This document shows positions 1 to 64,000 of a stretch of DNA of 64,000 nucleotides, piece after piece. The stretch is from an uncultured Candidatus Saccharibacteria bacterium (GTDB lineage Bacteria > Patescibacteriota > Minisyncoccia > GCA-002772825), in assembly GCA_964560655.1 (NCBI GenBank), contig CAZLLR010000001.1, positions 36,202-100,201 of the forward strand. Reading direction: 5' to 3'. Under the pieces are notes generated by a model, which did no database searches, was not told the origin of the DNA, and was given only the letters and a program-made list of their open reading frames with translations. The number at the start of each line of letters is the position of its first letter. Position 1 is the stretch's first letter. The translations under genes and the position numbers were made by a program.

Positions 1-1
1 C

Positions 2-1114
2 GAGTTTGGCGTGCCCCTAACTATTATCGGAGCAAAGAGCGCTTTTAATAACATATTCAGATGGCTTTTAATCTTCTTTAAAGGGGTGAAGCTTATATTG
101 GTGAGGCATGATTATCCTGAAATACTTATTCTTGAGGTAGGAGTAGATCGCCCAAACGATATGGCAAAACTAAATTCATGGCTTAGGCTCGATATGGCTG
201 TTATTACCGGTTTTGGCAACATACCTGTGCATATAGAATTTTTCAAAAATGTAGATGAACTTATAAAAGAGAAGGTAAAATTGATCCGTAACTTCACTAC
301 AGAGAATTATGCGGTGCTAAACGGCGACGACCCTAAGTCACGCGAGCTTAAAGATAGGACCAAGGCCAACGTCATCACCTACGGTTTTGACGAAGATAAC
401 GACCTTGTCGCTTCAAACTACCATATACTTTATAAGAATAACGATGATTCAGGCATACCAGAAGGGATAACTTTCAAGATAGATTACGAAGGGAATATTA
501 TCCCTGTTCGTCTTTATAATATATTCGGTAAGCAAGCCGCTTATTCAGTACTTGCAGCACTTTCTATGGGGTTAGCATATCATCTAAACATTATAGAGAT
601 GTCAGAGTCACTAACTCGTTATCGTCCACCTGTGGCGCGACTCAACCTGATAAGTGGTGTGGGTAGAAGCTTTATCCTTGATGATACTTATAACTCTTCT
701 CCACTTGCTATGGAGATGGCGCTTGATACTCTGCGTGAGATAAAGACCAAGGGGAAAAAGATTGCCGTCTTAGGAGATATGTTAGAGCTTGGTAAGCATT
801 CTGCCGATGAACATAGGAGTATTGGCGAAAAGGTTGCTAACGTCGCTGATATATTAGTGACGTTAGGGATCAGGGCAAAGTTTATAGCTGAAGGAGCAAA
901 AGAAGCCGGCTTTAGAGAGAAAAATATCTATGAATTTGACGACCCTAGAGAAGCAGGAAAATTCCTGATAGATATTATAAGAGAAGGGGATTTGATACTA
1001 GTAAAAGGCTCTCAGTCTATAAGGGCGGAGAGAGTAGTGGAAGAGATAATGGCTCACCCAGAGAGCAAAGAAACCCTCCTTGCAAGACAAGAAAAAGAGT
1101 GGTTAAATAAGTGA
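2..1114 (+). CDS. murF: UDP-N-acetylmuramoyl-tripeptide--D-alanyl-D-alanine ligase MurF, C-terminal part (5' end outside window)
   Basis: ORF 11..1114 with no upstream stop, so truncated at the window edge. Mur ligase central and C-terminal motifs (DDTYNSSP, ILVKGSQS). TGA stop at 1112-1114. Confidence 0.8.
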   Translation, partial: EFGVPLTIIGAKSAFNNIFRWLLIFFKGVKLILVRHDYPEILILEVGVDRPNDMAKLNSWLRLDMAVITGFGNIPVHIEFFKNVDELIKEKVKLIRNFTTENYAVLNGDDPKSRELKDRTKANVITYGFDEDNDLVASNYHILYKNNDDSGIPEGITFKIDYEGNIIPVRLYNIFGKQAAYSVLAALSMGLAYHLNIIEMSESLTRYRPPVARLNLISGVGRSFILDDTYNSSPLAMEMALDTLREIKTKGKKIAVLGDMLELGKHSADEHRSIGEKVANVADILVTLGIRAKFIAEGAKEAGFREKNIYEFDDPREAGKFLIDIIREGDLILVKGSQSIRAERVVEEIMAHPESKETLLARQEKEWLNK

Positions 1115-1122
1115 GACAATAA

Positions 1123-1194
1123 GGCCCTATCGTCTAACGGCTAGGACACATCCCTCTCACGGATGAAATCGGAGTTCGATTCTCCGTAGGGTCA
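1123..1194 (+). tRNA. tRNA-Glu (anticodon CUC)
   Basis: 72 nt cloverleaf read by eye. Acceptor GGCCCTA/TAGGGTC, T-loop TTCGATT, anticodon stem CATCC/GGATG with loop CTCTCAC. Overall shape resembles bacterial tRNA-Glu. Confidence 0.7.
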
Positions 1195-1267
1195 TAACGA
1201 ACGAAGTAAGGTTGAACCTATAGCAAGCAATCTACACGAACAAGTAAGTGTATTTTATCATTTTCCT

Positions 1268-1307
1268 AAACGGCTCATTTTATATAATTATATAAAATGA
1301 GCCGTTT
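1268..1307. terminator. 40-nt perfect palindrome/hairpin AAACGGCTCATTTTATATAA|TTATATAAAATGAGCCGTTT
   Basis: Perfect inverted repeat directly downstream of tRNA-Glu. Shares the AACGGCTCA stem core with the hairpins at 7511, 29860 and 54441. Confidence 0.55.
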
Positions 1308-1310
1308 AAT

Positions 1311-1320
1311 TGTGTATAAT
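1311..1320 (+). promoter_or_regulatory. extended -10 box TGTGTATAAT
   Basis: TGnTATAAT about 25 nt upstream of the AGGAG SD and the ATG at 1345. The same AATTGTGTATAAT sequence recurs at 34025. Confidence 0.5.
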
Positions 1321-1344
1321 ACATATAAAGGAGATTAATTTATC

Positions 1345-1896
1345 ATGTCAGAGAAAAAGTTTTCATACACAATAAAGAAGAGTAAAAGAGCGAAAAGGAT
1401 GCGCCTCGCTGTGTATTGTGATGGGAGTGTGGTGGTGACAAGCCCAACGTGTGTAAGGCAGTCTGCTATAGATCAGTTTATAGCTGATAAGAAGAAGTGG
1501 GCGATAGGTAAGATCAATTTCTTTAGTAGTGTTGAGAGGAAGCCGGTCCGTGCCTTCTCTCGAGAAGACTATCTCAAGTACAAAGGCGAGACACTGAAGT
1601 TCGCAAAAGAGAGAGTAGAATTTTACAGTAGAGATCAAAGTTTTCCACTCAATAAAATCTGCATTAGAAATCAGAAGACACGCTGGGGCAGTTGCTCTAA
1701 GAGAGGAAATATTAATTTAAACTATAAGATATTCTTCCTTCCTGAGGCCCTGCGAGACTACATCATTGTCCATGAGTTGTGCCACTTGAAGGAGTTTAAC
1801 CACTCACAAAGCTTCTGGGCACTAGTAGGGGAGATAATCCCTAACTACATCAACATAAAGAAAGAGCTAAGAAAATACGAGTTGGCTTATAGATAA
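1345..1896 (+). CDS. YgjP-like (DUF45/SprT-like) zinc metallopeptidase
   Basis: HEXXH motif (IVHELCHLKEFNHSQSFW). Size and layout typical of the COG1451 family. SD AGGAG 9 nt upstream. Confidence 0.7.
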   Translation: MSEKKFSYTIKKSKRAKRMRLAVYCDGSVVVTSPTCVRQSAIDQFIADKKKWAIGKINFFSSVERKPVRAFSREDYLKYKGETLKFAKERVEFYSRDQSFPLNKICIRNQKTRWGSCSKRGNINLNYKIFFLPEALRDYIIVHELCHLKEFNHSQSFWALVGEIIPNYINIKKELRKYELAYR

Positions 1897-1911
1897 AAAT
1901 AAATATAAAAA

Positions 1912-1942
1912 ACCCGCTTTTATTGAAGAGTGAAAAGCGGGC
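1912..1942 (-). terminator. rho-independent terminator oriented for the minus strand
   Basis: Hairpin CCCGCTTTT...AAAAGCGGG. The T-run follows it only on the minus strand; on the plus strand it is preceded by an A-run. Confidence 0.5.
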
Positions 1943-2200
1943 TATTCGTCAAATGAGTCTATGTATTGTATAAAACTTTTTTCTCTTTTTTCTCCCACAT
2001 TTCACCTCCTTTCTATTTTAAGATTCTAAGCTAATTATATTATAATTATACTTTAATATAAAACCAACATATCAAGGTCGATCTTTTAGATGATAGTGGC
2101 GTAAAGGAACGTTATGAGGAATGTACATTTCTAAATAATTGTTGTATGATTTAAGTAGATAGCAATTAAATGTAATTTAATAATATAAAGGAGGTTCCAG

Positions 2201-2557
2201 ATGAAAGAGTCACTAGGGACACTTATGTCTTTTATAGACAATGCGTCAGTAGAGTCAATTATGATATTTATTGTAGTTATACTCTTTATACTGAACTTCT
2301 TTGATTGGAGGGCTTTTATCAAGAAGGCGGAATTTCTCTATAAGAGAGAGGTGGGATTTCCTACGGTAGCATGTTTACAATTAGGAAGTCTCTTTACTAT
2401 TATCATCCTTATGATAATAGGGATGTCTTACATAACTACTATTCTCTCTCTAATTTTAATGGGCCTATTTATTTTCCTGGAAAGGAAAAGGATTAATTTC
2501 TCTCAAAGTATAGATAGGCATCTCCATATGTCTGAAATCTCCAAAAATAATCCTTAA
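2201..2557 (+). CDS. small integral membrane protein (hypothetical)
   Basis: SD AAGGAGG 7 nt upstream. 2-3 predicted TM helices. Confidence 0.5.
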   Translation: MKESLGTLMSFIDNASVESIMIFIVVILFILNFFDWRAFIKKAEFLYKREVGFPTVACLQLGSLFTIIILMIIGMSYITTILSLILMGLFIFLERKRINFSQSIDRHLHMSEISKNNP

Positions 2558-2568
2558 AGGAGGGAGTG

Positions 2569-2685
2569 ATGGAAGCTTTGAAAAGCATGAAGGTGGGAAT
2601 AGAAGATTTTATATTTTCAACCCTCTTTTTACTTATGTGGATGATACTATCAATTCTTTTTAACAAAGAATTGGACCCTGAGTGA
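2569..2685 (+). CDS. 38-aa hydrophobic peptide (MEALKSMKVGIEDFIFSTLFLLMWMILSILFNKELDPE)
   Basis: Strong SD AGGAGGGAG before the ATG at 2569. Single TM segment. Not in the ORF track because it is under 60 aa. Followed by a terminator. Confidence 0.3.
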   Translation: MEALKSMKVGIEDFIFSTLFLLMWMILSILFNKELDPE

Positions 2686-2695
2686 AAGAGGCTTT

Positions 2696-2728
2696 ACCCG
2701 CGATGTGAATAACACCGCGGGATTTTTT
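2696..2728 (+). terminator. rho-independent terminator
   Basis: Hairpin CCCGCGATGTGAATAACACCGCGGG followed by TTTTTTT. Confidence 0.6.
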
Positions 2729-2746
2729 TATGTTATAATTACTCGT

Positions 2747-5467
2747 ATGAATAAAGGAAAAGAATGGCATTCTCTCAAAATTAAAGAAATCACAGAGGAA
2801 TTTAAGTCAGACATAAACAAGGGATTAAGGGAGAGTCAAGTCCTCCTCAATAGACGAAGCTTTGGGTCTAATACTTTAAAAACTCCAAAGAAATTTAGAT
2901 TTTTAAAACTTCTTTGGTCGCAAATTAAGAGCCCTTTGGCTCTTATTCTTATCGTTGCCGGTATCCTTGCAGCCATACTAGGAGAATTTGCTGATTCTTT
3001 TGTTATATTTGCCGCAGTACTTATAAACACTTCTATAGGTATTTTCCAAGAAGGAAAAGCGGGGAAGACGTTCTCTGAGTTGGCATCCTCGCAAAAAAGA
3101 TGGACCACTGTCTTAAGAGATGGAGGAAAGCGTGTAGTATCCTCAAGTGAGTTAGTCCCCGGAGATGTCGTCTTAGTAAAAGCAGGGGATATTATCCCAG
3201 CTGACTTAAGGATAATAGAATCAAAAAATTTTGAGTCTAATGAATCAGCTCTTACTGGTGAATGGGGGTCCGTGCAAAAAGAAGCGATTATCCTTGAAGA
3301 GAAAGTTCGCGTGACAGAAAGGAAGAATATGCTCTGGTCTGGTACTCTTGTAGCCTCCGGCTGGGGAAAGACCATAGTAGTGAGAACAGGTATGAAGACA
3401 GAGCTAGGCAAAATTGCCGGTATGGTAAATGAGGGCGAGATACAAACTCCTTTCCAGAAAAATATAACTAAGCTTGCAAGGATTCTAAGCGTCATAATTC
3501 TCTTCACTCTTGTAATCATCTTTACTATCGGCCTATGGAAAGGTGAACCCCTTACCGAAATGTTTCTTCTCTCAGTAGCGATAGCTGTCGCTGCTATTCC
3601 TGAAGGATTACCTATTGCGGTGACTGTCGTCTTGGCTTTAGGTATGGGGCGGATACTAAAGAAAGGCGGACTAGTGAAGCATTTGTCAGCGGCAGAAACA
3701 TTAGGAAGCGCAACTGTTATATTAACGGATAAGACAGGCACACTAACCCAAGCAAAGATGCAGGTTGCCGGCATTATAACCCTCTCTTCACTTTCTAACA
3801 TTAAAAATATTCTTTTTAAAAATACAGACCAGAAGCAAACTCTAGATATGGCAATGCTCTCTGGTGATGCCTTTATAGAGAACCCGAAAGCTGCTTTCCA
3901 GGAATGGCTAATTCGTGGAGAGGCGATGGATAAAGCAATCCTTCTGGCTCGTATAGAGTCTGGAGATTTCCCAGATACAACAAGTAATGACACAAGGCTC
4001 GATTTCGTACCATTTGACGCGAAAAATAGATTTTCTGCATCGATGAATAAGGTGAAGGGAGGAGAAAACCGTATATACTTAAAAGGATCTCCTGAGCTAG
4101 TACTTGATATCTCAAGTAAAATATATCATGATGGAAAAGTTTTAAAGATTACAAAAATCCAGAAAGATAAATTAGAGAAAGCTTACTCTGATAAGACAAA
4201 CGAGGGTATGCGACTTATCGCTGTTGCTTATAAAGATGGTAAATGGAAGGATTTTAGCGAGTCAGGCGAATTAATGAAAGAAGTGTCGAATTCCTCCCAA
4301 GAACAGAAAGGGGGGAGTAATGCAGGTTTTATCTTCATGGGTTTCATCGCCTTCCATGACCCGATAAGACTTGATGTAAAAGACTCTATAAAGCTAGCCA
4401 GAGAGGCGGGGATAAGGACGATAATGGTAACAGGTGACCACAAGGTGACAGCTGAGAAGATTGCCAAAGAAGCAGGTATCACAAAGACTGGTAAGACAAT
4501 AGAAGGCTTCGAAATAGACGACTTAGACGAGAAGGCTCTTATGAAACTTGTAAAAGAAGTGTCTGTATTCGCACGTGTGCTACCTCATCAAAAGCTTAAA
4601 ATAGCCCAAGCATTGCAGAAAAATGGTGAGGTTGTCGCTATGACAGGAGACGGCGTCAACGACGCGCCAGCTCTCTCTAACGCTGATATAGGGGTAGCAC
4701 TCGGCTCTGGCACAGAGATAGCTAAAGAAGCTTCAGACTTAGTGCTGCTTGATAACAATTTTAGTATCATCGTATCGGCGATAGAAGAAGGTAGGAGGAT
4801 TGTTGGCAACTTGAAGAAGATTGTTACTTATCTCCTATCAACTGGTTTTAGTGAGATAATACTTGTCGGTTTCTCTCTTTCTGTCGGGTTACCTCTGCCA
4901 GTACTTCCAGTCCAGATCTTATGGACAAATATCATAGAAGAAGGATTTATGAATTTTGCATTCGCTTTTGAACCGAAAGAGGATGGGCTTATGACTCGTC
5001 AAGCAAATAGTAAGACCGACAGTAATATACTTACTAAAGATATTAAGACACTTGTTCTCACTATATCTGTGATAACCTCTTCATTTCTTATCGGCTTATA
5101 CTTAATCTTATTATCCTTGAATCTTCCAATAGAAGAAGTAAGGACAATAATGTTTGCAGGACTATCTATAGATTCGATATTCTTCACTTTCTCTTTAAAG
5201 AATTTAAGTGCGCCTATCTGGCGAATAAACCTTCTCTCAAATAAATATTTGATCATCGCTTTTCTTGTAAGCATTTTTTCTCTTCTTATAGCCTTATTTT
5301 TACCTCCAATCCAGAAGCTCCTTTCTCTGACGTCACTCTCTATGTATGACTTACTTCTTGTAGTCGGTATAGGATTATTTAATCTTATCTCTATAGAGGC
5401 AGTAAAATACTTCATCTTTGAAAGACGAACTAAGACTAGACTTAAACGAAAAGTAGTATCTGTTTAA
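2747..5467 (+). CDS. cation-transporting P-type ATPase (type IIA, Ca2+-ATPase-like)
   Basis: Motifs TGES-like ESALTGEW, PEGLP, DKTGTLT and TGDGVNDAPAL, with about 10 TM segments. The ORF-track start at 2705 is a GTG inside the terminator hairpin, so the ATG at 2747 (MNKGKEWHSLK...) is preferred. Confidence 0.85.
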   Translation: MNKGKEWHSLKIKEITEEFKSDINKGLRESQVLLNRRSFGSNTLKTPKKFRFLKLLWSQIKSPLALILIVAGILAAILGEFADSFVIFAAVLINTSIGIFQEGKAGKTFSELASSQKRWTTVLRDGGKRVVSSSELVPGDVVLVKAGDIIPADLRIIESKNFESNESALTGEWGSVQKEAIILEEKVRVTERKNMLWSGTLVASGWGKTIVVRTGMKTELGKIAGMVNEGEIQTPFQKNITKLARILSVIILFTLVIIFTIGLWKGEPLTEMFLLSVAIAVAAIPEGLPIAVTVVLALGMGRILKKGGLVKHLSAAETLGSATVILTDKTGTLTQAKMQVAGIITLSSLSNIKNILFKNTDQKQTLDMAMLSGDAFIENPKAAFQEWLIRGEAMDKAILLARIESGDFPDTTSNDTRLDFVPFDAKNRFSASMNKVKGGENRIYLKGSPELVLDISSKIYHDGKVLKITKIQKDKLEKAYSDKTNEGMRLIAVAYKDGKWKDFSESGELMKEVSNSSQEQKGGSNAGFIFMGFIAFHDPIRLDVKDSIKLAREAGIRTIMVTGDHKVTAEKIAKEAGITKTGKTIEGFEIDDLDEKALMKLVKEVSVFARVLPHQKLKIAQALQKNGEVVAMTGDGVNDAPALSNADIGVALGSGTEIAKEASDLVLLDNNFSIIVSAIEEGRRIVGNLKKIVTYLLSTGFSEIILVGFSLSVGLPLPVLPVQILWTNIIEEGFMNFAFAFEPKEDGLMTRQANSKTDSNILTKDIKTLVLTISVITSSFLIGLYLILLSLNLPIEEVRTIMFAGLSIDSIFFTFSLKNLSAPIWRINLLSNKYLIIAFLVSIFSLLIALFLPPIQKLLSLTSLSMYDLLLVVGIGLFNLISIEAVKYFIFERRTKTRLKRKVVSV

Positions 5468-5487
5468 ATTTATGATAAAATCTTAAT

Positions 5488-6441
5488 ATGCCTATATATT
5501 TCTATCTATTAATTTTCATAATTTCTTTTTTAGTTATAGCTAAATCTAGCGCTCTTCTCGTACAATCACTGACTCACATGGCGCGCTTCTTTGGACTCTC
5601 GGAGTACTTCATAGCTTTTATCTTTATGAGCATCGCCACCTCTATGCCGGAGTTTTTTATAGGTATATCCTCTACTATCCAAAACACATCCTCTCTTTCT
5701 TTCGGCAATATACTTGGCGCTAATCTTATAAACCTCACTCTGGTTATAGGTGTAGTAGCTCTTCTCTCTAAGGGAATTACCGTCGAGAGTAAGATTTCTA
5801 AGAGGAATTTCCTCCTTATATTCTTTATCGCTTTTCTTCCTATCCTTCTTATCTCAGACGGTGTTATTTCAAGGGGAGACGGCATTATCCTACTTGTATC
5901 ATTTATCATATATTCTTTTATGTTGATAGGAGAGAGAGAATACTTTACTAAGATACTAAAAGAGGTTAATTTTAATGGTGAAAGTATCTTCAATGCAGTG
6001 AGAAACCTTTGGCGTTTCTTCTTAGGGGTGTCACTTCTTATTGGTGGTTCTTTTATTCTTGTATGGTCTGGCAAGACACTAGCAGGAGACTTAAATATAG
6101 GCCTCATCTATTTTGGGATAATATTTATTGCTTTAGGTACTGCACTTCCAGAGCTTATGTTTGGGATAAGAGCTTCTCTTATGAAGCATTCGTCGATGAC
6201 ACTCGGAAATTCATTAGGGAGTATAGCTTTCAACTCTACTTTCATACTTGGTATCATGGCAATTATAAGGCCTATCTATTTTACCCCTGAGATCAAATTT
6301 ATAATAACAGCCTTTTTTCTTTTCTCTGCTTTTCTACTTTTCAACTTCTTCGCATATTCACGTAGTACTATTTCAAGACGAGAGGGATTTATGCTAATAT
6401 TAGTTTATGTTGCCTTTCTGACAGCTCAGTATTTAGTCTAA
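5488..6441 (+). CDS. CaCA-family Na+/Ca2+ (or H+/Ca2+) antiporter (YrbG-like)
   Basis: Two alpha-repeat motifs, GNILGANLINLTLVIG and GNSLGSIAFNSTFILG. About 10 TM segments. Confidence 0.8.
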   Translation: MPIYFYLLIFIISFLVIAKSSALLVQSLTHMARFFGLSEYFIAFIFMSIATSMPEFFIGISSTIQNTSSLSFGNILGANLINLTLVIGVVALLSKGITVESKISKRNFLLIFFIAFLPILLISDGVISRGDGIILLVSFIIYSFMLIGEREYFTKILKEVNFNGESIFNAVRNLWRFFLGVSLLIGGSFILVWSGKTLAGDLNIGLIYFGIIFIALGTALPELMFGIRASLMKHSSMTLGNSLGSIAFNSTFILGIMAIIRPIYFTPEIKFIITAFFLFSAFLLFNFFAYSRSTISRREGFMLILVYVAFLTAQYLV

Positions 6442-6456
6442 ACTCATAATAATCCC

Positions 6457-7512
6457 ATGAACGTATTTCTTTTTATATTAATTTTTTTAATAGGTGGTAT
6501 TATCGTCGGCGGGATAGTCGCTTGGTTTATGTCGCAAAAAAAGAATGGTAGTAAAGATGAGGGCGGTATGCTCATGATGCAAGAACAACTTAAAGAGATC
6601 AGAAGCACCCTTGATGCCAAACTTAGCGAATCTGCGAAGAACACCTCAGAGACTATCCATAGGCAATTTGGGGAGAGTGCCAAGATAATCCGCGACGTAA
6701 CAGAGCGTCTTGTAAAGCTCGATGAGACGAACAAGCAAGTGGTAAATTTCGCCGACCAGCTAAAGAGCTTGCAGGATATACTCAAAAACCCTAAGCAAAG
6801 AGGTGTCCTTGGTGAGTATTACTTAGAAACTCTTTTGAAAAACGTCCTCCCTCCTGGAAACTACCAAATGCAATATGCTTTTAAGAATGGCGAGATAGTC
6901 GATGCGGTAGTTTTCGTGAAAGATAAGATTATCCCTATAGACTCTAAATTCTCACTAGAGAACTATAACCGTATGGTAGAGGCACGCGACCCTCTAGAGA
7001 AAGACCGTCTTGAGAAGGTGTTTACGGGCGACTTAAAGCTTCGTATCCAAGAGACTGGAAAATATATCCGACCGAATGAGGGCACTATGGAGTTCGCTTT
7101 TATGTTTATACCTCATGAAGCGATTTACTATGATCTATTAGTGAACAAGATAGGTATGGTGACGGATGATACAGAGAACCTTATCCAGCGAGCAGCTAGT
7201 AAATATAAAGTGATTATTGTGTCGCCGACCTCTTTCTTAGCATATCTCCAGACAGTGCTTCAGGGACTTAAGGCAATGCAGATAGAAGACACAGCGAAAG
7301 ACATTATCAAACGTGTAGGAGAACTTGGACAACACCTCTCAAAATATGATAAATATATGGGGAAACTTGGTAATTCACTTTCTACAAGTGTAAATGCCTA
7401 CAATACTGCCCATAAAGAACTCAATAAGGTAGACAAGGATATCTTCCGTATCTCTGGTGATACAGTGGGGATAGACGCAATAGTGATTGATAAGCCCGAT
7501 ATGGATGAATAG
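6457..7512 (+). CDS. rmuC: DNA recombination protein RmuC
   Basis: N-terminal TM followed by coiled coil, and a conserved RmuC C-terminal domain. Confidence 0.75.
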   Translation: MNVFLFILIFLIGGIIVGGIVAWFMSQKKNGSKDEGGMLMMQEQLKEIRSTLDAKLSESAKNTSETIHRQFGESAKIIRDVTERLVKLDETNKQVVNFADQLKSLQDILKNPKQRGVLGEYYLETLLKNVLPPGNYQMQYAFKNGEIVDAVVFVKDKIIPIDSKFSLENYNRMVEARDPLEKDRLEKVFTGDLKLRIQETGKYIRPNEGTMEFAFMFIPHEAIYYDLLVNKIGMVTDDTENLIQRAASKYKVIIVSPTSFLAYLQTVLQGLKAMQIEDTAKDIIKRVGELGQHLSKYDKYMGKLGNSLSTSVNAYNTAHKELNKVDKDIFRISGDTVGIDAIVIDKPDMDE

Positions 7513-7550
7513 CCCAACGGCTAATATCTTTTTATCTTAGCCGTTGGGCT
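7511..7550 (+). terminator. hairpin AGCCCAACGGCTAA...TTAGCCGTTGGGCT
   Basis: 14-bp perfect stem directly after the rmuC stop codon. AACGGCT stem core. Confidence 0.6.
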
Positions 7551-7620
7551 ATTATATATCGCCGTCCGACACTCATATATTTAATACAAGAGCGTTTGTT
7601 CCGTCTTTAGCGAGTGTGGG

Positions 7621-7647
7621 GTTGCTTTTTTTATCAGATTGTATAAT
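7621..7647 (+). promoter_or_regulatory. rplU promoter (TTGCTT ... extended -10 TGTATAAT)
   Basis: TGnTATAAT at 7640-7647, 12 nt upstream of the ATG. No SD is present, so the mRNA may be leaderless or have a very short leader. Confidence 0.45.
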
Positions 7648-7659
7648 ATATAGACTAAT

Positions 7660-7974
7660 ATGAAATTCGCTGTGATAAAAACAGGAGGAAAACAATACCT
7701 TGTTGAGGCAGGTACTGTTTTAAAAGTAGAGAAGTTGCCTGAACTTGAAGAGGGGACTAAGGTTATCTTTGACGAGGTTCTTATGATGGGCGACGACAAA
7801 GACATCACTATCGGTACTCCCTTCATAGAGAAAGCATCTATAGAAGCAACTCACGAAGGAAACGGAAGAAATAAGAAAGTTGTAGTAATAAGATATAAAT
7901 CAAAAACTCGCCAAATGAAGAAAAAAGGGCACAAACAACACTATACTAAAGTCAAAATTGGAGAAATCAAATAA
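7660..7974 (+). CDS. rplU: 50S ribosomal protein L21
   Basis: MKFAVIKTGGKQYLVEAGTVLKVEKL is the conserved bL21 N-terminus. Confidence 0.85.
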   Translation: MKFAVIKTGGKQYLVEAGTVLKVEKLPELEEGTKVIFDEVLMMGDDKDITIGTPFIEKASIEATHEGNGRNKKVVVIRYKSKTRQMKKKGHKQHYTKVKIGEIK

Positions 7975-7991
7975 ATATTTAAACTATTATT

Positions 7992-8027
7992 AAAAAACAC
8001 CTCGGTTCAATACCGAGGTGTTTTTTA
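7992..8027 (+). terminator. rho-independent terminator (CACCTCGG / CCGAGGTG + TTTTTT)
   Basis: 8-bp GC-containing stem and T-run after rplU. An A-run precedes it, so it could act in both directions. Confidence 0.65.
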
Positions 8028-8044
8028 ATATCGTAAACTATCAA

Positions 8045-8080
8045 AAAGGGGGCTTTTTGATAGTTTACCCCCTGTTTTTA
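8045..8080. terminator. bidirectional terminator GGGGG...CCCCC with T-runs on both strands
   Basis: GGGGGCTTTTTGATAGTTTACCCCCTGTTTTT. Overlaps the recR stop codon (minus strand). Confidence 0.5.
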
Positions 8081-8700
8081 AGAGCGCTCGAAAGGGTACT
8101 TGAGTCAGAGTATTCGAGCTCAGTGCCAGTGGAGAGACCTCTACCGAGGACACTTATCTTGAGTTTAAAGTTAGAAGCGAGTGGTTCGAGTATCTTCTTA
8201 AGGTATTGAACAGTGTTCTCTCCTTCAAGAGTAGCACTAGTAGCTATTATGACTTCACTCAAGTTTGAACCTTTAGAAAGCTTAGCTTTTTTCTGTACAA
8301 GATTAAACAGCTCTTTAGCGCGTATTCTGGCGGTCGGTTCTGTCTCAGAAAGAGGTATCACCCCACCAAGTATAAAGTAGAGTCCATTGTATATATGAGA
8401 CCTCTCTATATTTTCAAAGTCGACATCCTTCTCCACTACAAGAAGAATAGACCCGTCTCTTGATTGGTCTCTACAGATATTACACATACTCTCTCCTCCC
8501 TCCTTTAACTCAAAAAAACGAAAGCATTCGGGGCAACGCCTCACACTTTCCCTTAATTTTATGAGTAGAGAGGAGAGTTCTTTGACAAACCTTTCATCAG
8601 TAGCAGATAAAAAATAAGCAAATCTTCGAGCTTGCTTAGGGCCTATACCCGGAAATTTAAGAAAATATTCCGCTACTTTTTCTAATATATTATGAGGCAT
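8065..8700 (-). CDS. recR: recombination protein RecR
   Basis: HhH motif (FPGIGPKQARRFAYFL), C4 zinc finger CPECFRFF...CNIC, and a Toprim domain. Confidence 0.9.
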   Translation of the reverse strand: MPHNILEKVAEYFLKFPGIGPKQARRFAYFLSATDERFVKELSSLLIKLRESVRRCPECFRFFELKEGGESMCNICRDQSRDGSILLVVEKDVDFENIERSHIYNGLYFILGGVIPLSETEPTARIRAKELFNLVQKKAKLSKGSNLSEVIIATSATLEGENTVQYLKKILEPLASNFKLKISVLGRGLSTGTELEYSDSSTLSSALKNRG

Positions 8701-8706
8701 TATTTT

Positions 8707-10065
8707 TTATATATTACCGAAGTCACCTTTTTCTATGCTAGAGAAACTTACTTTCTTTTCGTTGAAGTATAACTCTACATTTCCAGTAGGGCCATTTCTG
8801 TGCTTCTCTACCATAATCTGAGCGATATTTTTTTTCTCAGTCTCTCGGTATTTATCTTCACGATATATAAACATTACGACATCAGCATCTTGCTCTATAG
8901 ACCCTGAGTCTCGTAAATCAGAAAGACGAGGTATACCGCCACGTTGCTCTACAGATCTTGAGAGTTGAGAGAGTGCAAGTACGGGCACGTCGAGCTCACG
9001 AGCAAGCTGTTTTAGAGAACGAGAGATCTCAGTAATCTGTTGGACCATAGAGTCTGTGTGCTTACGGGGAGACATAAGCTGGAGGTAGTCTACAATAATA
9101 AGCCCTAAGCCGTGCTGACTCTGCATCCTCCTTGCGGCAGATCGCATCTTGATAATATTGTTTGAAGCGTCATCATCTATGAAGATAGGCGCTTTTGAAA
9201 GTCTGTCCATGGCGTCACGTATTCTTGCAAATTCGTCTTCTCCAGTAAGGCGCCCTGTCCTAAGCTTCCAAGAGTCCACATGCGCCTCTGAGGCAAGCAT
9301 GCGGTCAGCTAGCTGACCGACACTCATTTCAAGAGAAAAAATACCTACCGGGATATTATGCTTAATAGCTGTACCCCTTGCTATATCAAGAGCAAGGGAT
9401 GTCTTTCCGTGAGAGGGCCTGGCAGCAAGTATCACGAGGTCTGATTTCTGAAGGCCGGCAAGTAGGTTATCAAGTTCATGAAAGCCAGTCGGTATTCCAC
9501 GTATCTCATCTGTAGATTTATTTAAATTATCGATCCTTTCCCATGCTTCACCTAGAGCATCTCCTATAGCGACGAAATTCTTATTATTGGAAGTTTGGGA
9601 AATATCAAAAATACTCTTTTCAGCCTGATCAAGTAATATGTCTATATCTTCATTTTCATCATACCCAAACCCTGATATTTGGTGAGAAGCGCCTATAAGG
9701 TCGCGAAGGATTCTCTTCCTGTGGACTATCTCTGCATAATATTTAGCGTTTGAAGCGGAAGGCACAGAATTAACGAGTTCTGTGAGGTAGCTGTTACCAC
9801 CCACTTCGTCCAAAACCTTCTGCTCTTTGAGTCTATTAGAGACAGATAGAAAATCTATAGGGTCATGATTGTGAAAAAGCTCAAATATCGTCTTATAGAT
9901 AATCCTATTTTTATCGTGGTAGAAATCACCTTCTTCTATAAGATCTACCACTTCATGCATCGCTTCAGTATCAAGCATTATAGAGCCGAGTACGGATTTC
10001 TCCGCATCAAGGCTATGAGGTGGAATGCGAACGAGACCTGACTGAGCATTAACTTCATTTGTCAT
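8707..10065 (-). CDS. dnaB: replicative DNA helicase DnaB
   Basis: DnaB N-terminal domain plus RecA-like domain with Walker A GKTSLAL. About 450 aa and no intein. Confidence 0.9.
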   Translation of the reverse strand: MTNEVNAQSGLVRIPPHSLDAEKSVLGSIMLDTEAMHEVVDLIEEGDFYHDKNRIIYKTIFELFHNHDPIDFLSVSNRLKEQKVLDEVGGNSYLTELVNSVPSASNAKYYAEIVHRKRILRDLIGASHQISGFGYDENEDIDILLDQAEKSIFDISQTSNNKNFVAIGDALGEAWERIDNLNKSTDEIRGIPTGFHELDNLLAGLQKSDLVILAARPSHGKTSLALDIARGTAIKHNIPVGIFSLEMSVGQLADRMLASEAHVDSWKLRTGRLTGEDEFARIRDAMDRLSKAPIFIDDDASNNIIKMRSAARRMQSQHGLGLIIVDYLQLMSPRKHTDSMVQQITEISRSLKQLARELDVPVLALSQLSRSVEQRGGIPRLSDLRDSGSIEQDADVVMFIYREDKYRETEKKNIAQIMVEKHRNGPTGNVELYFNEKKVSFSSIEKGDFGNI

Positions 10066-10137
10066 AATAGGATTTTAACATAGATAAGATAAACTCCAAA
10101 ATATCTAGGAGCCATTGACTAATTTCTCTTTAAGCCT

Positions 10138-11586
10138 CTATATTTTCTTTATTTTTTGTCCGACAGAGGTGTCTTCCACAGAGTAACCGAGTTCATTTAT
10201 CTTATCTCGGAGATCATCAGCTTTTCCCCAATCTTTTTCTGTGCGAGCTTCTTCTCTTTCTTTAGCAACTGCCAATACATCTTCTGGTATTTTCTCTTCT
10301 TTTATCTCTGCCAGGTCAAGACCAAGCACTTCGTCAAACCTTTCTATAAGTTCTAGTGTTTTCACTGAGTCTTCCTTAGAGAATTTATGCTCGTCTATGA
10401 GCTTATTTATATGTGTAGTAAGACTAAAGAGCACGGCAAGGGCCTCAGGAGTATTCAGGTCATCGTTTATCACTTTATAAAACTCTTTCTTGGCCTCACT
10501 TAATAGCTCTTTTACCAGAGGAGAAAAAGAGCCATCTCCTGAGACACCTCTCAACCTTTCTGTGAATTCATAAAGACGTGAGAGCCCGCTTTTAGCCTGG
10601 TGTAGTGACTCCCAAACAAACTTCATCGGCTTATGATAGTGAGTCTGAAGGAGAAGAAAACGAAATTCAAGAGGGGAGAAGCCGTGCTCTACTAGAGCAG
10701 CAAGGGTTATAAAACCACTGGCAGATTTAGACATTTTAGCGTCACCGAATTTAAGGAAAGCTCCGTGTATCCAATATTTGGCAAGAGGCTTGCCTGTAGC
10801 CGCTTCAGATTGAGCTATCTCGTTTGTATGATGTACCCTTATATGATCTTCCGCCCCGCAATGTATATCAAAGCTCTCTCCAAGGTACTTCATAGACATC
10901 GCCGAACACTCTATATGCCAGCCAGGGAAACCTTTACCCCAAGGACTCTTCCAGCCAAGCCCTGAGTTAAACTTCCATAAAGCGAAATCTCTTAAGTGTC
11001 TCTTCTCCGGGTTAATACCTATCCTAGCAAATTTTTCATCTGATCCTAGTGGAGAATCCTCGTCTTTTAAGAGTCCGGCAAGCTTGCCATAATCTTCCAA
11101 CTTAGAAATATCAAAATAAACTCCGTCACTCGTGGTGTATATATACCCTTTCTCTTCCAGTCTTTTTATCAAGCCTAGTTGCTCTTGTATGTGAGCTGAA
11201 GCAGAGCAATAAATATCAGGTGATATAATGTTGAGCTTCTTTATGTCTTTCTTAAATTTATCAGCATAGAAAGCACCTACTTCCTCCATAGACTCAAGGG
11301 TAAGAGGCTTTCCTTCTCGCCTGAGTGCTTTAGTCATCTTGTCTTCACCTTCATCCGCGTCAGAGACCAAATGCCCCACATCAGTGAAATTCATAACATG
11401 ATTAACATCATAGCCATTATGTACTAAGACACGCTTAAGTATATCTTCAAAGACATATGTCCTTAGGTTCCCTATGTGAGCATAGTCATATACGGTTGGA
11501 CCGCAGGTGTAAAATCCCACTTTCTTATCGACAAGTGACCTAAAGACTTCTTTTTTCCTTGAAAGAGTATTATATAATTTCAACAT
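10138..11586 (-). CDS. cysS: cysteine--tRNA ligase
   Basis: HIGH-like motif (CGPTVYDYAHIGN) and KMSKS. Class I aaRS. Confidence 0.9.
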   Translation of the reverse strand: MLKLYNTLSRKKEVFRSLVDKKVGFYTCGPTVYDYAHIGNLRTYVFEDILKRVLVHNGYDVNHVMNFTDVGHLVSDADEGEDKMTKALRREGKPLTLESMEEVGAFYADKFKKDIKKLNIISPDIYCSASAHIQEQLGLIKRLEEKGYIYTTSDGVYFDISKLEDYGKLAGLLKDEDSPLGSDEKFARIGINPEKRHLRDFALWKFNSGLGWKSPWGKGFPGWHIECSAMSMKYLGESFDIHCGAEDHIRVHHTNEIAQSEAATGKPLAKYWIHGAFLKFGDAKMSKSASGFITLAALVEHGFSPLEFRFLLLQTHYHKPMKFVWESLHQAKSGLSRLYEFTERLRGVSGDGSFSPLVKELLSEAKKEFYKVINDDLNTPEALAVLFSLTTHINKLIDEHKFSKEDSVKTLELIERFDEVLGLDLAEIKEEKIPEDVLAVAKEREEARTEKDWGKADDLRDKINELGYSVEDTSVGQKIKKI

Positions 11587-11597
11587 TTTAAAAATGA

Positions 11598-12512
11598 CTA
11601 CATCCAGCCTTTCTTTTTAAAGAAGCTGAACATAAATATAGTTGCAATAGCCATTATAGCCATTACCACCCAGAAGTCACCCTTTACCCCTACTATCGGC
11701 AAGTATCGAGTATTCATGCCAAAGATGGCTGCAATAAGAGATAGCGGAAAAGTGACAAAAGCCATGATAGTAAGAAACTTCATAACCTCATTCGTCTTTG
11801 TAGAAAGAAGTGAGTCGTTCGTCTCGCGGAGGTCTGTTAAAGTCTCTTTCTGTATTTCAAGCTGGCTAGCTACTTTAAAATATTCGCCGACCATATCAGA
11901 TAGATGATAAGAAAAATCTTTACCGAAGAAATTAACCCCGGCAACTTCAAAAGAGGAGAGGATCTCTTTGTGTGGACGCACTGCTTGATTAAAATTAATA
12001 AGATCCCTGTTTACTATAGATATACTTTTTACCATCTGCTTCTCCTTACCATTGAAAATATTATCTTCTATAAGCTCGATCTTCTCACCTATATGATCAA
12101 GTTGCCTTAGTGAGAACTCGTAAAGCTGGCGAAGTATATAGAAGACGAGGAAGCCGGCGTGTTCGCCGATATTACTCTTGTCTAAGATGGAGTTTACCTC
12201 AAACATTTTTGAGAACTCATGAAGAGGGTCGATAGTCTCATAGTGAGTAGTGATCAAGAAATTTTTCCCGATAATAAAATCAACTTCTCTCCCGTCTGAG
12301 CCTTGCGTCTTCTGACTATAGACAGGAAAGTGGAGTATGAGGTAGATGAGGTTGGGGTAGACGTCCACTTTCGGGCGAAGAGTCGGGCGCATGAGCTCGT
12401 CAGCAACAAGGATAGGGATAGAAAAATCTTTCATAATCTTCTCTATATCGTCTCTTGTCGGAGATTCAAGGTTTACCCAAATTAGCTTCTTGTGTTTATA
12501 AGTTGTCATCAT
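11598..12512 (-). CDS. corA: CorA-family Mg2+/Co2+ transporter
   Basis: GMN motif (IFGMNTRY) followed by two C-terminal TM helices. Confidence 0.8.
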   Translation of the reverse strand: MMTTYKHKKLIWVNLESPTRDDIEKIMKDFSIPILVADELMRPTLRPKVDVYPNLIYLILHFPVYSQKTQGSDGREVDFIIGKNFLITTHYETIDPLHEFSKMFEVNSILDKSNIGEHAGFLVFYILRQLYEFSLRQLDHIGEKIELIEDNIFNGKEKQMVKSISIVNRDLINFNQAVRPHKEILSSFEVAGVNFFGKDFSYHLSDMVGEYFKVASQLEIQKETLTDLRETNDSLLSTKTNEVMKFLTIMAFVTFPLSLIAAIFGMNTRYLPIVGVKGDFWVVMAIMAIATIFMFSFFKKKGWM

Positions 12513-12637
12513 AATGAAATCATTATACCGTAAATAACAAAATTGTTTAAACTGACTATGTGGACACGCAACTTTTTACTAGTTTTTCCACAGCTTAGAT
12601 TAGAATAATTTAAATACTGCATGTTAATATAAAGTAT

Positions 12638-12787
12638 ATGGAAAGTATTTTATATTTCATCGCAGGTGTAGCTTTAGGTTCTTACCTCAGCCGAAGTTGG
12701 AATACCAAAGGCTTCAAGACTCTCAAGAAAAAAATAAAATCTAAAAAGAAAACGTCATTAAGGAAAGACCTCAAAACGACTCTATAG
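12638..12787 (+). CDS. possible 49-aa membrane-anchored basic peptide (MESILYFIAGVALGSYLSRSWNTKGFKTLKKKIKSKKKTSLRKDLKTTL)
   Basis: ORF read by eye. N-terminal TM, Lys-rich tail. No SD upstream. Weak call. Confidence 0.2.
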   Translation: MESILYFIAGVALGSYLSRSWNTKGFKTLKKKIKSKKKTSLRKDLKTTL

Positions 12788-12817
12788 TTAGAGATGAGGT
12801 ACTGTTTTAACAAATAA

Positions 12818-12855
12818 GAATTACATATTTAATTACGTAATTAAATATGTAATTC
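12818..12855. repeat. 38-bp perfect palindrome GAATTACATATTTAATTAC|GTAATTAAATATGTAATTC
   Basis: Exact inverted repeat, AT-only stem, 20 nt upstream of the -35 of the rpoB promoter. Confidence 0.6.
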
Positions 12856-12874
12856 TTTAAGTGTATAACGAGAT

Positions 12875-12902
12875 TTGACAGATTTTGAGGGGTGTGTATA
12901 AT
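12875..12902 (+). promoter_or_regulatory. sigma70-type promoter upstream of rpoB (TTGACA-16-TGTATAAT)
   Basis: Consensus -35 and extended -10 about 170 nt upstream of the rpoB start. Confidence 0.6.
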
Positions 12903-13073
12903 AGTAAACAATATCTAAATGATTGAGTTTTTGAAGCAACATGATAGAAAACAATATAATTAATAGCTTTATTAGTGATCGCTTATCATTTAACTAACTA
13001 AATAAGAAGGAATCTACAAAAATCCCCTGAAGAATAAGGCGGAAGGGCGATTTTTGTATTTTTTTGTTTTTTT

Positions 13074-16000
13074 ATGCATAACAAAACATCATCACATTTA
13101 GGAGAGAAGAAATTTTTCTCTAGATACAAGAAGCCTCTTATTGACCTACCTAACCTTGTAGAAGTGCAGACATTTTCATATGAGTGGTTCTTAAAAGAAG
13201 GTATAAAAGAACTTTTCAATGAGTTCTCACCTATAAATGACTATTCTGATAAAGAATTTACCATTGAGTTTATAGGTTTCTCTGTAGATAAACCTAAATT
13301 TAATGAGTACGAATCAAAGATAAAGAATTTAACATACAGCGCACCTCTCAAAGCTAAAATCAGGCTTACTAATAAATTTCTAAAAGAGGTAAGAGAACAA
13401 GAGATCTTCTTTGCAGACCTTCCTCTTATGACAGACCACGGTACTTTTATAATAAATGGCGTGGAAAGAGTGATAGTGCCTCAGTTGGCTAGGTCTTTTG
13501 GCGCATATTTTACATCTAGTATATTCCGTGGGCACAAATACTTCGGAGCTAAGATAATCCCTAACAGAGGAGCTTGGATTGAAATAGAGACTGATCCAGA
13601 TGGAGCGATCTACGCCAGAATAGATAGAAAGAAAAAAATCCCCGTAACTTCACTTTTGAGGGTTCTTAGAGCTGTAGAAAACAAAAAAACAAACCAAGAC
13701 ATCGGGTCTTACTTTGACAAAATTGATACAGGAAAAATCCCTTATATAAAAAATACTCTGGAAAAAGACATTTTAATAAAGACCGATGAAGACGCTTTCA
13801 TGGAAGTGTTTAGGCGCCTGAGGCCAGAAGAACCTACAACCCCTGAGAACGCAAGGAGTTTTATGGAAAATGTTTTCAGTTCTGCTCGTTACGACCTTTC
13901 TCAGGTTGGACGATACAAACTTAATTATAGACTCGATTTTCCTACAAACAATATAAAGAATGAATCTAAGGTGATCTCTTTTAAAGATATGGTGGCGATA
14001 GTCTCAAAGGTGATAGAGATGAATAATGACCCTAAAGCTACTAGTGATGACATAGACCACTTAGGAAACAGAAGGATACGAGCTGTCGGCGAGATGCTCC
14101 AACAAAGACTCCGTGTGGGAATGTCACGATTGAAGAAGAACATGCAAGATCGCATGTCTACCTTAGACAAAGAGATCCTTATCTCAAGCCAGATAGTAAA
14201 TCCTAGGCCATTTTCGGCTGTAATGAAAGAATTTTTTGCTACAAACCAGCTTTCTCAATTCATGGGACAACAAAACATCCTCTCTGAAGTAGAGCACCTT
14301 AGAAGACTATCCGCCTTGGGTCCAGGAGGACTCACGAGGGAGAGAGCTGGCCTTGATGTTCGTGATGTACATACTTCACACTACGGAAGAATCTGCCCTA
14401 TCCAAACCCCAGAAGGCCCAAACATTGGTCTAGTCGTTAATCTTTCAAGTTATGCCAAGCTTAATGAATACGGCATAGTAGAAACTCCTTATAGGAAAGT
14501 AATAAAAGGAAAGATAACCTCTGAGATTGTTTACTTAAACGCACACGATGAATCTAAATACAACATTGCCAATGCAATGCTTCGTTATGACACTAAGACG
14601 ATGCAGATACTTGATAATGAAGTAGAAGCAAGGTCCCACACTAACCCCGGATATGTTTCTAAAGAAGATGTGGATTTTGTAGAAGTGGCTTCAAATCAAG
14701 CCTTTAGTATCGCCACATCACTTATTCCTTTTCTTGAGCACGATGATGCCACAAGAGCACTCATGGGTTCAAACATGATGAGGCAAGCGACACCTTGTAT
14801 TATCACACAAGCTCCACTTGTATCAACAGGCATCGAAGAGAAGGTTGCTCGTGATTCGGGGAGACTTATTATTGCTAAAGAGGAAGGTGAGATAAGTTTC
14901 GTAGATGCAAGCGAGATAAGAATCAAAGAAAAAGGCTCCAAAAAAGATAGAGTATATAAACTTACAAATTTCTTAAGGACAAATGACTTTACCGCCTTTC
15001 ACCACAAACCTCTTGTCAATATGGGGGATAAGATAAAGAAAGGACAAATCCTAGCTGACAACTCTTCAAGTAAAGACGGACAATTGGCCTTAGGTCAGAA
15101 TATAATGGTCGCTTTCCTTTCATGGGGTGGAGCAAACTATGAAGATGCTATTGTTATCTCAGAGAAACTCGTGAGAGATAATGTGTTCTCTACTATTCAC
15201 CTTGAAGAATTCTCTGTAAATGTACGAGACACTAAGTTGGGGCCAGAGCAAACTACTTTCGATATTCCAAATGTAGGAGAAGATAAACTTAAAGATCTCG
15301 ACGAAGACGGCATAGTAAGAATAGGGGCAGAAGTAAGGTCTGGTGATATCTTAGTCGGTAAAATTACGCCAAAAGGAGAAACTGAGCTCACTCCTGAAGA
15401 GCGTCTATTGAGATCTATCTTTGGTGAAAAAGCACGAGATGTAAAAGACACTTCACTTAGACTCGGTCACGGTAAACGGGGGCGAGTTATTAGTGTCAGG
15501 GTCTTCTCCAGAGAACAAGGAGATAAACTTGAGTCAGGTATAATAAAACAAATTAAAATTGAGGTTGCTCAAATACGAAAGATTTTAGTAGGAGACAAAC
15601 TTTCAGGAAGGCATGGAAACAAAGGTGTTATCTCTAAAGTTTTACCTGAGGAAGAAATGCCTTACCTCGCAGATGGAACACCTGTTGAAATAATCTTAAG
15701 TCCTCTTGGTATCGCAAGTCGTATGAACTTCGGACAGATACTGGAGACCCACTTAGGGTGGGCTGCCGCGCACGGCAATTTCCAGGCAGTTACAACACCT
15801 TTTGACGGAGTAAAAGAAGAAGAGATTGAAGAAGAGCTTAAGAAGGCGGGTCTACCAGGAAATGGTAAAACTCAACTCTTTGACGGGAGGACAGGAGAAG
15901 CTTTCGCTAATGATGTAACTGTCGGCTATATGTATGTAATGAAGCTACATCACATGGTAGAAGACAAGATTCATATGCGTTCCGTTGGGCCTTACTCACT

Positions 16001-16286
16001 TATCACACAGCAACCACTTGGAGGAAAAGCGCAGGGTGGAGGACAGAGGTTTGGGGAGATGGAAGTATGGGCGCTTGAAGGATACGGAGCCGCTCATACA
16101 CTACAAGAAATGCTCACTATAAAGTCAGACGACATCATTGGAAGATCTGCGGCATATGATGCCATAGTGAAAGGTGAACAATTTAAAGAGCCAAATTTAC
16201 CAGCATCATTTCATGTGTTGTTAAACGAACTTAAAGGTCTAGCTCTCGATGTAGAATTAAAAAGTAAAAGTAACGAAGATAAATAA
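13074..16286 (+). CDS. rpoB: DNA-directed RNA polymerase subunit beta
   Basis: 1070 aa. Conserved RpoB blocks (GTFIINGVERV, NMQRQA-like, C-terminal HMVEDKIHMRSVGPYSLITQQPLGGKAQ). Confidence 0.95.
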   Translation: MHNKTSSHLGEKKFFSRYKKPLIDLPNLVEVQTFSYEWFLKEGIKELFNEFSPINDYSDKEFTIEFIGFSVDKPKFNEYESKIKNLTYSAPLKAKIRLTNKFLKEVREQEIFFADLPLMTDHGTFIINGVERVIVPQLARSFGAYFTSSIFRGHKYFGAKIIPNRGAWIEIETDPDGAIYARIDRKKKIPVTSLLRVLRAVENKKTNQDIGSYFDKIDTGKIPYIKNTLEKDILIKTDEDAFMEVFRRLRPEEPTTPENARSFMENVFSSARYDLSQVGRYKLNYRLDFPTNNIKNESKVISFKDMVAIVSKVIEMNNDPKATSDDIDHLGNRRIRAVGEMLQQRLRVGMSRLKKNMQDRMSTLDKEILISSQIVNPRPFSAVMKEFFATNQLSQFMGQQNILSEVEHLRRLSALGPGGLTRERAGLDVRDVHTSHYGRICPIQTPEGPNIGLVVNLSSYAKLNEYGIVETPYRKVIKGKITSEIVYLNAHDESKYNIANAMLRYDTKTMQILDNEVEARSHTNPGYVSKEDVDFVEVASNQAFSIATSLIPFLEHDDATRALMGSNMMRQATPCIITQAPLVSTGIEEKVARDSGRLIIAKEEGEISFVDASEIRIKEKGSKKDRVYKLTNFLRTNDFTAFHHKPLVNMGDKIKKGQILADNSSSKDGQLALGQNIMVAFLSWGGANYEDAIVISEKLVRDNVFSTIHLEEFSVNVRDTKLGPEQTTFDIPNVGEDKLKDLDEDGIVRIGAEVRSGDILVGKITPKGETELTPEERLLRSIFGEKARDVKDTSLRLGHGKRGRVISVRVFSREQGDKLESGIIKQIKIEVAQIRKILVGDKLSGRHGNKGVISKVLPEEEMPYLADGTPVEIILSPLGIASRMNFGQILETHLGWAAAHGNFQAVTTPFDGVKEEEIEEELKKAGLPGNGKTQLFDGRTGEAFANDVTVGYMYVMKLHHMVEDKIHMRSVGPYSLITQQPLGGKAQGGGQRFGEMEVWALEGYGAAHTLQEMLTIKSDDIIGRSAAYDAIVKGEQFKEPNLPASFHVLLNELKGLALDVELKSKSNEDK

Positions 16287-16291
16287 ATTTT

Positions 16292-19200
16292 ATGGAAAAA
16301 AAAGTTACAGATTTTGATTCAATAATGTTAAAACTTGCTTCTCCAGAAAAGATTCTTTCGTGGTCTCATGGTGAAGTTACCAAACCTGAAACTATAAACT
16401 ATAGGACTCAGCGCTCAGAGCGTAACGGCCTCTTCGATGAGAGAATATTCGGACCAGAGAAAGACTATGAATGTTACTGTGGTAAATATCGACGTATTCG
16501 CTATAAAGGTATTATTTGTGAAAAATGCGGGGTGGAAGTAACACGTTCTATAGTAAGAAGAGAGAGGATGGGACACATAACACTCGCTGTGCCAGTCTCT
16601 AATATCTGGTTTGTACGAAATATCCCATCAAGACTTGGCTTATTGCTAGACCTTTCAATAGCTAACCTTGAAAAAGTTATTTACTTTGCCGGATACATCA
16701 TCACTAAAGTAAACGAAGAAGAGAAAGCTAAGTTAAGGAGCGACTTAGAGAAGGAATATAAATCTAAAGTCAAAGAAAAAGCAAAGGGAGAAGAGAAAGA
16801 TACTCTTAAAGAGGCTCTAACGGTAGCAAGGAAGGAACTTGATTCAATCAAGCAAAATAAAGTATTGAGTGAAGTTGAATACTATAACCTTAGCCTCAAA
16901 TATGGAGAATTACTTGAGGTAGAAACTGGGGCAGAAGGTCTTTATAATATTTGTAAAAAAATAGATCTTAAGGTTCTCCGCGAAGAGTCTGAGTCTAAAC
17001 TCGATGCGTCTTCCGCCTCAGAAAGGGTAAAAAACCAAAAAAGATTAAAACTAGTACGATCTATGGAGTTAGCTAGTGTCCGTCCTGAGTGGATGTTTCT
17101 AACAGTAATACCTATCACTCCTCCAGCCTTGCGTCCAATGGTTGCTCTTGATGGGGGGAGACACGCCACTTCTGATGTAAATGACCTCTACAGACGAGTT
17201 ATAAACAGAAACAACCGACTTAAGAAGCTTATAGACTTAAGGGCTCCTGATGTAATCTGCCGAAACGAGAAAAGAATTCTCCAAGAGGCGGTAGATGCTC
17301 TAATAGACAACTCCGCTAGGTCTTCACAGAAAACAGCAATATCTCAAGCTCAGAGACGCCCGCTTAAGTCACTCGCTGATATGCTAAGAGGGAAACAGGG
17401 TAGGTTCCGTCAAAATCTTCTTGGAAAACGAGTTGATTATTCAGGGCGAAGTGTTATCGTCGTCGGACCAGAGCTTAAGCTTCACCAATGTGGACTGCCT
17501 AAACATATGGCACTAGAACTTTTCCGTCCGTTTGTTATCTCAAAATTGATCTCAAGAGATATGGCGTTTAACATAAGAGGATCAAACAAACTTATAGATG
17601 AGAAGACTCCGGAAGTTTGGGCTATACTAGAAGAGATTATTAAAGAAAAATATGTACTCTTGAACCGTGCTCCTACTCTACATCGTCTTGGCATCCAAGC
17701 TTTCCAACCGATACTTATAGAAGGAAATGCCATCCAAGTGCACCCTCTGGTATGTACTGCCTTCAACGCAGACTTCGACGGAGACCAGATGGCTGTACAT
17801 GTGCCTCTATCTGACAAAGCGCAAAAAGAAGCAAAAGAGATTATGCTCTCATCTAGAAATCTTCTAAACCCAGGAGACGGTAAGCCCGTCGTACAACCTT
17901 CTCAGGATATAGTACTAGGCTGTTTCTGGATGACACAAATTGTCGCTGGGTCAAAAGGCGAAGGAATGATATTCTCAAGTCCAAACGAGGCTATTACTGC
18001 CTTTGACTTCGGACATGTAGATCTTAAAGCCAAAATACAACTTTTAGGCACAGATAGTCCTACATATAAAGCCTTTAAAGGTAAATTACTTGAAACTTCT
18101 GTAGGGAGACTTCTTTTTAACAGCGTTCTCCCTACAGATTTTCCCTTTGAGAATGAAGAGATGTCTAAGAAAAAGCTTTCATCTATCACCGATGAGCTTA
18201 TACTTAAATACGGTTCTGATAAAACACCTGAAATATTAGATAAAATAAAAAACTTTGGATATAAATACGCCACTAAGTCAGGAATTAGTTGGGGTTACGA
18301 AGACCTCATCATCCCTAAAGACAAACCTGCCCTAGTCAAAAAATCAAGGGATAAAGTCGCTTTAATTGAAGAACATTTTAAGAACGGACTTCTTACTGAC
18401 AATGAACGTTACCAAAAAATTATTGAAATATGGGAAGAAGTAAGAAATGAATTAGATAAGCTAGTTCCTGAAGGATTAGACAAACTTGGACCAGTCCATG
18501 TGATGGTCACCTCAAAGGCCAGAGGAACTTGGGCTCAGATTGCCCAGATGATCGGTATGAAAGGACAAGTGGTGAATCCGGCTGGTAGAATTATCGATTT
18601 TCCTGTTCTCTCAAGTTATAAAGAGGGGCTTACTGTGCTTGAATACTTCATCTCCACTCATGGCGCAAGAAAAGGGCTTGCTGACACAGCCTTAAAGACA
18701 GCTAAAGCCGGATATCTTACAAGGAGGCTTGTTGACGTAGCTCAAGATGTAGTAGTAAACGAATATGACTGCAAAACATCAAAAGGCGTAATAATAAAGA
18801 GGGAAGACGCTATAAAGAAAAATAAAGACCTTTCTGTTTATCTTGATGGACGAATCTTATTAAGCTCACTTAAGGTAACTGTGGATGGAGAAACTCGTGA
18901 ATTTAAAAAGAACCATTTGATAAATAGCGAGGAATCAAAATTTATCGACGCGGGCAATATGCCCGAGGTTATAGTTCGTTCTCCTATCAACTGCGAAGCT
19001 CCTACTGGAGTATGCCAACTTTGCTACGGAAGAGACTTGGGGAGAAACGACTTGGTAAAGATCGGTGCCACAGTAGGGGTAGTGGCAGCTCAAGCCATTG
19101 GTGAGCCTGGAACTCAGCTTACAATGAGAACTTTCCATCTTGGGGGAGTAGCAGGAAGAGGAGATATAACTCAAGGTTTGCCTCGCGTAGAGGAAGTCTT

Positions 19201-19942
19201 TGAGATGATCAAACCTAAAAATCCAGCTATCTTATCTCATGAAGACGGAATAGTAAGCGGTATAACATCAGAAGGGGAAGAGCGGACTCTAACGATATTA
19301 GTAAAAGAGCCTAAGGGAAAATCTGGTAAAGACAAGAATGAAATATCTCATATTATTCCTTTTGGAAGAGACATCATAGTGGAAGAAGGACAGGAAATTA
19401 AGTCAGGGACTCCTCTAACAGACGGCGCCATAGATATAGCAGAGCTCTTCTCAACAGGAGGACAAGAGGCAGCTCAAAATTATATACTCTCTGAGATTGA
19501 TACTATCTATTCTTCTCAAGGAGCGGCTATTGCGAGTAAGCATATTGAAACGATAATAAGTAAAATGTTCTCTAGGTTCAAAGTTAAGAGCCAAGGAGAT
19601 ACTAAGTTCAACACCGGAGAAGTGATTGAAAGGTCAGCTCTTATAGAAGAAAATAATAAGATGAAAGAACAAGGAAAGGAAAAAGCTGAAGGGATAAAAC
19701 AACTTATGGGTATAAGAAAAGTAGCGCTTACAACTGGAAGCTTCTTGTCCTCAGCCTCATTCCAAGACACCACAAGGATATTGGTGCGTACTGCCTTAAG
19801 TGGCGCAGAAGATAAACTTGTAGGACTTAAAGAGAACGTGATGATAGGACGCCTTATTCCAGCAGGAACAGGCTTTAGGAAAAAAGGAGAAAGAAAACCT
19901 GAAAAAGAATATACAGGGGAAGACGAGAAGACTGAAGAGTAG
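16292..19942 (+). CDS. rpoC: DNA-directed RNA polymerase subunit beta'
   Basis: 1216 aa. Zn-finger [21 protein letters not shown] and catalytic [16 protein letters not shown]. Confidence 0.95.
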   Translation: [1216 protein letters not shown]

Positions 19943-20022
19943 TTTCTGGCTAGCCTTACACACCCTTTTATTTTATCGGTTTGATAAATATATATTTAAT
20001 TACTTATCTTTATTCTCTTATT

Positions 20023-21759
20023 ATGTCGTCAAATGTAGATCAAATAAAATCTCGTATCTCTATAGCCGATCTCGTCGGTTCTTACCTAAAGCTATACAAG
20101 GCAGGGGCTAACTTTAAGGCAGTTTGCCCTTTTCATAACGAAAAAACTCCATCTTTCTTCATATCACCAGCCCGTGAAAGTTGGCATTGCTTTGGCTGTA
20201 ACAGAGGGGGAGACATCTTCAGTTTCGTAATGGAGATAGAGGGAATAGATTTCTTAGAAGCTTTGAAGATGCTTGCTCTACGCGCCGGAGTAGAACTAAA
20301 GAGAGAAAACCCTACAGAAAGAAATGAAAAAGAAATTTTGACAAAGATAACAGAGGCTTCTGTTTCTTTCTACCAGGGTGAGTTAAATAACGGAAGTGAA
20401 GCTTATCTTTACCTTAAAGCTCGTGGACTAAACGATGACACAATAAAAAACTTCCATATCGGCTTTGCAAAAGCTGGCTGGAGAAACTTATATGACTTTC
20501 TCAAGAGTAAAAAATTTTCCGACTCAGATATAGAAAAAGCGGGCATGGTTATAAAGTCACCTAAGGGCTTATACGATAGGTTTCGCTCTAGGATAATGTT
20601 TCCAATCTTTAACTCCTTGGGGCAACCAGTAGGTTTTAGTGGTAGGATATTTGGGGAAGAAAGCCAAGGGGCAGTAAGTGCCAAATACATAAACAGCCCC
20701 CAGACACCCCTCTTTGACAAATCAAAGGTTCTCTATGGCTTCGACAAAGCCAGAAACTCTATAAGGCAAGAGAACACCTGTATACTCGTAGAAGGGCAGA
20801 TGGACCTCCTTATGAGTCAGCAGACATCTACCTTAAACACAGTTGCCACTTCAGGTACAGCTCTTACAGAAGAACATCTAAAGATCATAAGAAGGCTAGC
20901 CGATAACCTCGTCCTTTCCTTTGATACCGATGAAGCTGGGCTTGCCGCCTCAGAAAGAGCAGTGGGGATGGCGCTTTCCAGGGGCTTTGACGTGAAGATA
21001 GCTGAGATTTCAGAGAAGGATCCGGCTGACTTGATAAAGAAAAATCAAGAAGAGTGGGAAGAAGCTATCTCTAAGGCACAGCCTTTTATAACTTTCTACC
21101 TAAATACACTTATCTTAAAGTTTAAAGACATTAAGGATGCGCGAAAAGAAGTTGAGAAAAAAATCGTGCCACTTTTGGCCAAGATACAGAGTGAGATAGA
21201 GCGCTCACATTATGTCAAAGAGACAGCCAAAGCCATACGTCTTCAAGAGGAGCCTGTGATGGAAGAGCTTAATAAATTTATAAAAAATAACAAGAAAAAA
21301 GTTTTCACAAATAATTCTCAGAACTTAGTCAAAGAGACATCTAGATCAGACCCGAAGAACCGGCGCCAATCTATAGAAGATAGACTCCTAGGGTTGATCT
21401 TATGGCAAAAGAAGAAAGAAAAGAGTGATTTTAAGCCTGTGTTAGACGCGGTAGCCGTAAAATGCTTTGACTTATTCTCTGATGAAGGCAAGAATTTGTT
21501 AAAAAAAGAAAATAGTGAATTTGACGAAAAGGAAAAAAAATCTTATAATAAATTAACTTTTGAGGCAGAACTTTCTTATGGTGACTCTGAGACACTAGAC
21601 AAAGAAGCTGAGATACTACTTGCAGGAATAGAGAAAGAGGATTTAAAGGAAAAACTAGAAGATCTATCTGATAAGATTCGTCAATTTGAAATTGCAGGTG
21701 ACCAAGAAAACCTTTCTTTATCATTAAAAAAATTCCAAGAATTAATAAAACTTTTATAA
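20023..21759 (+). CDS. dnaG: DNA primase DnaG
   Basis: Zn-ribbon CPFHNEKTPSF...WHCFGC, Toprim domain and C-terminal helical domain. The ORF-track start at 19981 is a TTG, so the ATG at 20023 (MSSNVDQIK) is preferred. Confidence 0.9.
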   Translation: MSSNVDQIKSRISIADLVGSYLKLYKAGANFKAVCPFHNEKTPSFFISPARESWHCFGCNRGGDIFSFVMEIEGIDFLEALKMLALRAGVELKRENPTERNEKEILTKITEASVSFYQGELNNGSEAYLYLKARGLNDDTIKNFHIGFAKAGWRNLYDFLKSKKFSDSDIEKAGMVIKSPKGLYDRFRSRIMFPIFNSLGQPVGFSGRIFGEESQGAVSAKYINSPQTPLFDKSKVLYGFDKARNSIRQENTCILVEGQMDLLMSQQTSTLNTVATSGTALTEEHLKIIRRLADNLVLSFDTDEAGLAASERAVGMALSRGFDVKIAEISEKDPADLIKKNQEEWEEAISKAQPFITFYLNTLILKFKDIKDARKEVEKKIVPLLAKIQSEIERSHYVKETAKAIRLQEEPVMEELNKFIKNNKKKVFTNNSQNLVKETSRSDPKNRRQSIEDRLLGLILWQKKKEKSDFKPVLDAVAVKCFDLFSDEGKNLLKKENSEFDEKEKKSYNKLTFEAELSYGDSETLDKEAEILLAGIEKEDLKEKLEDLSDKIRQFEIAGDQENLSLSLKKFQELIKLL

Positions 21760-21762
21760 ATA

Positions 21763-23037
21763 ATGAAAAAAAATATGAATAAGAAAAAAACTCTAATTAA
21801 AAAGACAAAAGTGACAAAAACAAAAAAAGTGAAGAAGGTAGCCAAGCCTAAAAAAGTAGCGAAAAAAGTTACTAAAGAGAAAAAGATCTCTAGCGTTAAA
21901 AAAACTGCAAGTGTAGCTAAAAAACCTACCCCAACAAAAAGAAGAAAAAAACTATCTAAGGAGGAGACAAGTGAAAAGATAGATATTCTTATGAAAAAAG
22001 GTTCTCTTAGGGGTTTCGTGACTTATGCTGAGATACTAAAAGAATTCCCTAACATAGAAAACGATATTATGTTCCTAGACGAACTATATCAAGACTTGCA
22101 AAGAAGCGGAATAGATATCTTAGAAGGTGGAGTAACAGGCCTCTTGGAGGAACCGAAAGTTGAAAAGAAATCAAGAAAAGCCCCAAAGAAAATGTTTTCA
22201 TCTTCTTCTGAGCTTGATCCTATCCAGATGTATCTTAAAGAGATTGGAAGGATTTCACTTCTAAACACAGAAGAAGAAAGGAAGCTCGCTAAAGCTTCAA
22301 TGGAAGGAGACGAAGAATCAAAGACAAAGCTTGCTCAAGCAAACCTAAGGCTTGTAGTGTCCATTGCGAAAAGATATGTAGGAAGAAGCCCAGACCTCAC
22401 CTTACTTGACCTTATACAAGAGGGGAATATTGGACTTTTTAAGGCAGTGGAAAAATTCGACTGGACTAAGGGATATAAATTCTCAACTTACGCCACTTGG
22501 TGGATAAGACAAGCAGTGACAAGAGCCTTGGCAGACCAAGCACGTACTATCCGCATACCCGTTCATATGATAGAGACTATAACTAAATTTAAACAGAACT
22601 CCAGAAAGCTAGCTCGCGAACTTGGTAGAGAGCCATTAGACGAAGAGGTAGCAGCAGAGATGGGGCTAGATGTCAGTAAGATTCATCATATAAAGAAGAT
22701 CTCTCAAGGAACTCTTTCTCTTGAGGCGCCTATTGGAGACGATTCTGAAAAATCAACTCTTAGTGAATTTGTCGCTGATGACAAAATACTCTCACCTGAG
22801 CAACAGACATCACAAAGGATACTAAAGGATCAGATAGATGAGATAATAGCCGATCTTTCTCCAAAGGAACAGAAGATACTAAAGATGCGTTTCGGCTTAG
22901 ATGACGGAGTAAGCCATACCTTGGAAGAAGTAGGAAGAGAATTTGGCGTTACCAGAGAGCGAATTAGGCAAATCGAATCTAAAGTTATAGAGAAGATACG
23001 CCAGCATGAAAAGATAAAACAATTAAGGAGTTACTAA
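21763..23037 (+). CDS. rpoD: RNA polymerase sigma factor RpoD (sigma-70) with Lys/Ala/Pro-rich N-terminal tail
   Basis: Regions 1.2-4 ([47 protein letters not shown]). The first 65 aa or so are a histone-H1-like [12 protein letters not shown] tract. Confidence 0.9.
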
Positions 23038-23115
23038 GAGTAGCCACTTAGAACATGTTGCAAAAATATGCAAAACCAGTAGAATAAATAAGAGCCTGTA
23101 AGGGTTCTTATTTAT

Positions 23116-23187
23116 TCCGGCGTAGCTCAGTGGTAGAGCAGTTGACTGTTAATCAATTGGTCGCAGGTTCGAATCCTGCCGCCGGAG
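23116..23187 (+). tRNA. tRNA-Asn (anticodon GUU)
   Basis: 72 nt. Acceptor TCCGGCG/CGCCGGA, D-arm GCTCAGTGGTAGAGC, anticodon loop CTGTTAA, T-loop TTCGAAT. U1-A72 as in E. coli tRNA-Asn. Confidence 0.8.
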
Positions 23188-23245
23188 CAGAATAGACACT
23201 CTTCAAAATTTTGTAATTTATAGTGAAAAAAGCTACAATTTATCT

Positions 23246-23737
23246 GTGAAGATAATCAAGAAAATAGGCATAAATCTAGTAAATTATATAAGGAAAATAT
23301 ATTGGTTTACATTCAGGCCCACTACAATAGGGGTCAGGCTTTTAAATGTACACGATAATGAGATTTTACTTGTACGGCATACTTACTCTAACTACTGGTA
23401 TCTACCTGGAGGAGGAGCTAAAAAGAGGGTAGGTATTATAGACTCTCTAAAAAAAGAAATTAAAGATGAGCTCACTGTAGCACTAAATGAAGATCAACTA
23501 AATAATATCAATCTACTCGGAATCTATAACAATTTCCAAGAATATAAGAATGATTATATTTTTCTCTTTATTTTAGAAAATGAAAGGCTAATTCTATCTG
23601 ACACTAAAAGTATTGAGATAGAAGAAGCCAAGTACTTTAGTCTTGATGCCTTGCCTAGCAACATATCTCCCGGAACAAAAAGAAGAATAGATGATTCTTT
23701 ATCAAGAAGAAATAAGGTGATAATAGATAAATGGTAG
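23246..23737 (+). CDS. NUDIX-fold protein with a degenerate Nudix box
   Basis: LPGGGAKKRVGIIDSLKKEIKDEL approximates GX5EX7REUXEEXGU, but the first Glu is absent and R is replaced by K. Confidence 0.4.
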   Translation: MKIIKKIGINLVNYIRKIYWFTFRPTTIGVRLLNVHDNEILLVRHTYSNYWYLPGGGAKKRVGIIDSLKKEIKDELTVALNEDQLNNINLLGIYNNFQEYKNDYIFLFILENERLILSDTKSIEIEEAKYFSLDALPSNISPGTKRRIDDSLSRRNKVIIDKW

Positions 23738-23821
23738 AAAAAGGACCCGACACCTTTTACTTGTTTTTTGTAAAGATTGTTAATAAGAAAAAAGGAGGAA
23801 CAAAAGAAAATCGTGAATAAA

Positions 23822-23858
23822 AAAAGGGGTTAGCATTATAGCTAACCCCTTTCTCATA
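23822..23858. terminator. bidirectional hairpin AAAGGGGTTAGC...GCTAACCCCTTT
   Basis: 12-bp stem between convergent genes (23246 on plus, 23870 on minus). Confidence 0.6.
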
Positions 23859-23869
23859 AACCATACCTC

Positions 23870-24070
23870 TTACTTCGGGTTCCATGGGAGTTTTTTCCAC
23901 TGTCCTCCGGGAATCCTGACTGTGGTGTGCCCATTATTGACCTCACCTTTCGGATCTATATTGAAGGAATCGTGGACGTCTCCTCCAATTGGTGATGAGC
24001 CTGCCGGCTGTATGCCAAAATTGGGCTTTAAGGGCTTGAAGCCTGAGTTTCCTCCATTCATGATAATCAC
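23870..24070 (-). CDS. 66-aa Gly/Pro-rich small protein P1 (MIIMNGGNSGFKPLKPNFGIQPAGSSPIGGDVHDSFNIDPKGEVNNGHTTVRIPGGQWKKLPWNPK)
   Basis: Minus strand. AGGAGGTG SD 7 nt before the ATG, sigma70 promoter (TTGACT-17-TATTCT) upstream, terminator downstream. Paralogous to the 26410 ORF. Confidence 0.55.
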   Translation of the reverse strand: MIIMNGGNSGFKPLKPNFGIQPAGSSPIGGDVHDSFNIDPKGEVNNGHTTVRIPGGQWKKLPWNPK

Positions 24071-24127
24071 CTCCTTTCTATTGTCAGCAGTAAAACTGAT
24101 TAAAAAATAAAAAACTTATCTATTTTC

Positions 24128-24156
24128 AGAATAACAATCTTTTTAAAATTAGTCAA
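24128..24156 (-). promoter_or_regulatory. sigma70-like promoter for the 23870..24070 gene (TTGACT-17-TATTCT on minus strand)
   Basis: -35 at plus coordinates 24151-24156 and -10 at 24128-24133, with exactly 17-nt spacing. Confidence 0.5.
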
Positions 24157-24251
24157 TATATTTTTATATATTAAAAACTAACCAAATAGGTTCGAACATC
24201 GTCTAGTGATTTGACAAAATAGCACTTTAATGCTATCTTTTTATTAGATAA

Positions 24252-24281
24252 AAACTAAACTTTGTACATAAAAAAAGGAGG
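24252..24281 (+). promoter_or_regulatory. conserved 5' leader motif (AAACTAAACTTTGTACATAAAAAAAGGAGG), instance 1
   Basis: Member of a recurring element with consensus TAAACTYYGTACTTTAAAAAGGAGG placed immediately 5' of the start codon. Preceded by TTGACA-17-TATCTT. Confidence 0.5.
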
Positions 24282-24288
24282 TGTGATT

Positions 24289-24522
24289 ATGAAGCTATCA
24301 GAAAAACGAATAAGGGAGATCGCATTTCTTTACCTCAAGTGGAAACTTGAGAGGGAAGGATTTTCTCTGCAGAATTTTCAAGATAGGGTGACTTTTACAT
24401 GCGGTGCGATAGGCATACCAGAAGAAGAAGGTATGGCGTTCGCAAAAGAAATTCTTACGCGTTTAGAAAAAAGATCTGTCGATGATGCGTTATCAGAGGC
24501 TAAGCCTGTCGGATCTGCGTAA
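24289..24522 (+). CDS. 77-aa hypothetical protein (MKLSEKRIREIAFLYLKWKLEREGF...)
   Basis: ATG at 24289 preceded by the GGAGGTG SD. The ORF-track start at 24262 lies inside the leader motif. Confidence 0.55.
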   Translation: MKLSEKRIREIAFLYLKWKLEREGFSLQNFQDRVTFTCGAIGIPEEEGMAFAKEILTRLEKRSVDDALSEAKPVGSA

Positions 24523-24541
24523 ATGTAACACTCTTTTTTAA

Positions 24542-24567
24542 AGACCACACAAAACATCGTGTGGTCT
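24542..24567. terminator. hairpin AGACCACAC-aaaacatc-GTGTGGTCT (bidirectional)
   Basis: 9-bp stem with A-run before and T/C-run after. The ACCACRC/GYGTGGT stem type recurs at 26623 and 29779. Confidence 0.6.
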
Positions 24568-24576
24568 TTCTTCTTG

Positions 24577-25500
24577 CTATTGTAAGAGTAGTTGTGCTAA
24601 TGAATCAATGACCCCTGGGTTGATATTATATTTAGGAAAGGAACCAAAAGGATTCACGTCTATCACAATTGGTTCTTCTCCTGAGATTACATCTATACAT
24701 AGATACTCTAGATTCAAATTTTTACAAAGAGACTTAAATTTACTCTCATACTCTTTAAAAATATCTGTTTCTATTTTAACTAATCTCGCTGAGCTTTTAT
24801 CTAGAGGATCGATTTCTTCTCTTTTATAAGAGAATATTTTATCTCCTATAATAAAGATTCTGTATTCCTCTCCCTTTATCTTATTTTGTAAAAGACAAGT
24901 CCCGAATATATCTATATGTTTTTTTAAATCAATATTTCCTTCAATAATATGAGGTGGATAAATATAAGCTGTATCCCCGCTATCTTCTTCAAAAGATAAC
25001 ATTTCTTTTAATTGAGTTTCTGCCTCAGGTAAAGCTTGAGAGAAATAACAATTTCCAAGACTTTTAGAAATCTGTGTTTCTGAAAATTTTAAGTCCATAT
25101 TATTTTTTCTTAATACAAAAGAATTTGGTGTTTTAATTCCACATTCCCTTACTTTTTTGAGAGAATAAAGTCTATTTCGAGCAAAGTGTGCATCTTTGAT
25201 ATTATTTATACTAATATCAGTAAACAAAAGTCCGAGAGTTTTGAAGAATTCAGTATTTTCTCTTTTTTGGTAATCTTCCGTATGTGGGCTAATCAAATCA
25301 TAAGGGTATCTAATAAATGCTCGGGTAAAGGTTTTTATTGGATGTTTTTCTACTTTTTCTCCAATGTAAACAAATTTATCATCAACAGCCTTGATATCTT
25401 TATCTGAAAAAATAAGATCTTCTTTTTTTGATATTTTTCGGATAGATTTTTCTAAATCTCCTAAACTATTATATGAGCAAGCGAGTAATATTTTATTCAT
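24577..25500 (-). CDS. ATP-grasp ligase, RimK-like
   Basis: EYRIFIIGDKIFSYKRE matches RimK DIRCLVVGDEVV, and LEYLCIDVISGEEPIVIDVNPFGSF matches the RimK/MdnC C-terminal E-x-N Mg-binding motif. 307 aa. Confidence 0.65.
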   Translation of the reverse strand: MNKILLACSYNSLGDLEKSIRKISKKEDLIFSDKDIKAVDDKFVYIGEKVEKHPIKTFTRAFIRYPYDLISPHTEDYQKRENTEFFKTLGLLFTDISINNIKDAHFARNRLYSLKKVRECGIKTPNSFVLRKNNMDLKFSETQISKSLGNCYFSQALPEAETQLKEMLSFEEDSGDTAYIYPPHIIEGNIDLKKHIDIFGTCLLQNKIKGEEYRIFIIGDKIFSYKREEIDPLDKSSARLVKIETDIFKEYESKFKSLCKNLNLEYLCIDVISGEEPIVIDVNPFGSFPKYNINPGVIDSLAQLLLQ

Positions 25501-25513
25501 AGAAATTAAAATA

Positions 25514-25541
25514 AACAGGAGCGGATAACCGCTCCTGTTTA
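25514..25541 (-). terminator. perfect hairpin AAACAGGAGCGG-ttat-CCGCTCCTGTTT followed by a T-rich run on the minus strand, 13 nt upstream of the ATP-grasp ATG
   Basis: 12-bp stem, and the U-tract is present only on the minus strand. Positioned like an attenuator of a transcript reading into the ATP-grasp gene. Confidence 0.5.
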
Positions 25542-25699
25542 AATACTTAATCTTTCCAAATTTTATTTGCCATAATAAATATTATTAATTAATAATGGAC
25601 TAATTTAATGCTATCATAAAGTATTTTTTCTATCAACTAGGTCAAATAATTACCTTTTTTACCCAAAACTGGACATCAATTCTAAATCCTTCTTAACCT

Positions 25700-25900
25700 C
25701 CATCCAGTTCAAAGTTCTGAATGTATCCAGTAGACGGAGCCAAACAGAACAGCCCTCCAATTTTCGTCCGCGCCGAGCGTGGGGCGTGCGATGGGAGTGG
25801 AATTACCACGCACTCGGTGTGGAAGTGGTCGAGCTTTGTTCGAAATAAGTTCGGATTTCATCATATAGACGGAGTCTCGTAAAATAATCTCAAAATTAAA
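25700..25900. ncRNA. candidate structured RNA / GC-rich leader element (unassigned)
   Basis: Local GC-rich block in an AT-rich genome (CCGCGCCGAGCGTGGGGCGTGCGATGGGAGTGG...). Internal complementary segments CCGAGTGCGTGG / CCACGCTCGG. The only overlapping ORF (25709..25939, minus) starts with TTG, has no SD, and has atypical composition. Confidence 0.25.
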
Positions 25901-26022
25901 ATATTCTATATCAGAGGTTACATATTCATCTATGTTCAAGCCACTTGTCTTTTTTCATATATATGATTTAATGAAAATAGATATATTGGTCTTTAAAAAT
26001 CGTAAAGAAGGAGGTGAGTAAG

Positions 26023-26364
26023 ATGGCAGATTTTAAAGTGAAACTTATACAAATTCCCATTATTCCAAGTTTGAGTCCCGGAACACCGGAGTTTAGAGAA
26101 GATAGACGCGCTCATATGTCCACATTAATGTCTATCTATGAGATGAGTAAGAAGGAAAGGACTTGCCCTAGATGCGGTGAAAATAAAAGTCCAACTAAAC
26201 CCCAATGTTTCTCTTGTCTTTCAACAAGTGTTCTAAGCCTCCATTACCTTTCCGAACAAACAAAGGAATGTAAATTTCACGGAATTAATTTCTGTCCAAA
26301 ATGCGACAAATTTATGCCCTCATTTATGAAAAAATGCCCCAGCTGCTTTTATAAAAGGAGTTGA
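26023..26364 (+). CDS. 113-aa Cys-rich small protein with four CxxC pairs, N-terminus MADF
   Basis: SD AAGGAGGTG. CPRC...CFSC and CPKC...CPSC. The first 30 or so nt including the SD are near-identical to the 26410 ORF. Confidence 0.55.
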   Translation: MADFKVKLIQIPIIPSLSPGTPEFREDRRAHMSTLMSIYEMSKKERTCPRCGENKSPTKPQCFSCLSTSVLSLHYLSEQTKECKFHGINFCPKCDKFMPSFMKKCPSCFYKRS

Positions 26365-26409
26365 ACTCTAAACATGCCTATACTGTATATAAAAAGGAGG
26401 TGAGTAGAA

Positions 26410-26606
26410 TGGCAGATTTTAGAGATAGCTTCCCTAAGGTAGACCCTCGCATGAAGATCAGATCTGATCTCGATAACCGTAAACACGGACCGCATCATGA
26501 TGTGTTCGTCCCTGTTTCTGGAGGAACTGATCAAACAAGGGTTACCCCCGATGGAGAGGTGATCGGCGGAACTACTAACATAGGAAAAGCCAAAAAGGAC
26601 TGGTAA
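26410..26606 (+). CDS. 65-aa small protein P2 (MADFRDSFPKVDPRMKIRSDLDNRKHGPHHDVFVPVSGGTDQTRVTPDGEVIGGTTNIGKAKKDW)
   Basis: SD AAGGAGGTG. N-terminus is duplicated from the 26023 ORF. The C-terminal PDGEVxGGTT...KK block is paralogous to P1 (23870..24070). Confidence 0.55.
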
Positions 26607-26617
26607 ATACCAATTCT

Positions 26618-26652
26618 AAAAAGGCCACATAAAAGATTGTGTGGCCTTTTTT
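26618..26652 (+). terminator. rho-independent terminator GGCCACA-taaaagatt-TGTGGCC + TTTTTT
   Basis: Stem plus T-run after the 26410 ORF. Confidence 0.65.
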
Positions 26653-26743
26653 ACCCCAAACAGGTTCAAATATCGTCACCACAAGAGTACTTCCATTTTC
26701 TAATTCGCAATCTCAAAGAAAATTAGGTCGCCAGTAGGCGGAG

Positions 26744-26772
26744 TTGACCTTCTTAAGTATATATTATATAGT
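26744..26772 (+). promoter_or_regulatory. promoter TTGACC-17-TATAGT
   Basis: Same architecture as the promoters at 29225 and 31909. Upstream flank carries CCAGTAGGCGGAG. Confidence 0.45.
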
Positions 26773-26783
26773 ATTTTTAGAAT

Positions 26784-26810
26784 TAAACTAAACTTTGTAC
26801 TTTAAAGGGG
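26784..26810 (+). promoter_or_regulatory. conserved 5' leader motif, instance 2 (TAAACTAAACTTTGTACTTTAAAGGGG)
   Basis: See the 24252 entry. Confidence 0.5.
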
Positions 26811-26817
26811 TGAGATT

Positions 26818-27177
26818 ATGACAATGGAAGAAGACACAGTAGATCGTAGTCCGAGAAGAATAGATCGAACAAGAATTTTTAAAGGTAACTTCGCTCGAAA
26901 AATACTTAAAAGATCAAGATATTCTCCCATAGAAGTTGAAAACTTCATGATAAAGAATAAAGTTTACTGGAATGGAGATCTCGAACTTAAGGAAAACGGT
27001 GTCCATAGTCATTGCTACTACACAGAGATGTTCTGGAGTATCATGAAGAGAATACCTACTGGCGTCCATGAAATATCTGAAATAGAATCATTCAAGCCAA
27101 GGAGACCAATTGTTTTACTACTTAGATTCTTCGGTTCTTATCTGTATTTAACAAAGCTAAAGAAATCTTTATCTTAA
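26818..27177 (+). CDS. 119-aa hypothetical protein
   Basis: ORF with the conserved leader/SD. No recognisable domain. Confidence 0.5.
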   Translation: MTMEEDTVDRSPRRIDRTRIFKGNFARKILKRSRYSPIEVENFMIKNKVYWNGDLELKENGVHSHCYYTEMFWSIMKRIPTGVHEISEIESFKPRRPIVLLLRFFGSYLYLTKLKKSLS

Positions 27178-27196
27178 CCCATAAGGAGATAGACAA

Positions 27197-27379
27197 ATGA
27201 CTCAGAAGGAAGGAGCACTTATAGATAAAGACGTCAAGCACCCAAGCCACGATACACGATCCTCAGATGCGTCAACTTATGACGAGGTATGCAAAAAATG
27301 CGGAGCAACAGATAAAGTCCCTGGTGGTTGGGGACGGCTTGCCCTACTTTGTCCTAAAAACTCTAAAGCTATAGCTTAA
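27197..27379 (+). CDS. 60-aa small protein with CxxC...C (zinc-ribbon-like)
   Basis: SD AAGGAG 8 nt upstream, and a terminator after it. Confidence 0.5.
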   Translation: MTQKEGALIDKDVKHPSHDTRSSDASTYDEVCKKCGATDKVPGGWGRLALLCPKNSKAIA

Positions 27380-27395
27380 GTCAAGGTGGTTGATC

Positions 27396-27428
27396 GCTCA
27401 CAAGACATATTCTTGTGAGCATTTTTTT
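27396..27428 (+). terminator. rho-independent terminator GCTCACAAG...CTTGTGAGC + TTTTTTT
   Basis: 9-bp stem plus T7. Confidence 0.65.
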
Positions 27429-27733
27429 ATAAAGATAATTTTTTCTACCCAAATAAATAAGCCCGAGTATTGTCACCATAAGAGGACTTCTATCTTTATA
27501 CTCCTTCTAATCACTAAGGATTAGGTCACCCAGTAAACAGAGTCAGTTAAAATAGTCTTATTTTTTAGGCTATTTTATTTTATCTCATATGAGATTTTGA
27601 CGGGCGTTAGAGGTTATAATATTTGTGTTATACTTTTTTATATGAAGAAGAAAACTCAAATATTATTTATACATGGTGGTATGACCTTTAAGAAACAGAA
27701 AGATTATTTACATCATTTAAAAACTAAAAAAAT

Positions 27734-29224
27734 ATGGACGATAATATAACGATACTTACAAAAACAGATTTCAAAGAATACCTTTTGTGCAATAAGTGTC
27801 TTTGGCTTAAAAAGAAATGCCCGGAGGAATATATTCAAGGTGACTTTTCTCTTTTCCTTAAAAAACTTATAAAAGACGGTTATGAAGTTGAATCATATGT
27901 ACAAAAACTTTTTCCTGATGGTGTCTTTCTCTCAGGCGACAAAGAAGCATTGATTTCGAGAACAAAAGATTTACTTACAGGAGATAAACCAATCTTCCAA
28001 GCAACCTTTGAAACAGATAGTGGCCTTTTTGCTAAAGTCGATATTCTTGATTTTAATAAAAAGACAAATAAGTGGGACTTGTACGAAGTAAAAGCAAGTT
28101 CAGAAATAAAGACGGATATAAAACACAACCACGTTAAAGACGTTATATTTCAGACAATCGTTGCAGAAGACTCAGGAGTTGATATTGGTGATAGTTACAT
28201 TATCTATATAAATAGGGAATATAGGCGCAGTGGTGACATAGACCTTGATAAGTTATTTATAGTTGAGAATATTGTCGAAAAAGTAGTTGAGCAAAAGGAG
28301 TTAGTACGAGGAGAGATACAATGTGCGTTAGACATGCTTAAGAAAGATGATGTGTCTCTCGATGGATGTGACTGTTTATACAAAAGCCATGGCCAACGGT
28401 GCGATTCTTTTTTTAAGTTTAACCCAAATGTACCCGAGTACTCTATTCACCACATTGTCACAGGAAATAAGCTAAAGACACTTTTAGAAGAAGGACTGTT
28501 AGATATAAAAGATATACCAGAAGATTTTGAACTTACTGATATTCAAAGAGATAAGGTTTCCCTGCAAAAAATAGGTAAACCTCTTATAGATAAAATTGCA
28601 ATAAAACAAACCTTGTCAGAGTTAGTGTTTCCCATATACTTTCTAGACTATGAAACATATGGATCTCCCATACCTCTTCTTGATGGCTATAAGACGAATC
28701 AGCAAGTCGTATTTCAAGTATCATTACATGTGTTAAGAGAAGATGGAACATTGGAACACTTTGAGTATTTAGCAGATAAGCTAGATAGTGCCACGAGAGG
28801 GCTTGTAGATATGCTAAAGGCTAATATAGGCGATGTGGGGAGCGTCGTTGTATGGTATGAGAGCTTTGAGAAGGGGAGAAATGCAGAATTAGCCGAATTA
28901 CACCCAGAAGATAAAGAATTTATGGAAGATTTAAACAATAGAGTGTTTGATCTTATGAAAGTTTTTAAGAAAGATTACTTGCATCCAGATTTCCAAGGTA
29001 GCGCCTCAATAAAGAAAGTTCTTCCTGTTCTTTTGCCAGAGCTGTCATATAAAAATTTGGACATACAAAACGGTACGATGGCGCTTAGTGAATGGGAGAA
29101 GATAATTAAAGGAAAGTTGAGTAAAGAAGAGGCTGAAAAAATAAAGCAAAATTTACTAAAATATTGTGAGCTCGACACACTTGCTATGGTAGAGATATAT
29201 AAGAAGTTAGTTATGTTAGCATAA
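27734..29224 (+). CDS. DUF2779-type protein: N-terminal Cas4/RecB-like PD-(D/E)xK nuclease fold plus C-terminal RNase-H-like region
   Basis: D...DLYEVK nuclease motif (VDILDF...WDLYEVKAS), Cys cluster (CNKC...C, CDCLYKSHGQRC), C-terminal FLDYET acidic motif. About 500 aa as in the DUF2779 family. Family assignment is from memory. Confidence 0.6.
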   Translation: MDDNITILTKTDFKEYLLCNKCLWLKKKCPEEYIQGDFSLFLKKLIKDGYEVESYVQKLFPDGVFLSGDKEALISRTKDLLTGDKPIFQATFETDSGLFAKVDILDFNKKTNKWDLYEVKASSEIKTDIKHNHVKDVIFQTIVAEDSGVDIGDSYIIYINREYRRSGDIDLDKLFIVENIVEKVVEQKELVRGEIQCALDMLKKDDVSLDGCDCLYKSHGQRCDSFFKFNPNVPEYSIHHIVTGNKLKTLLEEGLLDIKDIPEDFELTDIQRDKVSLQKIGKPLIDKIAIKQTLSELVFPIYFLDYETYGSPIPLLDGYKTNQQVVFQVSLHVLREDGTLEHFEYLADKLDSATRGLVDMLKANIGDVGSVVVWYESFEKGRNAELAELHPEDKEFMEDLNNRVFDLMKVFKKDYLHPDFQGSASIKKVLPVLLPELSYKNLDIQNGTMALSEWEKIIKGKLSKEEAEKIKQNLLKYCELDTLAMVEIYKKLVMLA

Positions 29225-29253
29225 TTGACTTTTTTAAGTATCTCTTGTAAGAT
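29225..29253 (+). promoter_or_regulatory. promoter TTGACT-17-TAAGAT
   Basis: Near-identical 29-mer to the promoter at 31909 (TTGACTTTTYTRARTATMTCTTGTAARAT). Confidence 0.5.
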
Positions 29254-29270
29254 ATATTTAGATAGAAAGA

Positions 29271-29303
29271 TAAACTCCGTACTTTATAACTTAAAAAGGA
29301 GGA
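29271..29303 (+). promoter_or_regulatory. conserved 5' leader motif, instance 3 (TAAACTCCGTACTTTATAACTTAAAAAGGAGG)
   Basis: See the 24252 entry. Confidence 0.5.
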
Positions 29304-29310
29304 AATCAAA

Positions 29311-29466
29311 ATGAGTGACACAGATCATATTTGCTTAACAGATAAGATACTAGAGAAATTTTTCTCACACAATGCCTCAAGAGAAGACACGGATCGGATA
29401 ACAAAAGATATTGAGGATTGTGTTTTCTGTAAAAGAAAATACATTAAAAGAGGACTTAAGAAGTGA
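29311..29466 (+). CDS. 51-aa small protein (MSDTDHICLTDKILEKFFSHNASREDTDRITKDIEDCVFCKRKYIKRGLKK)
   Basis: ORF read by eye (under 60 aa, so absent from the track). SD GGAGG 8 nt upstream. TGA stop. Confidence 0.45.
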   Translation: MSDTDHICLTDKILEKFFSHNASREDTDRITKDIEDCVFCKRKYIKRGLKK

Positions 29467-29480
29467 TGTGATCCTTAACA

Positions 29481-29505
29481 TAAATTCTGTACTCTAAAAA
29501 GGAGG
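29481..29505 (+). promoter_or_regulatory. conserved 5' leader motif, instance 4 (TAAATTCTGTACTCTAAAAAGGAGG)
   Basis: See the 24252 entry. No separate promoter here, so probably co-transcribed with the 29311 ORF. Confidence 0.45.
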
Positions 29506-29512
29506 TTCCATA

Positions 29513-29755
29513 ATGAACAATGATTCTAAAATTTTCTTGCTTGGTGTTGTTTGTAGCTTATTGCAGATAGTCGGACTTGCTTTAATTATAGCAAGTCCAT
29601 ATTTACCACAATCCATTTCCGTTATTATTGGAATTAGTGGATTTGCTGCGATAGTTAAACTTTTTCTCCCAAGCAAAGCGGATTTTGAAGGAAAAATCCT
29701 TCGACCAGCTGCAGCATTAGCAGGATTTGGGATAATAATTATCTCTTTAATTTAA
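29513..29755 (+). CDS. 80-aa membrane protein (3 TM)
   Basis: SD GGAGG. Hydrophobic throughout. Confidence 0.55.
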   Translation: MNNDSKIFLLGVVCSLLQIVGLALIIASPYLPQSISVIIGISGFAAIVKLFLPSKADFEGKILRPAAALAGFGIIIISLI

Positions 29756-29778
29756 TATCATAATAAAATATTTTAAAA

Positions 29779-29810
29779 ACCACGCAAAATATCGCGTGGT
29801 TTTCTCTTTT
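29779..29810 (+). terminator. rho-independent terminator ACCACGC-aaaatatc-GCGTGGT + TTTCTCTTTTT
   Basis: Same stem family as the hairpin at 24542. Confidence 0.65.
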
Positions 29811-29859
29811 TATATCATCTATATTTTATTATTCGTGTAGTGAATTAGAAGACAAGAAG

Positions 29860-29892
29860 CAACGGCTACCGAGTTTTTTTCGGTAGCCGTTG
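29860..29892. terminator. hairpin CAACGGCTACCGA-gttttttt-CGGTAGCCGTTG
   Basis: 13-bp perfect stem directly downstream of the msrB-domain stop codon (minus strand). AACGGCT stem family. Confidence 0.6.
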
Positions 29893-29932
29893 TAAATTAG
29901 GCTATCTAGTAGTAGACAAAACTAATTAGAGA

Positions 29933-30466
29933 TCAGAGAAATAAGTAAAGATACTCTTCATAACCTTCACTCTCCATCCCTTCCCTAGGTATAAATCTAA
30001 GGGCTGCGGAATTCATACAATATCTAACCTTATCATTTTCAATCGGTCCATCTAGGATAATATGCCCTAAGTGAGAATCGGCATATTTACTACGGATCTC
30101 CGTATGAGGGATGATCAATTTATAATCTTTTCTTTCTCTAACAAAATCTTTATCTATCGGCTTGAGAAAGCTGGGCCACCCTGTTCCTGAGTCAAATTTA
30201 TCTACTGAAGAAAATAATGGCTCCCCAGAGACTATATCTACATATATACCATCTTCATGATTGTCCCAATATTCATTTTGAAAGGCCGTCTCCGTACTTT
30301 CTTTCTGAGTAACTTTGTACTGTAGGGGAGTAAGAGTACTTCTTAATACTTCATCGATCGGTTTTTGAAAATTTTCCCATTCATTAGTATTAGATACAGA
30401 TTTTCCAATCTTTTCAAATAGATTGTCGTATGTGCCCTCACCCCAAATTGACTCTATAAACTTATC
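29933..30466 (-). CDS. msrB: peptide-methionine (R)-S-oxide reductase MsrB domain, in frame with upstream msrA and lacking its own start codon
   Basis: [10 protein letters not shown]...[11 protein letters not shown] catalytic block and GWPSF. Zinc-less type (no CxxC pairs). 177 codons beginning immediately after the msrA TGA. No ATG/GTG/TTG before the domain core. Confidence 0.6.
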
Positions 30467-31102
30467 TCACCCCGAACCCTCTCTGTAATACTTATATCTA
30501 ATAGGATTCTTCTTATAATAATTTTGATGGTATTCTTCAGCTAACCAAAATGCTCCAGCCTTCTCAATACTCGTTGATATAGGTTTATCAAAGATTTTTC
30601 TTTCTTCAACTTGTTTTATTACTCCTTCTGCAATAGATTTCTCTTCATCTGTCTGGTAATAGACTGCTGAAGTATATTGATATCCACGATCGTAGAATGA
30701 CCCTTCATTATCCGTCGGGTCAGTATGCTTTAATAGATACAAAACAAGATCATGGTAATTAGTCTTAGTAGGATCATAGGTTACCTTAATCATCTCTCTG
30801 TGTCCGGTGTCGCCGGAAGAGACTTGATTATAACTCGGCTCTTCTACACCACCCCCCATATACCCAGATACAACATCTATAACTTCAGGTAATTTTTCAT
30901 AATCACTTTCAGTACACCAGAAGCAACCACCAGCAAAGTAAGCAACAGCTTCTCCCTTATTTGTAGTCGAAGTATCGATATTACTAGGCGCTGTTTTGCC
31001 TTTATACCAGCCGTAACCCCAAATACTTACCACTAGTATCCCTATAAGGACGATTATAAAAAATAGTTTAATCATATGTCTTGTCATTATAACACTACAC
31101 AC
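30467..31102 (-). CDS. msrA: peptide-methionine (S)-S-oxide reductase MsrA, membrane-anchored
   Basis: GGCFWC active-site motif. N-terminal TM helix (IKLFFIIVLIGILVVSIWGY). Stop is a TGA at plus-coordinates 30467-30469. Confidence 0.8.
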   Translation of the reverse strand: MCSVIMTRHMIKLFFIIVLIGILVVSIWGYGWYKGKTAPSNIDTSTTNKGEAVAYFAGGCFWCTESDYEKLPEVIDVVSGYMGGGVEEPSYNQVSSGDTGHREMIKVTYDPTKTNYHDLVLYLLKHTDPTDNEGSFYDRGYQYTSAVYYQTDEEKSIAEGVIKQVEERKIFDKPISTSIEKAGAFWLAEEYHQNYYKKNPIRYKYYREGSG

Positions 31103-31310
31103 TTATGATAAATAGATGACATGGAAAGAGCTAATCAAGATAACAAGCCTGCCAGTAGCAGTCACTTCTCTTTATTGCCTCGGTCCGCTTATCTTTGTAC
31201 TTCTAGCTTTGCCAGATGACGGAGACAGATGAGCCGTTCGCCTGTAAAGATTTCTATCTCAACATATGCCGGATATTTGAGAGTACTCGATCCTATGATA
31301 TACTTTTTAT

Positions 31311-31823
31311 ATGAAAAAAGGATTCATAAATGTATTGTTTATAATAGTAATTATAGTAATTGCCGGTGGTATTGGATATTTTATTTCTAATACTAACCGA
31401 GATATTGATAGTACTGAAGGAGTCAATGATATAACAACATCTTTAGATAAGACTATAGACCTAAGTAATAAGGGATTAAAAAGTATCCCTTATTATATAT
31501 TCGATCAGACAAACATAGAAGAACTCAATGTCTCTAATAATTCTTTGACAGGGGCTATACAAGCAGAGATAGGACACTTATCTAAACTAAAAATACTCAA
31601 TGCCAAAAATAATTTAATGACGGGAGTGCCAGCTGAGATCGGACAGCTACAAAACTTAGAAATCCTCGATCTCTCTAACAATCAACTTACGGGACTACCT
31701 AATGAACTAGGAAGTCTTAGAAAACTTAAAATATTAAACCTCTCTGGCAACCAATACTCAAACCAAGACCTTAAAGAGATCCGCGCTAAACTCCCAAAAA
31801 CAGTAAATATAATCCTAAATTAA
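31311..31823 (+). CDS. leucine-rich-repeat protein with N-terminal TM anchor
   Basis: At least five 23-24-residue LRRs of LxxLxxLxLxxNxLTGxxPxExGxL type (plant-specific-like). Confidence 0.7.
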   Translation: MKKGFINVLFIIVIIVIAGGIGYFISNTNRDIDSTEGVNDITTSLDKTIDLSNKGLKSIPYYIFDQTNIEELNVSNNSLTGAIQAEIGHLSKLKILNAKNNLMTGVPAEIGQLQNLEILDLSNNQLTGLPNELGSLRKLKILNLSGNQYSNQDLKEIRAKLPKTVNIILN

Positions 31824-31908
31824 AAAGACTTTAATACTGCCTACTGGCGACCTAATTTTAGACGACTAAAGAGAGTAGAAGCACGAAGGTGCCCTTGTAG
31901 TGATGATA

Positions 31909-31937
31909 TTGACTTTTCTGAATATATCTTGTAAAAT
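31909..31937 (+). promoter_or_regulatory. promoter TTGACT-17-TAAAAT
   Basis: Paralogous to the promoter at 29225. Confidence 0.5.
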
Positions 31938-31952
31938 ATGTTTAGAAAAAAT

Positions 31953-31977
31953 AAACTTCGTACTTTAAAAAAGGAGC
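31953..31977 (+). promoter_or_regulatory. conserved 5' leader motif, instance 5 (TAAACTTCGTACTTTAAAAAAGGAG)
   Basis: See the 24252 entry. Confidence 0.5.
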
Positions 31978-31984
31978 TATAACT

Positions 31985-32932
31985 ATGAGACAGAAAGTTA
32001 TTCTATTCGCTGGACCAGGAAGAGTTGCTGAGCCTACAATAGATAAATTAATACCATACGGGTGGAAGGCTGTAGTCAGTTATAGAGAAGGGCATAGAAA
32101 AGAAAGTGGCTCTCAAAAGACTGTAGAAACTTTAATCAATAAATATGGTACTGATGTTGTCTATGGTATCCCGGCAGAAATATCAGCGTACCCTGAAGCA
32201 CATAGATTCATAACAGAGGCCATGGCACACTATCCAGATATTGAAGAAATTGCCTTAATCAACGTAGCTTCTCAATATCCACCTAATCCATTTTTTGATA
32301 GAGCAACCAAAAGTGAGCTAATCAAAAAAGACTGGCGATACTTTTTATCCAACTTCTGCGTGATGCAGAACGTGACAAGGGTATTTCTAAGGCAGCTTGA
32401 AGGGAAAAATATAAAAGCAAATATCATAAGCTTCGGAGACAGTAGGGCTTATGAATATTTTTACCCTGACATCATACATCCTTTCTATTTCTCTAAAGAT
32501 AGAAAGGATAAAGATATCATCAACCTTTCTTTAAAAGAAGCTAAGGTGTTAGGATTAGATCTCCTAAGAAAATTGGGGGTAATTGGAAGGGATTGTAACC
32601 CTTATATGCTCTCAAAACTCTTGATAATGTATGCTACAAGAGAGCTTGCCCTTAAGCACGCTGGAGGTAACACTCAGATAAATGTCCTTGCTCCTGGAAT
32701 AATGGGCACATCTCCAAATGATAAACCCGGAGAAGCTGAGGCCTTTGCAAGAAAAACTACAATCTTACAGAGGATAGGAGGCTTCACCTCCGCTGCTGAT
32801 AAAATCGCCCACTTAGTAAGTGACAACTCTTATACTACTGGGGAGATAATCACAATAGATGGAGGTAAGCACCTGATATGGCTTGAAGAGCAAGAAATGA
32901 AGCGAAATAGAAGAAACTTAAATTTAGCTTGA
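31985..32932 (+). CDS. SDR-family NAD(P)-dependent oxidoreductase (enoyl-reductase-like)
   Basis: N-terminal Rossmann-type FAGPGRVAEP and C-terminal APGIMGTSP...ITGEIITIDGG. Confidence 0.65.
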   Translation: MRQKVILFAGPGRVAEPTIDKLIPYGWKAVVSYREGHRKESGSQKTVETLINKYGTDVVYGIPAEISAYPEAHRFITEAMAHYPDIEEIALINVASQYPPNPFFDRATKSELIKKDWRYFLSNFCVMQNVTRVFLRQLEGKNIKANIISFGDSRAYEYFYPDIIHPFYFSKDRKDKDIINLSLKEAKVLGLDLLRKLGVIGRDCNPYMLSKLLIMYATRELALKHAGGNTQINVLAPGIMGTSPNDKPGEAEAFARKTTILQRIGGFTSAADKIAHLVSDNSYTTGEIITIDGGKHLIWLEEQEMKRNRRNLNLA

Positions 32933-33018
32933 AAGCAATGCCCGATTCTCTTTAAAAGGAGTCGGGCATTTTATAATAAAAAGTATTATTTATCCTATTT
33001 TGCGGTATAATTAAAAAT

Positions 33019-33180
33019 ATGAGAGAAAGACCACTTATATGGGCAGGACTTTTTATAGGTTCTTTCATCGGTAGTTATATACCGATGTTTTGGGGAGGAA
33101 GTCTCTTATCTATAACATCTGTGCTGTTAAGCGCCATCGGCGCTTCTATCGGGGTGTGGATAGGCTACCAGCTTACGTAA
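33019..33180 (+). CDS. possible 53-aa Gly-zipper membrane peptide
   Basis: ORF read by eye, TATAAT 9 nt upstream (leaderless?). Overlaps the 3' end of the convergent MTase gene by 8 nt. Weak call. Confidence 0.25.
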   Translation: MRERPLIWAGLFIGSFIGSYIPMFWGGSLLSITSVLLSAIGASIGVWIGYQLT

Positions 33181-33862
33181 GCTTCTTCATATAAGCTAGC
33201 CAATAATTTCGCTTATAGCTCTGGCCTTTAAAACGATTGTAGTTAGTCTTCTTCAGTAATTTCTGTATTTTAAAATATTTTGAATATATCTCTGTAAAAT
33301 CTGTTTGGGAAAAAACTCTCTCTGTAAGCTTCATATCTGTATTAATATAAGTGTCATATTCTACACCAGGACTTTGCTTTAATAAGTTCTTAACATTCTT
33401 ATCTCCTTCTTTACACAAGGCTCTCACAAAAAAATGCCCTCTTGTCTTCAATACACGATAAACCTCCCTTAGGTAGATTGCACGTTCTTTCTCGTCTAGT
33501 GAGTTAGAGGACATAACATCAATAACTAAGTCATAAGAGCAGTCTTCAAATGGATAAGGTACGCCGATATTGGCTTCTAGATAACTGACTTTGATACCCA
33601 TCTCTTTTGCCCGAGACCGAGCAATCTTTATAGCAGTAGGGGACACTTCTAACCCTGTGACACTATTTCCCATCTGAGCTAGGTAATTGGCATTATTGCC
33701 AACCCCTGAACCAAGGTCAAGAATGTCCAGTTTGTCTATATCTGTGCCTTCATCTTTCTTTAGGAACTTAACGTATTGCTGAAGATCCTTACGCGGACCA
33801 CTACCCTTCGCTAAAAGCTGAGGGTTCTTATATTCTTTTTCCCATGCTGATATTTGAGCCAT
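33173..33862 (-). CDS. class I SAM-dependent methyltransferase
   Basis: Motif I LDLGSGVGNNANYL and acidic motif II (DLVIDV). Confidence 0.75.
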   Translation of the reverse strand: MAQISAWEKEYKNPQLLAKGSGPRKDLQQYVKFLKKDEGTDIDKLDILDLGSGVGNNANYLAQMGNSVTGLEVSPTAIKIARSRAKEMGIKVSYLEANIGVPYPFEDCSYDLVIDVMSSNSLDEKERAIYLREVYRVLKTRGHFFVRALCKEGDKNVKNLLKQSPGVEYDTYINTDMKLTERVFSQTDFTEIYSKYFKIQKLLKKTNYNRFKGQSYKRNYWLAYMKKLT

Positions 33863-34044
33863 ATTTTTATTATATATAGTGTTTATTATAATCTAATTCA
33901 ATAATAAATTATATCATTAAATTAATGACCATATTATTCTTTGGTAAGAGAAACTACTAAACGACTCATCCGTTAGTTGTCATATGGGCCGTTTAACATT
34001 TATCTCTTATTGTCTATAAAAATAAATTGTGTATAATTATAAAT

Positions 34045-34164
34045 ATGGCAAAAAGAATTACAGGAGTAGGGAAGAACAAACAATCACGTTCAAAAAAGAC
34101 TAAGAAACGACTTGCTTTAAAGCATGAAATGTTGGCAAAAAAAGCCGATAAAAAACACAAATAA
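34045..34164 (+). CDS. possible 39-aa highly basic peptide (MAKRITGVGKNKQSRSKKTKKRLALKHEMLAKKADKKHK)
   Basis: Read by eye. Extended -10 TGTGTATAAT 7 nt upstream (leaderless-type). Weak call. Confidence 0.25.
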   Translation: MAKRITGVGKNKQSRSKKTKKRLALKHEMLAKKADKKHK

Positions 34165-34190
34165 GTCTGCTTTTGGCGTGGTATTATAAT

Positions 34191-34394
34191 ATGAATAAAG
34201 GGTTTGGATTAATAGGGCTCTTAATAGGAATCGCTATCATAGCTATGATAGCTTTTGGTAGTTTCTACTATCCGGCTAATACGAAACAGGAGATTAAAGA
34301 CAACGGCGGAGCAAGTGGTATCTTAGACACAGCAAAAGGAGCAAAAGATGCTCTTGAAAAAAGAGATGCGGATATCTTGAGGCAGGTACAGTAA
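34191..34394 (+). CDS. prepilin-like small protein (type IV pilin-type N-terminus MNKGFGLIGLLIGIAIIAMIA, Gly instead of Glu at +5)
   Basis: Resembles a class III signal peptide (G|FxLxE consensus), but E5 is G. The ORF-track start 34173 is 18 nt upstream. Confidence 0.4.
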   Translation: MNKGFGLIGLLIGIAIIAMIAFGSFYYPANTKQEIKDNGGASGILDTAKGAKDALEKRDADILRQVQ

Positions 34395-34510
34395 AAATGA
34401 TTATTAGATCTTATCGCCACGAACGGTATTGACTTTATTAAGATTTCTGGTAATATACAGAAAGAATAAAAAATAGATTTGAACTTTAAAAAATGAAAGG
34501 GGGGATAAAG

Positions 34511-34966
34511 ATGAGTGCATTACTGAAGCGACTTTTACGGAGAAAGAAGCATGGAGACACTACCTATACGGCAAAATGTGGACACAATACGCATTTAATA
34601 GCCAAAGTGACGGCATTTGGTGAAACAGTAGAGATGACATTAGAGCCGAACGAAGACGGCTCACTTAACTACTGTATTAAGTGCCTTGAGAAGATGACCC
34701 TTCAGTGCCCTTTATGTGAGGGGCCAATATTTATTGATACTCCAATTGTCTTTTACCCTAAAAAAGAAGGAATCGCTCCGTTTATTGGGTGTGCTACATT
34801 TTATTGCACTACCAAAAACCCAAGTAAAGATGCAGATCGAAGATTCCGATGGATACCTGGCAAAAAAGGGAAAGGTAAGGCTTCAATCGATGTCAATATA
34901 GAAATGATAGAAAGAAAAAAACGATGTGTAGCAATGTGCACATCAACAAGATGTACGCCCTTATAA
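34511..34966 (+). CDS. Cys-rich hypothetical protein (multiple CxxC pairs)
   Basis: SD AAAGGGGGG 6 nt before the ATG at 34511. Terminator downstream. Confidence 0.5.
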   Translation: MSALLKRLLRRKKHGDTTYTAKCGHNTHLIAKVTAFGETVEMTLEPNEDGSLNYCIKCLEKMTLQCPLCEGPIFIDTPIVFYPKKEGIAPFIGCATFYCTTKNPSKDADRRFRWIPGKKGKGKASIDVNIEMIERKKRCVAMCTSTRCTPL

Positions 34967-34982
34967 TCTTTATCCGTAGACC

Positions 34983-35014
34983 ACCCGAGACAGCAATGTC
35001 TCGGGTCTTTTTAT
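34983..35014 (+). terminator. rho-independent terminator ACCCGAGACA...TGTCTCGGGT + TTTTT
   Basis: 10-bp stem plus T-run. Confidence 0.65.
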
Positions 35015-35376
35015 TACTTTAATATGTAATTAATAAATGATATAATGTATAAAGCTTAAAGTAATGAAGTGTTAGTCTAGCTTCATATATTTATTAATTA
35101 ATTTTAATATATTTTTATGCGAACATTTAAGACATGGGCGTTTAAGTGGTGGGAAGTTTCTTTTCTAAAGATCTGTCTTCTCTCGCTTGGTATCATTATG
35201 GCTCTGTATTTCTATGACTATCTTATGGGTCTCTTATAGCTATAGTGGGCACTCTTTATAGTGATAGCCACCTACCTCATCGTAAAGATTATTAAAGAAA
35301 ATTAAGATCAAGAGCGTCTTAAAATATAAATGAAAAATAATAATATCAAACAAGAAAAAAACTAAGTTACACTTGT

Positions 35377-35979
35377 ATGCATGAGATATTACTGCTAATT
35401 ACACAATACAGATATATAATACTTTTTCCTTTGGCTGCAGTGGAAGGGCCTATAGTAGCCTTATTGGCGGGTTTTTTGGTGTCTACTCATTATCTTAGCT
35501 TTTTCCCAGCCTATGTTATTATGCTACTAGGCGATCTTATACCAGATACAGGTTACTATTATATAGGCAGGTTTGGAAACAAGAAAAAAATAATGGAAAA
35601 GTACGGGCATAAATCAAAGATTCTTTCTTTCAATTATACTTTATTAGAAAGACTTTGGTATAATCACGGAAAGAAGACTATGTTTTTCAGTAAGCTGGCT
35701 TATGGACTAAGTACACCCTTCTTAATAAGCGCCGGACTGGCAAACATAACATTCAAAAAATTCATATCCTACGCCATACCCACAACACTTTTCCAATATA
35801 CTGTTATAATGCTTGCAGGATATTTACTCGGGCATTCTTATTTATTGGTAGAAGCATATATAAAAAATGCCGAATTAGTTGTTGCAGCTTTCTTTATATT
35901 ATTTTTAGTAGGATACGCCATATTCTTTAAATACGCCAAACAACAAATTATAAACATGGAAAAAAAGTGTAAAAAATGA
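35377..35979 (+). CDS. DedA/VTT-family membrane protein
   Basis: PLAAVEGPIVALLAGFL DedA signature. Multi-TM. Confidence 0.7.
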   Translation: MHEILLLITQYRYIILFPLAAVEGPIVALLAGFLVSTHYLSFFPAYVIMLLGDLIPDTGYYYIGRFGNKKKIMEKYGHKSKILSFNYTLLERLWYNHGKKTMFFSKLAYGLSTPFLISAGLANITFKKFISYAIPTTLFQYTVIMLAGYLLGHSYLLVEAYIKNAELVVAAFFILFLVGYAIFFKYAKQQIINMEKKCKK

Positions 35980-37163
35980 AAATTGCTATCTTTTCTGACA
36001 ACTTTTATCCTGAAATAAGCGGGATAGCAGACTCTATCATCTCTTTAGCCAAAGAGCTAGACAAACGCGGATATAAAATAGATTTTTATGTTCCTTGGTA
36101 TTCTTTAAAAAATTATAAAAAAATAAACGCCATAAAAAAAGAAGTTAACACGAGTGAAAATATAAATGTCATCAGGTTTCTATCTTTGCCATTTCCGGCA
36201 GGGACACAACAAGCTCGCTTAGTAATTCCTTCTTTTTGGCGTTGGCTCTACATATGGAAGAATAGGCCTGATATTATCTTCAGTCAGTTAGTATTTGGAG
36301 TGGGACTCGAAGGATTAATCTCTTCAAAGATATTAAATATTCCTATGGTAGGCACCAATCACACAGCTATAACAGAATTTGTAAAATATAGCCCCCTTAA
36401 GGCAAGGTGGTTTAGCAATTTTATGCTTCGATATATATCTTGGTATTATAATCACTGCAGATTCGTAACGGGGCCGTCTCAATCAATCCTTACAGAGATG
36501 GAGGAAAACGGCCTCAAATCTCCCCACAAGGTTGTATCCAACCCTATAGATACAGAAGATTTTTCTCCGATCAATGAAGACTCTGCCCAAAAATTAAAAA
36601 AAAGGTTTAATTTCTCTGATAATACTCTTATCTTTGCTGGAAGATTAGCAATAGAGAAGGATATCGATGTCCTTATCCGCGCAATAATATTAGTGAAAAA
36701 GGAGATTCCCGAAATTAGTCTAGCTTTAGCCGGGCATGGACAAGACGAGATGCGATTGAAAAAATTAGCCAAAGATCTTGATGTAGAAGACAATGTCAAC
36801 TTCTTAGGCACACTTAATAAACCAACGCTTGCAAAAGCCTTCCAAGCCTCAGAAATATTCGTCACTGCTAGTACATCTGAAACACAAGGGATGACCATTC
36901 TCCAAGCGATGGCCTGCGGTAAACCCGTTATAGGTGTTAGGGCAAGGGCACTGCCGGAATATATTAACTGCGACAATAATGGGATATTAGTTAACCCTGG
37001 AGAACATCAAGCATTAGCGAAAAATATAATAATACTATTGAATAATAAAGAAAAGAGAGTAAAATTAGGAAAAGAGGGCAGAAAAACTGCTGAGAATTTT
37101 TCAGCAAGCAATATAGCCTCAGTATGGGAGAATATATTTAAACAACAACTAAAAAAATCATGA
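35976..37163 (+). CDS. glycosyltransferase family 4 (GT-B)
   Basis: C-terminal E-x7-E-like motif ETQGMTILQAMACGKPVIG. Overlaps neighbouring genes by 4 nt, so probably an operon. Confidence 0.8.
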   Translation: MKIAIFSDNFYPEISGIADSIISLAKELDKRGYKIDFYVPWYSLKNYKKINAIKKEVNTSENINVIRFLSLPFPAGTQQARLVIPSFWRWLYIWKNRPDIIFSQLVFGVGLEGLISSKILNIPMVGTNHTAITEFVKYSPLKARWFSNFMLRYISWYYNHCRFVTGPSQSILTEMEENGLKSPHKVVSNPIDTEDFSPINEDSAQKLKKRFNFSDNTLIFAGRLAIEKDIDVLIRAIILVKKEIPEISLALAGHGQDEMRLKKLAKDLDVEDNVNFLGTLNKPTLAKAFQASEIFVTASTSETQGMTILQAMACGKPVIGVRARALPEYINCDNNGILVNPGEHQALAKNIIILLNNKEKRVKLGKEGRKTAENFSASNIASVWENIFKQQLKKS

Positions 37164-37909
37164 AATTAAGCATCGTAATACCCGCATATAATGAAGAAAA
37201 AAGTCTCGGCAAATGCCTTGATTCTGTTTTTAAGGACCTTAAAAATGTGAAAAGTGACGTCGATGTTGAAGTAATTGTAGTAAACAATAATAGCATGGAC
37301 AAGACGAGAGACGTGGCTTTATTATACCCTAGTGTTATTATAGTTGACGAACCCAAAAAAGGCCTTTCTCAAGCTCGACATTCTGGTTTTATGGCGAGCA
37401 AAGGGGAACTCATAGCCAATATTGATGCCGATACAATACTAACAGAGAACTGGATAAATAAAGTTATAGAGCAGTTTTCTAAAAACGAAAATCTTGTCGC
37501 ATTAAGTGGACCTTTTATATATTATGATTTATCTTGTTATCATAGAGTTGCAGTCCGTCTTTTTTATTACGTCGGATTTATGATACATATCATAAATCAT
37601 TATTTACTTAGAGTCGGCTCAATACTTCAGGGGGGTAATTTTATATTAAAGCGTTCCGCTCTTGAAGAAATAAATGGTTATAATACTGAATTTGAATTCT
37701 ATGGAGAAGATACAGACATTGCCCGACGGATTCAAAAACTAGGTGAAGTAAAATTCACTTTCAAATTGCCTATCTTAACATCAGGACGACGATTAAAGGC
37801 CGAGGGGATGCTGAAAATAGGAATAAGATATACTATAAATTATTTTTGGACGACTTTTTTGAATAAACCGTTTACCAAAAAATACTTAGATATTAGGATT
37901 GATAATTAA
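37160..37909 (+). CDS. glycosyltransferase family 2 (GT-A)
   Basis: LSIVIPAYNEE N-terminus and a DxD-type motif (IDADT). Confidence 0.8.
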   Translation: MKLSIVIPAYNEEKSLGKCLDSVFKDLKNVKSDVDVEVIVVNNNSMDKTRDVALLYPSVIIVDEPKKGLSQARHSGFMASKGELIANIDADTILTENWINKVIEQFSKNENLVALSGPFIYYDLSCYHRVAVRLFYYVGFMIHIINHYLLRVGSILQGGNFILKRSALEEINGYNTEFEFYGEDTDIARRIQKLGEVKFTFKLPILTSGRRLKAEGMLKIGIRYTINYFWTTFLNKPFTKKYLDIRIDN

Positions 37910-37914
37910 CTATT

Positions 37915-38592
37915 ATGAAAGGGATTCTCAACAAATATAAATTGCGATGGGTTGATAAAACTTTTTTAATCTCCGTAATTCAAGGTGTTATATTTTTAAT
38001 TTTCAGTTTTGCTATTAATTATAAAGCTAGTGTATATGCTGTTGAAAAACAGAGTAATTTCGTAACTGACATTGTATTAAGCAATATACCTGTTGTCAAT
38101 GTAGATATATTTGTTGTAGAAGGAGCATTATTACTGGTCTGTTTTGTAATCTTATTACTCGCCTATGAACCAAAGACAATCCCTTTTGTACTAAAAAGTA
38201 TCGCCTTATTTATATTAATTAGGGCTTTTTCCATTATACTAACTCATGTTGGCTCTTTTCCTCAACAGGTTATTATTGACAATAATTGGCTTTTAAGGAG
38301 TGTAGGTATAACACAAAAAGCCGACTTCTTCTTCTCTGGACATACGGGTATGCCATTTCTATTAGCTCTTATCTTTTGGGAAAGTAAGAAATTGCGTATA
38401 TTTTTTCTATCAGCATCAATTTTCTTAGGTATATCTGTATTACTTGGGCATCTGCATTATTCCATAGATGTTTTTGCCGCTTTCTTTATTACCTATACTA
38501 TTTTCCATATATCACGACGATTATTTAAAAAAGATTATGAGGTTCTTCATAATAAGACAAAAAATCTTGACTCTAAGATTAGAATAATCTAA
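37915..38592 (+). CDS. PAP2-superfamily-like membrane protein
   Basis: SGHTG and HLHYSIDV motifs resemble PAP2 motifs 2 and 3. Multi-TM. Confidence 0.45.
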   Translation: MKGILNKYKLRWVDKTFLISVIQGVIFLIFSFAINYKASVYAVEKQSNFVTDIVLSNIPVVNVDIFVVEGALLLVCFVILLLAYEPKTIPFVLKSIALFILIRAFSIILTHVGSFPQQVIIDNNWLLRSVGITQKADFFFSGHTGMPFLLALIFWESKKLRIFFLSASIFLGISVLLGHLHYSIDVFAAFFITYTIFHISRRLFKKDYEVLHNKTKNLDSKIRII

Positions 38593-38800
38593 AAAATAAA
38601 AACTCATTCAAAAACGGCAAATCATCTATTAGTGCCATATATTCTTTGAGTAAGCTTCTCAATGTATCTAGATTATTCTATCTGGTTGCTATAAAAAACG
38701 CGAATAAGATTATTTTTACTATAGATAGAGGAGTGACTTAAGGTTAATTATATCTAAGTAGTTTTTTTGTGCTTAAATTTAAGTATGTTATAATTATATA

Positions 38801-39880
38801 ATGTTTTATCTAATCAAAAAAATATTTAAATATTTACTAATTTTTTTAGGTGTTATTATCATCCTTATTTTTATAAGGAGATTAAATGGCGATTCTCAAT
38901 TTACAGACAATATATTACCGGAAAATAAACAAATCTCTATAGACTCAGGAGATTACTCCTTTGTTATAATGCACCAAGGAATTGAAAGAAAATATCTCGT
39001 CCATGTTCCCTTAAACTACAATGAGACAAACTCTATTCCTGCAATTATCATCTTACATGGAGGAGGAGGAAATATGGAAGAATCTATAAAATATTTTAAT
39101 CTTAATCCAAAGGCTGATAAAGAAGGATTCTTAGCTATATATCCTGAAGGATATGGTAAAGATTTAGATGGTAAGCACCTAGGGACGTGGAATGCAGGAA
39201 AATGTTGTGCTCCTGCAACAGATAAAAATATTGATGATGTAGGTTTTATAGATAAAGTAATAGAAAAAGTAAAAAAAGACTTTCATATCGATGGAAATAG
39301 GATCTACTCTGTTGGTTTTTCTAATGGAGCTCAAATGTCATACAGGCTAGGATGTGAACTATCTAATAAGATAGCAGCTGTAGTCCTAGGTGGATCGGTA
39401 GGAACATTTGAGGGGTGTTCACCCTCAAGGCCTATTCCTACATATATGTTTAGTGGCACAGAAGATGGATGCACCCCGTATGAAGGTGGGGAAGCATGTG
39501 GTGGTTGCGTAGGAAGATTTTTTAATTCTATCGGAATATCTATAGATGAAAATATTTATCAATGTAGTTCAGTAGATGCTTTTACTACCAAAATAGCAAC
39601 AAAAAATAATTGTTTAAAAGAACCTTCTATTACATACGACAAAGATAGTACAACTTGCGTCACATATAGTTCTTGCACAAATAATGCTGAAGTAACTTCT
39701 TGTAAAATTTCAGGTGGTGGACATGTATGGCCAGGTAAAGATCAATACAGTTTAGATATTTGCAGCAAAAGACCTAATGGGTATGTCTGCAATCAGTGGA
39801 AAAAAGCACTGGGCCCATTAATCACAGATTTCAATGTTAATGATCAAATCTGGAAATTCCTCAAAAAATATAAATTATAA
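38801..39880 (+). CDS. secreted alpha/beta-hydrolase esterase (PHB-depolymerase/LpqC-like), Cys-rich C-terminus
   Basis: Signal/TM anchor, IILHGGGG oxyanion region, GFSNGA nucleophile elbow. Confidence 0.6.
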   Translation: MFYLIKKIFKYLLIFLGVIIILIFIRRLNGDSQFTDNILPENKQISIDSGDYSFVIMHQGIERKYLVHVPLNYNETNSIPAIIILHGGGGNMEESIKYFNLNPKADKEGFLAIYPEGYGKDLDGKHLGTWNAGKCCAPATDKNIDDVGFIDKVIEKVKKDFHIDGNRIYSVGFSNGAQMSYRLGCELSNKIAAVVLGGSVGTFEGCSPSRPIPTYMFSGTEDGCTPYEGGEACGGCVGRFFNSIGISIDENIYQCSSVDAFTTKIATKNNCLKEPSITYDKDSTTCVTYSSCTNNAEVTSCKISGGGHVWPGKDQYSLDICSKRPNGYVCNQWKKALGPLITDFNVNDQIWKFLKKYKL

Positions 39881-40123
39881 TAAATCTTAATTTTTCTTAT
39901 ATTTACTATTGTTAATGTTTTAGGTACGCACTTATATCACTTTTAATCCTGATATTTCGTTCGGAGTTTTTTCATCTAAGCCATTTAGGCTAACCTCTTA
40001 AATGGCTTTTTATTTGATTCAATAAATATCAGTAACATTATTTATTATCACTCGTCTTTTTATATAGAAAGGTATATTAATAAGCCTTTTTACTATATAT
40101 TTTAATAAATTTGGATAAATACA

Positions 40124-41389
40124 ATGAAGAATGAAGAATATACAATAAAAAATATATCGTTTGAAACTCCAAGGGTTATAGACTTAGAGCTAGTTAAAAA
40201 TAATTTAAGTCCTGTATTTAACTATCAGCCAGGTCAATACGCTATGATAGCTTATAGGAAAAATGGTGTTAGGACGTCTTGGCATCCTTTTACCATAGCA
40301 AGCTCTCCTTCAGAAAGGGGCTCATTAAAGTTTGGAATTAAAACTTTTGGTAAATTCACACAAAGACTCTCTCAACTCTCAGCTGGAGATACAATTTATA
40401 TAAAAGGACCTTATGGGAATTTCACCTTTGACGAAAACGCTTATGAGAAGCGTGTATTCATAGCAGGTGGTATAGGTATCACCCCCTTCTTAAGCGCTCT
40501 TAAATATGCAAACGACAACGATTTTAAAAGTAAGATGACCCTAATATACACAACCCAATCACTTACTGACCTAGCCTTCGTGGAGGATATAAAAAAACTT
40601 GAAAAAGAAAATGATAATTTTACAGCTCATTTTGTAATAAAAAATGTAGATAACAAAGAAAAGTTACAGCCAAACATGCAATGCGGAAGGGTAGATATAG
40701 GAATGCTTCATTCTATCCTTGGTCCAGATGTTAAAGATAGCCTTTTCTTGCTTTGTGGGCCAACTCCTTTTATGAAAGCAATGCAAGGTAACTTAAAAGT
40801 CCTCGGTGCTCCAAGCAGAAAGATAAAATTTGAATCATTTGCCACAAATTCAATCTCTATAAAGGCAAATTATAAGATTTTCATACCTGCACTTGGCGTA
40901 TCAGCACTACTCTTATTTTTCGCCTTAAACTCTATCTCCTTAGCCGCAGAAAAGAAATTTATAGCCAAAAAAGTGCAAGAATCTCCATCTCTGTTAGTAG
41001 AAAATCAAAACACGGCAAATACAATAAACTCAGATCTTCAAAGCAGAGAGAAAATATTTATAATAAATGACAAAATCATCTCAAGGATGACAAGACTTCT
41101 AAATGAAAAAGAAGCGAAAATAATCGAGCTAAACAAAAAAAGATTAGCTCTACTAGAAGAAAGGACTACTATAAATGCCCTAAATCTACCCGTTGCGACA
41201 AAAAATCCGACGACACCTCCTGTCTCAAGCCCAACTCCTAAGCCAGCGCCCACCATAATAAGAAGAGTCGTTACTAAGTCCGTTCAAGCTACACCGCCAC
41301 TCATTGTAAAAACTCCACCACCAGTAGTGCCTATCATAAAAATTCCACCACCAGCTCCTACACCAACTCCAAGAACAACCGTATCATAA
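40124..41389 (+). CDS. FNR-like FAD/NAD(P)H oxidoreductase domain with C-terminal TM helix and coiled-coil / Pro-Thr-rich tail
   Basis: RxxS FAD motif (HPFTIASSP), GGIGITP NAD(P)-binding, CGPxxF C-terminal motif. Then a TM segment, a coiled coil, and a PTPKPAP...PPPAPTPTP tail. Confidence 0.7.
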   Translation: MKNEEYTIKNISFETPRVIDLELVKNNLSPVFNYQPGQYAMIAYRKNGVRTSWHPFTIASSPSERGSLKFGIKTFGKFTQRLSQLSAGDTIYIKGPYGNFTFDENAYEKRVFIAGGIGITPFLSALKYANDNDFKSKMTLIYTTQSLTDLAFVEDIKKLEKENDNFTAHFVIKNVDNKEKLQPNMQCGRVDIGMLHSILGPDVKDSLFLLCGPTPFMKAMQGNLKVLGAPSRKIKFESFATNSISIKANYKIFIPALGVSALLLFFALNSISLAAEKKFIAKKVQESPSLLVENQNTANTINSDLQSREKIFIINDKIISRMTRLLNEKEAKIIELNKKRLALLEERTTINALNLPVATKNPTTPPVSSPTPKPAPTIIRRVVTKSVQATPPLIVKTPPPVVPIIKIPPPAPTPTPRTTVS

Positions 41390-41417
41390 GATTATTATTA
41401 ACTTTATAAAAAATAAA

Positions 41418-41942
41418 ATGAAAAATAAATTTAAAAAATCAACTAAAGTGTTATTATTATCTCTAATAGTGATTATAGGACTATTCTCTATAGGGTCTAT
41501 AGTAGTAAGAGCAGATGACCATGAAGATGATGGGTATGAATACTCAAAAGAATATAAAGATGGTAAACGTGAAGAAGAAAAAGAGAATAAGGTTCACTAC
41601 AAAGAGGAGGCTGCACCAGAATATTTAGAGACAGTATCTGCTGAACAAATGCAATTTCCTGTTGCACCTCCAGAACCAAAAGAAATCATAACCTATGAAG
41701 AAATAGTTGGGGAAATAATAGAAGAACCGCAACTAATCGAAGAAGAAAAGCCTATTGTAAAAACAAAAGTACAAGATATTCCTGATCAGCTCCTAGACTC
41801 AGACAATGACGGCGTGCCTGATTCTTTAGACCAACACCCTGGTGAAGATGATCTAATCTATGCAGTAAAAGATGTAAACGAAGATGGTATAACCGATGAT
41901 TTCGCATATTTGGCAAATAGCATATATGGAAATATTCGATAG
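41418..41942 (+). CDS. secreted acidic protein with TSP3-like Ca2+-binding repeat (DSDNDGVPDSLD)
   Basis: Signal peptide/TM anchor and an extremely acidic composition. Confidence 0.5.
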   Translation: MKNKFKKSTKVLLLSLIVIIGLFSIGSIVVRADDHEDDGYEYSKEYKDGKREEEKENKVHYKEEAAPEYLETVSAEQMQFPVAPPEPKEIITYEEIVGEIIEEPQLIEEEKPIVKTKVQDIPDQLLDSDNDGVPDSLDQHPGEDDLIYAVKDVNEDGITDDFAYLANSIYGNIR

Positions 41943-42879
41943 TATAAAGACGTTAGGAACAGATTTCACCGTTCTTATCGTCTCAGAAGACAAAGTGGAA
42001 ACAAAAAAGGATATCCAAGAAATTTGTAATCTTGCAATTTTATTTGATGAACATTTTAGTCGTTTTCGAAGCGACAGCGAGCTGACTAAACTAAATGATT
42101 CAGCAGGAGGTAATTTTATAGCAAGCGATGAGCTGATTGATATACTTAATAAAGCTCAAAGATTTCACAAGCTCACTGGTGGAATCTTTGACCCAACTAT
42201 ATTAGAAGCGCTTGAACAAATTGGGTATAAAGAGAGTTTTAATATATTGAGTAATAATAATGACCCTGATACACAATTAGATACGGATGAGATGATAAAT
42301 ACTTTCTTTGATAGGCCACCTTTCTCAATATCCATTATAGATAAAAACACAAACTTAATATCTACACCTAAGAGACTTAAGATCGATCTTGGTGGATTAG
42401 GAAAAGGATATCTACTAGATTTACTGGCAAAAAAACTTAAAGAAAAATATAATAATTTCTGGATATCTGCCGGTGGTGATATGATCTTACATGGGAAAGA
42501 TAATCTATCAGGTATTTGGCATGTAGGAGTGCAAAATCCGATAAAGCATAGAGAGGATTTATTAAAGATACGTGTCCTTGGAGATAGCTTATCGATAGCC
42601 ACTTCTGGAACAACCAAAAGAAGGGGAATTAAAAATGGATTCTCTTGGCATCATATAATAGACCCTAGGACAGGCCTACCAGTAAATAATGACGTACTAG
42701 CCGTCACGGTTATAGCTAAAAATGCGCTTGAGGCTGATATCTTAGCAAAGACAATCTTAATAATGGGAAAAGAAGAAGGGATTAACTTTATAAATAAGTT
42801 GCCTGAAGTTGAATGCCTGATGATAGACAAACAAATGCACTTCACTTTTTCCAAGCAGATGAAAAATTATATAATTTGA
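41926..42879 (+). CDS. apbE: FAD:protein FMN transferase ApbE
   Basis: ApbE-family blocks (GGIFDPTILEA, IDLGGLGKGYLLD, SAGGDMILHG). Start preferred at the ATG at 41926 (MEIFDS); overlaps the previous gene by 17 nt. Confidence 0.75.
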   Translation: MEIFDSIKTLGTDFTVLIVSEDKVETKKDIQEICNLAILFDEHFSRFRSDSELTKLNDSAGGNFIASDELIDILNKAQRFHKLTGGIFDPTILEALEQIGYKESFNILSNNNDPDTQLDTDEMINTFFDRPPFSISIIDKNTNLISTPKRLKIDLGGLGKGYLLDLLAKKLKEKYNNFWISAGGDMILHGKDNLSGIWHVGVQNPIKHREDLLKIRVLGDSLSIATSGTTKRRGIKNGFSWHHIIDPRTGLPVNNDVLAVTVIAKNALEADILAKTILIMGKEEGINFINKLPEVECLMIDKQMHFTFSKQMKNYII

Positions 42880-42914
42880 TTAATATAAATAAAAAAAGAT
42901 TAATTCTAATATTT

Positions 42915-43757
42915 ATGGCAATATTATTTGCTATATTTTTGATACCATCTTTTTCTGTAAATGCCTTTGAGTCACTTTATAAGTTCTCTCCTCCAAAAGA
43001 TAGCGACTTTGATGGGTTGACTGACCAAGCTGAAATACAAAAATTTCATACAAACCCCCTTGAAGCAGACACTGATAAAGATGGCTTTATAGATGGAGCT
43101 GAAGTGCTCTCAAATACAGACCCTAACAACGCTAGTGACCCTAAAGACACTTTCTCTCTGGTAGATTATGAAGAGTACACACAAAATTACCAAAAAGTCG
43201 TTAGCCTAACTCAATCAAAGTTTTCTGCTTCGTGGCCATGGTATATATCAAGGTCATCTGGGATCATCGCCTACATATTACTTTTTCTCATCATCGTATC
43301 TGGCATAGGGATAAAAACAGGCTTCATTTACAAAATCACAAACCCAGACTTGTCATGGGTTATACATAGGAATATAGGTATTATTATGTCTATATCCATA
43401 ATAATTCATTTTGTCTCTCTTATGTTTGATGAGTACATTAAATTCACTGTGTTAAATGTTTTATCTCCTTTTGCTCCAAAAGTAGGTGGGATCTATCTTA
43501 GTATTGGAATTATCAGCTTCTATATAATTATAGCGGCTATTGTCACATCATTTTTTTACCAACAAAAATACCCTAGGTTATGGCAAGTTGTGCATTACCT
43601 GCCATATCCAACTTTCATATTAATATTTCTTCACGGCATAATGATGGGAAGTGATTCAAACACTCTTATAATGCAAACTGTATATTGGTCTACAGGGATA
43701 AGTTTTGTGTTACTACTCGTTTATAGGATCTCTTATATCTTCAAACCAGCAAAATAA
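42915..43757 (+). CDS. ferric-reductase-domain (MsrQ/NOX-type) bis-heme membrane protein with extracellular TSP3-like Ca2+-binding N-terminal region
   Basis: Signal peptide. DSDFDGLTD and DTDKDGFIDGAE repeats. His pairs spaced 13 and 12 apart in two TM helices (HRNIGIIMSISIIIH, HYLPYPTFILIFLH). ORF-track start 42813 overlaps apbE, so the ATG at 42915 is preferred. Confidence 0.6.
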   Translation: MAILFAIFLIPSFSVNAFESLYKFSPPKDSDFDGLTDQAEIQKFHTNPLEADTDKDGFIDGAEVLSNTDPNNASDPKDTFSLVDYEEYTQNYQKVVSLTQSKFSASWPWYISRSSGIIAYILLFLIIVSGIGIKTGFIYKITNPDLSWVIHRNIGIIMSISIIIHFVSLMFDEYIKFTVLNVLSPFAPKVGGIYLSIGIISFYIIIAAIVTSFFYQQKYPRLWQVVHYLPYPTFILIFLHGIMMGSDSNTLIMQTVYWSTGISFVLLLVYRISYIFKPAK

Positions 43758-43800
43758 TTCTCTTATTCCTTATATAGGAATTACTCACAAATTTACTTAA

Positions 43801-43840
43801 ACGAACGACTCATCCTCTAATTAGAGGATGAGTCGTTCGT
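43801..43840. repeat. 40-nt perfect palindrome ACGAACGACTCATCCTCTAA|TTAGAGGATGAGTCGTTCGT
   Basis: Exact inverted repeat between the 42915 gene and the cspA promoter region. No T-run on either side. Confidence 0.55.
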
Positions 43841-43969
43841 CTTGCTTGACTTTTTAATTGTATTATGCTTCAATAGACATATCAAATCGAGTCTGTAAGA
43901 GGAACGAAGTCGGGTTTTTATCGTACAGTATTTTAGGTTTGAACTTTATTCGCACTAGTTTTTCTTACA

Positions 43970-44170
43970 ATGAATCAAGGAACTATAGCTCGTCTCACAG
44001 ATCGTGGATTTGGCTTCATAGCTCAAGAGGGAGAGGAAAAAGATGTTTTCTTTCACGCAAATGAGTTAAAGAATGCCAGCTTCGACGAACTTCGTGAAGG
44101 CGACAAAGTAACATTTGACACAGCAGAGGGTCCTAAGGGAGTCAATGCTGTTAATGTAAACAAGGCGTAA
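43970..44170 (+). CDS. cspA: cold-shock protein (CspA family)
   Basis: RNP1/RNP2 motifs (GFGFI, VFFHA). 66 aa. Confidence 0.9.
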   Translation: MNQGTIARLTDRGFGFIAQEGEEKDVFFHANELKNASFDELREGDKVTFDTAEGPKGVNAVNVNKA

Positions 44171-44177
44171 TTACGCT

Positions 44178-44215
44178 TTAACAAAAACATCCCGCCCTGC
44201 GGGGTGTTTTTGTTA
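44178..44215 (+). terminator. rho-independent terminator (AACAAAAACATCCCGC-CCT-GCGGGGTGTTTTTGTT)
   Basis: Long imperfect hairpin with T-run after csp. Confidence 0.65.
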
Positions 44216-44318
44216 AGATAGTATACTTTCTACACGATTGATGTTAACATATTCTTTCAACTGGAATTTAAATATGAAGAAAAATCATCCGACTTTATCT
44301 TAAATAATAATTTTAAAA

Positions 44319-46091
44319 ATGGAAATCAGAAATATAGCTATAATAGCCCATGTAGATCATGGCAAAACGACACTTACAGATGCCATATTGCGCCAAACAG
44401 GCGCCGTAGAAACAGGAGTAAGTATGGACAGTAACACACTCGAAAAGGAGCGTGGTATTACCATTTACTCTAAAAATGCAGCTGTCACTTATAAAAACAC
44501 TAAGATAAATATAGTTGATACACCTGGGCACGCAGATTTTGGATCAGAAGTAGAGCGTGTACTTCGTTCTATAGATTCAGTTCTTCTTATTGTCGATGCC
44601 CAAGAAGGACCTATGCCTCAGACTCGTTTTGTACTTAAGAAGTCTCTTGCTCTTGGACTCAAGCCAATACTCGTTATAAATAAGATTGATAAACCGGCAG
44701 CAAATCCTGAAAGTGCTCACGACAAAGTATTTGAATTATTCTCTGAGCTTGGTGCGACGAACGAACAACTGGACTTCCCTGTGATATATGCCATAGGAAG
44801 AGAGGGGATAGCTAAGAAGGAAGTAACTGACGAGTCTAAGGACTTAACTCCTCTTTTGGACTTAATTTTAGAGAAAGTACCAGCTGCCTCTGGAGACGCA
44901 AGTGCTTCGTTTCTCGCTCAGCCCTTTAATCTTGCGTATGATAATTTCTTAGGCAGAATCGCTGTGATAAGAATTTACAGTGGTAAAATAAATGCCGGTG
45001 ACACTGTATATATAAAAAAAGGTGATAAATTAAATAAATATAAAATAACTAAACTCTTTGCTTTTGAAGGAGTATCTAGAGTGGAAGTAACTACGCTAGA
45101 GGCTGGCGATATAGGGATGATCGCTGGGATACCAGACGTCTACATAGGCGACACTTTAGCTGGCTCTCCAGATGTGCCACTCCTTGAAACTATTGCCGTG
45201 GATGAGCCTACTATTGAACTTACCTTTCTTATAAATAACTCTCCTTTTGCCGGACGAGAAGGAAAATTTGTAACAAGTCGCCAGATAAGAGAAAGGCTTG
45301 AGAAAGAACTTGAGGTAAATGTAGGACTAAAGGTAGATTTTGACTCTGCAAGTGGTGATCAGTTTACTGTCTATGGTAGGGGAGAGCTCCATGTCGCTAT
45401 ACTCCTTGAGAATATGCGTCGTGAAGGATATGAAGTCCAAGTATCTCAACCGCAAGTTATTACGAAAGAAATAGAAGGAAAACTCCACGAACCATTTGAA
45501 GAGATAGTGATAGACGTCCCAAGCGATTGCCAGGGTTCTATCATAGAAAAACTAAGCAAAAGAGGCTCAATCCTCAAAAATATGGAAATTCATGAAAGCC
45601 GAGCGATGCTTGTATTTGAAGGACCTAGCCGTGGACTCTTTGGGTATCGTAATAAGTTTGTGATAGATACAAAAGGAGAGGGGATAATGGCCACTAGGAA
45701 CATCGGATATCGCCGACATGTAGGAGAGATTGCCAGACAAGAAGTCGGCTCTATGATCTCACAAGTCTCCGGTAAAACACTAGCTTATTCTCTTGATAAT
45801 CTTCAGACTCGAGGGACTCTATATGTCAAAGAAAATACCGAAGTCTATGAAGGTATGGTAATAGGAAATACTTCTAAAGGGGAGCAGATGACAGTAAACC
45901 CTATTAAAGGGAAACAGCTTACTAATATGCGCGCCTCTGGCTCTGATGACGCAGTGAAAATTGTCCCTCCGCACCTATTGACGATAGAAACTGGACTAGA
46001 GATTATGGCTAAGGATGAATATCTTGAGGTCACACCACAAAGCGTCCGCTTAAGAAAAAAGTTTCTTAAGGAATCCGAGAGAAAGAAATAA
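44319..46091 (+). CDS. typA: translational GTPase TypA/BipA
   Basis: G1 [10 protein letters not shown]3 DTPGH, G4 NKID. 590 aa. Confidence 0.9.
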
Positions 46092-46225
46092 AAACAGAAA
46101 GTAAAAGACTCTTAATCTCTTTTTTTTAACCCCTATTGAAAAATAGGGGTTATTAATATATCCTAGGACTACAGTCAGCTCATTTAAAAATAGATTAATT
46201 AAATCTTATATAAAAGGAGGGTTCT

Positions 46226-47098
46226 ATGAGAAAAGTTATAGTTCGTGATCTTAATTCTTATTTTTCTTATATTAATAGTTTTCCTCTCCTCAGTAGAAGA
46301 GAAGAACTAGAACTTGCTTACAAAATAAAAAAAGGTGGAGTATTAAGTGTCGCCGCATTTGAAAAGATGGTAAATTCGAATCTTAGACTAGTTGTCAATA
46401 TAGCTAAAAGATTTACAAGAGTTAGTTATCGCCTAAGCTTTAGTGATTTAATTCAGGAAGGGAATGTAGGGCTAATTTTAGCCATCAATAAATTCAAGGG
46501 AGAAAAAGGTTGTAGGTTATCTTCTTATGCTACTTACTGGATACGGCAAACTATAAGAAGTGCCCTAAGAAGAGAGTCAAATGAACTTCGCCTTCCTACT
46601 CACACTAGTGTAGATATAAGTAATTTTAGAAAAACTTCCAAGGAGCTTTCTACCAAACTAGGGCGCGAGCCATCTCTAGAAGAAATATCGGATAAGATAA
46701 AACTCACCAGGACTAAAGGGGGAGGATTAAAAAAAGTAGAAATGCTAGAAGCAATAAGCAAAAGGCATTTTTATTCTCTTAATGCTCCGGCTGTAGGGAC
46801 AGATACAAACTTAATAGAGTTTATACCGAATCCTTCTAGTATAGATCCGATAAAACCAATCGAGAAAAAAACTAGAAGAAATAGACTAAGAAAGATCTTA
46901 GGTAGTGGACTTCTTACAGAAAAAGAAGTGACTATCATCAAACTTCGCTTCGGGTTTACAGGAGATCAAGATGGTCAAACTCTTGAAAAGATAGGTGACG
47001 AATTTGGTGTTACCAGAGAAAGAATACGTCAAATAATAGAAACATCTCTTTTTAAATTAAAGGAAAAGTACTCTCAAGAGCTCAAATATTTATACTAG
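46226..47098 (+). CDS. sigma-70 family RNA polymerase sigma factor (second, shorter paralog lacking region 1.1)
   Basis: Region 2 (LIQEGNVGLILAINKF, YATYWIRQTIRSAL), region 3, and region 4 ([17 protein letters not shown]). SD AAGGAGGG. Confidence 0.75.
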   Translation: MRKVIVRDLNSYFSYINSFPLLSRREELELAYKIKKGGVLSVAAFEKMVNSNLRLVVNIAKRFTRVSYRLSFSDLIQEGNVGLILAINKFKGEKGCRLSSYATYWIRQTIRSALRRESNELRLPTHTSVDISNFRKTSKELSTKLGREPSLEEISDKIKLTRTKGGGLKKVEMLEAISKRHFYSLNAPAVGTDTNLIEFIPNPSSIDPIKPIEKKTRRNRLRKILGSGLLTEKEVTIIKLRFGFTGDQDGQTLEKIGDEFGVTRERIRQIIETSLFKLKEKYSQELKYLY

Positions 47099-47146
47099 CC
47101 ATATATAAATGATAATTATCATTTATATATGGCTTTTCTTTTTTAA
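47097..47146. terminator. 38-nt perfect palindrome AGCCATATATAAATGATAAT|TATCATTTATATATGGCT followed by a T-run (bidirectional)
   Basis: Between convergent genes (sigma on plus, 47143 on minus). Confidence 0.6.
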
Positions 47147-48330
47147 TTCCCATTCATATCAACTATCAGCCCACCCCAAGTAAAATCCTTGGCTCCCAAA
47201 CCTTCACCAGTTTGCGGGTTAAAATACTCTCTAAATCCAGATTTTTTTATAAGTTCTATGGATTTCTTTTTTATATCATCGGCTATATCAGTAAAACCAT
47301 AGTTCAATAATCCTTTATGAATAATCCAATTTGTGGCAATCCATGTTGGACCACGCCAAAATCCGCTAGGGTCAAAAGACGGCTCATCGATAGATACAGT
47401 AGGTACCGAATATTCTAATTGAAATTCTTTGTTATTTAAAAGATGCTTTTCTACAAGCTCTTTCGCCTCTCCTTGAGTCAGTATATTAGCAAAGAGGGGG
47501 GAGAAAATAGCCCATGTCTTTAGTTTTATCTTTTGGTAATCTTCTCCATAAGTTGACCAGAAAAGACCATCTTCATACATAAGAGTTCTCATTGCTTTTA
47601 TTATCATCTCTCTTTTTTTATTAAAATAAGCAACGTCGTGACTATTGCCAAGCTTTTCAGCAATACTAGAGAGTGCCCGTAAATTTTCCACCATAATGAC
47701 ATTAAACGGTACATCTTTAACCCAAAAAAAATTCTTCATACAAAATGGTGCATCAAAGTTACATGTTTTATTTTCTTTTACCAATAGCAGTCTTTTCTCT
47801 AAGCTCTTTTCCCTGGTCTGTACAGGGGGCAGGTTGAGCAGAGTATCAAACCTTGGAGAATTATCCTCCCCGGACTCATCTGGGTCAATAATACCGATGA
47901 GGTCATTCTCGTGCGGATCACGGTCATTTATAAGATATTTGTAGAAGTGGAATAGAGGAATATAGATACTCTTCAAGAACTCTAGGTCACTATCTTTTTG
48001 AAATATCTGCCAAGCAGCATAAGCAAGCATTGGCGGCTGAGTAATACTACTTGTGCCGTCTTTTCCCCAATCAAAGTTTATAACATCCTTCTTTTCCCAG
48101 TAGATCATATGTGGCACCATGCCATTGTTAAACTGTTTAGAAATAATAGAGAGGAGTTCTTTTTTAGCATCTTCTACATTAAAATGGCTTAGAATTATAG
48201 CGTGGAAACATGAGTCCCAAAGCCATTGGTATGGGTATGTTATAGGAGAGGGAACAGTGTATTGGTGTTCTCCGGAGGTTCTCCTATTCTTCAGCATAAG
48301 GTCCAGTACCGACTTTTTAATATCATCCAT
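47143..48330 (-). CDS. (alpha/alpha)6-barrel glycoside hydrolase-like protein (GH63/GH37-like; mannosyl-/glucosyl-glycerate hydrolase-like)
   Basis: WLWDSCF and YFNPQTGEGLGAKDFTWGG resemble six-hairpin glycosidase motifs. Family assignment is tentative. Confidence 0.45.
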   Translation of the reverse strand: MDDIKKSVLDLMLKNRRTSGEHQYTVPSPITYPYQWLWDSCFHAIILSHFNVEDAKKELLSIISKQFNNGMVPHMIYWEKKDVINFDWGKDGTSSITQPPMLAYAAWQIFQKDSDLEFLKSIYIPLFHFYKYLINDRDPHENDLIGIIDPDESGEDNSPRFDTLLNLPPVQTREKSLEKRLLLVKENKTCNFDAPFCMKNFFWVKDVPFNVIMVENLRALSSIAEKLGNSHDVAYFNKKREMIIKAMRTLMYEDGLFWSTYGEDYQKIKLKTWAIFSPLFANILTQGEAKELVEKHLLNNKEFQLEYSVPTVSIDEPSFDPSGFWRGPTWIATNWIIHKGLLNYGFTDIADDIKKKSIELIKKSGFREYFNPQTGEGLGAKDFTWGGLIVDMNGN

Positions 48331-48341
48331 ATTTTATCTTT

Positions 48342-49193
48342 TTAATAAATTAAGACTTGAACTTCTTTTATTATTTTACTGGCTCTTTGCCTGTTGAAGC
48401 CAAATATTCTTATAAGATCATCGGCGGTATAAGGAGCAAGGTCACGAGCTAACATCATATTATGCTTAACGAATTCTCCTTGTGCAAATTTATTTACAGC
48501 AGGTAATACTGTAATAGGGTAAAGCTTGTTCTTTAAGATAATATCTTTAAGTCCTTCTTTTGCAGGATGCCTCCAACTCGTCATCTTAAGCCCCCTACAG
48601 CGACCGTATCTTACTGCAGTCTTAGTGAACTCAGTGTTCGTTATAAGCCACATCTTATGATTATGATGCGAGGATTCTTTTCTCTCTTTTGTATAAGCTA
48701 TATCGATAAGACGCGCGTCCGCATACATTGCCACGTCAATGTGAGTCTTAATGCCCGAGCTATTGTGATACTTAGCTTCTACAAGAAAATGTTCGTCACC
48801 TTTCTCAGCCACAAGGTCCACTTCGTGAGTCACACACCTGCCTTTCATCATTTGATTTAATTTTACATCATAGTTTAAGGAGCTTATAACTACGCTTAGA
48901 AATTTTTCAAAATTAAAACCGGCAGGACCAAGCTCTGCGATACCCCTCTTGAGACTATAATTTGCCGCCACTGTAAAATTATCTTTCATAAGATATTGCG
49001 AAGCCCTCCTAAAGATCTGACTAGTCGTCATCCCTGGCTTTACTTCACCTCCAATCCTAGAACAGACATTTTCTACTAAATCACCGGGGGCACCAGCCTT
49101 CTTCAAAGAAAGACAAAACTTATTCTTACTGAAAGGCTCTTTTTCTCCCGATGCTTTTATAATTTCCATAATTAGATTATATACCAATTTCAA
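48342..49193 (-). CDS. ATP-cone domain fused to a restriction-endonuclease-like PD-(D/E)xK domain
   Basis: N-terminus resembles the NrdR/RNR ATP-cone (MEIIKASGEKEPFSKNKF...). EVDLVAEKGDEHFLVEAKY has a D...E-A-K nuclease motif. Confidence 0.5.
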   Translation of the reverse strand: MKLVYNLIMEIIKASGEKEPFSKNKFCLSLKKAGAPGDLVENVCSRIGGEVKPGMTTSQIFRRASQYLMKDNFTVAANYSLKRGIAELGPAGFNFEKFLSVVISSLNYDVKLNQMMKGRCVTHEVDLVAEKGDEHFLVEAKYHNSSGIKTHIDVAMYADARLIDIAYTKERKESSHHNHKMWLITNTEFTKTAVRYGRCRGLKMTSWRHPAKEGLKDIILKNKLYPITVLPAVNKFAQGEFVKHNMMLARDLAPYTADDLIRIFGFNRQRASKIIKEVQVLIY

Positions 49194-49284
49194 GTATTAA
49201 TAAATTTGACATGTTAAGAAAGTTATTAAAAAATACCCGAAATGTCGGATATTTTTTCTTTTTTAATCTCCCAGATTGTAAATA

Positions 49285-49908
49285 TTATTCTTTTACTACA
49301 ACTTCACTTATCACAATAGATTCAACAGGTATATCTCTTTCTGCTGTCTCTACTTTAGCTATAGCATCAACCACCTCCATACCACTTATAACCTTCCCAA
49401 AGACAGGGTGCTTACTTGCCATAGGCTCTTTATCAAAATCTAAGAAAACATTATCACCAAGATTAATAAAGAACTGACTTCCTCCAGAGTTTGGCCCACT
49501 ATTTGCCATAGATATAGTTCCTCGTAGATTTGAAAGTCCTTCTACAAATTCATCTTCTATCGCATAACCTGGCCCACCTGTACCATATTTTGAATTATCT
49601 TCTTCTTTAGAGTTGGGGTCTCCACCCTGTATCATGAAGTCGCTTATAACTCTATGGAATTTTGTTTTATTATAAAAACCTTCTTTAGAAAGCTTCAAGA
49701 AATTACCTGCTGTTACTGGCATCTTGTCTACAAAAAGTTCTATCCCTATGTCACCTTTATTTGTCTTAAGTATTATTGTTGGATTATTCATTTTTTCTTT
49801 TTCTATTGTTATATTATCATCCTGTGTATTTGGAAAGGCGTATATCCAAGCCAAAACACCTACTATAATAATTGCTATTGCTATTAATAATGTTTTTGTA
49901 CTATTCAT
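49285..49908 (-). CDS. peptidyl-prolyl cis-trans isomerase, cyclophilin type, membrane-anchored
   Basis: FHRVISDFMIQGGDP signature and an N-terminal TM helix. Confidence 0.85.
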   Translation of the reverse strand: MNSTKTLLIAIAIIIVGVLAWIYAFPNTQDDNITIEKEKMNNPTIILKTNKGDIGIELFVDKMPVTAGNFLKLSKEGFYNKTKFHRVISDFMIQGGDPNSKEEDNSKYGTGGPGYAIEDEFVEGLSNLRGTISMANSGPNSGGSQFFINLGDNVFLDFDKEPMASKHPVFGKVISGMEVVDAIAKVETAERDIPVESIVISEVVVKE

Positions 49909-49988
49909 ATAAAGTTAACTGTTATGCTTTTAATTTCCGTCTATATCTAGTATATTATAAGTATTATCAATTAAATTTCAAATAAGCT

Positions 49989-50564
49989 ATGGGTAAAATA
50001 AATAAAAACTATATATACATCGCTATTGTCGTATTAATAATTGCCGGGCTGTATATAACAAAGACAAAAAATAAAGATGTATCACTTGAAGTTATCGACG
50101 ATAATTCCAGCTTCGGTAATATTGAAGACCAAGACTTAACAGCTAATTTACTGGAAAGTGCCACAGAAAAGACGGCGAAGATGATGACTCTTGAGATCTA
50201 TCTTCCTAATTCCAATATGATTATTAATACTGAAGATAGTTGCAAAGAAGTCTTTCCTGTAAAACGTACTGTTACAGAAACAATCGCCCCAGCCAGGGCT
50301 TCCCTTAAAGAACTCTTCAGGGGGCCGACAAAGGAAGAGGAAAAACTAGGTTTCAGCACCTCTCTCTCTAAAGACATAAAAATCCAAAAATTAACCATAG
50401 AAGAAGGAGTAGCAATAGTGGATATTAATACTTTAAATACAGGAGAAGTTGAGATGTGTGACGTAAAACAGGCTTACAAAGAACTCTCAGAGACGCTAAA
50501 ACAATTTCCAACAGTAGATGAAGTTTCCATCTCGATCAATGATGAAGATACGAAATCATTTTAA
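49989..50564 (+). CDS. membrane-anchored GerMN-like domain protein (hypothetical)
   Basis: N-terminal TM. The C-terminal region weakly resembles the GerMN domain. Confidence 0.35.
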   Translation: MGKINKNYIYIAIVVLIIAGLYITKTKNKDVSLEVIDDNSSFGNIEDQDLTANLLESATEKTAKMMTLEIYLPNSNMIINTEDSCKEVFPVKRTVTETIAPARASLKELFRGPTKEEEKLGFSTSLSKDIKIQKLTIEEGVAIVDINTLNTGEVEMCDVKQAYKELSETLKQFPTVDEVSISINDEDTKSF

Positions 50565-50584
50565 GCTTATCTTCTATAAATTTT

Positions 50585-50621
50585 ATAAAAAATATCTCGT
50601 CATAAGACGAGATATTTTTTA
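50585..50621. terminator. bidirectional terminator A7-ATATCTCGTC-ataa-GACGAGATAT-T6
   Basis: 10-bp perfect stem flanked by an A-run and a T-run, between convergent genes. Confidence 0.7.
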
Positions 50622-50638
50622 TAGAAACAAGAATTGAT

Positions 50639-50941
50639 TTAACCCCTCTTCTTAAGCCAGCAATTCCTACATGTTACAGGAGTACCTTCTCTTGGTTCAA
50701 AAGGAAGCTGATTAATAGCGCCTCCACAGTCACTACAGGTCCAATTGCCTTCAATCATTTTTTTTGGAGATAGATCCTTTTTACCTGCTCCAGCACTATG
50801 GCAATCTTTACAAGTGAGTTGAGCTAACCTTGAAGGATCTGGGTCAAACGGAAGCTGGTTAATCTCTCCTCCACACTTACCACATTTCCAGTTTCCTTGA
50901 AACATTTTTCTAGGAGAATCATCAAATTTTCCAAACGCCAT
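50639..50941 (-). CDS. tandem zinc-ribbon protein (two repeats of GNWxCxxCGGxINQLPFxP...CxxC)
   Basis: Internal duplication: MFQGNWKCGKCGGEINQLPFDP...CKDC and MIEGNWTCSDCGGAINQLPFEP...CRNC. Confidence 0.5.
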   Translation of the reverse strand: MAFGKFDDSPRKMFQGNWKCGKCGGEINQLPFDPDPSRLAQLTCKDCHSAGAGKKDLSPKKMIEGNWTCSDCGGAINQLPFEPREGTPVTCRNCWLKKRG

Positions 50942-51136
50942 ACTAAATACTATTTTTCTTAATTTAAATAAAACGACCTTTTAATTTTAAGCCTTCTTAG
51001 TTATTAGAATCTGTTTTTAAACTTTTCAAAAAACAGATTCTAATAAGGTCTCTCGACTTATTTAAAAACAATTTTATATCTATTGAGCAGAAAGTCAAGA
51101 AATAAGTCAATCAAACGATACTCCTTATCCTTCTGA

Positions 51137-52318
51137 CTAGGTAGTTAGTATGTCTATCAATCTATCTGGCTTAGAATTAAAATATTTTTTAGTAGCAATA
51201 GTCAAAAGATACGGGTCACATCCATTTTTCTTAATCTCATTATCATTATCTAACACAAATCTTTCTGGCGCACTAATAAGTTTCTCATCTATAAGGGAAC
51301 TAACTTTTTCAATCTTTTTTAACCCTTTAGCTAAGGTGCTAAGACCTGATTCTTCAACCCATCTTCTATGTTTTTTTGCACCTATATTTATAAGAGCTTG
51401 TTCAATAGGCAATATAGACCGCAAGTGATGCAGGTGACTTGCTTGACCAGCACAATCCTCAGAGAAAGAACGATACCCGAAGCCTGTCTCAAGAGAAAAA
51501 GAGGATCTGATAATACTCTCTAAGTGACTTGGTGTAATATCTCCCTCATCAAGAAAAAATAATGAATGAAGGATATCTGAACTAATAGTCTTAATAGGTC
51601 CATTACTATCAATAGCCATACACAACTGCCCCGTGTTCCTGCTAAAGAGATAATTAATAAGATAATCTTTCATAAATTTTATTGCTGGCTCTAAAGAATC
51701 GTCTTTAAGTAAGAACGAGGCACTCTTTAATGCGCGCATATTTTGAATATGAGCAAGTGAATAAGAAATAGGGTAGACGGGTTCGCCATCTTCTCTTCCC
51801 AATATTTCTGAATCTTTCCAATATGTAACCTTCAAAGCAAAATGATTACTTCCGCAAAAGGAAGGGTCTTCAATAAATGAATATCCGTTTAGATGATTTT
51901 TTATTAATTTTACTGCTTGTCTTATGTTATCTTTATGCACCTCAGCAAAATAATCGTCTCCAGACATTTTCTGGTAAACCTCATGGCCTATAAGAAAAAG
52001 TGCTGTTGTATCACAAGCATTGTACTCGTTTGAAAGACCTCTCTTCTGCGAAGAAGGGAATTCATTAAATATTTTTCCAGGCTCTTCTCCAGAGAAAGGA
52101 TCTTTTTTCGAACCCTGCCTTTCCGCGCATAGAGAAAGTTGGTCTTTAAGCATCTCTTCGTCCATCATCAATATAGATGAAAGAAGACCGTCTCGAGACG
52201 AATTCTTCATGACATTAGGAAACCCAGAGCAGTAAATATCAAAATCTCCATAATGAACACTAAGACGCTCCAGCCCTTCGTCTGGAGTTAATGATCTAGA
52301 GTCATCAGCAAATATCAT
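51137..52318 (-). CDS. six-hairpin glycosidase-like protein (amylo-alpha-1,6-glucosidase / GDE C-terminal-like), tentative
   Basis: About 390 aa with scattered aromatic/acidic blocks typical of (alpha/alpha)6 glycosidases. Low certainty. Confidence 0.35.
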   Translation of the reverse strand: MIFADDSRSLTPDEGLERLSVHYGDFDIYCSGFPNVMKNSSRDGLLSSILMMDEEMLKDQLSLCAERQGSKKDPFSGEEPGKIFNEFPSSQKRGLSNEYNACDTTALFLIGHEVYQKMSGDDYFAEVHKDNIRQAVKLIKNHLNGYSFIEDPSFCGSNHFALKVTYWKDSEILGREDGEPVYPISYSLAHIQNMRALKSASFLLKDDSLEPAIKFMKDYLINYLFSRNTGQLCMAIDSNGPIKTISSDILHSLFFLDEGDITPSHLESIIRSSFSLETGFGYRSFSEDCAGQASHLHHLRSILPIEQALINIGAKKHRRWVEESGLSTLAKGLKKIEKVSSLIDEKLISAPERFVLDNDNEIKKNGCDPYLLTIATKKYFNSKPDRLIDILTT

Positions 52319-52407
52319 TCTTACATTATAAACTATAAAAAATAATTAAGAAACAATAAAATCTAAGTATTTTTAAAATACCTCCCATTAAAGACACTAG
52401 GTTCTCC

Positions 52408-53592
52408 CTATTTCAATAATTCAATATCTTTTAAAATATTTTTAATTATTTTTTGTACATTAAATACTTTTTCTGTTTTTTTTATCTCACTCAAATCAGC
52501 CCTCGTTTCAGGTTTCTTAGGAAGAAAGAGGGAGCAACAGTCTTCATGTGGAATGATAGATATATCATAAGTGCCTATCTCTAAAGCTTTCTGTATAATT
52601 TCCTTTTTATCAAAACCAATTAGTGGTCGGAGAATAAGCATTCGGACAGCGTCTTGTGTGGCAGTAATATTCTCTGCTGTCTGAGAAGCAACCTGCCCTA
52701 AAGATTCTCCTGTACCCAAAACTATAATTTTTTCTTTTCTAGCGACCTCTTCAGCAACCTTAAACATAAACCGCCTATAAAATATTATCCTAAACTTATC
52801 TGGAGCACTCAGCATAATCTCCTTTTGAGTCTCGGCAAATGGGACAAAATAAATTTTAGATTTATGTTGAAAATTACTTAAAACACCAATAAGACTCTTT
52901 ACTTTATCTAAAGAACTTTGAGACGTGTAGGGAAGAGAATGAAAATGTATGTAAGATACCTCAAGACCTCTCTTCATAAGGTAATAAGCAGCAACAGGAG
53001 AATCTATCCCCCCAGACACAAGAAGAAGAGCCTTGCCGGATACGCCAATAGGCAAACCGCCGAGACCTTTTATTTTGCTAAAATAAATAAAAGCAAAATT
53101 ATCAACTATCTCTATAAAACAATTAAGTGCAGGTTTTTCTAATTTTACTTTTATACCACCTATATTATCGAGTATATACCCACCCACTTTCATATTCACA
53201 TCTTGAGAAGTAAACGGCAGGTCTTTCTTAGACCTCTGAGTTGTCACCCTAAAGGTCTTGAACTTTCTCGTGTTCGCCAAACTCAATGCCTTTGCCTTGA
53301 TAGACTCAATATCCTGAGGCGAAGAAAAAGCAAAAGTAAAATAAGCAATACCGAAAGTCCGGCTAAAAATCTTTTCTATATTTTTAATATTCTTTTTACC
53401 TTTTAGAGAAAGCTTAACCAACAATCTTCCTGAAATTCGCTTAACATATTCAAAATCACCTGGTGACCCTAACGTTAAACCAGTCTTTATATTCTCTATT
53501 AATTTATCTTCAAAAAACTTTCTATTTTTACCCTTAAGCCCTATCTCATCATAATGGCAAATTGCATAGTCATAAAAAGTATCCTTTTTCAT
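52408..53592 (-). CDS. thiI: tRNA 4-thiouridine(8) synthase ThiI
   Basis: THUMP domain plus PP-loop SGGIDSPVAAY. Confidence 0.85.
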   Translation of the reverse strand: MKKDTFYDYAICHYDEIGLKGKNRKFFEDKLIENIKTGLTLGSPGDFEYVKRISGRLLVKLSLKGKKNIKNIEKIFSRTFGIAYFTFAFSSPQDIESIKAKALSLANTRKFKTFRVTTQRSKKDLPFTSQDVNMKVGGYILDNIGGIKVKLEKPALNCFIEIVDNFAFIYFSKIKGLGGLPIGVSGKALLLVSGGIDSPVAAYYLMKRGLEVSYIHFHSLPYTSQSSLDKVKSLIGVLSNFQHKSKIYFVPFAETQKEIMLSAPDKFRIIFYRRFMFKVAEEVARKEKIIVLGTGESLGQVASQTAENITATQDAVRMLILRPLIGFDKKEIIQKALEIGTYDISIIPHEDCCSLFLPKKPETRADLSEIKKTEKVFNVQKIIKNILKDIELLK

Positions 53593-53682
53593 ATTTGATT
53601 TTTATAACACGGATACATCTTAAAAACAATCAAGTAGCACACCCTTTAAAACTTCCACTAAATAAGCAATAATAACTTTATT

Positions 53683-54450
53683 ATGAAGAGTAAAATCTTA
53701 AATATTTACAAGCCCCTTGGCCTTTCACCACTTGAGGCAATAAGACGCTTTATAGAGCAAAATAGAGCCTATGAGGAGCTTAAGATGACCTACGCTGGCC
53801 GACTTGATCCTATGGCTGAAGGGGTGCTTTTAGTGTTAGCAGGGGATGCCGTCCACGAGAAAGATCAGTATCTTAAAGTGGAAAAAGAATATGAAGCTGA
53901 AATCTTGTTCAGCCTTGAGACTGACACTTACGATACACTAGGCCTGCCTGTGGAAAAAGAAAGGGTTATAATAACAGAAGAAAAAATACAAAAAGAAGTC
54001 GCTAAACTTAAAGGAAATATCTCTCTGCCTCTACCTGCTTACTCTTCTTATAAGGTAAAAAGTAAACCCCTTTTTATTTGGGCAAGGGCCGGCAAATTAG
54101 ATGAAGTTGAAATACCTATAAGAAAGACTAAAATATATAGTATAAAATATTTGAGAAGCTACGAAATTGATAAGATAAAACTCAATAAGGTAATACAGAA
54201 ACGGATTGATAAAGTCTCCGGAGACTTCAGGCAAGAAGAGATAAAAACTCAATGGAAGAAACTATTAAAAAATGAAGCGGTTGAAAAATTTAAGGTAGCG
54301 AGGATAAAATTCACCGTATCAAGCGGGACATACATAAGGTCTATAGCTCACGAACTCGGAGGGCGCCTCGGCACAAGCGCTATTCTTTTTTCCCTTATAC
54401 GAACAAGAGTAGGGGGGTATGAAATAAAGGATTCTATTAAACTTACTTGA
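53683..54450 (+). CDS. truB: tRNA pseudouridine(55) synthase TruB
   Basis: Catalytic GRLDPMAEGVL motif. 255 aa. Confidence 0.85.
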   Translation: MKSKILNIYKPLGLSPLEAIRRFIEQNRAYEELKMTYAGRLDPMAEGVLLVLAGDAVHEKDQYLKVEKEYEAEILFSLETDTYDTLGLPVEKERVIITEEKIQKEVAKLKGNISLPLPAYSSYKVKSKPLFIWARAGKLDEVEIPIRKTKIYSIKYLRSYEIDKIKLNKVIQKRIDKVSGDFRQEEIKTQWKKLLKNEAVEKFKVARIKFTVSSGTYIRSIAHELGGRLGTSAILFSLIRTRVGGYEIKDSIKLT

Positions 54451-54482
54451 ACGGCTCAACCGGTTGAGCCGTTCAAGTAAGT
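54441..54482. terminator. 42-nt perfect palindrome ACTTACTTGAACGGCTCAACC|GGTTGAGCCGTTCAAGTAAGT
   Basis: Exact inverted repeat at the truB stop. AACGGCTCA stem core shared with the hairpin at 1268. Confidence 0.6.
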
Positions 54483-54564
54483 TTAATATAAAGAGACGCT
54501 TAGATAGTTAAATATTTTTTTATTTACTATTTTACACTCAGGATTTTAATGATATAATAGAAGC

Positions 54565-55017
54565 ATGAAAATAAGTCAAAAATTACATCAGTTTACAGAC
54601 GAGAAAGCCCTTATCATCATAACGGGTGCACAAGAAGCTGATTTCCACATAGCTTCAGACAGTGAGATAGACAAGATCGATTCATTCAAACTTGAGAAAA
54701 TTCACTTCTCTGATAGTGAAGGATTTTTCGACAGATCAGGTGGAGGAGGGGAAACAGGTGTTTCAGGCTCAATCAAAGAACCTCCAAAAGAAGAGTATCG
54801 GCAGAAATTCCTTAAAGAGCTAACGGCTCATCTTAAAGATATAGAAGGCAAGCAAGAGATAACAGGCGTCTATCTCTTCACTCCGGACTACTTAATCAAC
54901 ATGGTAAAAGATACAATGTCAAAAGAATTACAAGGCAAGATAAAGTTTACAGCAAAAGGCAATTACTACCATGAACATCCTTTCGAATTAATAAAAAAAA
55001 TAAGTCCTACCAAGTAA
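54565..55017 (+). CDS. hypothetical protein
   Basis: 150-aa ORF with no recognisable motif. Confidence 0.4.
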   Translation: MKISQKLHQFTDEKALIIITGAQEADFHIASDSEIDKIDSFKLEKIHFSDSEGFFDRSGGGGETGVSGSIKEPPKEEYRQKFLKELTAHLKDIEGKQEITGVYLFTPDYLINMVKDTMSKELQGKIKFTAKGNYYHEHPFELIKKISPTK

Positions 55018-55021
55018 ATAT

Positions 55022-55267
55022 ATGTTTGATAAATTAAAACAGTTAAAGCAAATGAAAAATATGTCTCAATCTATCCAGAGCGAAAAGATAGAGGCCGAAG
55101 AGGAGGGGACTCGTGTCGTGATAAACTGCGCATTTATGGTAGAGGAAATCTCGCTAAACCCAGAAATAGATAAAGATAGGCAAGAAGTAGTCTTAAAAAA
55201 CTGTCTTAATAAAGCAGTTAAAAAAGCTCAGATGGCAGTTGCAAAGAAATTCTCAGGCTTAATGTAA
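55022..55267 (+). CDS. ybaB: nucleoid-associated protein YbaB/EbfC family
   Basis: Conserved MF-K...L-KQ..MQ N-terminus and a helical dimerisation core. Confidence 0.65.
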   Translation: MFDKLKQLKQMKNMSQSIQSEKIEAEEEGTRVVINCAFMVEEISLNPEIDKDRQEVVLKNCLNKAVKKAQMAVAKKFSGLM

Positions 55268-55337
55268 AATACTCCCTATATATTACCAAATTACACTATT
55301 TAGTGTAATTTTTTGGCAATATGATCGTCTATAATAT

Positions 55338-55838
55338 ATGAAAAAACGTTTTTTAAAAGCCTATAATGACTATTCCCCAAGTATCTTGAGGCATATCTAC
55401 TTTAGGGTAAATAATCAAGAGCTTGCTGAAGATTTAACCCAAGAAACCTTTTTTAAGACTTGGCGCTATATCTCAAAGAAAGACACTGAAATAGCTAATT
55501 TAAAGACCTTTTTATATAAGGTGGCCAATAATCTTATAATTGATTATTATCGACAAAAAAATAACAAAATGACAGTGGCAATCGACGAAGTTAGCGAAGA
55601 GTTCATCGCTACTGAATCCCAACAAGAGAAAGAAGCTGATCAGGCATTTGATAAAAAATTAGTAGAAAAATTTTTACTTAAACTTAAAGACGACCAAAAG
55701 CAGGTCCTCCTTTATCGCTATATTGATGATCTTAGTATATTAGAGATAAGTAAGTTAACTGGTAAGACAAAAGAAAATATAAGGGTCATAATCCACAGGG
55801 GATTAAAAGCGCTCAAGGAGCAAATGAAATATGATTAA
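55338..55838 (+). CDS. ECF-type RNA polymerase sigma factor
   Basis: Sigma-70 region 2 (QETFFKTW, YRQKNN) and region 4 (LSILEISKLTGKTKENIRVIIHRGLKALK). Confidence 0.8.
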   Translation: MKKRFLKAYNDYSPSILRHIYFRVNNQELAEDLTQETFFKTWRYISKKDTEIANLKTFLYKVANNLIIDYYRQKNNKMTVAIDEVSEEFIATESQQEKEADQAFDKKLVEKFLLKLKDDQKQVLLYRYIDDLSILEISKLTGKTKENIRVIIHRGLKALKEQMKYD

Positions 55839-56814
55839 AAATATAAAAATAATTAAAGAACTAAAAAGGCTCAAGAAGAAGCCTGTTAATCAAATTTTCT
55901 TAAACTCACTAAAAATGAGGCTTGAAGTGCTAGTAAAAACTAATCCTGTTGACGAAAGAGTGCGAAAACCTGTTCACCATACACTAAGAAGTATATTTAA
56001 ACTCCGAGTTGTTAAGGTGTCTTTTGCTGTATTTATGGTCACTCTACTTTTAGGCGCTAGTGCTGCGAGAGCTTCACAGGGAAGCTTGCCTGGGGAGAAA
56101 CTATATTCTATAAAAATATTTACTGAAGAAGTACGTTCTAAAACTACCTTAAAAAATAAAGACAGAGCAAGATTAAGTATGAGTTTTGCCGCCAAGCGTA
56201 TAAAAGAGATAGAAGAAATGTTAGAAGAAACTGAGATTGAGTCTGATAAGTTAGAAATAGCATTAAATCAATTTGAGAAAAATCTTACAAAAGCTACAAA
56301 TATCATGAGGGAAGAAAAAATGATAATTGATGATATAGGGGTTGAAACAGCAGAGATACACCAGGATATCAAAGAGAAAAAAGAGGTCCTAGAAAGAACT
56401 ATAAGGGAAAAGAAAGTACGTATGGAAGACAAAGAAAAAGAGATCGAAGAAAAGATAAAGCTAGCCACCCCTGAAGAAAAAGAAAATAATGAAACACTGA
56501 TAGACGAACTTATAGGGTTAAAAATAAATAAGGAGATTTTAGAGTTTAAAGAAAAAGACGTTCAAAAGATATTAGAAGATGCAGAAAAGACTGAGGAGAT
56601 AAAAGAGGCTGGAAGCAAAAATAGTACTCTCAAAGAACAAAGAGATGCGCAGTTAAAAATTGAAAGGAGGGAGGTATATAACAATAGAGAAATAATCAGG
56701 AGTAGAGAAGAAGCTGGAAAGGAAATAAGGAAAAAGGTATTAGAGAAGATTGAAAGTGACAGAAAAGAAAAAGCTGAAGAGGAAAAGAATTTTAAAGATA
56801 AGGATAAAGATTAA
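55831..56814 (+). CDS. putative anti-sigma factor (single TM, DUF5667-like coiled-coil ectodomain)
   Basis: Overlaps the ECF sigma gene by 8 nt. TM segment followed by a long K/E-rich coiled coil. Confidence 0.45.
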   Translation: MIKNIKIIKELKRLKKKPVNQIFLNSLKMRLEVLVKTNPVDERVRKPVHHTLRSIFKLRVVKVSFAVFMVTLLLGASAARASQGSLPGEKLYSIKIFTEEVRSKTTLKNKDRARLSMSFAAKRIKEIEEMLEETEIESDKLEIALNQFEKNLTKATNIMREEKMIIDDIGVETAEIHQDIKEKKEVLERTIREKKVRMEDKEKEIEEKIKLATPEEKENNETLIDELIGLKINKEILEFKEKDVQKILEDAEKTEEIKEAGSKNSTLKEQRDAQLKIERREVYNNREIIRSREEAGKEIRKKVLEKIESDRKEKAEEEKNFKDKDKD

Positions 56815-56911
56815 TAGTGAAGTTATATACCTATTGATGTTTTTAGAAAACAAAGGGTATAATAGAGTAAAAGATATTAACTAAAGTTTATTGGCCTAAC
56901 AATAAAATAAT

Positions 56912-57706
56912 ATGGACTTAGATGATCGTATAAAAAAATATTTAAAGATAACTGGTATTTTTATAATGCTCGTCTTATCTTATACGGCACTATCATTTGC
57001 AGCTTCTTATTCTAGGTCAATAGACCCAGCATCCCTCAGAAGTTTTTCCGTGTCAGGTGAGGGTAAGGTAGTATCAATACCTAATGTAGCTCAGTTTAGC
57101 TTTAGTATAGTAACCGAAGGGGGAGTAAACGTTGCTGAATTACAAAAAGAAAATACTAATAAAGCGAACAAGGTGATTGATTTTGTAAAATCCAATGGAG
57201 TCGAAGAAAAAGATATTAAAACTCAAAACTATAACATAGAACCAAGGTATCAATATTTTTCTTGCAATAACAGAATTCTTACATCTGAGCCAAAGCCTTG
57301 TCCGCCTAGTGAAATAGTCGGATACACCATAAGGCAAACATTATTTGTAAAGATTCGGGACTTCGACAAGACGGGTGACATCCTAAGTGGAGTTGTCATA
57401 AGTGGTGCTAATAACATCTCATCTCTAAGTTTCACTATCGATGACGAGAAAGCCGTCCAGAAGGAAGCTAGAAATGTCGCCATAAAAGAAGCTAGAGATA
57501 AAGCTAAAGAGATTGCGAAAGCTGCAAAATTCAGATTAGGGGATATAATCTCCATCAATGAGGGATTCTCAAGCCCAATAGTACGCTATGGTATAGGTGG
57601 TGAAACTGCCATGAGCTTTAAAGATACGGGTGCACTGGCACCTTCTATAGAGCCAGGATCTCAAGATGTTGTCATAAATATAACTATACAATACGAGATA
57701 CGATAA
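56912..57706 (+). CDS. SIMPL-domain (BP26/OMP28-like) protein
   Basis: Signal/TM plus conserved C-terminal KEARNVAIKEARDKAKEIAKAAKFRLGDIISINE. Confidence 0.7.
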   Translation: MDLDDRIKKYLKITGIFIMLVLSYTALSFAASYSRSIDPASLRSFSVSGEGKVVSIPNVAQFSFSIVTEGGVNVAELQKENTNKANKVIDFVKSNGVEEKDIKTQNYNIEPRYQYFSCNNRILTSEPKPCPPSEIVGYTIRQTLFVKIRDFDKTGDILSGVVISGANNISSLSFTIDDEKAVQKEARNVAIKEARDKAKEIAKAAKFRLGDIISINEGFSSPIVRYGIGGETAMSFKDTGALAPSIEPGSQDVVINITIQYEIR

Positions 57707-57721
57707 TTTAACTAACAAACT

Positions 57722-58504
57722 ATGGCCTTAGATAACAACGGGGAAGCAGCTCAAGGAGACCAAAGATGTCCATTTTGCCATAAAGAGCTCATTATAAAAG
57801 ATCATCTTTTATTTTGTCCCAAGTGCAGTGTGTTTATAGGTGACCCGAAAACTTTCACTGGGTCACTCCCGACCAATGATACTATTAAAAACAACTCCCT
57901 TGAAAGAGGAGAGGAGCGAATGGCAAAAAAGAAGAGAAGTGGGATATGGCAAGTAGCTATCCTAATACTTATACTTGTAGTGTCTTTCACTATATATCAG
58001 TTTAAACTCTGGACATTCATTGTGGGAGTCGATTATTCTTCCGTAAAAGAACTACAAAAAGAGATACCTTTCGTGATATATCTACCGAAGAAAATTCCTT
58101 TTGGTTATAGATTAAAAGAAGAAGCTACTAATCTTAACTATGCTAAATCCGGCAAAGTTGATTCTATAGATTTTACCTACAGAAAAACAGGAGGGTGTAT
58201 TATCAATATATCTTTATTTCCTATAAACAATGGGTTTACTCCGAACAACAAGACGGTAGAGGAGTTATTCCTAAGTCTTTCTTCTGGTAAAAATTTTAAT
58301 AATACAGTCGTCGGCGATCAAGATGTATATACTAGCAAATCAGAATTAATACTTACAGAAAAAAGTTCAACTTTATATCAATCCATAGCGATAGTAACAT
58401 CCGGTACTTTCATTCTTAGACTAGAGTACTTAGGGCCAACTTGGTTAACTGAGAATGAAATTCTATCTATTGCTGGGTCTCTAAGACCAATAGATAATCT
58501 GTAG
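57722..58504 (+). CDS. membrane protein with N-terminal zinc-ribbon (CPFC...CPKC), one TM, and a DUF4367-like ectodomain
   Basis: Layout typical of anti-sigma / RsgI-like regulators. Confidence 0.4.
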   Translation: MALDNNGEAAQGDQRCPFCHKELIIKDHLLFCPKCSVFIGDPKTFTGSLPTNDTIKNNSLERGEERMAKKKRSGIWQVAILILILVVSFTIYQFKLWTFIVGVDYSSVKELQKEIPFVIYLPKKIPFGYRLKEEATNLNYAKSGKVDSIDFTYRKTGGCIINISLFPINNGFTPNNKTVEELFLSLSSGKNFNNTVVGDQDVYTSKSELILTEKSSTLYQSIAIVTSGTFILRLEYLGPTWLTENEILSIAGSLRPIDNL

Positions 58505-58512
58505 ATATAAAT

Positions 58513-59688
58513 TTATTTCTTTGTCTGCTTTAAAACAACAAATTCTTTCTTTTCCCTAAAAGATAGAATTTTGTTCTGTAGTTTACTTACAAGAAGAGGA
58601 AGTAATTTGCTTAATTTTTTTTCATCTGGGCTTAGTATCTCTTCCCATTTATTCTCTGGCACTAAGACCTCTTTTACTTTATCCATATCAAAAGAGAATC
58701 TCTCTTGGACATTCTTCGTGATGAAACCACGCGAGCTAAAGACACGAGCCACCTTGCTCGACTCCATAAAAGTCAGTATATCCTCACGAAGCTCTTTTAA
58801 TCTTTTTTTATTTTTTTCTTCAACCTCTTTTATCTCGAAAAATTCAGTTATTACTTTAGCGACATCTTCTTCACTTTTTGTTTCTGGTTTGTCTTTCTTG
58901 TATTCATGCGACCACATAGGACAAATCTTCTTATACCCACAATAATCACATAAAGCTGAAGGAGTAGGGGAGAAACTATTTTTCTCTTCTTTTTCCTCCA
59001 CTTCCTTTATGGTGGCTAATATAAAATCTCGCGTCTTATTTATATCCTCTTGGGGATTTTCTTTTTCGGCAGTTATCTTTTCATTATGCTTAAGGAAGTA
59101 TAACGATAACTTTATTTTTGAAGCGGGGAGTCGAGGCCACCTGTCTTGGAGAGCCATATGGTAGAGAGAGAGCTGTAAATTATCTTTAAGCATCTCCGCA
59201 CTAGGCATCTTCTTGCCTGTCTTATAGTCTATGATCTCATACTCTTCACTTTCCGGATCTTTATCTATCCTGTCTATTATACCGACGATAGTATGATCTT
59301 CTTGAGTTTCTTCGTCACGCAAAGTTACACTGAAACGACTTTCTAGTTCCACAGCGTTAAACTTCCAAGGTTGATTCTTCTTGTAGAAATTTTTTATAAG
59401 TTTTACTCCTTCTTCAAAATAAAGTTTTTCAAAATCTTCTTTTTTTAGAGGGTTCGGCCACTCTATAGACTCAGACTTCTTATTCCATTTATCAGTAAAG
59501 AAGTCTATAACTTCATCAAGGGTAGGGTATAAGGGGCCACGCTCAAACATAAATTTAAGCGCCGAATGAACTAAAGAGCCAAAAACAGCCTCAATCCGCT
59601 TAGGAGCTGGAATCTTATCAAGTTTCTGATATTTATACTTAAGTGGACACGTCCTATACGTATCTAAGGCAGAATAAGATGTTCTCAT
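58513..59688 (-). CDS. PD-(D/E)xK nuclease family protein (Cas4/AddB-nuclease-like) with C-terminal Cys cluster
   Basis: YRTCPLKYKY N-terminal motif, IIDRID...EIIDYKTGK nuclease core, and C-terminal CDYCGYKKICPMW. Confidence 0.6.
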   Translation of the reverse strand: MRTSYSALDTYRTCPLKYKYQKLDKIPAPKRIEAVFGSLVHSALKFMFERGPLYPTLDEVIDFFTDKWNKKSESIEWPNPLKKEDFEKLYFEEGVKLIKNFYKKNQPWKFNAVELESRFSVTLRDEETQEDHTIVGIIDRIDKDPESEEYEIIDYKTGKKMPSAEMLKDNLQLSLYHMALQDRWPRLPASKIKLSLYFLKHNEKITAEKENPQEDINKTRDFILATIKEVEEKEEKNSFSPTPSALCDYCGYKKICPMWSHEYKKDKPETKSEEDVAKVITEFFEIKEVEEKNKKRLKELREDILTFMESSKVARVFSSRGFITKNVQERFSFDMDKVKEVLVPENKWEEILSPDEKKLSKLLPLLVSKLQNKILSFREKKEFVVLKQTKK

Positions 59689-59880
59689 AACAAAATTATA
59701 TCATATAAAGTTAAAAAATAAGCTCTTTTTATAAGCTTATTTTGCCAATGTTTTATCGTCATAGGGGAGTACAGGTGAGAAAAATATACCATGTCGCACC
59801 ACAAGGGCACTTCTTGTTTTGTAAACAAAACAATGTCGCACAATATACCTTTTACGACGTAGTATATGCTAAACAATGAT

Positions 59881-60261
59881 TTATTGGATAAAATCTACCT
59901 GAGGAGCATTAATCATCAAGTCCGTAGGTTCACCAGCCTTTATCCTCTCCATATTATCTACAAAAGAAGTCCACAGAAGCGCTATGAATATATTATTCCA
60001 GAAATAAGTTACTGGGTCAGAAAGATAATCAGACCATACTACTTTTGTAAAATTCCAAATATAAGAGAAGTTAGCCTGTACTCCTTCACTCTCCACAATA
60101 CTTCTGATGTCAATATGCAAAACGCTTAATATAACTATGACTATTACGAAGATAACCAATAGCTTTATCAGCCCTCCTTGTTGTAACATATTCTTTCTTC
60201 CTAAAAACATATATTTATTATAATCATCATTTATAGATAAGACAATGGATTGAGGTACCAT
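59881..60261 (-). CDS. hypothetical small membrane protein
   Basis: ORF only. One TM segment. Confidence 0.3.
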   Translation of the reverse strand: MVPQSIVLSINDDYNKYMFLGRKNMLQQGGLIKLLVIFVIVIVILSVLHIDIRSIVESEGVQANFSYIWNFTKVVWSDYLSDPVTYFWNNIFIALLWTSFVDNMERIKAGEPTDLMINAPQVDFIQ

Positions 60262-61520
60262 TCGCGTGGAGCTAAAGGAAGTGTCATCTTAGTACCACAA
60301 ACCTTACTTGTAATAGTCCCTACTTCCACAGCATCAGACGCATACACAGTAAAGTGAAGATGTGGTCCCGTCGTATATCCTGTGTCTCCAGAATAACCCA
60401 CAACCTGCCCAGAGGTGACACTTTGACCTTTAGTGACCTTTATCAGCGAAAGATGCGCGTAAAGTGTAGTTAGGTTATTAGAGTGCTTTACTAACACCCA
60501 TCTTCCGTAAGAGGCTCCCTTGCATCCTTTGTCAGTATCTCCCACACCTACTACAATACCACTTTCAGCACTCTTTACCGGGGTACCTATACTCGCGGCA
60601 AAATCAACTCCATTGTGTCCTCCACCATTATAGACTTGAGGGTTCTTACTAGCAAAAGGAGTATTGCCAAAGTATTGAGTTATCCTTATCTTATCAAGTG
60701 GATATTTTAAAACACCTGGCCCTGTAAGCGGTAGCGACTTCGGGTCTATTTCCACACGAAGTTTATTTTCAAAATCTTTAATCTCATCTTCCAATGCTTC
60801 TTTTTTCTTTAGTCTATCATCGAGAAGTTTTTTATAGTTTGATTCTTTATTTTTTGTCTCATTTAATAGTGTACTTTTCTTTGTCTTATTTATAGACACT
60901 AAAGAGTTTTGATCTCTATATTTTACCTGCATACCTTCTAATCTTACTTTATTTTCCTCTTCATCCTTCTTCTGGATCTCGAGTTGAACCTTAAGCTCAT
61001 TTAGGTCCTCAAGATTGATACTCATCGTCTCTTGAAAACTTTCCAACCTCTGTAGGTCACTAAAAAAATCTGAAAAGTTATTACTCATCAAAGCAATCTC
61101 TATTATAGACATAGATTCGTCTTCATTTAGCCCCCTCACAATCTCTGCTATGACCGTTTTCTTAAAGCCTATATCTTCCTTCTTCTGACCTATCTCTATG
61201 ATGAGACTCTCTATACTAAGTCCAGTCTGATCTATCTGGCTCTCAGTATAACGAATATCAGTTTTAAGCTTCTTACCTGTGACATCCAGTTTTTTCAGCT
61301 CATTGCCTAGTGATTTCTCCTCCTTACCAAGTTTGCCTATCTCCACTTCATACTCATCAATCTCTTTCTGAAGTCCTTTTAGCTTATTATTTCTATCTAA
61401 AATATTATTCTTAAGATCATTTATTGATGCCACGCTTACTTTTGGCACAGAAAAAACAGTAGCCAAAAATAAAGTTAACAGCAATATAAAAAAAGTTATT
61501 TTATATTTTCTCAATAGCAT
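60231..61520 (-). CDS. M23-family peptidoglycan DD-metalloendopeptidase with N-terminal coiled coil (EnvC-like)
   Basis: HxxxD and HxH motifs (GGGHNGVDFAA, GPHLHFTVY). Confidence 0.8.
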   Translation of the reverse strand: MLLRKYKITFFILLLTLFLATVFSVPKVSVASINDLKNNILDRNNKLKGLQKEIDEYEVEIGKLGKEEKSLGNELKKLDVTGKKLKTDIRYTESQIDQTGLSIESLIIEIGQKKEDIGFKKTVIAEIVRGLNEDESMSIIEIALMSNNFSDFFSDLQRLESFQETMSINLEDLNELKVQLEIQKKDEEENKVRLEGMQVKYRDQNSLVSINKTKKSTLLNETKNKESNYKKLLDDRLKKKEALEDEIKDFENKLRVEIDPKSLPLTGPGVLKYPLDKIRITQYFGNTPFASKNPQVYNGGGHNGVDFAASIGTPVKSAESGIVVGVGDTDKGCKGASYGRWVLVKHSNNLTTLYAHLSLIKVTKGQSVTSGQVVGYSGDTGYTTGPHLHFTVYASDAVEVGTITSKVCGTKMTLPLAPREWYLNPLSYL

Positions 61521-62847
61521 TTTTAAGGCGCTTAATAGATTCTTCTTTACCTAAAACTTCACTTAAGGTAAAAGGGTCTGGTGACTTTTCTTTGCCGGAT
61601 AAAGCGACACGGTATGGCCACAAGACATTGCCTCTACCCTCTTTTTCAGCATAAACCCAGACAAGACCCTTAATAATTTCTTTATTAAAATCACTCTCTT
61701 TAATGTCGTACAATATATTGACAATATATTCTAAATGTGACTTTGTTTTATTTATATCTTTCTCATTTTTCCAATTCAATATATCTTTTTTATACTCAGG
61801 CACTTGAAAAAAATAACCTACCGAATCCTTAATATCGCTAAATTTTTCAATCCTTTCGACTTCAAGTGCTACGATATTATTCCACAACTTAGGTTTGTCT
61901 GTTGCTTCTTTCTTAAAATCATCAGGTAAAAACTCGAATAATAATTTTCCCAATATATCAAGGGGGACATTTCTAACATATTGCTTGTTTATCCAATTTA
62001 GTTTATCAATATTAAAAACTGCTCCGCTTTTCTGAACTTTTTCTATATCAAATTTTTTTACTAGCTCATCGAGGTAAAAAACTTCTTCATTTGTACCTTC
62101 CCTCCCCTGAGGAGACCAACCAAGCAATGCCAAGAAGTTTAGCATCGCCTCAGGGATATAGCCTTCTTTTTTATATTTATTCACTGATACAACCCCATGA
62201 CGCTTAGAAAGCTTAGATTTATCTGGAGCCAATATAAGTGGGATATGGGCATATATAGGCCTAGGGGCGCCTATGGCCTCTTGTATGAGTATTTGGCGCG
62301 GTGTGTTAGAAATACCATCATCTCCACGGATAACATGAGTTATTCCCATTTCGAAGTCATCTACCGCCACCGCCAAGTGATAGAGTGGACTCTCCATATC
62401 TCTTGCCACAACAAAGTCTCCTAACTCAGTTGTATCAAATTCTATTTCTCCTCTAATCAGATCGTCAAATTTTATCTTTATATTAGGATTCTTGAATCTT
62501 ATGACTTCACTCCTTTGCCCTTCTTCCTTGGGCTCTTCTTTGGATAAGTAAGCACTTCCTTCCCCCACCATCTTCTTAAGATATTTTTTATATATATCCA
62601 ACCTCTCAGACTGACGATATAGTTCGTCATGCTTTATGCCAAGCCAATCAAGACCCTCTATTATGTCTCTTTCATATTCTACCTTAGACCTTACTGGGTC
62701 TGTATCTTCAATCCTAAGTATCATTTTACCTCCATTTTGTTTTGTAAAAAGATAATTAAAGAGTGCTGTTCTGGCACTCCCAAGATGCACCGGACCAGTC
62801 GGGCTTGGGGCAAAACGAGTTACTACTTTTTTATTTTTATTAGGCAT
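61501..62847 (-). CDS. gltX: glutamate--tRNA ligase
   Basis: HIGH-like PSPTGPVHLGSARTA and KLSKRHG. Confidence 0.9.
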   Translation of the reverse strand: MPNKNKKVVTRFAPSPTGPVHLGSARTALFNYLFTKQNGGKMILRIEDTDPVRSKVEYERDIIEGLDWLGIKHDELYRQSERLDIYKKYLKKMVGEGSAYLSKEEPKEEGQRSEVIRFKNPNIKIKFDDLIRGEIEFDTTELGDFVVARDMESPLYHLAVAVDDFEMGITHVIRGDDGISNTPRQILIQEAIGAPRPIYAHIPLILAPDKSKLSKRHGVVSVNKYKKEGYIPEAMLNFLALLGWSPQGREGTNEEVFYLDELVKKFDIEKVQKSGAVFNIDKLNWINKQYVRNVPLDILGKLLFEFLPDDFKKEATDKPKLWNNIVALEVERIEKFSDIKDSVGYFFQVPEYKKDILNWKNEKDINKTKSHLEYIVNILYDIKESDFNKEIIKGLVWVYAEKEGRGNVLWPYRVALSGKEKSPDPFTLSEVLGKEESIKRLKNAIEKI

Positions 62848-63976
62848 GCTCTAAAGCTAAGTTAATTATCTCTCTTGCAATCTGATGGCCGGCTTCCGGC
62901 TTATAAAATTGATTGGCCTTGCTCTTTATATCTTCTAAAGAATTTTTTTGGGACAATATTCTATTTATCTCAGAAAGTAATATGTGAGGAGAGAGATTTC
63001 TTTCTTCAATCACTTCAGAGGCGCCTGTCCTTGCAAAAGCATAAGCATTTTCTCTTTGATGGTCTTGTGCAGAATTAGAAAGTGGAATAAGTATACTAGG
63101 TTTTCCCCAAGCGGCAATTTCAAATATAGCTGATGAGCCTGCTCGCGATATCACTATATTTGAAGCGGCAGCGGCCATTTTCATCGCTGATTCATTTAGG
63201 AAACCGAAAACACGATACCTATTTTTAAATGGGGATTTCTCAAGAGAGACATTTACCCTTCCTTGCACCTCTTTAAAATTATTCTTCCCACACTGATGTA
63301 TAATTTGATATTTATCAACCAGCTCACTTGCCATATCTACAATAACATCATTTATCCTCTGTGAACCTTGTGATCCACCTAATATAAAGATAACTGGCAA
63401 ATTTTTATCAAGCTGGAGAAATTCACTAAAACCCTCTTTAGGAAGATGCACGAGATCTTTACGGACAGGATTTCCTACGACAGCTATTTTTTTTCTCGAT
63501 TTTTCTGGGAAATAACTTACTGACTCAGGGAAAGAAACTGCTATCCTCTTAGCAAATTTTGAGGCCCATTTATTAACCCTGCCAGGTACAGTGTCAGACT
63601 CGTGTATAACAACAGGAATTCTAAAAAATCTCGCCGCAAAAAGTACAGGGAAACTTGCATAGCCTCCTTTTCCGAACACGACATCTGGAAAATCGTTATA
63701 GACTGTCCACAACGCCCTTAATGCTCCAAGAAATATCTTAATAACATCTGTTATGTTAAGAAGTGAAAAATAACGACGAATCTTCCCTGATGTCACCTTC
63801 TTAAATTTAATCTCTTTCTCACTAAGTAATCTTTTATTATAAGGTTTGTCAGACATATAGATAAGCTTAGTATTCATAAGCTTATCTTCATCTATTATAT
63901 TGTTTAATTCTTCGGCAACAGCTATAAGCGGGTAAAAATGACCGCCAGTCCCGCCACCAGTTAGAATAATCTTCAT
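62840..63976 (-). CDS. murG: UDP-N-acetylglucosamine--N-acetylmuramyl-(pentapeptide) pyrophosphoryl-undecaprenol GlcNAc transferase MurG
   Basis: G-loop GGGTGGHFYP and GT28 C-terminal domain. Confidence 0.85.
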   Translation of the reverse strand: MKIILTGGGTGGHFYPLIAVAEELNNIIDEDKLMNTKLIYMSDKPYNKRLLSEKEIKFKKVTSGKIRRYFSLLNITDVIKIFLGALRALWTVYNDFPDVVFGKGGYASFPVLFAARFFRIPVVIHESDTVPGRVNKWASKFAKRIAVSFPESVSYFPEKSRKKIAVVGNPVRKDLVHLPKEGFSEFLQLDKNLPVIFILGGSQGSQRINDVIVDMASELVDKYQIIHQCGKNNFKEVQGRVNVSLEKSPFKNRYRVFGFLNESAMKMAAAASNIVISRAGSSAIFEIAAWGKPSILIPLSNSAQDHQRENAYAFARTGASEVIEERNLSPHILLSEINRILSQKNSLEDIKSKANQFYKPEAGHQIAREIINLALEHA

Positions 63977-64000
63977 CCCGTTAAAGATAGACTCCTTTGG

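Follow-up and report, generated by a model that had tools for sequence, protein, structure and literature searches.

A putative promoter–leader module set before unrelated genes in a variable region 3′ of rpoD–tRNA-Asn

Directly 3′ of a tRNA-Asn gene, coding sequences that share nothing with each other follow closely similar upstream sequences, which raises the question of how one expression layout came to stand before different genes. The stretch analysed here (64 kb; "the window") is part of the chromosome of an uncultured, ultra-small Parcubacteria/Paceibacteria (CPR) bacterium, and its region at 23.8–33.3 kb, 3′ of dnaG–rpoD–tRNA-Asn, is a lineage-specific variable region. The tRNA gene, 79 nt after rpoD, forms the left edge of this region (Table 1). 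The rpoD–tRNA-Asn linkage is also found in L003 and L004; in L003, the closest genome (RpoD 91% identical), dnaG–rpoD–tRNA-Asn is kept, and the tRNA gene is followed by XRE, RadC, Abi-like, restriction, and Dcm genes instead. ATP-grasp orthologues on other contigs lack the flanking cassettes, and homologues of the DUF2779 protein adjoin rpoD in L009 and L012. The gene content after the tRNA in L003 and the cassette-free ATP-grasp orthologues bear out the initial annotation, which had described the region as accessory. Across the island, the 3 available assemblies of the organism agree at 99.98% identity and contain no polymorphism bounded by modules, and no compositional break was found at the island.

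Table 1. Coordinates of the features of the variable region, in window positions.
Feature	Position	Strand	Description
tRNA-Asn (GTT)	23116–23188	+	ARAGORN; Rfam 77 bits
P1	23870–24061	−	63 aa; SD-led small ORF; SD AAAGGAGGTGA; own promoter TTGACT-N17-TATTCT
M1	24211–24288	+	TTGACA-N17-TATCTT, different spacer; shared start region; leader box 24256–24271; SD
P2	24289–24522	+	77 aa; coding score 0.21
T1 hairpin	24540–24569	+	Shared family
ATP-grasp protein	24577–25500	−	307 aa; no SD
P4	26023–26364	+	113 aa; two zinc-ribbon-like Cys4 motifs
P5	26409–26606	+	65 aa; SD-led small ORF
T2 hairpin	26620–26649	+	Shared family
"el" repeat copy B	26659–26745	+	Core AAAATTAGGTCGCCAGTAGGC; E 2e-23; intergenic spacer between T2 and M2
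M2	26744–26817	+	TTGACC-N17-TATAGT; leader box 26789–26804; weak SD GGGGTGAG; profile E 5e-14
P6	26818–27177	+	119 aa; weak SD; orphan
P7	27197–27379	+	60 aa; SD-led small ORF
"el" repeat copy C	27456–27546	+	E 6e-23
DUF2779/Cas4-like nuclease	27734–29224	+	496 aa; no SD
M3	29225–29310	+	TTGACT-N17-TAAGAT; leader box 29271–29286; SD; profile E 2e-16
P9	29311–29466	+	51 aa; SD-led small ORF
M4	Between P9 and P10	+	Leader box 29481–29496 and SD, no promoter; leader E 6e-6
P10	29513–29755	+	80 aa; hydrophobic; SD-led small ORF
T3 hairpin	29776–29803	+	Shared family
"el" repeat copy F, inverted	31832–31912	−	E 4e-22
M5	31909–31984	+	TTGACT-N17-TAAAAT; leader box 31952–31967; SD AAAGGAG; profile E 1e-14
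SDR-family oxidoreductase	31985–32932	+	315 aa; own hairpin downstream (32937–32970)
Possible decayed promoter–leader module	33278–33317	+	Profile E 0.13, borderline

Promoter and 5′UTR together form a module of 62–66 nt, which is present in 3 copies (26744, 29225, and 31909), in a weaker copy at 24231, and possibly in a decayed copy at 33278 that lies antisense within the 3′ end of the methyltransferase gene (33173–33862, − strand). The promoter family spans 44 nt (26743, 29224, and 31908), and its 29-mer consensus is matched twice at ≤3 mismatches (0.00 expected). Comparison of the copies revealed that (i) 29224–29289 and 31908–31970 are 81.8% identical over 66 nt in self-BLAST (E 1e-8), and 26744–26806 and 31909–31969 are 77.8% identical over 63 nt; (ii) M1 matches M5 only in part, with 81% identity over 43 nt between 24250–24292 and 31946–31988 and a profile E of 0.043; (iii) the similarity is sharply bounded by the −35 box on one side and by the leader box or SD on the other; and (iv) M3 begins immediately 3′ of the DUF2779 stop codon. 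The recurring promoter family proposed by the initial annotation is thus upheld for three copies, whereas the first unit (24211) shares the start region and the leader but not the promoter spacer. The module promoter is predicted to be of the sigma-70 type (TTGACY, 17 nt, TAWRRT) from its sequence, and transcription would start ~7 nt downstream of the −10 box. The resulting 5′UTR, A/T-rich and ~40–50 nt long, carries the leader box and an SD placed 6–9 nt before the ATG, which is strong in every copy but M2.

The leader box, TAAAYTYYGTACWYWA (16 nt), occurs five times on the + strand at ≤2 mismatches, once within an operon and without a promoter (M4). The sole other match in 64 kb at this threshold is on the minus strand inside the P6 gene (26951–26966). 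A profile HMM found exactly the same five boxes (E 2e-6 to 5e-5; next best E 1.7), in agreement with the shared leader initially reported. Enrichment over shuffled sequence was checked and found for the motifs, and a check of the motif as a general upstream signal of the genome found that it does not precede most genes. Promoter-like hexamers per se show no enrichment in the region, with 44 counted where 42 would be expected. All dispersed non-palindromic repeats that self-BLAST detected in the window lie within 24.2–32.0 kb, except for three weak matches, two coding–coding (E 0.016 and 0.002) and one hairpin–hairpin (E 0.049). Profile searches of the window, ~4 kb of extra flank, and ~1.6 Mb of related Paceibacteria loci yielded no further copy of the module or of the "el" repeat described below; the restriction to the island refers to ~68 kb of this genome, that is to say, the window plus the extra flank. 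Nor did the hairpin family recur elsewhere in the window or in the related loci. Metagenome contigs gave four single leader matches only, which is chance level.

Two further repeat families accompany the modules. Hairpins at 24543, 26623, and 29778 (0.00 expected) belong to one family with a stem of 11 pairs; pairing holds in 97% of cells, and double compensatory changes occur at 3 pairs. These simple 11-bp stems are followed by T runs, and their sequence points to a terminator function; the shared hairpin type noted initially is confirmed. Diverged members of the family end three units (P2, P4–P5, and P9–P10), and T1, which separates P2 from the convergent ATP-grasp gene, is predicted to terminate transcription in both directions. 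The P6–P7 unit is followed by an unrelated terminator hairpin (27396–27420). Among the "el" repeats, copy F has a 21-nt core that is a perfect inverted repeat of 26719–26739, within a longer inverted self-BLAST match (26669–26769 versus 31910–31807). A decayed promoter copy extends from copy F into the 3′ end of the LRR gene (31807–31833).

The small SD-led ORFs number eight (P1, P2, P4, P5, P6, P7, P9, and P10) rather than the ten or more first counted. They score as coding in the annotated frame only (for P1, positive in that frame alone), have codon-usage scores similar to those of host genes, and are all singletons at 90% identity. P2 belongs to a small family of ~70-aa proteins with three distant homologues (38%–44% identity), whereas a search of 5.8 billion proteins gave no homologue of P6. 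In P4 and P5, the SD and the first five codons are duplicated (26005–26038 and 26391–26424, 88% identical). The SDR has just two homologues among 5.8e9 proteins, one (50%) encoded on contig L089, which has archaeal (DPANN-like) features, and the other (42%) a Pacearchaeota protein; the L089 upstream region, the sole one read, has neither module nor SD. Native-style genes without an SD are interleaved with five small, putatively autonomous transcription units. These native-style genes comprise the ATP-grasp gene, which has a promoter and a 5′ hairpin of its own, both conserved in an orthologue; the DUF2779 gene, preceded by a 35-aa gene fragment (27642–27749) with a leaderless-type promoter; and the leaderless-type NUDIX, LRR, MsrA, and methyltransferase genes and a 53-aa ORF at 33019. 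The methyltransferase, initially listed with the nuclease as typical accessory content, is a generic SAM-dependent enzyme and not a DNA methyltransferase.

A new point of this analysis is the contrast in translation initiation. Most genes of this genome look leaderless: in 18 genes, a TATAAT box ends 4–12 nt (mostly 6–7 nt) before the start codon. By contrast, the cassette genes have long leaders and strong SDs, and an SD of at least 6 nt precedes 8 of 17 island genes versus 5 of 44 outside (Fisher p = 0.0046). The module stands out because most other genes in the genome have no leader. It would provide its cargo genes with promoter-driven, SD-dependent expression where leaderless mRNA is the default.

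On balance, and with confidence only a little above even, we favour a portable expression module that was duplicated or recombined and set before unrelated genes in the variable region 3′ of rpoD–tRNA-Asn. The module copies would descend from one ancestral sequence, and diverged copies would drive four units (P2; P6–P7; P9–P10; SDR). Across the stretch bounded by the −35 box and the leader box, M2, M3, and M5 are ~78%–82% identical, and the downstream proteins share nothing; since the modules differ by ~20% and the proteins retain no trace of homology, the modules were probably joined to different genes, which speaks against duplication of whole cassettes with later divergence. Together with the module-free region upstream of the L089 SDR, this supports the initial proposal that one regulatory module was recruited or duplicated before unrelated genes. 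The copies nest by end-point (leader box in 5 copies, start region plus leader in 4, whole promoter in 3), and modules and hairpins are mixed and matched: both in P2 and P9–P10, the module only in P6–P7 and the SDR, the hairpin only in P4–P5. The mechanism suggested here is duplication and recombination within the locus, with end-points that varied; it would have joined the copies to coding sequences that are unrelated and in part foreign or orphan. With 3–5 copies within 8 kb, local segmental duplication followed by gene replacement may account for the pattern, as may active shuffling. The leader box kept without a promoter in M4 would agree as well with selection for a cis-regulatory role.

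In an alternative reading, the promoter spacer and leader box bind a common regulator, which could be a repressor acting at the promoter or else an RNA-binding protein or sRNA that recognises the 5′UTR, and the likeness reflects selection for co-regulation rather than recent common descent. The intra-operon box of M4 agrees with such a regulon, as does the limitation of leader-box variation to a few positions (two adjacent Y in all copies, single changes in M1 and M4). Dyad symmetry is significant in the M5 promoter (p = 0.016), but not in M1, M2, M3, or the relic (p 0.25–0.82). The hairpin stems are maintained by compensatory changes, and selection therefore acts on these elements. The module similarity, however, is spread evenly over the whole 62–66 nt, spacer positions included, and not confined to discrete sites; no copy was found in the window outside an 8-kb stretch or in related genomes, and the island yielded no recognisable DNA-binding regulator. 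We consider a regulon unlikely. We also judge improbable a reading in which the SD-led cassettes are left from a single phage, plasmid, or integrative element whose genes all shared one early-type promoter, leader, and terminator, in the manner of phage early-gene arrays or "morons"; native genes would have interrupted this element afterwards or would already have surrounded its insertion site.

This foreign origin would explain why small ORFs that are orphans and come with a promoter and terminator of their own cluster beside a tRNA gene, are missing from relatives, and initiate translation unlike the host default. Against it, neither an integrase or transposase nor any hallmark gene of a phage or plasmid was found, PHROGs gave no match, and no att-like direct repeat of the tRNA was detected. 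IMG/VR viral contigs contain no match for the leader, promoter, hairpin, or P2 family, and their single "el"-core match, in a coding region, is due to chance. The small ORFs have host-like codon usage without a compositional break, and the SDR cargo suggests an archaeal donor rather than a phage. Capture of cassettes by a recombinase at conserved sites, with the hairpins or "el" repeats as attC-like elements, is suggested by the cassette-like layout, the conserved hairpins at three cassette 3′ ends, and the conserved 21-nt core of the "el" repeats, which lie between cassettes in both orientations. Yet Pfam searches bear out the reported absence of an integrase across 64 kb, with no tyrosine or serine recombinase encoded; nor did the window contain a transposase, an attC-like site, or a repeat of the tRNA 3′ end. 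Whereas attC sites are imperfect palindromes of 57–141 nt, the island hairpins have a perfect stem of 11 bp and a T tail, as is usual for intrinsic terminators. In addition, the "el" repeats fold no better than shuffles, every cassette comes with a promoter of its own, both strands carry genes, and orientation variants are absent from three independent assemblies. The integron analogy drawn initially is thus largely refuted, and an integron-like array is extremely improbable.

The island is probably an instance of "promoter propagation" on a local scale rather than an integron. Putative mobile promoters have been defined as sequences of 50–100 nt with ≥80% identity upstream of non-homologous CDSs (PMC3488235), and the M3–M5 pair (66 nt, 81.8%) falls within this definition. 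The mechanism behind the favoured portable module probably resembles such propagation, or the exchange by homologous recombination that PeSL regulatory cassettes undergo in T4-type phages. Compared with integrons, both the putative mobile promoters and the PeSL cassettes are closer analogues of this island.

The repeated expression and termination modules in the variable region 3′ of dnaG-rpoD-tRNA-Asn (the island, ~23.8–33.3 kb) are a real, statistically solid, and lineage-specific family in a variable CPR region. The module is composed of a predicted promoter, a 5′UTR leader box, and an SD; we designate its copies M1–M5, of which M4 has only the leader box and SD, and the hairpins of the shared family T1–T3. 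A repeat search of the window revealed three 44-nt copies of the promoter family, and also recovered a leader similarity (24250–24292 versus 31946–31988) and one hairpin pair. In a pattern search with shuffled controls, the 29-mer promoter consensus had 2 matches and the hairpin consensus had 3 sites (4 matches if both strands of one site are counted), with 0.00 expected for each. The 16-nt leader box occurs 5 times on the + strand with at most 2 mismatches, and its sole further match at this threshold in the 64-kb window is on the minus strand, within the gene of the small protein P6. Self-BLAST analysis revealed that the non-palindromic dispersed repeats of the 64 kb are confined to 24.2–32.0 kb with three exceptions, namely 2 weak coding-coding matches (E 0.016 and 0.002) and 1 hairpin-hairpin match (E 0.049). 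The top pair (29224–29289 and 31908–31970) is 81.8% identical over 66 nt (E 1e-8), and the pair of 26744–26806 and 31909–31969 is 77.8% identical over 63 nt. With a profile HMM of the full module, the three seeds were the only strong matches (E 1e-14 to 2e-16), and weaker matches were to M1 (E 0.04) and to a possible relic at 33278 (E 0.13); a leader profile HMM matched exactly 5 sites (E 2e-6 to 5e-5), the next match having an E of 1.7. The recurring promoter, leader, and hairpin families proposed in the initial annotation were thus enriched over shuffled controls, and their copies were confirmed by self-BLAST and profile HMMs.

The predicted promoters (TTGACY-N17-TAWRRT) score 9–10 of 12. 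The extended SD is AAAGGAGGTGA, and the SDs of the module-led genes are 7–10 nt long except that of M2/P6 (5 nt). The 3 aligned hairpins have 11 stem pairs, with 97% of the cells paired and 3 pairs changed on both sides. The similarity between modules extends from the −35 hexamer to the leader box or the SD, and the self-BLAST alignments enter the coding sequence by no more than 4 nt, ending at the start codon or upstream of it. The shared elements are nested, that is to say, the leader box is present in 5 copies, the start region plus leader in 4, and the full promoter in 3. The M1 unit shares only the start region and the leader, and its promoter spacer does not belong to the family. The two families are combined freely (module and hairpin, module only, or hairpin only). 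M2, which follows T2 and an intergenic repeat designated ‘el’, is the only module with a shared-family hairpin ~100 nt upstream; no module follows T1 or T3. A second initiation region, made up of the SD and five initial codons, is duplicated between the genes of P4 and P5 (88% identical over 34 nt). The methyltransferase gene, at the possible relic, and the LRR gene are each overlapped at the 3′ end by an antisense decayed copy of the promoter module, and this overlap suggests that the C-termini of both proteins extend into former regulatory DNA.

Coordinates of the island units and of other features of the window
Feature	Position in the window	Content or counterpart
tRNA-Asn	23116-23188	
Unit 1	24211 (M1)	M1 - P2 - T1
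Unit 2		own promoter - P4 - P5 - T2
Unit 3	26744 (M2)	M2 - P6 - P7 - unrelated hairpin
Unit 4	29225 (M3)	M3 - P9 - M4 (leader box + SD only) - P10 - T3
Unit 5	31909 (M5)	M5 - SDR - unrelated hairpin
Promoter family, 44-nt copies	26743, 29224, 31908	
Leader box, 16 nt	24256, 26789, 29271, 29481, 31952 (+)	
Decayed promoter-module copies (33278 copy possible)	33278-33317 (+), 31807-31833 (-)	
SDR gene	31985-32932	
Conserved ATP-grasp upstream region	25501-25637 (-)	L090 318-443
ATP-grasp 5′ hairpin	25512-25541	
‘el’ repeat, ~85 nt, between terminator and promoter	26659-26745 (+), 27456-27546 (+), inverted 31832-31912 (-)	
‘el’ partial copy	59797-59823	
‘el’ core, 21 nt	26719-26739, 31839-31859 (inverted)	
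‘el’-related motif CCAGTAGRCGGAG	25727, 31212	
G+C-rich patch, ~140 nt	25740-25880	
35-aa ORF	27642-27749 (+)	
DUF2779 homologues		L009 11387-12859, L012 11293-12807
msr locus	29933-31102 (-)	TGA at 30467-30469
Sigma-factor loci and DUF5667 gene	21763-23037, 46226-47098, 55338-55838, 55831-56814	
TATAAT-proximal genes (examples)	5488, 8707(-), 23246, 31311, 33862(-), 38801, 51137(-), 54565, 58513(-)	
Palindromes, 38-60 nt	1267-1308, 12816-12857, 43801-43840, 47097-47134, 54432-54491	

The products led by the modules (the 51-aa P9, the 315-aa SDR, the 119-aa P6, and the 77-aa P2) belong to different families or to none. At least ten small SD-led ORFs had been reported; such ORFs are indeed present, and they number eight (P1, P2, P4–P7, P9, and P10). 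By codon-usage log-odds derived from core genes, P1, P2, P5, P6, P7, P9, and P10 score positive in the annotated frame and in no other, and P4 has the weakest log-odds among the small ORFs. None of the small ORFs had a family in Pfam, NCBIfam, PHROGs, or PADLOC, and each remains a singleton when 15 billion sequences are grouped at 90% identity. Three small proteins are distant homologues of P2, and P6 is an orphan, with no homologue among 5.8 billion cluster representatives. A zf-HC2 anti-sigma domain in P9 was rejected, as this resemblance had no Pfam support even at E≤5. A search of 5.8 billion proteins gave only 2 homologues of the SDR, at 50% and 42% identity, one on an SD-free, archaeal-looking (DPANN-like) contig, which has no module upstream of the homologue, and the other in a Pacearchaeota genome. 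The archaeal or archaeal-looking setting of the homologues suggests that a gene was transferred between the DPANN and CPR lineages.

The island also contains larger genes. The ATP-grasp gene is one of a family of 27, whose neighbourhoods vary; its own promoter and a 5′ hairpin just upstream of the start codon are kept, with a changed loop, in a 71% orthologue (locus L090), at which the flanking cassettes are absent. A graspetide (ATP-grasp RiPP) cluster was rejected: (i) the MvdC/MvdD-type NCBIfam matches reached 18–24 bits against cut-offs of 230–475; (ii) no small ORF was common to the neighbourhoods of the ATP-grasp orthologues, and no precursor was conserved; and (iii) P1 and P5 were not similar by BLASTP. 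The ‘MTase’ of the initial annotation is a generic SAM-dependent enzyme. Homologues of the DUF2779 nuclease (40% identical) adjoin rpoD in two more distant Paceibacteria; therefore, this gene may have adjoined rpoD for long and not be part of the island cargo. It is preceded by a 35-aa ORF (MKKKTQILFIHGG...) with a leaderless-type promoter, which resembles a hydrolase N-terminus cut off by the start of DUF2779. In the msr locus, the MsrA domain ends in a TGA, beyond which the reading frame runs on into MsrB (SelR) without offering an in-frame start codon over 116 codons. A JGI contig has the same TGA; either a fused msrAB gene has recently acquired a nonsense mutation, or the stop codon is read through. 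The window uses the standard genetic code, and an alternative code was rejected because long conserved core genes have no in-frame TGA.

The island differs from the remainder of the window in the signals that precede its genes. Most window genes have no SD, and 18 of the 61 genes have a TATAAT-like box ending 4–12 nt, mostly 6–7 nt, before the start codon. Given the usual spacing between the −10 box and the transcription start, leaderless mRNAs are therefore predicted to be the default of this genome. An SD match of at least 6 nt precedes 8 of 17 genes inside the region (P1, P2, P4, P5, P7, P9, P10, and the SDR) versus 5 of 44 outside (Fisher p=0.0046). Within the island, the NUDIX, LRR, MsrA, and methyltransferase genes, the gene fragment before DUF2779, and a 53-aa ORF at 33019 are of the leaderless style, and the ATP-grasp and DUF2779 genes are likewise without an SD. 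The island is thus a mosaic of native-style genes and SD-led cassettes, and the previously noted change in gene style 3′ of tRNA-Asn corresponds to SD-led cassettes amid SD-poor, leaderless-type genes. A literature search returned no relevant publication on leaderless genes in Parcubacteria; the contrast between leaderless core genes and SD-led cassettes in one genome could help CPR gene callers and expression studies.

RpoD-based retrieval among GTDB genomes placed the organism in the Parcubacteria/Paceibacteria. The nearest genome is ‘Parcubacteria group bacterium CG10_big_fil_rev_8_21_14_0_10_38_31’ (L003), whose RpoD is 91% identical; the RpoD of every other relative is at most 68% identical. 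The window (36% G+C) is of chromosomal context, with dnaG, rpoD, rpoB/C, aminoacyl-tRNA synthetases, and murG. The dnaG-rpoD-tRNA-Asn order is common to the window and L003, and the rpoD-tRNA-Asn linkage is kept in a further related genome (L004). No synteny 3′ of the tRNA is common to the window and any relative compared. In L003, the same tRNA-Asn is followed (12231–17684) by XRE, RadC, an Abi-like protein, a restriction-enzyme-like protein, and a Dcm methylase, which is a defence-type island at the same hotspot. This cargo is unrelated to that of the window, in agreement with the proposed accessory region showing presence/absence variation. Three sigma factors are encoded in the 64 kb, namely RpoD, a 290-aa group-2/3-like sigma, whose gene has an SD, as few genes outside the island do, and an ECF sigma, whose gene is followed by that of a DUF5667 protein. 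Elsewhere in the window, perfect or near-perfect intergenic palindromes of 38–60 nt probably act as strong terminators in both directions, and their sequences are unrelated to the island hairpins.

The intergenic DNA of the island has further features. The ‘el’ repeat has a perfectly conserved 21-nt core and no consistent reading frame, and does not fold better than its shuffles (z +0.4, +1.3, and −0.6); its inverted copy bears a decayed promoter running into the 3′ end of the LRR gene. A short motif related to ‘el’ recurs at two other sites. An invertible segment between the 21-nt perfect inverted repeats was rejected: it has no recombinase, inverting it would not alter regulation, and its orientation is identical in three assemblies. 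A G+C-rich patch in the A+T-rich intergenic region upstream of P4 has no Rfam match, no fold above shuffles, and no convincing ORF. A structured or known RNA was likewise rejected for the leader, ‘el’, and the patch, with Rfam empty at both the gathering threshold and E≤5 and non-significant fold z-scores; Rfam matched nothing but the tRNA.

The modules, hairpins, and ‘el’ repeats were absent from ~1.6 Mb of related Paceibacteria loci, from ~4 kb of extra flank of the same genome, and from IMG/VR except for one chance match in a coding sequence. A scan of a metagenome collection, evidently without this organism, for the leader and SD gave 4 single matches on unrelated contigs, approximately the chance number; a widespread motif was rejected on these matches and the negative Paceibacteria loci. 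The other assemblies found of the organism are near-identical only, a JGI metagenome contig (3300023548, Ga0256727_1000318) and Logan contigs of SRR9849936, both 99.98% identical to the window at the DNA level, and the next relative is too distant.

The most economical explanation of the module copies is common descent followed by attachment to unrelated genes through local duplication and recombination. Duplication of whole cassettes followed by divergence is disfavoured because the modules are only ~20% diverged and no protein similarity remains. An ancestral module would have been duplicated and recombined locally, its copies becoming joined to unrelated genes, and would supply a promoter and SD-dependent initiation to genes arriving without host-suited signals; the SDR is the clearest case. 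We infer promoter and terminator activity, the start sites, and the recombination mechanism from the sequence; transcription is predicted to start ~7 nt beyond the −10 boxes, near 24246, 26779, 29260, and 31944, and to terminate at 24570, 26650, and 29804. The copies could instead be kept by selection as a regulon, which we regard as unlikely: the promoter-less leader copy and the dyad symmetry in the M5 promoter are in its favour, but the symmetry is non-significant in the other copies, such that an operator of this kind was rejected, the conservation is even across the module, and the clustering is strictly local. These readings are not mutually exclusive, and a propagated module can also be co-regulated.

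A remnant of a single foreign element with uniform promoters would account for the clustering, the orphan content, and the SD style; however, the island has no mobile-element gene, no att repeat, no viral match, and no compositional break, and we consider such an origin distinctly improbable. Att sites derived from the 3′ end of the tRNA were rejected, the best tRNA-derived match inside the island being 9 nt, which is at the chance level. A phage or defence origin was also rejected, with no hits in PHROGs and with IMG/VR pattern and protein scans empty or at the chance level; PADLOC gave only a Cas4-like match (DUF2779), a generic methyltransferase, and a marginal NUDIX match (E 0.006). The integron-like or gene-cassette system put forward initially is rejected. 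No ORF of the 64 kb has an integrase or recombinase domain; the 3′ elements are perfect 11-bp hairpins with T runs, not imperfect attC palindromes of 57–141 nt with R/L boxes; ‘el’ does not fold; and the cassettes have their own promoters and are not co-oriented. We give a low probability to a shuffling system like the phage PeSL (promoter-early stem-loop) type in an ultra-small CPR cell, in which recombination between promoter-leader and terminator elements would capture foreign or new ORFs and confer SD-dependent expression; if true, the region would serve orphan genes as a ‘nursery’ within a genome that is otherwise leaderless.

Little is understood of the ways in which streamlined symbiotic CPR bacteria acquire new genes and express them, and this locus provides one concrete route, whereby a ready-made promoter, 5′UTR, and ribosome-binding-site module and a terminator are reused before unrelated genes. 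The cargo of the reused module includes one orphan gene and one gene likely acquired from archaea. Similar to integron cassettes, the island consists of short, unrelated, often orphan genes arrayed in a variable locus; by contrast, it has no intI, attI, or attC. Its position immediately 3′ of a tRNA gene, with cargo that differs from that of the nearest relative, resembles that of tRNA-linked genomic islands, but it has no integrase, no duplicated tRNA 3′ end, and no compositional shift. Phage morons are autonomous promoter-gene-terminator units inserted between genes in lambdoid phages, and the island units, each with a promoter, 1 or 2 small genes, and an intrinsic terminator, are comparably wedged between genes of another style; unlike morons, they have no prophage context. 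To our knowledge, morons normally do not share a single promoter, leader, and terminator family.

Putative mobile promoters (PMPs) were defined in a study of promoter propagation in prokaryotes as sequences of at least 50 nt with at least 80% nucleotide identity located within ~150 nt upstream of at least 2 start codons in one genome, and require non-homologous downstream coding sequences (Matus-Garcia et al. 2012; PMC3488235). The M3/M5 pair (66 nt, 81.8%) exceeds the identity threshold, and M2/M5 (63 nt, 77.8%) and M1 (43 nt) fall narrowly short of the cut-offs. The coding sequences downstream of the modules are non-homologous, and no known IS end, MITE, or riboswitch accounts for the copies (Rfam matched tRNA only, and the window has no transposase). 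The island modules differ from PMPs in that (i) the copies are clustered within 8 kb, whereas PMP copies are dispersed; (ii) the unit adds a defined 5′UTR box and SD and is paired with a repeated terminator family; and (iii) the host, a CPR bacterium, has mostly leaderless genes.

The PeSL cassettes of T4-type phages (Arbiol et al. 2010, PMC2839356; Comeau et al. 2014, PMC4122927) are composite repeats in which a strong sigma-70-like promoter is combined with a terminator stem-loop and an SD. They lie immediately before small ORFans, mostly in the hyperplastic regions where the genome is most plastic, and recombination between them shuffles genes. In the variable region of the island, too, a repeated sigma-70-like promoter leads into an SD and then a small ORFan, and the upstream gene's stop codon abuts the motif (M3 begins directly after the stop codon of DUF2779). 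The mix-and-match combinations in both systems suggest exchange between copies. By contrast, the island resides in a cellular chromosome rather than a T4-type phage (no hits in PHROGs or IMG/VR); the stem-loop that lies upstream of a module (T2, before M2) closes the previous cassette and is separated from the promoter by ~100 nt, whereas that of PeSL is embedded; it has 3–5 copies versus ~50 per phage; and recombination between its copies is putative, with no indel between close relatives and no mini-circle observed. The island modules are of the mobile-promoter/PeSL-like cassette kind and not a new mobile-element system, and a demonstration of module recombination would extend a mechanism of T4-type phages to cellular chromosomes.

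Follow-up and report, generated by a model that had tools for sequence, protein, structure and literature searches.

Background

The closest described systems are those of the graspetide macrocyclases MdnC/MdnB, AMdnB, CdnC, PsnB and PruB, which by profile and predicted fold are the nearest relatives of the ATP-grasp ligase studied here and share with it a three-domain ATP-grasp architecture and a length of about 310 aa. As in graspetide clusters, the ligase gene adjoins a gene for a predicted ribosomal peptide with an invariant acidic residue. A survey of graspetides found precursors to be missing for many ATP-grasp loci of the CPR, suggested small uncalled ORFs as the cause, and described CPR branches with occasional SPASM and methyltransferase neighbors (PMC8939145), as are found near the ligase here. 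However, the ligase scores far under graspetide cut-offs (23 vs 230-475 bits) and belongs to a separate clade. Unlike graspetide precursors, which consist of a leader and a core with conserved Thr/Ser/Lys and Asp/Glu, its putative partner is a leaderless mini-peptide in which no Ser, Thr or Lys is conserved and the acidic residue is the C-terminus.

Similarities extend to systems with other chemistries. In mccA-mccB, a heptapeptide ORF is followed by an intrinsic terminator and then by an enzyme that modifies the peptide C-terminus, the terminator setting the peptide-to-enzyme ratio (PMC4231749). The same succession of very short ORF (7 codons in mccA, 6-11 here), terminator and enzyme is found in our locus, but only the gene layout is common: MccB is not an ATP-grasp but an adenylating enzyme of the ThiF/E1 type, it makes a peptidyl-nucleotide on C-terminal Asn whereas the peptide here ends in Asp, and the mcc operon has export and immunity genes that are absent here. 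Biarylitides, made from the bytA pentapeptide and a P450, are minimal two-gene RiPP clusters (bioRxiv 10.1101/2020.07.21.214643; PMC13417212). They too have two genes and a leaderless precursor too short for gene callers, and differ in their P450, aryl cross-link and actinobacterial origin.

The LysW and ArgW carriers end in EDWGE, and their C-terminal Glu is loaded by the ATP-grasp enzymes LysX and ArgX (PMC10433800). This ...D-W-G-E tail has the W-x-acidic-COOH spacing of the W-(K/Q)-D terminus described below, and ArgX is a structural neighbor of our ligase. LysW is, however, a 54-aa zinc-ribbon protein whose Glu gamma-carboxylate is the acceptor, whereas the mini-peptide has no zinc ribbon; the LysX match is weak, and pathway genes of the LysZ/Y/J/K type were absent from ligase neighborhoods. 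RimK, another structural relative, likewise targets the carboxylate at the C-terminus of a ribosomal product, but it adds poly-Glu tails to ribosomal protein S6, while the partner here would be a dedicated mini-peptide. Finally, leaders of the TnaC, MsrDL and ErmL type place a tiny conserved ORF and then a terminator hairpin before a downstream gene. They differ from the present case in that our mini-ORF can also be a convergent unit of its own or lack a terminator, that an antiterminator is not evident, and that the linked gene encodes a peptide-modifying enzyme.

We here examine a 64,000-nucleotide stretch of DNA from an uncultured Candidatus Saccharibacteria bacterium (the window), in which the features of Table 1 were delimited. 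No description of a cassette combining this mini-ORF and ligase was found in the searchable literature.

Table 1. Location of features around the ATP-grasp ligase gene, in window coordinates.
Feature	Coordinates	Strand	Basis or remark
77-aa ORF	24289..24522	+	Convergent to ligase
Hairpin between 3' ends of convergent ligase gene and 77-aa ORF	24540..24569	+	11-bp stem
ATP-grasp ligase, 307 aa	24577..25500	-	ORF and Pfam ATP-grasp_3
Intrinsic-terminator-like hairpin, mini-ORF stop to ligase ATG	25512..25541	-	13-bp stem, 7 GC pairs, loop of 4, U-rich tail
Mini-ORF, 8 codons and stop, MANKIWKD	25547..25573	-	Translation; proposed ligase substrate or partner peptide
Sigma-70-like promoter candidate	25608..25636	-	TTGATA-17 nt-TAGCAT with TG extension; consensus scan match only
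P1	Start at 24061		ATG, 63 aa, favored by public annotation and Shine-Dalgarno spacing over GTG at 24070, 66 aa
113-aa Cys-rich protein	26023..26364	+	ORF
P2	26409..26606	+	ORF; previously given as 26410..26606, one base off

Identity of the ATP-grasp ligase

The ATP-grasp ORF claimed in a preliminary description of the locus is present and matches Pfam ATP-grasp_3 with an E of 6e-5. Matches to the NCBIfam models MvdC, MvdD and GRASP_w_spasm are weak, and curated graspetide-type models stay far under their cut-offs of 230-475 bits (best 23.5 bits vs 230). When a profile of the ligase family was compared with PDB, it recovered chains of the MdnC entry 5ig9 (4.6e-7), AMdnB 7m4s, PsnB 7drm and CdnC 7mgv, whereas RimK 7qys was reached only at E 0.52. 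The MvdC/MvdD models were matched by 23 of 25 family members, rimK_fam by 8 and LysX_arch by 2 (E 0.013). In a structural search with an AlphaFold model of the ligase (pLDDT 86.8), MdnC, AMdnB, CdnC and PsnB ranked first, and ArgX and RimK appeared as neighbors about 5 orders of magnitude weaker (E about 1e-12 for both). The ligase itself scores 16.3 bits with rimK_fam (TIGR00768), vs a cut-off of 143.4. Overall, HMM and profile comparisons with RimK and graspetide ligases place graspetide maturases nearest.

The family is sharply bounded, with about 44 clusters among 1.84 billion representatives: 44 representatives are recovered at E <= 1e-30, after which near-full-length proteins fall from 126 to 72 bits. 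It is rare and patchy in distribution, and present in reduced Patescibacteria genomes. Comparisons of sequence and predicted fold support an enzyme of the ribosomal-peptide-maturase kind, not a housekeeping RimK, and the family appears to be a sister or outlier clade to MdnB/MdnC/PsnB-type maturases rather than a member of that group. Among its invariant residues are K146, E212, R214, D270 and D281-x-N283, which would fit the ATP- and Mg-binding set of ATP-grasp enzymes.

A conserved mini-ORF linked to the ligase family

The upstream neighbor of the ligase gene is a mini-ORF that translates to MANKIWKD. It lies within the interval covered by the preliminary description (23870-26606) and went unmentioned there. 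A search of both strands of the window for W-(K/Q)-D-stop returned this mini-ORF as the single match, the chance expectation being about 0.4. In each of 23 non-redundant loci (23/23) from Patescibacteria, Cloacimonadota and Bacteroidota, an ORF of 6-11 codons ending in (I/V)-W-(K/Q)-D-stop adjoins the ligase gene. This set is made up of 21 non-redundant loci whose flanks reach 130 nt or more and of two loci fetched later as a prospective test, both of which were positive (MIASKIWKD in L037 and MIKAAIWKD in L038); in the four ligase loci without a mini-ORF, the sequence ends within 85 nt of the ligase on its upstream side. Note that the search pattern was fixed as W-(K/Q)-D-stop, so that the pattern itself accounts for part of the conservation at these positions; free of this bias are the presence of the motif in every locus and the Ile or Val that always precedes W.

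The mini-ORF is upstream and on the ligase strand in 22 of the 23 loci, mostly directly upstream with a terminator between, although the distance to the ligase is 138-160 nt in L007 and L028 and 31 nt in L026. In one lineage (L008/L010) the mini-ORF, here MAIWKD, is convergent, lies downstream of a ligase-oxygenase pair and has its own hairpin. The gene order of this lineage establishes that the mini-ORF can be an independent transcription unit, and suggests that it acts in trans, as do the wide spacing in L007 and L028 and the 31 nt of L026, which have no significant hairpin; a trans arrangement as such is confined to that one lineage. As judged from genomic neighborhoods, a tiny ORF with C-terminal (I/V)-W-(K/Q)-D and stop thus co-travels with the ligase family across phyla, and it is this ORF that behaves as the precursor-type gene co-localized with the ligase in related genomes.

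Codons in homologous mini-ORFs vary where residues do not. Asp is encoded by GAT (9) or GAC (12), Lys by AAA (14) or AAG (1), Gln by CAA (4) or CAG (2), Ile by ATT (12), ATC (6) or ATA (1) and Val by GTT (2), and the stop is TAA (15), TAG (3) or TGA (3). The N-terminal part is variable in length, with a start codon in frame in every case, and a properly spaced AGGAGG-type Shine-Dalgarno precedes the mini-ORF in 7 distant loci. No Shine-Dalgarno was found at the mini-ORF in the window and its closest relatives, where neighboring small genes have strong ones. We read the putative mini-ORF as coding because variation is synonymous or conservative, the frame is kept and seven Shine-Dalgarno sites are present; this pattern of substitution demonstrates selection at the amino-acid level. 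Only Trp and the C-terminal Asp are invariant in these leaderless peptides of 6-11 aa. Lys at position -1 was replaced by Gln in at least 4 independent lineages, and no Ser, Thr or Lys was conserved across the loci compared.

The transcription unit

The promoter candidate lies about 35 nt upstream of the mini-ORF, and TTGACA/TATGAT-like boxes also precede the mini-ORF in L009 and L003. The hairpin that separates mini-ORF and ligase has a folding energy of -22.7 kcal/mol (z = -7.1 vs shuffles). In 21 of 23 loci a similar hairpin begins 0-8 nt past the mini-ORF stop, with stem sequences that differ among loci; L009, L001 and L006 have kept the DNA of both hairpin and leader. In L007 no hairpin was found within 50 nt after the stop, in L026 the hairpin is not significant (z -1.7), and in L015 it is without a clear U-tract. 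No antiterminator pairing of the ORF with the 5' arm of the stem was apparent. The ligase gene is placed behind the hairpin and has no Shine-Dalgarno of its own. At the other end, the hairpin shared with the convergent 77-aa ORF closes the ligase transcription unit.

Small proteins flanking the ligase

The preliminary description had proposed that P1, P2 and a Cys-rich protein were paralogs built from shuffled leader-like and core-like modules. All three ORFs exist, with the corrections to P1 and P2 listed in Table 1. The start region said to be common to the 113-aa gene and P2 was confirmed (26005-26038 vs 26391-26424, 88% identity over 34 nt), and its 25-nt core has exactly 2 occurrences in the window with 0 expected; this region is largely a generic AAGGAGGTGA Shine-Dalgarno site that P1 also uses and close variants of which serve the 77-aa and 119-aa ORFs. 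Apart from MADF, P2 has nothing in common with the 113-aa protein (p = 0.52), and the IQxPxxxSxSPxG segment attributed to P1 and the 113-aa protein is out of register and scores below shuffles (p = 0.89). The C-terminal block of P1 and P2 fared somewhat better, with a Smith-Waterman score of 41 vs 25.1 +/- 5.1 in shuffles (p about 0.012) and a profile-profile (hhalign) E of 0.0015 at 17% probability over 19 columns; it was, however, not recovered by tblastn at E <= 10, and its PxGEV core is absent from the only homolog of each protein (NKEGNV in P0029 and TRDGDV in P0033). Sharing among the three proteins is thus mostly at chance level, and the shuffling of modules is not sustained.

P1 and P2 have one homolog each in 5.8 billion proteins, on contigs of 681 and 1116 bp. 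The P2 homolog is without MADF, and the adjacent gene that it follows matches neither the ligase nor anything else in the window. The 113-aa protein has zinc-ribbon matches only, all of them sub-threshold. P1 is separated from the ligase by a convergent gene and a terminator, while the 113-aa gene and P2 are on the opposite strand and divergent from the ligase, a layout in which none of the three is co-transcribed with it. Relatives of the three proteins were found at 0 of the loci of about 22 ligase homologs, so the idea of precursors that travel with the ligase was not borne out. Thr, Asp and Lys, residues of graspetide-core type, are abundant in P1 and P2, yet neither protein has linkage to the ligase family. 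The best explanation from these comparisons is that the genes for P1, P2 and the Cys-rich protein are lineage-specific orphans and unrelated.

A minimal cassette and its alternatives

We favor, with moderate confidence, a minimal cassette of RiPP-like or carrier-peptide type, whose ligase would activate the invariant C-terminal Asp of MANKIWKD. The minus strand would hold a two-gene unit of promoter, MANKIWKD gene, leaky terminator hairpin and graspetide-type ATP-grasp ligase; owing to the terminator, as in microcin C, short transcripts of the peptide gene would be abundant and read-through into the ligase gene would be scarce. The mini-peptide would be the substrate of the ligase, which may phosphorylate the alpha- or beta-carboxylate of the C-terminal Asp, as graspetide macrocyclases, RimK and LysX do, and the acyl-phosphate would then be captured by a nucleophile. 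Given the repeated replacement of Lys by Gln and the lack of conserved Ser or Thr, this nucleophile is probably not a classical graspetide side chain. Since no Ser, Thr or Lys nucleophile is conserved, canonical graspetide chemistry cannot apply, and by the sequences compared the known side-chain ester/amide macrocyclization cannot be the conserved reaction of the ligase family. An external amine or amino acid would be likelier, in a C-terminal ligation similar to those of RimK and LysX with the peptide as carrier or scaffold; the N-terminal amine or a modified Trp are other options. The chances appear evenly balanced that the loci represent a phylum-spanning minimal system in which a peptide of 6-11 residues ending in (I/V)W(K/Q)D has its C-terminal Asp processed by a dedicated ATP-grasp, with chemistry outside that of known graspetides, such as C-terminal amine or amino-acid ligation on a miniature carrier or scaffold or cyclization of Trp or the N-terminus to Asp. 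Several features count against the cassette: peptides of 6-10 residues have no space for a leader of the kind bound by known graspetide ligases, the mini-ORF of the window and its closest relatives is without a Shine-Dalgarno, exporter, protease and immunity genes are not conserved nearby, and an upstream ORF with a terminator is an arrangement just as classic for regulatory leader peptides.

The latter layout underlies the main rival, a reading that we regard as rather unlikely, in which the mini-ORF is a cis-acting leader peptide that controls read-through into the ligase gene, with the true substrate encoded elsewhere. While translating ...IW(K/Q)D-stop or stalled on it, the ribosome would be within 0-8 nt of the terminator stem. 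The predominant position of the ORF upstream on the ligase strand (22/23 loci) fits this reading, as does a stable hairpin so close to the stop (21/23 loci) that a terminating ribosome would overlap the stem, and so do the ligase start without Shine-Dalgarno behind the hairpin and the hairpin and leader DNA conserved in three loci. Control of terminators by very short conserved leader peptides is known from TnaC, in which a Trp and an Asp are critical, and from MsrDL, which has 6 residues. In L008/L010, however, the ORF lies downstream in convergent orientation and has a terminator of its own; it cannot attenuate the ligase from that position, and yet its peptide is intact. The deviant hairpins of L026 and L015, the lack of one in L007 and the absence of apparent antiterminator pairing also argue against regulation, and the conservation of one peptide in three or more phyla, whose ribosomes and promoters differ, suits a product better than a sensor. 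The two roles are not exclusive, mccA being both regulatory and substrate (PMC4231749).

It is improbable that the ligase is instead a housekeeping RimK/LysX-like enzyme acting on a protein encoded elsewhere (e.g., a ribosomal protein tail), with the mini-ORF as an unrelated conserved upstream element. RimK and ArgX are clear structural relatives, the neighborhood is otherwise unconserved and has no exporter, and the family is found in reduced Patescibacteria genomes, all of which would be compatible with such a role; yet graspetide maturases rank above RimK and LysX by profile and fold, the RimK model reaches 16 bits vs a cut-off of 143, 44 rare and patchy clusters are unlike a housekeeping function, and the 23/23 linkage and amino-acid-level conservation of the mini-ORF would be left unexplained. 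Highly improbable, and largely refuted by comparative context, is the original proposal, which makes P1, P2 and the 113-aa protein a set of paralogous graspetide precursors with shuffled modules, to be cross-linked by the ligase. Their genes are within 1.5 kb of it, P1 and P2 have a suggestive Thr/Asp/Lys-rich composition and a weak common block, the 113-aa gene and P2 have the 34-nt start region in common, and some graspetide branches do have fast-evolving locus-specific precursors (PMC8939145). Against this, none of the genes is on the ligase transcription unit or beside ligase homologs, P1 and P2 have a single homolog each in which PxGEV is not kept, and sharing with the 113-aa protein is at chance for P1 and limited to MADF for P2.

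Implications and genomic context

If the cassette is as we propose, the mini-ORF would rank with the smallest genes known to encode a dedicated substrate of a peptide-modifying enzyme, and ATP-grasp ligases would join MccB and P450 among the few enzyme classes with leaderless mini-precursors that gene callers do not see. As such precursors are invisible to gene callers, RiPP mining by called ORFs probably misses cassettes of this kind. The cassette illustrates how missing CPR precursors may look and, if true, could be of the type missed in some loci. The tetrapeptide motif (I/V)W(K/Q)D is a likely partner of an uncharacterized ATP-grasp family, and makes the chemistry of that family directly testable.

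The cassette is kept in symbiotic, genome-reduced Patescibacteria, and no conserved exporter, protease or immunity gene was found near the ligase loci examined. This persistence, together with the lack of an exporter, suggests that the product may act intracellularly or in host interaction, and not as an antibiotic. Neighborhoods of the ligase are otherwise unconserved. A 2OG-Fe(II)-oxygenase-like gene is immediately downstream of the ligase in 3 lineages, L007 has radical SAM/SPASM genes nearby, L014 has a radical SAM gene, and UbiE-like methyltransferases are found near the ligase in L003 and L038; these occasional neighbors appear to be of tailoring type.

A conserved mini-ORF, hairpin and ligase cassette

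The real feature of the region is a conserved cassette composed of a mini-ORF, a hairpin and the ATP-grasp ligase gene. Reading the 130 nt that precede the ligase gene in each homologous locus revealed a tiny ORF ending in (I/V)-W-(K/Q)-D-stop, with a hairpin and the ligase ATG behind it. The mini-ORF falls under the length limit of our all-against-all blastp comparison and was noticed only by this reading. A systematic scan recovered it in 21 of 21 non-redundant loci whose flank measures 130 nt or more; where it is missing, in four loci, the contig breaks off no further than 85 nt upstream of the ligase. Two more family members fetched as a prospective test both carried it (MIASKIWKD in locus L037 and MIKAAIWKD in L038). 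The loci derive from Patescibacteria, a Cloacimonadota chromosome (OY762940.1), a Cyclobacteriaceae MAG, an 'Acidobacteriaceae' MAG and marine metagenomes, and the identity of ligase homologs to the window enzyme extends down to 31% among mini-ORF loci. The 12-nt motif TGG-MAR-GAY-stop has a single match in the 64-kb window, the mini-ORF site itself, with about 0.4 expected by chance. A ATGGCNATHTGGMARGAYTRA scan of viral contigs gave four matches, none accompanied by a ligase or hairpin, and these were taken as chance.

Features of the cassette, its surroundings and neighbouring genes at homologous loci
Feature	Sequence	Position	Strand	Remarks
ATP-grasp ligase ORF	window	24577..25500	minus	307 aa
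Hairpin	window	25512..25541	minus	between mini-ORF and ligase ATG at 25500
Mini-ORF	window	25547..25573	minus	translates to MANKIWKD
Sigma-70-like promoter candidate	window	25608..25636	minus	upstream of mini-ORF
Cys-rich ORF	window	26023..26364	+	113 aa; zinc-ribbon matches sub-threshold only
Oxygenase-like gene	L008 (= L010)	6899-7501 (= 5899-6501)
Oxygenase-like gene	L015	5902-6438
Oxygenase-like gene	L023	1017-1607
Radical SAM/SPASM genes	L007	4618-5757, 7217-8539, 8967-10232		flanking ligase
Radical SAM gene	L014	3897-4460		upstream of ligase
UbiE-like methyltransferase	L003	6979-7767		adjoining ligase
UbiE-like methyltransferase	L038	1819-2457		adjoining ligase

Frame and start codon of the mini-ORF were always kept despite an N-terminal part of varying length (MA-, MK-, MANK-, MKIFK-, MTLSA-, MCCK-, VKRRKK- and others). 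Codon changes were synonymous or conservative, with Asp encoded by GAT (9) or GAC (12), position -1 by AAA (14), AAG (1), CAA (4) or CAG (2), and Ile/Val by ATT (12), ATC (6), ATA (1) or GTT (2), and all three stop codons were in use. AGGAGG-type ribosome-binding sites stand at correct spacing at seven distant loci; the mini-ORF has an AU-rich leader only, without a Shine-Dalgarno site, both in the window and in its nearest relatives. On the ligase tree, K and Q alternate at position -1 in at least four independent lineages, indicating that the Lys amine is not an essential nucleophile.

The alignment column of window residue K221 holds Lys in all five ligases paired with ...WQD peptides and is variable, acidic in 6 of 13, in those paired with ...WKD. 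This could reflect charge compensation with peptide position -1, a pattern that is suggestive in a sample too small to count as evidence. L025 has a second motif copy without a start codon (...KKIQWQD-stop, at about position 409), situated 114 nt upstream of its intact MAIWQD mini-ORF, and this copy may be a decayed duplicate.

When each locus was folded individually, the 50 nt after the stop codon proved significantly more stable than shuffled sequences (z < -2) at 21 of 23 loci, the window hairpin reaching -22.7 kcal/mol (z -7.1). The stem begins 0-8 nt past the mini-ORF stop, and U-rich tails follow most of the hairpins. Stem sequences differ among loci and are not alignable between them, and RNAalifold therefore recovered only 3 pairs. 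For some ligase homologs, the start codon given in databases lies within the terminator hairpin or before it (L037 786; protein P0005, L003 6001), with spurious N-terminal extensions in P0015 and P0005. The alignment supports the ATG after the hairpin.

The ligase is related to graspetide macrocyclases

A database search with the ligase returned 27 clusters (90% identity), none of them annotated and most originating in Patescibacteria metagenomes, and their alignment showed strong family-specific motifs (FIRYPYDLIxPH, RExTEFxKT, KSLGNC and VIDxNPFGS). When 1.84 billion representatives were searched exhaustively with a profile, 44 proteins were found at E <= 1e-30. Among near-full-length proteins the score dropped sharply from 126 to 72 bits below the ligase family, and the tier after this gap consisted of MvdC/MvdD/SAV_5884/grasp-with-spasm-type maturases. 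Among solved structures, the family profile matched the MdnC entry 5ig9 at 4.6e-7, together with AMdnB 7m4s, PsnB 7drm, CdnC 7mgv and 5ig8, and RimK 7qys at E 0.52 only. MvdC and MvdD models were matched by 23 of 25 family members and rimK_fam by 8 of 25; the ligase scores far under every curated cut-off. A search with its AlphaFold model (pLDDT 86.8, pTM 0.85) gave MdnC as the top match (E 1.6e-17, TM 0.70), followed by AMdnB, CdnC, PsnB and PruB, and then by ArgX and RimK at ~1e-12.

The comparison with RimK and graspetide ligases proposed in the preliminary description thus places the graspetide macrocyclases nearer, both by profile and by fold. Given the rankings in the profile, model-match and structure searches, the ligase is a divergent relative of graspetide macrocyclases that forms its own clade, and not a RimK. 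The original observation is partly confirmed: the kind of enzyme proposed was right, whereas the proposed partners, P1, P2 and the Cys-rich protein, were wrong.

P1, P2 and the Cys-rich protein

The four ORFs listed originally (ATP-grasp, Cys-rich, P1 and P2) all exist in the window. P2 spans 26409..26606, one base off the earlier coordinates, and the start of P1 is more likely ATG 24061 (63 aa), since this codon is preceded by a AAGGAGGTGA Shine-Dalgarno site and agrees with public annotation. Pfam and NCBIfam scans of all small proteins gave no family above threshold.

These proteins had been proposed as graspetide precursors that share recombined modules. A common start region in the Cys-rich gene (26005-26038) and P2 (26391-26424), which are adjacent on the + strand, is indeed present; it is 34 nt long and 88% identical, has a 25-nt core found twice against 0 expected, and yields MADF in both. 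The segment comprises the Shine-Dalgarno site and first codons, and the two genes are unrelated beyond it, which suggests that a translation-initiation region was duplicated or converted locally. No module sharing between P2 and the Cys-rich protein was seen beyond MADF, and that between P1 and the Cys-rich protein was at chance level (p 0.89). The block common to P1 and P2 is weak (score 41 versus 25.1 +/- 5.1 for shuffles, p ~0.012); the link was not recovered by tblastn at E <= 10, profile-profile comparison gave 17% probability, and the PxGEV core is not preserved in P0029 or P0033, the single homologs of P1 and P2.

P1 is separated from the ligase by a terminator and the convergent 77-aa gene; the Cys-rich gene and P2 run divergently from the ligase, on the opposite strand. 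A tblastn search of nine ligase-homolog loci (L001-L009) found no relatives of P1, P2 or the 113-aa, 77-aa, 76-aa, 119-aa and 60-aa ORFs. An all-against-all blastp of ORFs of at least 18 aa within 2.5 kb of the ligase at 29 loci gave no window small ORF a counterpart beside another ligase, and, incidental genes aside, returned only an oxygenase-like partner of ~190 aa, present in three lineages. Among 5.8 billion proteins P1 had one homolog (P0029, 68% identity, on a 681-bp contig). The one homolog of P2 (P0033, 67% identity) lacks the MADF start, and the gene preceding it, whose product we take by eye to be DUF2726-like, matches neither the ligase nor anything else in the window. None of these results supports a role of P1, P2 or the Cys-rich protein as ligase substrates, and we regard their genes as lineage-specific orphans; they are located in a variable stretch beside tRNA-Asn.

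Substrate or regulator

The layout of mini-ORF, hairpin and ligase is compatible with a leader-peptide attenuator upstream of the ligase, and its order is also like the scheme of mccA-mccB, where a precursor gene is followed by a leaky terminator and then by the enzyme (PMC4231749). In L008/L010, however, the mini-ORF (MAIWKD) stands apart as a convergent unit with its own hairpin, downstream of the ligase and oxygenase-like genes. Furthermore, the hairpin is not significant in L026, the mini-ORF and ligase are separated by spacers of 138-160 nt in L007 and L028, and no antiterminator pairing is apparent. Because of these observations, and because the nearest relatives of the ligase all modify ribosomal peptides or protein tails, we favour the mini-ORF peptide as substrate or partner of the ligase over the attenuator. 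A dual role, as both substrate and regulator, is possible. The cassette would be a minimal system of RiPP-like or carrier-peptide type.

Proposed chemistry and neighbouring genes

Graspetide ligases, RimK and LysX each phosphorylate a carboxylate of a ribosomal product, and the ligase would phosphorylate the invariant C-terminal Asp of the mini-ORF peptide. The peptide has no conserved Ser, Thr or Lys, which excludes the ring formation of classical graspetides as the conserved reaction. Instead, the enzyme could ligate an external amine or amino acid in a RimK/LysX-like manner, or could cyclise the peptide onto its N-terminus or a modified Trp. LysW/ArgW carriers end in EDWGE, the C-terminal Glu of which is loaded by the ATP-grasp enzymes LysX/ArgX (PMC10433800); the W-(K/Q)-D end of the mini-ORF peptide has the same W-x-acidic-COOH spacing, a likeness that constitutes a lead and not a test. 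The chemistry of the cassette is directly testable by experiment.

Tailoring-type neighbours of the ligase are occasional. In three distant lineages, an oxygenase-like protein of 178-200 aa is encoded directly downstream of the ligase or overlapping it. This protein carries an HxD...H motif, matches 2OG-FeII_Oxy_3 below threshold (E ~0.015) and is a candidate tailoring oxygenase of the system; the window lacks this gene. Radical SAM/SPASM and methyltransferase genes are neighbours of the ligase at other loci, and these enzyme types are also reported for graspetide branch 2 of the CPR (PMC8939145). No exporter or protease is conserved near ligase homologs.

A phylogenomic survey of graspetides described two CPR branches of ATP-grasp ligases and found no precursor at many CPR loci, which its authors suggest may reflect small ORFs missed by gene callers (PMC8939145). 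The (I/V)-W-(K/Q)-D motif is not mentioned there, and 'cluster 23', the neighbour at all CPR loci of that survey, does not appear among the conserved neighbours here. Searches of the open-access literature for the peptide strings, minimal ATP-grasp RiPPs and CPR ATP-grasp RiPPs gave nothing relevant.

Other features of the region

After a tRNA-Asn gene (23116-23188) comes a series of genes with poor conservation (23246-29224), which includes NUDIX, P1, the 77-aa ORF, the ligase cassette, the Cys-rich gene, P2, 119-aa and 60-aa ORFs, and DUF2779. This stretch may be a variable island. A tRNA gene lies upstream of the ligase in L004 as well. Rfam searches of the whole window, and of 25450-26050 at a permissive threshold, gave nothing besides two tRNAs and sub-threshold hairpin matches.

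A promoter/5'-UTR-like block, TTAGA..AAACTAAACTTTGTAC..GG(A/G)GGTG.GATTATGA, is located at 24234-24273 upstream of the 77-aa ORF (24289), and a second copy at 26767-26806 precedes the 119-aa ORF (26818). Weaker copies are present at ~31946-31976, upstream of an ORF at 31985, and at 29225-29286, after 29224. The recurrent block may be a common regulatory leader of several small genes.

Finally, the interval from the mini-ORF promoter to the Cys-rich gene holds a GC-rich patch at 25690-25880 (GC ~0.47 versus ~0.27 in the flanks), which contains an internal 28-nt repeat. Tested as a structured RNA, it showed no significant fold on either strand (z = -1.3 and -1.2) and no Rfam match, and its ORFs had no Pfam match. 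Positions 25646-25743, which overlap its lower edge, are 69% identical to L017 985-1084, just downstream of the L017 ligase. The patch may be a gene remnant.

Follow-up and report, generated by a model that had tools for sequence, protein, structure and literature searches.

A short conserved leader motif precedes strong Shine-Dalgarno sequences in diverged expression modules of a hypervariable island in a Parcubacteria (CPR) bacterium

In a hypervariable island located downstream of rpoD-tRNA-Asn in an uncultured Parcubacteria (CPR) bacterium, a 12-nt core together with a Shine-Dalgarno sequence (SD) forms the conserved unit of a set of otherwise diverged expression modules. This motif is real and under selection, and it is probably a local expression signal. 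We infer that it acts at the level of RNA or translation, and our leading reading, which we hold tentatively, is that it extends the ribosome-binding site (RBS) as a linear single-stranded element, serving as a translational enhancer or operator.

Exact copies of TAAAYTYYGTAC occur five times in the window (the whole 64-kb stretch of DNA analyzed), all on the + strand, compared to an expectation of 0.42, which bears out the report in a first-pass annotation of a conserved element before the start codons of at least five genes. The core TAAAYTNNGTAC is exact at 24256, 26789, 29271, 29481 and 31952 (+ strand); in shuffled sequence it averaged 0.42 copies, and five were reached in 0 of 100 shuffles. 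Allowing one mismatch in TAAAYTNNGTAC added only three sites, all unrelated and fewer than expected. A 26-nt profile derived from these copies recovered them at E values of 1.7e-4 to 1e-2, and its next best match in the window or in relatives had an E value of 2.9. The longer 25-nt consensus originally proposed fared poorly, since only two sites lie within three mismatches of it. The modules and their parts are as follows:

24211-24239, + strand: M1 promoter, TTGACA-17-TATCTT with a TG upstream of the -10 (10/12 match)
24256-24267, + strand: M1 core TAAACTTTGTAC; SD GGAGG at 24277-24281, ATG at 24289; g1, 77 aa
26744-26772, + strand: M2 promoter, TTGACC-17-TATAGT
26789-26800, + strand: M2 core TAAACTTTGTAC; SD GGGGTGAG at 26807-26814, ATG at 26818; g5, 119 aa, orphan
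29225-29253, + strand: M3 promoter, TTGACT-17-TAAGAT, adjoining the stop codon of a DUF2779 gene
29271-29282, + strand: M3 core TAAACTCCGTAC; SD GGAGG at 29298-29302, ATG at 29311; g8, 51 aa
29481-29492, + strand: M4 core TAAATTCTGTAC; SD GGAGG at 29501-29505, ATG at 29513; g9, 80 aa, membrane protein
31909-31937, + strand: M5 promoter, TTGACT-17-TAAAAT
31952-31963, + strand: M5 core TAAACTTCGTAC; SD GGAG at 31973-31976, ATG at 31985; SDR-family reductase, 315 aa
34429-34513, + strand: M6, a degenerate module; promoter TTGACT-16-TAATAT at 34429-34456, ATG at 34511
34474-34484, + strand: decayed M6 motif TAGATTTGAAC; SD GGGGGG at 34499-34504; 151-aa zinc-ribbon-rich protein
25996-26025, + strand: loose copy before g3, AAAAATCGTAAAGAAGGAGG, with only TCGTA and the SD in common with the modules
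26383-26411, + strand: loose copy before g4, TATACTGTATATAAAAAGGAGG, with only the fragments TATACT..GTAT and the SD

Each of the five motif copies is followed by an SD, strong and of the GGAGG type, and an ATG. Their spacing is not constant as had been described: GTAC lies 6-15 nt from GGAGG, and the motif starts 29-40 nt before the ATG. Promoters had been noted upstream of three copies; we find that four have one, of the sigma-70 type, with its -10 ending 14-17 nt before the motif. The M4 core is intercistronic, beginning 15 nt past the g8 stop codon; a + strand promoter-like site was sought between 29254 and 29480 and none was found, nor is there a terminator upstream. The two looser copies proposed before g3 and g4 retain an SD and the short fragments listed above, the rest of the motif being absent, and the 3' part of the g4 copy is the generic ATATAAAGGAGG context of the window's few other SD-led genes. 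The degenerate sixth module, which has its own promoter, was absent from the earlier list.

The modules consist of a promoter, an A/U-rich leader of ~40 nt and an ATG preceded by a very strong SD, and can be aligned from the -35 to the ATG; the homologous stretch is ~85 nt long and ends a few nucleotides before the start codon. Whole modules are only 41-66% identical in pairwise comparisons, and the best local stretch reaches 82% identity over only 44 nt. M4 has in common with the others only the stretch from motif to SD. Among the four promoter-bearing modules, 10 of the 12 core columns are invariant, compared to 8 of 29 columns in the spacer and post -10 region (binomial P ~1e-4, computed post hoc) and 3 of 6 in the -10 hexamer. 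Three core positions vary, by C or T only, and the motif is asymmetric, its sole inverted parts being the end TAAA/TTTA. Given a core this invariant in modules this diverged, recent duplication does not explain the conservation.

All modules are grouped within one 10-kb island, where they recur every 2.48-2.68 kb (CV 0.03; P ~6.5e-5 versus uniform placement, post hoc). The genes that they drive are unrelated, mostly orphan and small, and an all-against-all BLASTP of the island proteins revealed no paralogy among them. PHROGs returned nothing for ten island proteins, and the sole PADLOC match was a Cas4-like nuclease domain in the DUF2779 protein. The AF2 model of g1, a small bundle of helices, matched no PDB structure significantly, so a role for g1 as a regulator has no support. 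A second repeat family sits between terminators and promoters, and the intergenic 'E' repeat looked non-palindromic when its alignment was inspected.

The motif also stands out against start-site usage in this genome, in which most genes have SD-less or leaderless starts. SDs precede 9 of the 18 island genes versus 5 of 41 outside, and the island's SD-led genes therefore form a distinct translational class. None of the 41 outside genes carries the motif, which is therefore not the genome-wide -10-to-SD consensus that the first-pass annotation had named as a refuting outcome. Island genes with leaderless-type starts are without it, as is g6, a second cistron led by an SD. SD-dependent initiation as such does not require the motif, because three SD-led genes outside the island (at 1345, 2201 and 46226) are without it.

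In genome, metagenome and viral collections the motif was nowhere seen in several copies. The pattern TAAAYTYYGTACWYWAWA-N(0-10)-AAGGAG gave 10 single matches in genome contigs (unrelated taxa, none of them Patescibacteria), 18 in metagenome contigs and 4 in viral contigs, and TAAACTYYGTACTTTAWA gave 21 single matches in viral contigs, none of which precedes an SD and ATG; all of these matches are consistent with chance. A blastn search of M5 against phage records yielded only short AT-rich matches (E at least 0.06). Three close relatives with 87-91% identical RpoD (L035, L038 and L039) have other island content and no motif. SDR homologues (50% and 42% identity) were found, and the upstream region inspected, in L040 (50%), holds a different leader; inspected regions upstream of g1 homologues (44% and 41% identity) likewise hold different leaders, and no g5 homologues were found. 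The motif thus occurs in no second genome among those searched and so has no comparative support. On present evidence this is a cis element in six copies, specific to a strain or species.

The motif is most likely transcribed rather than part of the promoter, as first proposed, given its place after good -35/-10 pairs, roughly +9 to +12 relative to predicted start sites (TSSs). Several features favor action on the mRNA as an RBS extension: the motif tracks the SD and not the promoter, the copy at 29481 being promoterless and between cistrons; its orientation is fixed and it is always near an SD (6-15 nt); and the leaders are unstructured. The motif is the best-conserved part of six diverged expression modules with sigma-70-type promoters, and in such a scheme the 30S subunit would recognize it as an upstream translation-initiation element (an enhancer or standby site); alternatively, a putative RNA-binding protein may recognize it as a translational operator. 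Either way, the island's leadered genes would receive a common translational setting, although the coordinated control suggested in the first-pass annotation is conjectural. Unstructured A/U-rich enhancers upstream of an SD have been described, for example in the T7 g10 RBS (PMC8748333). Counting against the RBS-extension reading, similarity to this T7 enhancer is not beyond chance in four of the five leaders (local alignment P for M1-M5: 0.46, 0.06, 0.24, 0.13 and 0.004); alignment scores fall within the top 1% of the window background and not above it, a weak resemblance. The SD-led genes that lack the motif (g6 and the three outside the island) and its absence from a second genome among those searched also weigh against this reading, and neither a binding factor nor, in the window, a complementary RNA came to light.

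TAAAYT would also pass as a good -10-like hexamer, so a role at the DNA level, as a sigma-dependent pause (with YG as an elemental pause) or a repressor roadblock operator, is an alternative, though an unlikely one. T1, A2 and T6 of the hexamer, the key positions of a -10 element, are invariant, and it lies on the non-template strand 14-17 nt past the true -10 in four modules (five with M6). There is ample documentation of sigma-dependent pausing where transcribed DNA contains -10-like sequences (PMC9191641, PMC5001585, PMC7876045), and two further sigma-family proteins are encoded in the window. The positions agree less well: in E. coli, the -10-like region that induces pausing lies around the TSS, with pauses at +16 to +20 (PMC7876045), whereas the hexamer here starts at about +9 to +12. 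A pause or roadblock is also hard to square with the 29481 copy, promoterless and ~220 nt into an operon. As to an operator, the motif is asymmetric, unlike most, and no DNA-binding regulator was recognized in the island.

We also consider it unlikely that the motif has no function of its own and was inherited as modules were duplicated or recombined before new genes, persisting by descent or gene conversion. Promoter propagation is a known phenomenon (PMC3488235), and likeness here does extend beyond the functional boxes, the promoter spacers of M2, M3 and M5 being 70-82% identical over 44 nt. The non-homology of the downstream genes, and the other leaders carried by SDR and g1 homologues elsewhere, also fit such a history. 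Inheritance accounts poorly, however, for a core that outlasts the decay of the surrounding module and is better kept than the -10 hexamer, and for the copy at 29481, which keeps motif and SD alone. Moreover, the modules fall below the threshold by which putative mobile promoters (PMPs) are defined, at least 80% identity over 50-100 nt (PMC3488235).

A structured regulatory RNA, in which the CUYY of the motif would pair with the GGAG of the SD and gate translation, is improbable. If G-U pairs are allowed, a 4-bp CUYY:GGAG (or AAAG) pairing can be drawn for each of the five leaders, and it is seen in several minimum-free-energy folds, most strongly in M3 (CUCC:GGAG, -6.8 kcal/mol), and the variable positions are pyrimidines only. 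Yet the six leaders fold no better than their shuffles (-1.5 to -6.8 kcal/mol; z +0.92 to -0.91), Rfam gave no match at any motif copy (gathering score, or E up to 5), and chance alone would, by our own estimate, place a YUYY tetramer in roughly half of leaders like these. This 4-bp helix is the only pairing in common, and its C/U changes are one-sided, with no compensatory pairs; because the SD is invariant, compensatory change cannot be scored. The checks suggested by the first-pass annotation thus disclosed neither RNA structure nor usable covariation, and the window holds no complement of at least 11 of the 12 bases, as a complementary RNA would provide.

A long shot is that the modules head serially acquired ~2.5-kb cassettes in a tRNA-Asn-linked, integrase-less array, with the 12-mer and SD as an adaptor for translating foreign or orphan genes on a leaderless-tuned ribosome; if true, this would amount to a novel type of platform for expressing cassettes, with a translational operator dedicated to it. 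Least probable of all is that the motif itself marks a junction for recombination, or the edge of a cassette, in a gene-capture array of non-integron type. The regular recurrence of modules before unrelated genes would fit, as would the position of the island next to a tRNA, its wholly different content in relatives with ~90% identical RpoD, and the presence of the second repeat family. Against this, the motif sits within the transcription unit, after the promoter and before the SD, and not at unit ends; it has neither inverted copies nor dyad symmetry; no integrase or recombinase domain was found in the proteins scanned, which were those of the island and most of the larger ORFs of the window; and no motif array was found in the other genomes or viruses searched.

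Further candidates were rejected on sequence grounds: an ECF-sigma promoter (AAC and CGT are merely 2-3 nt apart), a Bacteroidetes-type -7 box, an upstream ORF (M3 and M5 have no start codon), an IS or MITE end (no inverted copies), a dif/Xer site (no 11-bp arms), and TAAAYT as the -10 of an independent promoter (no -35, no TG).

If the motif is an enhancer or operator, it would offer a first handle on leadered, SD-dependent gene expression in a mostly leaderless CPR bacterium, and would be relevant to the way in which orphan genes newly gained by a hypervariable island come to be expressed. Its general significance is limited by its six copies, its strain- or species-specificity and the lack of comparative support.

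Among known systems, the targets of phage T4 RegA and the GGA sites of CsrA are translational operators common to several mRNAs. The motif resembles them as a linear RNA element at or adjoining the RBS of several unrelated genes, whose translation it would coordinate; it differs in that their consensus sequences are unrelated to it and that no cognate protein was identified here. Like the 'Enh/epsilon' element of the T7 g10 RBS, it is short, unstructured and A/U-rich and precedes a strong SD by a few nucleotides (PMC8748333). The T7 and island leaders have the blocks ACTTTAA..AAGGAG and TTTGT in common, whereas the epsilon 9-mer differs from the most conserved part here, TAAAYTYYGTAC.

Like sigma-70 pause elements, the motif presents a -10-like TAnnnT (A2, T6) on the non-template strand of initially transcribed DNA, followed by YG (PMC9191641, PMC5001585, PMC7876045), but it is more distant from the TSS than elements of the E. 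coli class and also occurs at the promoterless intercistronic 29481. The modules recall PMPs (Matus-Garcia et al. 2012, PMC3488235) in placing a homologous ~85-nt promoter and 5' UTR before non-homologous coding sequences of one genome. They are, however, far more diverged (41-66% versus at least 80% identity; PMC3488235), are clustered in one 10-kb island at a regular 2.5-kb spacing, and include one copy that lost, or never had, its promoter half. Lastly, the island differs from an integron in that no IntI-type tyrosine recombinase was found in the scanned proteins and ORFs; there is no attC (imperfect palindromes with RYYYAAC/GTTRRRY cores), the motif having no inverted partner, all copies lying on the + strand and the 'E' repeat being non-palindromic on inspection; and its units have their own promoters, whereas integron cassettes are promoterless.

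The 12-mer TAAAYTNNGTAC has five perfect matches in 64 kb, all on the + strand, against a mean of 0.42 in dinucleotide shuffles, none of 100 of which attained five. Direct reading of the sequence covered 24000-32300. Each copy lies upstream of a Shine-Dalgarno (SD) site, and the surrounding modules (M1-M5), with a degenerate sixth (M6) that was missing from the first-pass annotation, are as follows:

24256, + strand: core copy of M1, ahead of g1 (ATG 24289)
26789, + strand: core copy of M2, ahead of g5 (ATG 26818)
29271, + strand: core copy of M3, ahead of g8 (ATG 29311)
29481, + strand: core copy of M4, in the 46 nt that separate g8 from g9 (ATG 29513)
31952, + strand: core copy of M5, ahead of the SDR gene (ATG 31985)
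34474: degenerate module M6, with promoter 34429-34456, TAGATTTGAAC at 34474, GGGGGG and ATG 34511

Every core copy is followed by a GGAGG-type SD 6-15 nt on, and the ATG lies 29-40 nt beyond the start of the motif; the spacings are alike but vary, contrary to the constant spacing claimed in the first-pass annotation. Its 25-nt consensus likewise fits only 29481 and 31952 within three mismatches, whereas the 12-nt core fits all five sites. Tolerating one mismatch in the core adds just three unrelated sites, below chance expectation, so the motif family is sharply bounded. A 26-nt profile of the five copies found them again with E values of 1.7e-4 to 1e-2, and its next best match in the window and the loci of related genomes had an E value of 2.9.

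TTGACx-17-TAnnnT pairs scoring 9-10 out of 12 precede four of the core copies (at 24211, 26744, 29225 and 31909), so that the canonical -35/-10 elements reported earlier are present, but at four copies rather than three. In these four modules 14-17 nt separate the end of the -10 from the motif, whose start in the transcript is thus predicted at about +9 to +12. Upstream of the copy at 29481 there is neither a + strand promoter-like site nor a terminator. When the six upstream regions were aligned, homology ran from the -35 to the ATG, promoter spacer included, with a TTTAGA box at the predicted transcription start in M2, M3, M5 and M6; ahead of the motif, M4 had no similarity to any other module. 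A 44-nt stretch is 82% identical between M3 and M5, and identity between whole modules is only 41-66%. The genes that the modules drive show no paralogy among themselves, and this promoter type is confined to the island, the variable gene region in which the modules lie. The five promoter-bearing modules (24256, 26789, 29271, 31952 and 34474) are spaced 2533, 2482, 2681 and 2522 nt apart, a coefficient of variation of 0.03 (P ~6.5e-5, post hoc, with uniform placement of the interior points as the null).

Within the modules, the four copies with a promoter agree at 10 of the 12 core columns, and 9 columns stay invariant when M4 is added; the -10 hexamer has 3 invariant columns of 6, and the spacer and post -10 columns together 8 of 29 (binomial P ~1e-4, computed post hoc). 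The three variable core positions alternate between C and T only. Because M4 lacks module homology upstream and the core outlasts its flanks, the 12-mer behaves like a discrete, selected element tied to the SD and not to the promoter.

Nor is the motif just the local -10-to-SD consensus, an explanation that the first-pass annotation had itself raised. Outside the island an SD core lies upstream of only 5 of 41 genes, as against 9 of 18 island genes with an SD, and the three clear SD-led genes outside it (1345, 2201 and 46226) have ATATAAAGGAGG in common and lack the 12-mer. Another 14 outside genes carry a TAnnnT hexamer 4-10 nt ahead of the start codon, a leaderless-type arrangement. Across the window, most genes lack an SD, and in many a TATAAT-like hexamer stands 5-8 nt ahead of the ATG (for example at starts 11598-12512(-), 38801, 54565, 55338, 58513-59688(-) and 33019), which suggests leaderless mRNAs; gene starts look the same in L035 and L038, loci of relatives whose RpoD is 87-91% identical. 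The SD-led gene at 46226-47098 encodes a 290-aa RpoS/RpoD-like sigma factor besides rpoD, and 55338-56814 holds an ECF sigma factor with an adjoining DUF5667 protein that may be an anti-sigma factor.

The island begins directly after dnaG-rpoD-tRNA-Asn (tRNA at 23116-23188), in a metagenome-derived Parcubacteria/Paceibacteria (CPR) bacterium whose RpoD homologues carry matching names. In both relatives the gene content after rpoD-tRNA is wholly different (HTH, RadC, AIPR, MutH-like and DNA methylase genes in L035; small hypothetical proteins, a holin-like protein, DKNYY and TspO in L038), which identifies the island as hypervariable, and the motif is absent from both loci. Island genes are mostly small and unannotatable; the exceptions are an ATP-grasp protein, a DUF2779 nuclease, an apparently disrupted msrA-msrB, an LRR protein, the SDR reductase and a methyltransferase. 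No recombinase was found among island proteins or in the larger window ORFs scanned, which were most of them. At 29933-31102(-), msrA (PMSR) and msrB (SelR) parts fall in separate ORFs, with the C-terminal 41 residues of SelR alone in frame, probably a disrupted fused msrAB gene. The ATP-grasp protein (24577-25500(-)) has a weak likeness to RiPP maturases, matching the graspetide and microviridin MvdD/MvdC models at E 3e-5 to 1e-3 but far short of their cut-offs; two nearby ORFs of 65-66 aa, 26409-26606(+) and 23870-24070(-), share by eye a ...P(D/K)GEV..G.TT... segment and could encode precursor peptides.

Collection scans used a degenerate pattern that matches four of the five window copies. 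They returned only scattered single matches: 10 among genomes of unrelated taxa (including Neobacillus, Clostridia, Bacteroides, Oscillospiraceae, Psychromonas and Omnitrophota), 18 among metagenomes and 4 among viruses. A second pattern without the SD part gave 21 single viral matches, none with an SD and ATG behind the motif. Among 5.8 billion proteins g5 has no homologue and the SDR gene (31985-32932) only two, 50% and 42% identical; the former (L040), the sole one inspected upstream, has no leader of this kind. The g1 homologues, 44% and 41% identical, are preceded by promoters and SD-led leaders of other sequence, and in one neighbouring leader on the contig of the former, L069, TTTTGTAC is the sole shared stretch. 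As far as is visible, then, the motif is private to the island. The 42% SDR homologue sits in the MAG of a DPANN archaeon (Pacearchaeota), where it immediately follows GTP cyclohydrolase I (SDR loci L040, L041-L043); this points to exchange of a pterin-related reductase between CPR and DPANN. L069 itself (GCA_006243105.1, VAPL010857115.1, 1-2239) is a short metagenomic contig on which homologues of further island products were recognized by eye: the lysine-rich peptide, a zinc-ribbon protein and, from window 33019-33180, the 53-aa membrane protein. Some of the island's small genes may therefore be found in another Patescibacteria lineage as well.

A second, island-specific repeat of ~95 nt, TTTTTTACCCMAAA ... 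ATTAGGTCGCCAGTAGRCGGAG, is placed between a terminator and the following promoter:

25650-25740, + strand: second repeat
26645-26743, + strand: second repeat
27440-27545, + strand: second repeat
31835-31905, - strand: second repeat
31125-31225, + strand: possible copy
24185-24205: possible truncated copy

Positions 26719-26739 are identical over 21 nt to the reverse strand of 31839-31859. The 5' part of the repeat is similar to the T-loop and 3' end of a tRNA (AGGTTCGAAyATCGTCACCA), so the copies may have been left as att-like scars by serial integration at tRNA-Asn; no integrase to go with such integration was found among the proteins scanned, and the repeat has no match in Rfam or in viral contigs. 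One copy contains a GC-rich insert of ~126 nt (25740-25865), bounded by the 9-nt direct repeat TAGACGGAG (25731-25739 and 25866-25874), which looks like a small insertion with target-site duplication. Terminator hairpins behind the small genes are alike (24540-24569, 26620-26649 and 29776-29803; AAAGRCCACRYAAAAnATyGYGTGGYCTTT), with compensatory stem changes, and L069 has terminators of the same style, AAACCCACCAAAA..TTTTGGTGGGTTT, at 274-307, 651-683 and 911-943.

The structure and covariation check proposed for the aligned leaders yielded no fold: the six leaders folded no better than shuffled sequence (z-scores +0.92 to -0.91), and the motif copies had no Rfam match at the gathering threshold or at E up to 5. 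A 4-bp pairing of motif CUYY with SD GGAG is drawable in all five leaders and occurs in several minimum-free-energy structures, but it is weak and within expectation, and covariation cannot show because the SD is invariant. Together these results indicate a linear motif in an unstructured, A/U-rich leader.

The motif is a real, selected, strictly local cis element, and we infer that its function is translational. The best-fitting reading, a tentative one, is that it would act as a single-stranded mRNA element extending the ribosome-binding site, as an enhancer or standby site, or as an operator for an RNA-binding regulator. This reading is favored because the motif stays with the SD where a promoter is missing, always points in the sense direction and sits in an A/U-rich leader without structure, and because its core, which varies only between pyrimidines, is strongly kept inside modules that have otherwise decayed.

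The main rival, possible but rather unlikely, is action at the DNA level, with TAAAYT as a sigma-dependent promoter-proximal pause or the 12-mer as a repressor roadblock site. On the non-template strand of the initially transcribed region, TAAAYT retains three positions of a -10 hexamer (T1, A2 and T6), which is the architecture of such pauses (PMC9191641, PMC5001585, PMC7876045); however, the M4 copy has no promoter, the distance from the transcription start exceeds the E. coli case, and the 12-mer lacks dyad symmetry. Passive inheritance through promoter propagation (PMC3488235), which we consider unlikely, accounts for the module family but not for a core that outlasts its flanks, and the modules miss that study's identity threshold of ≥80%. 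An SD-sequestering hairpin is improbable and a recombination junction still more so, support for both being weak.

An mRNA extension of the ribosome-binding site would be comparable in logic to the T7 gene 10 site, which has an A/U-rich enhancer upstream of its SD (PMC8748333). Aligned T7 and island leaders have TTTGT and ACTTTAA..AAGGAG blocks in common; against shuffles the alignment is convincing for M5 only (P 0.004; 0.06-0.46 for the other leaders), and the likeness is one of analogy, not homology. The arrangement as a whole, a shared promoter/5'-UTR module with a motif beside the SD, is of a known general kind.
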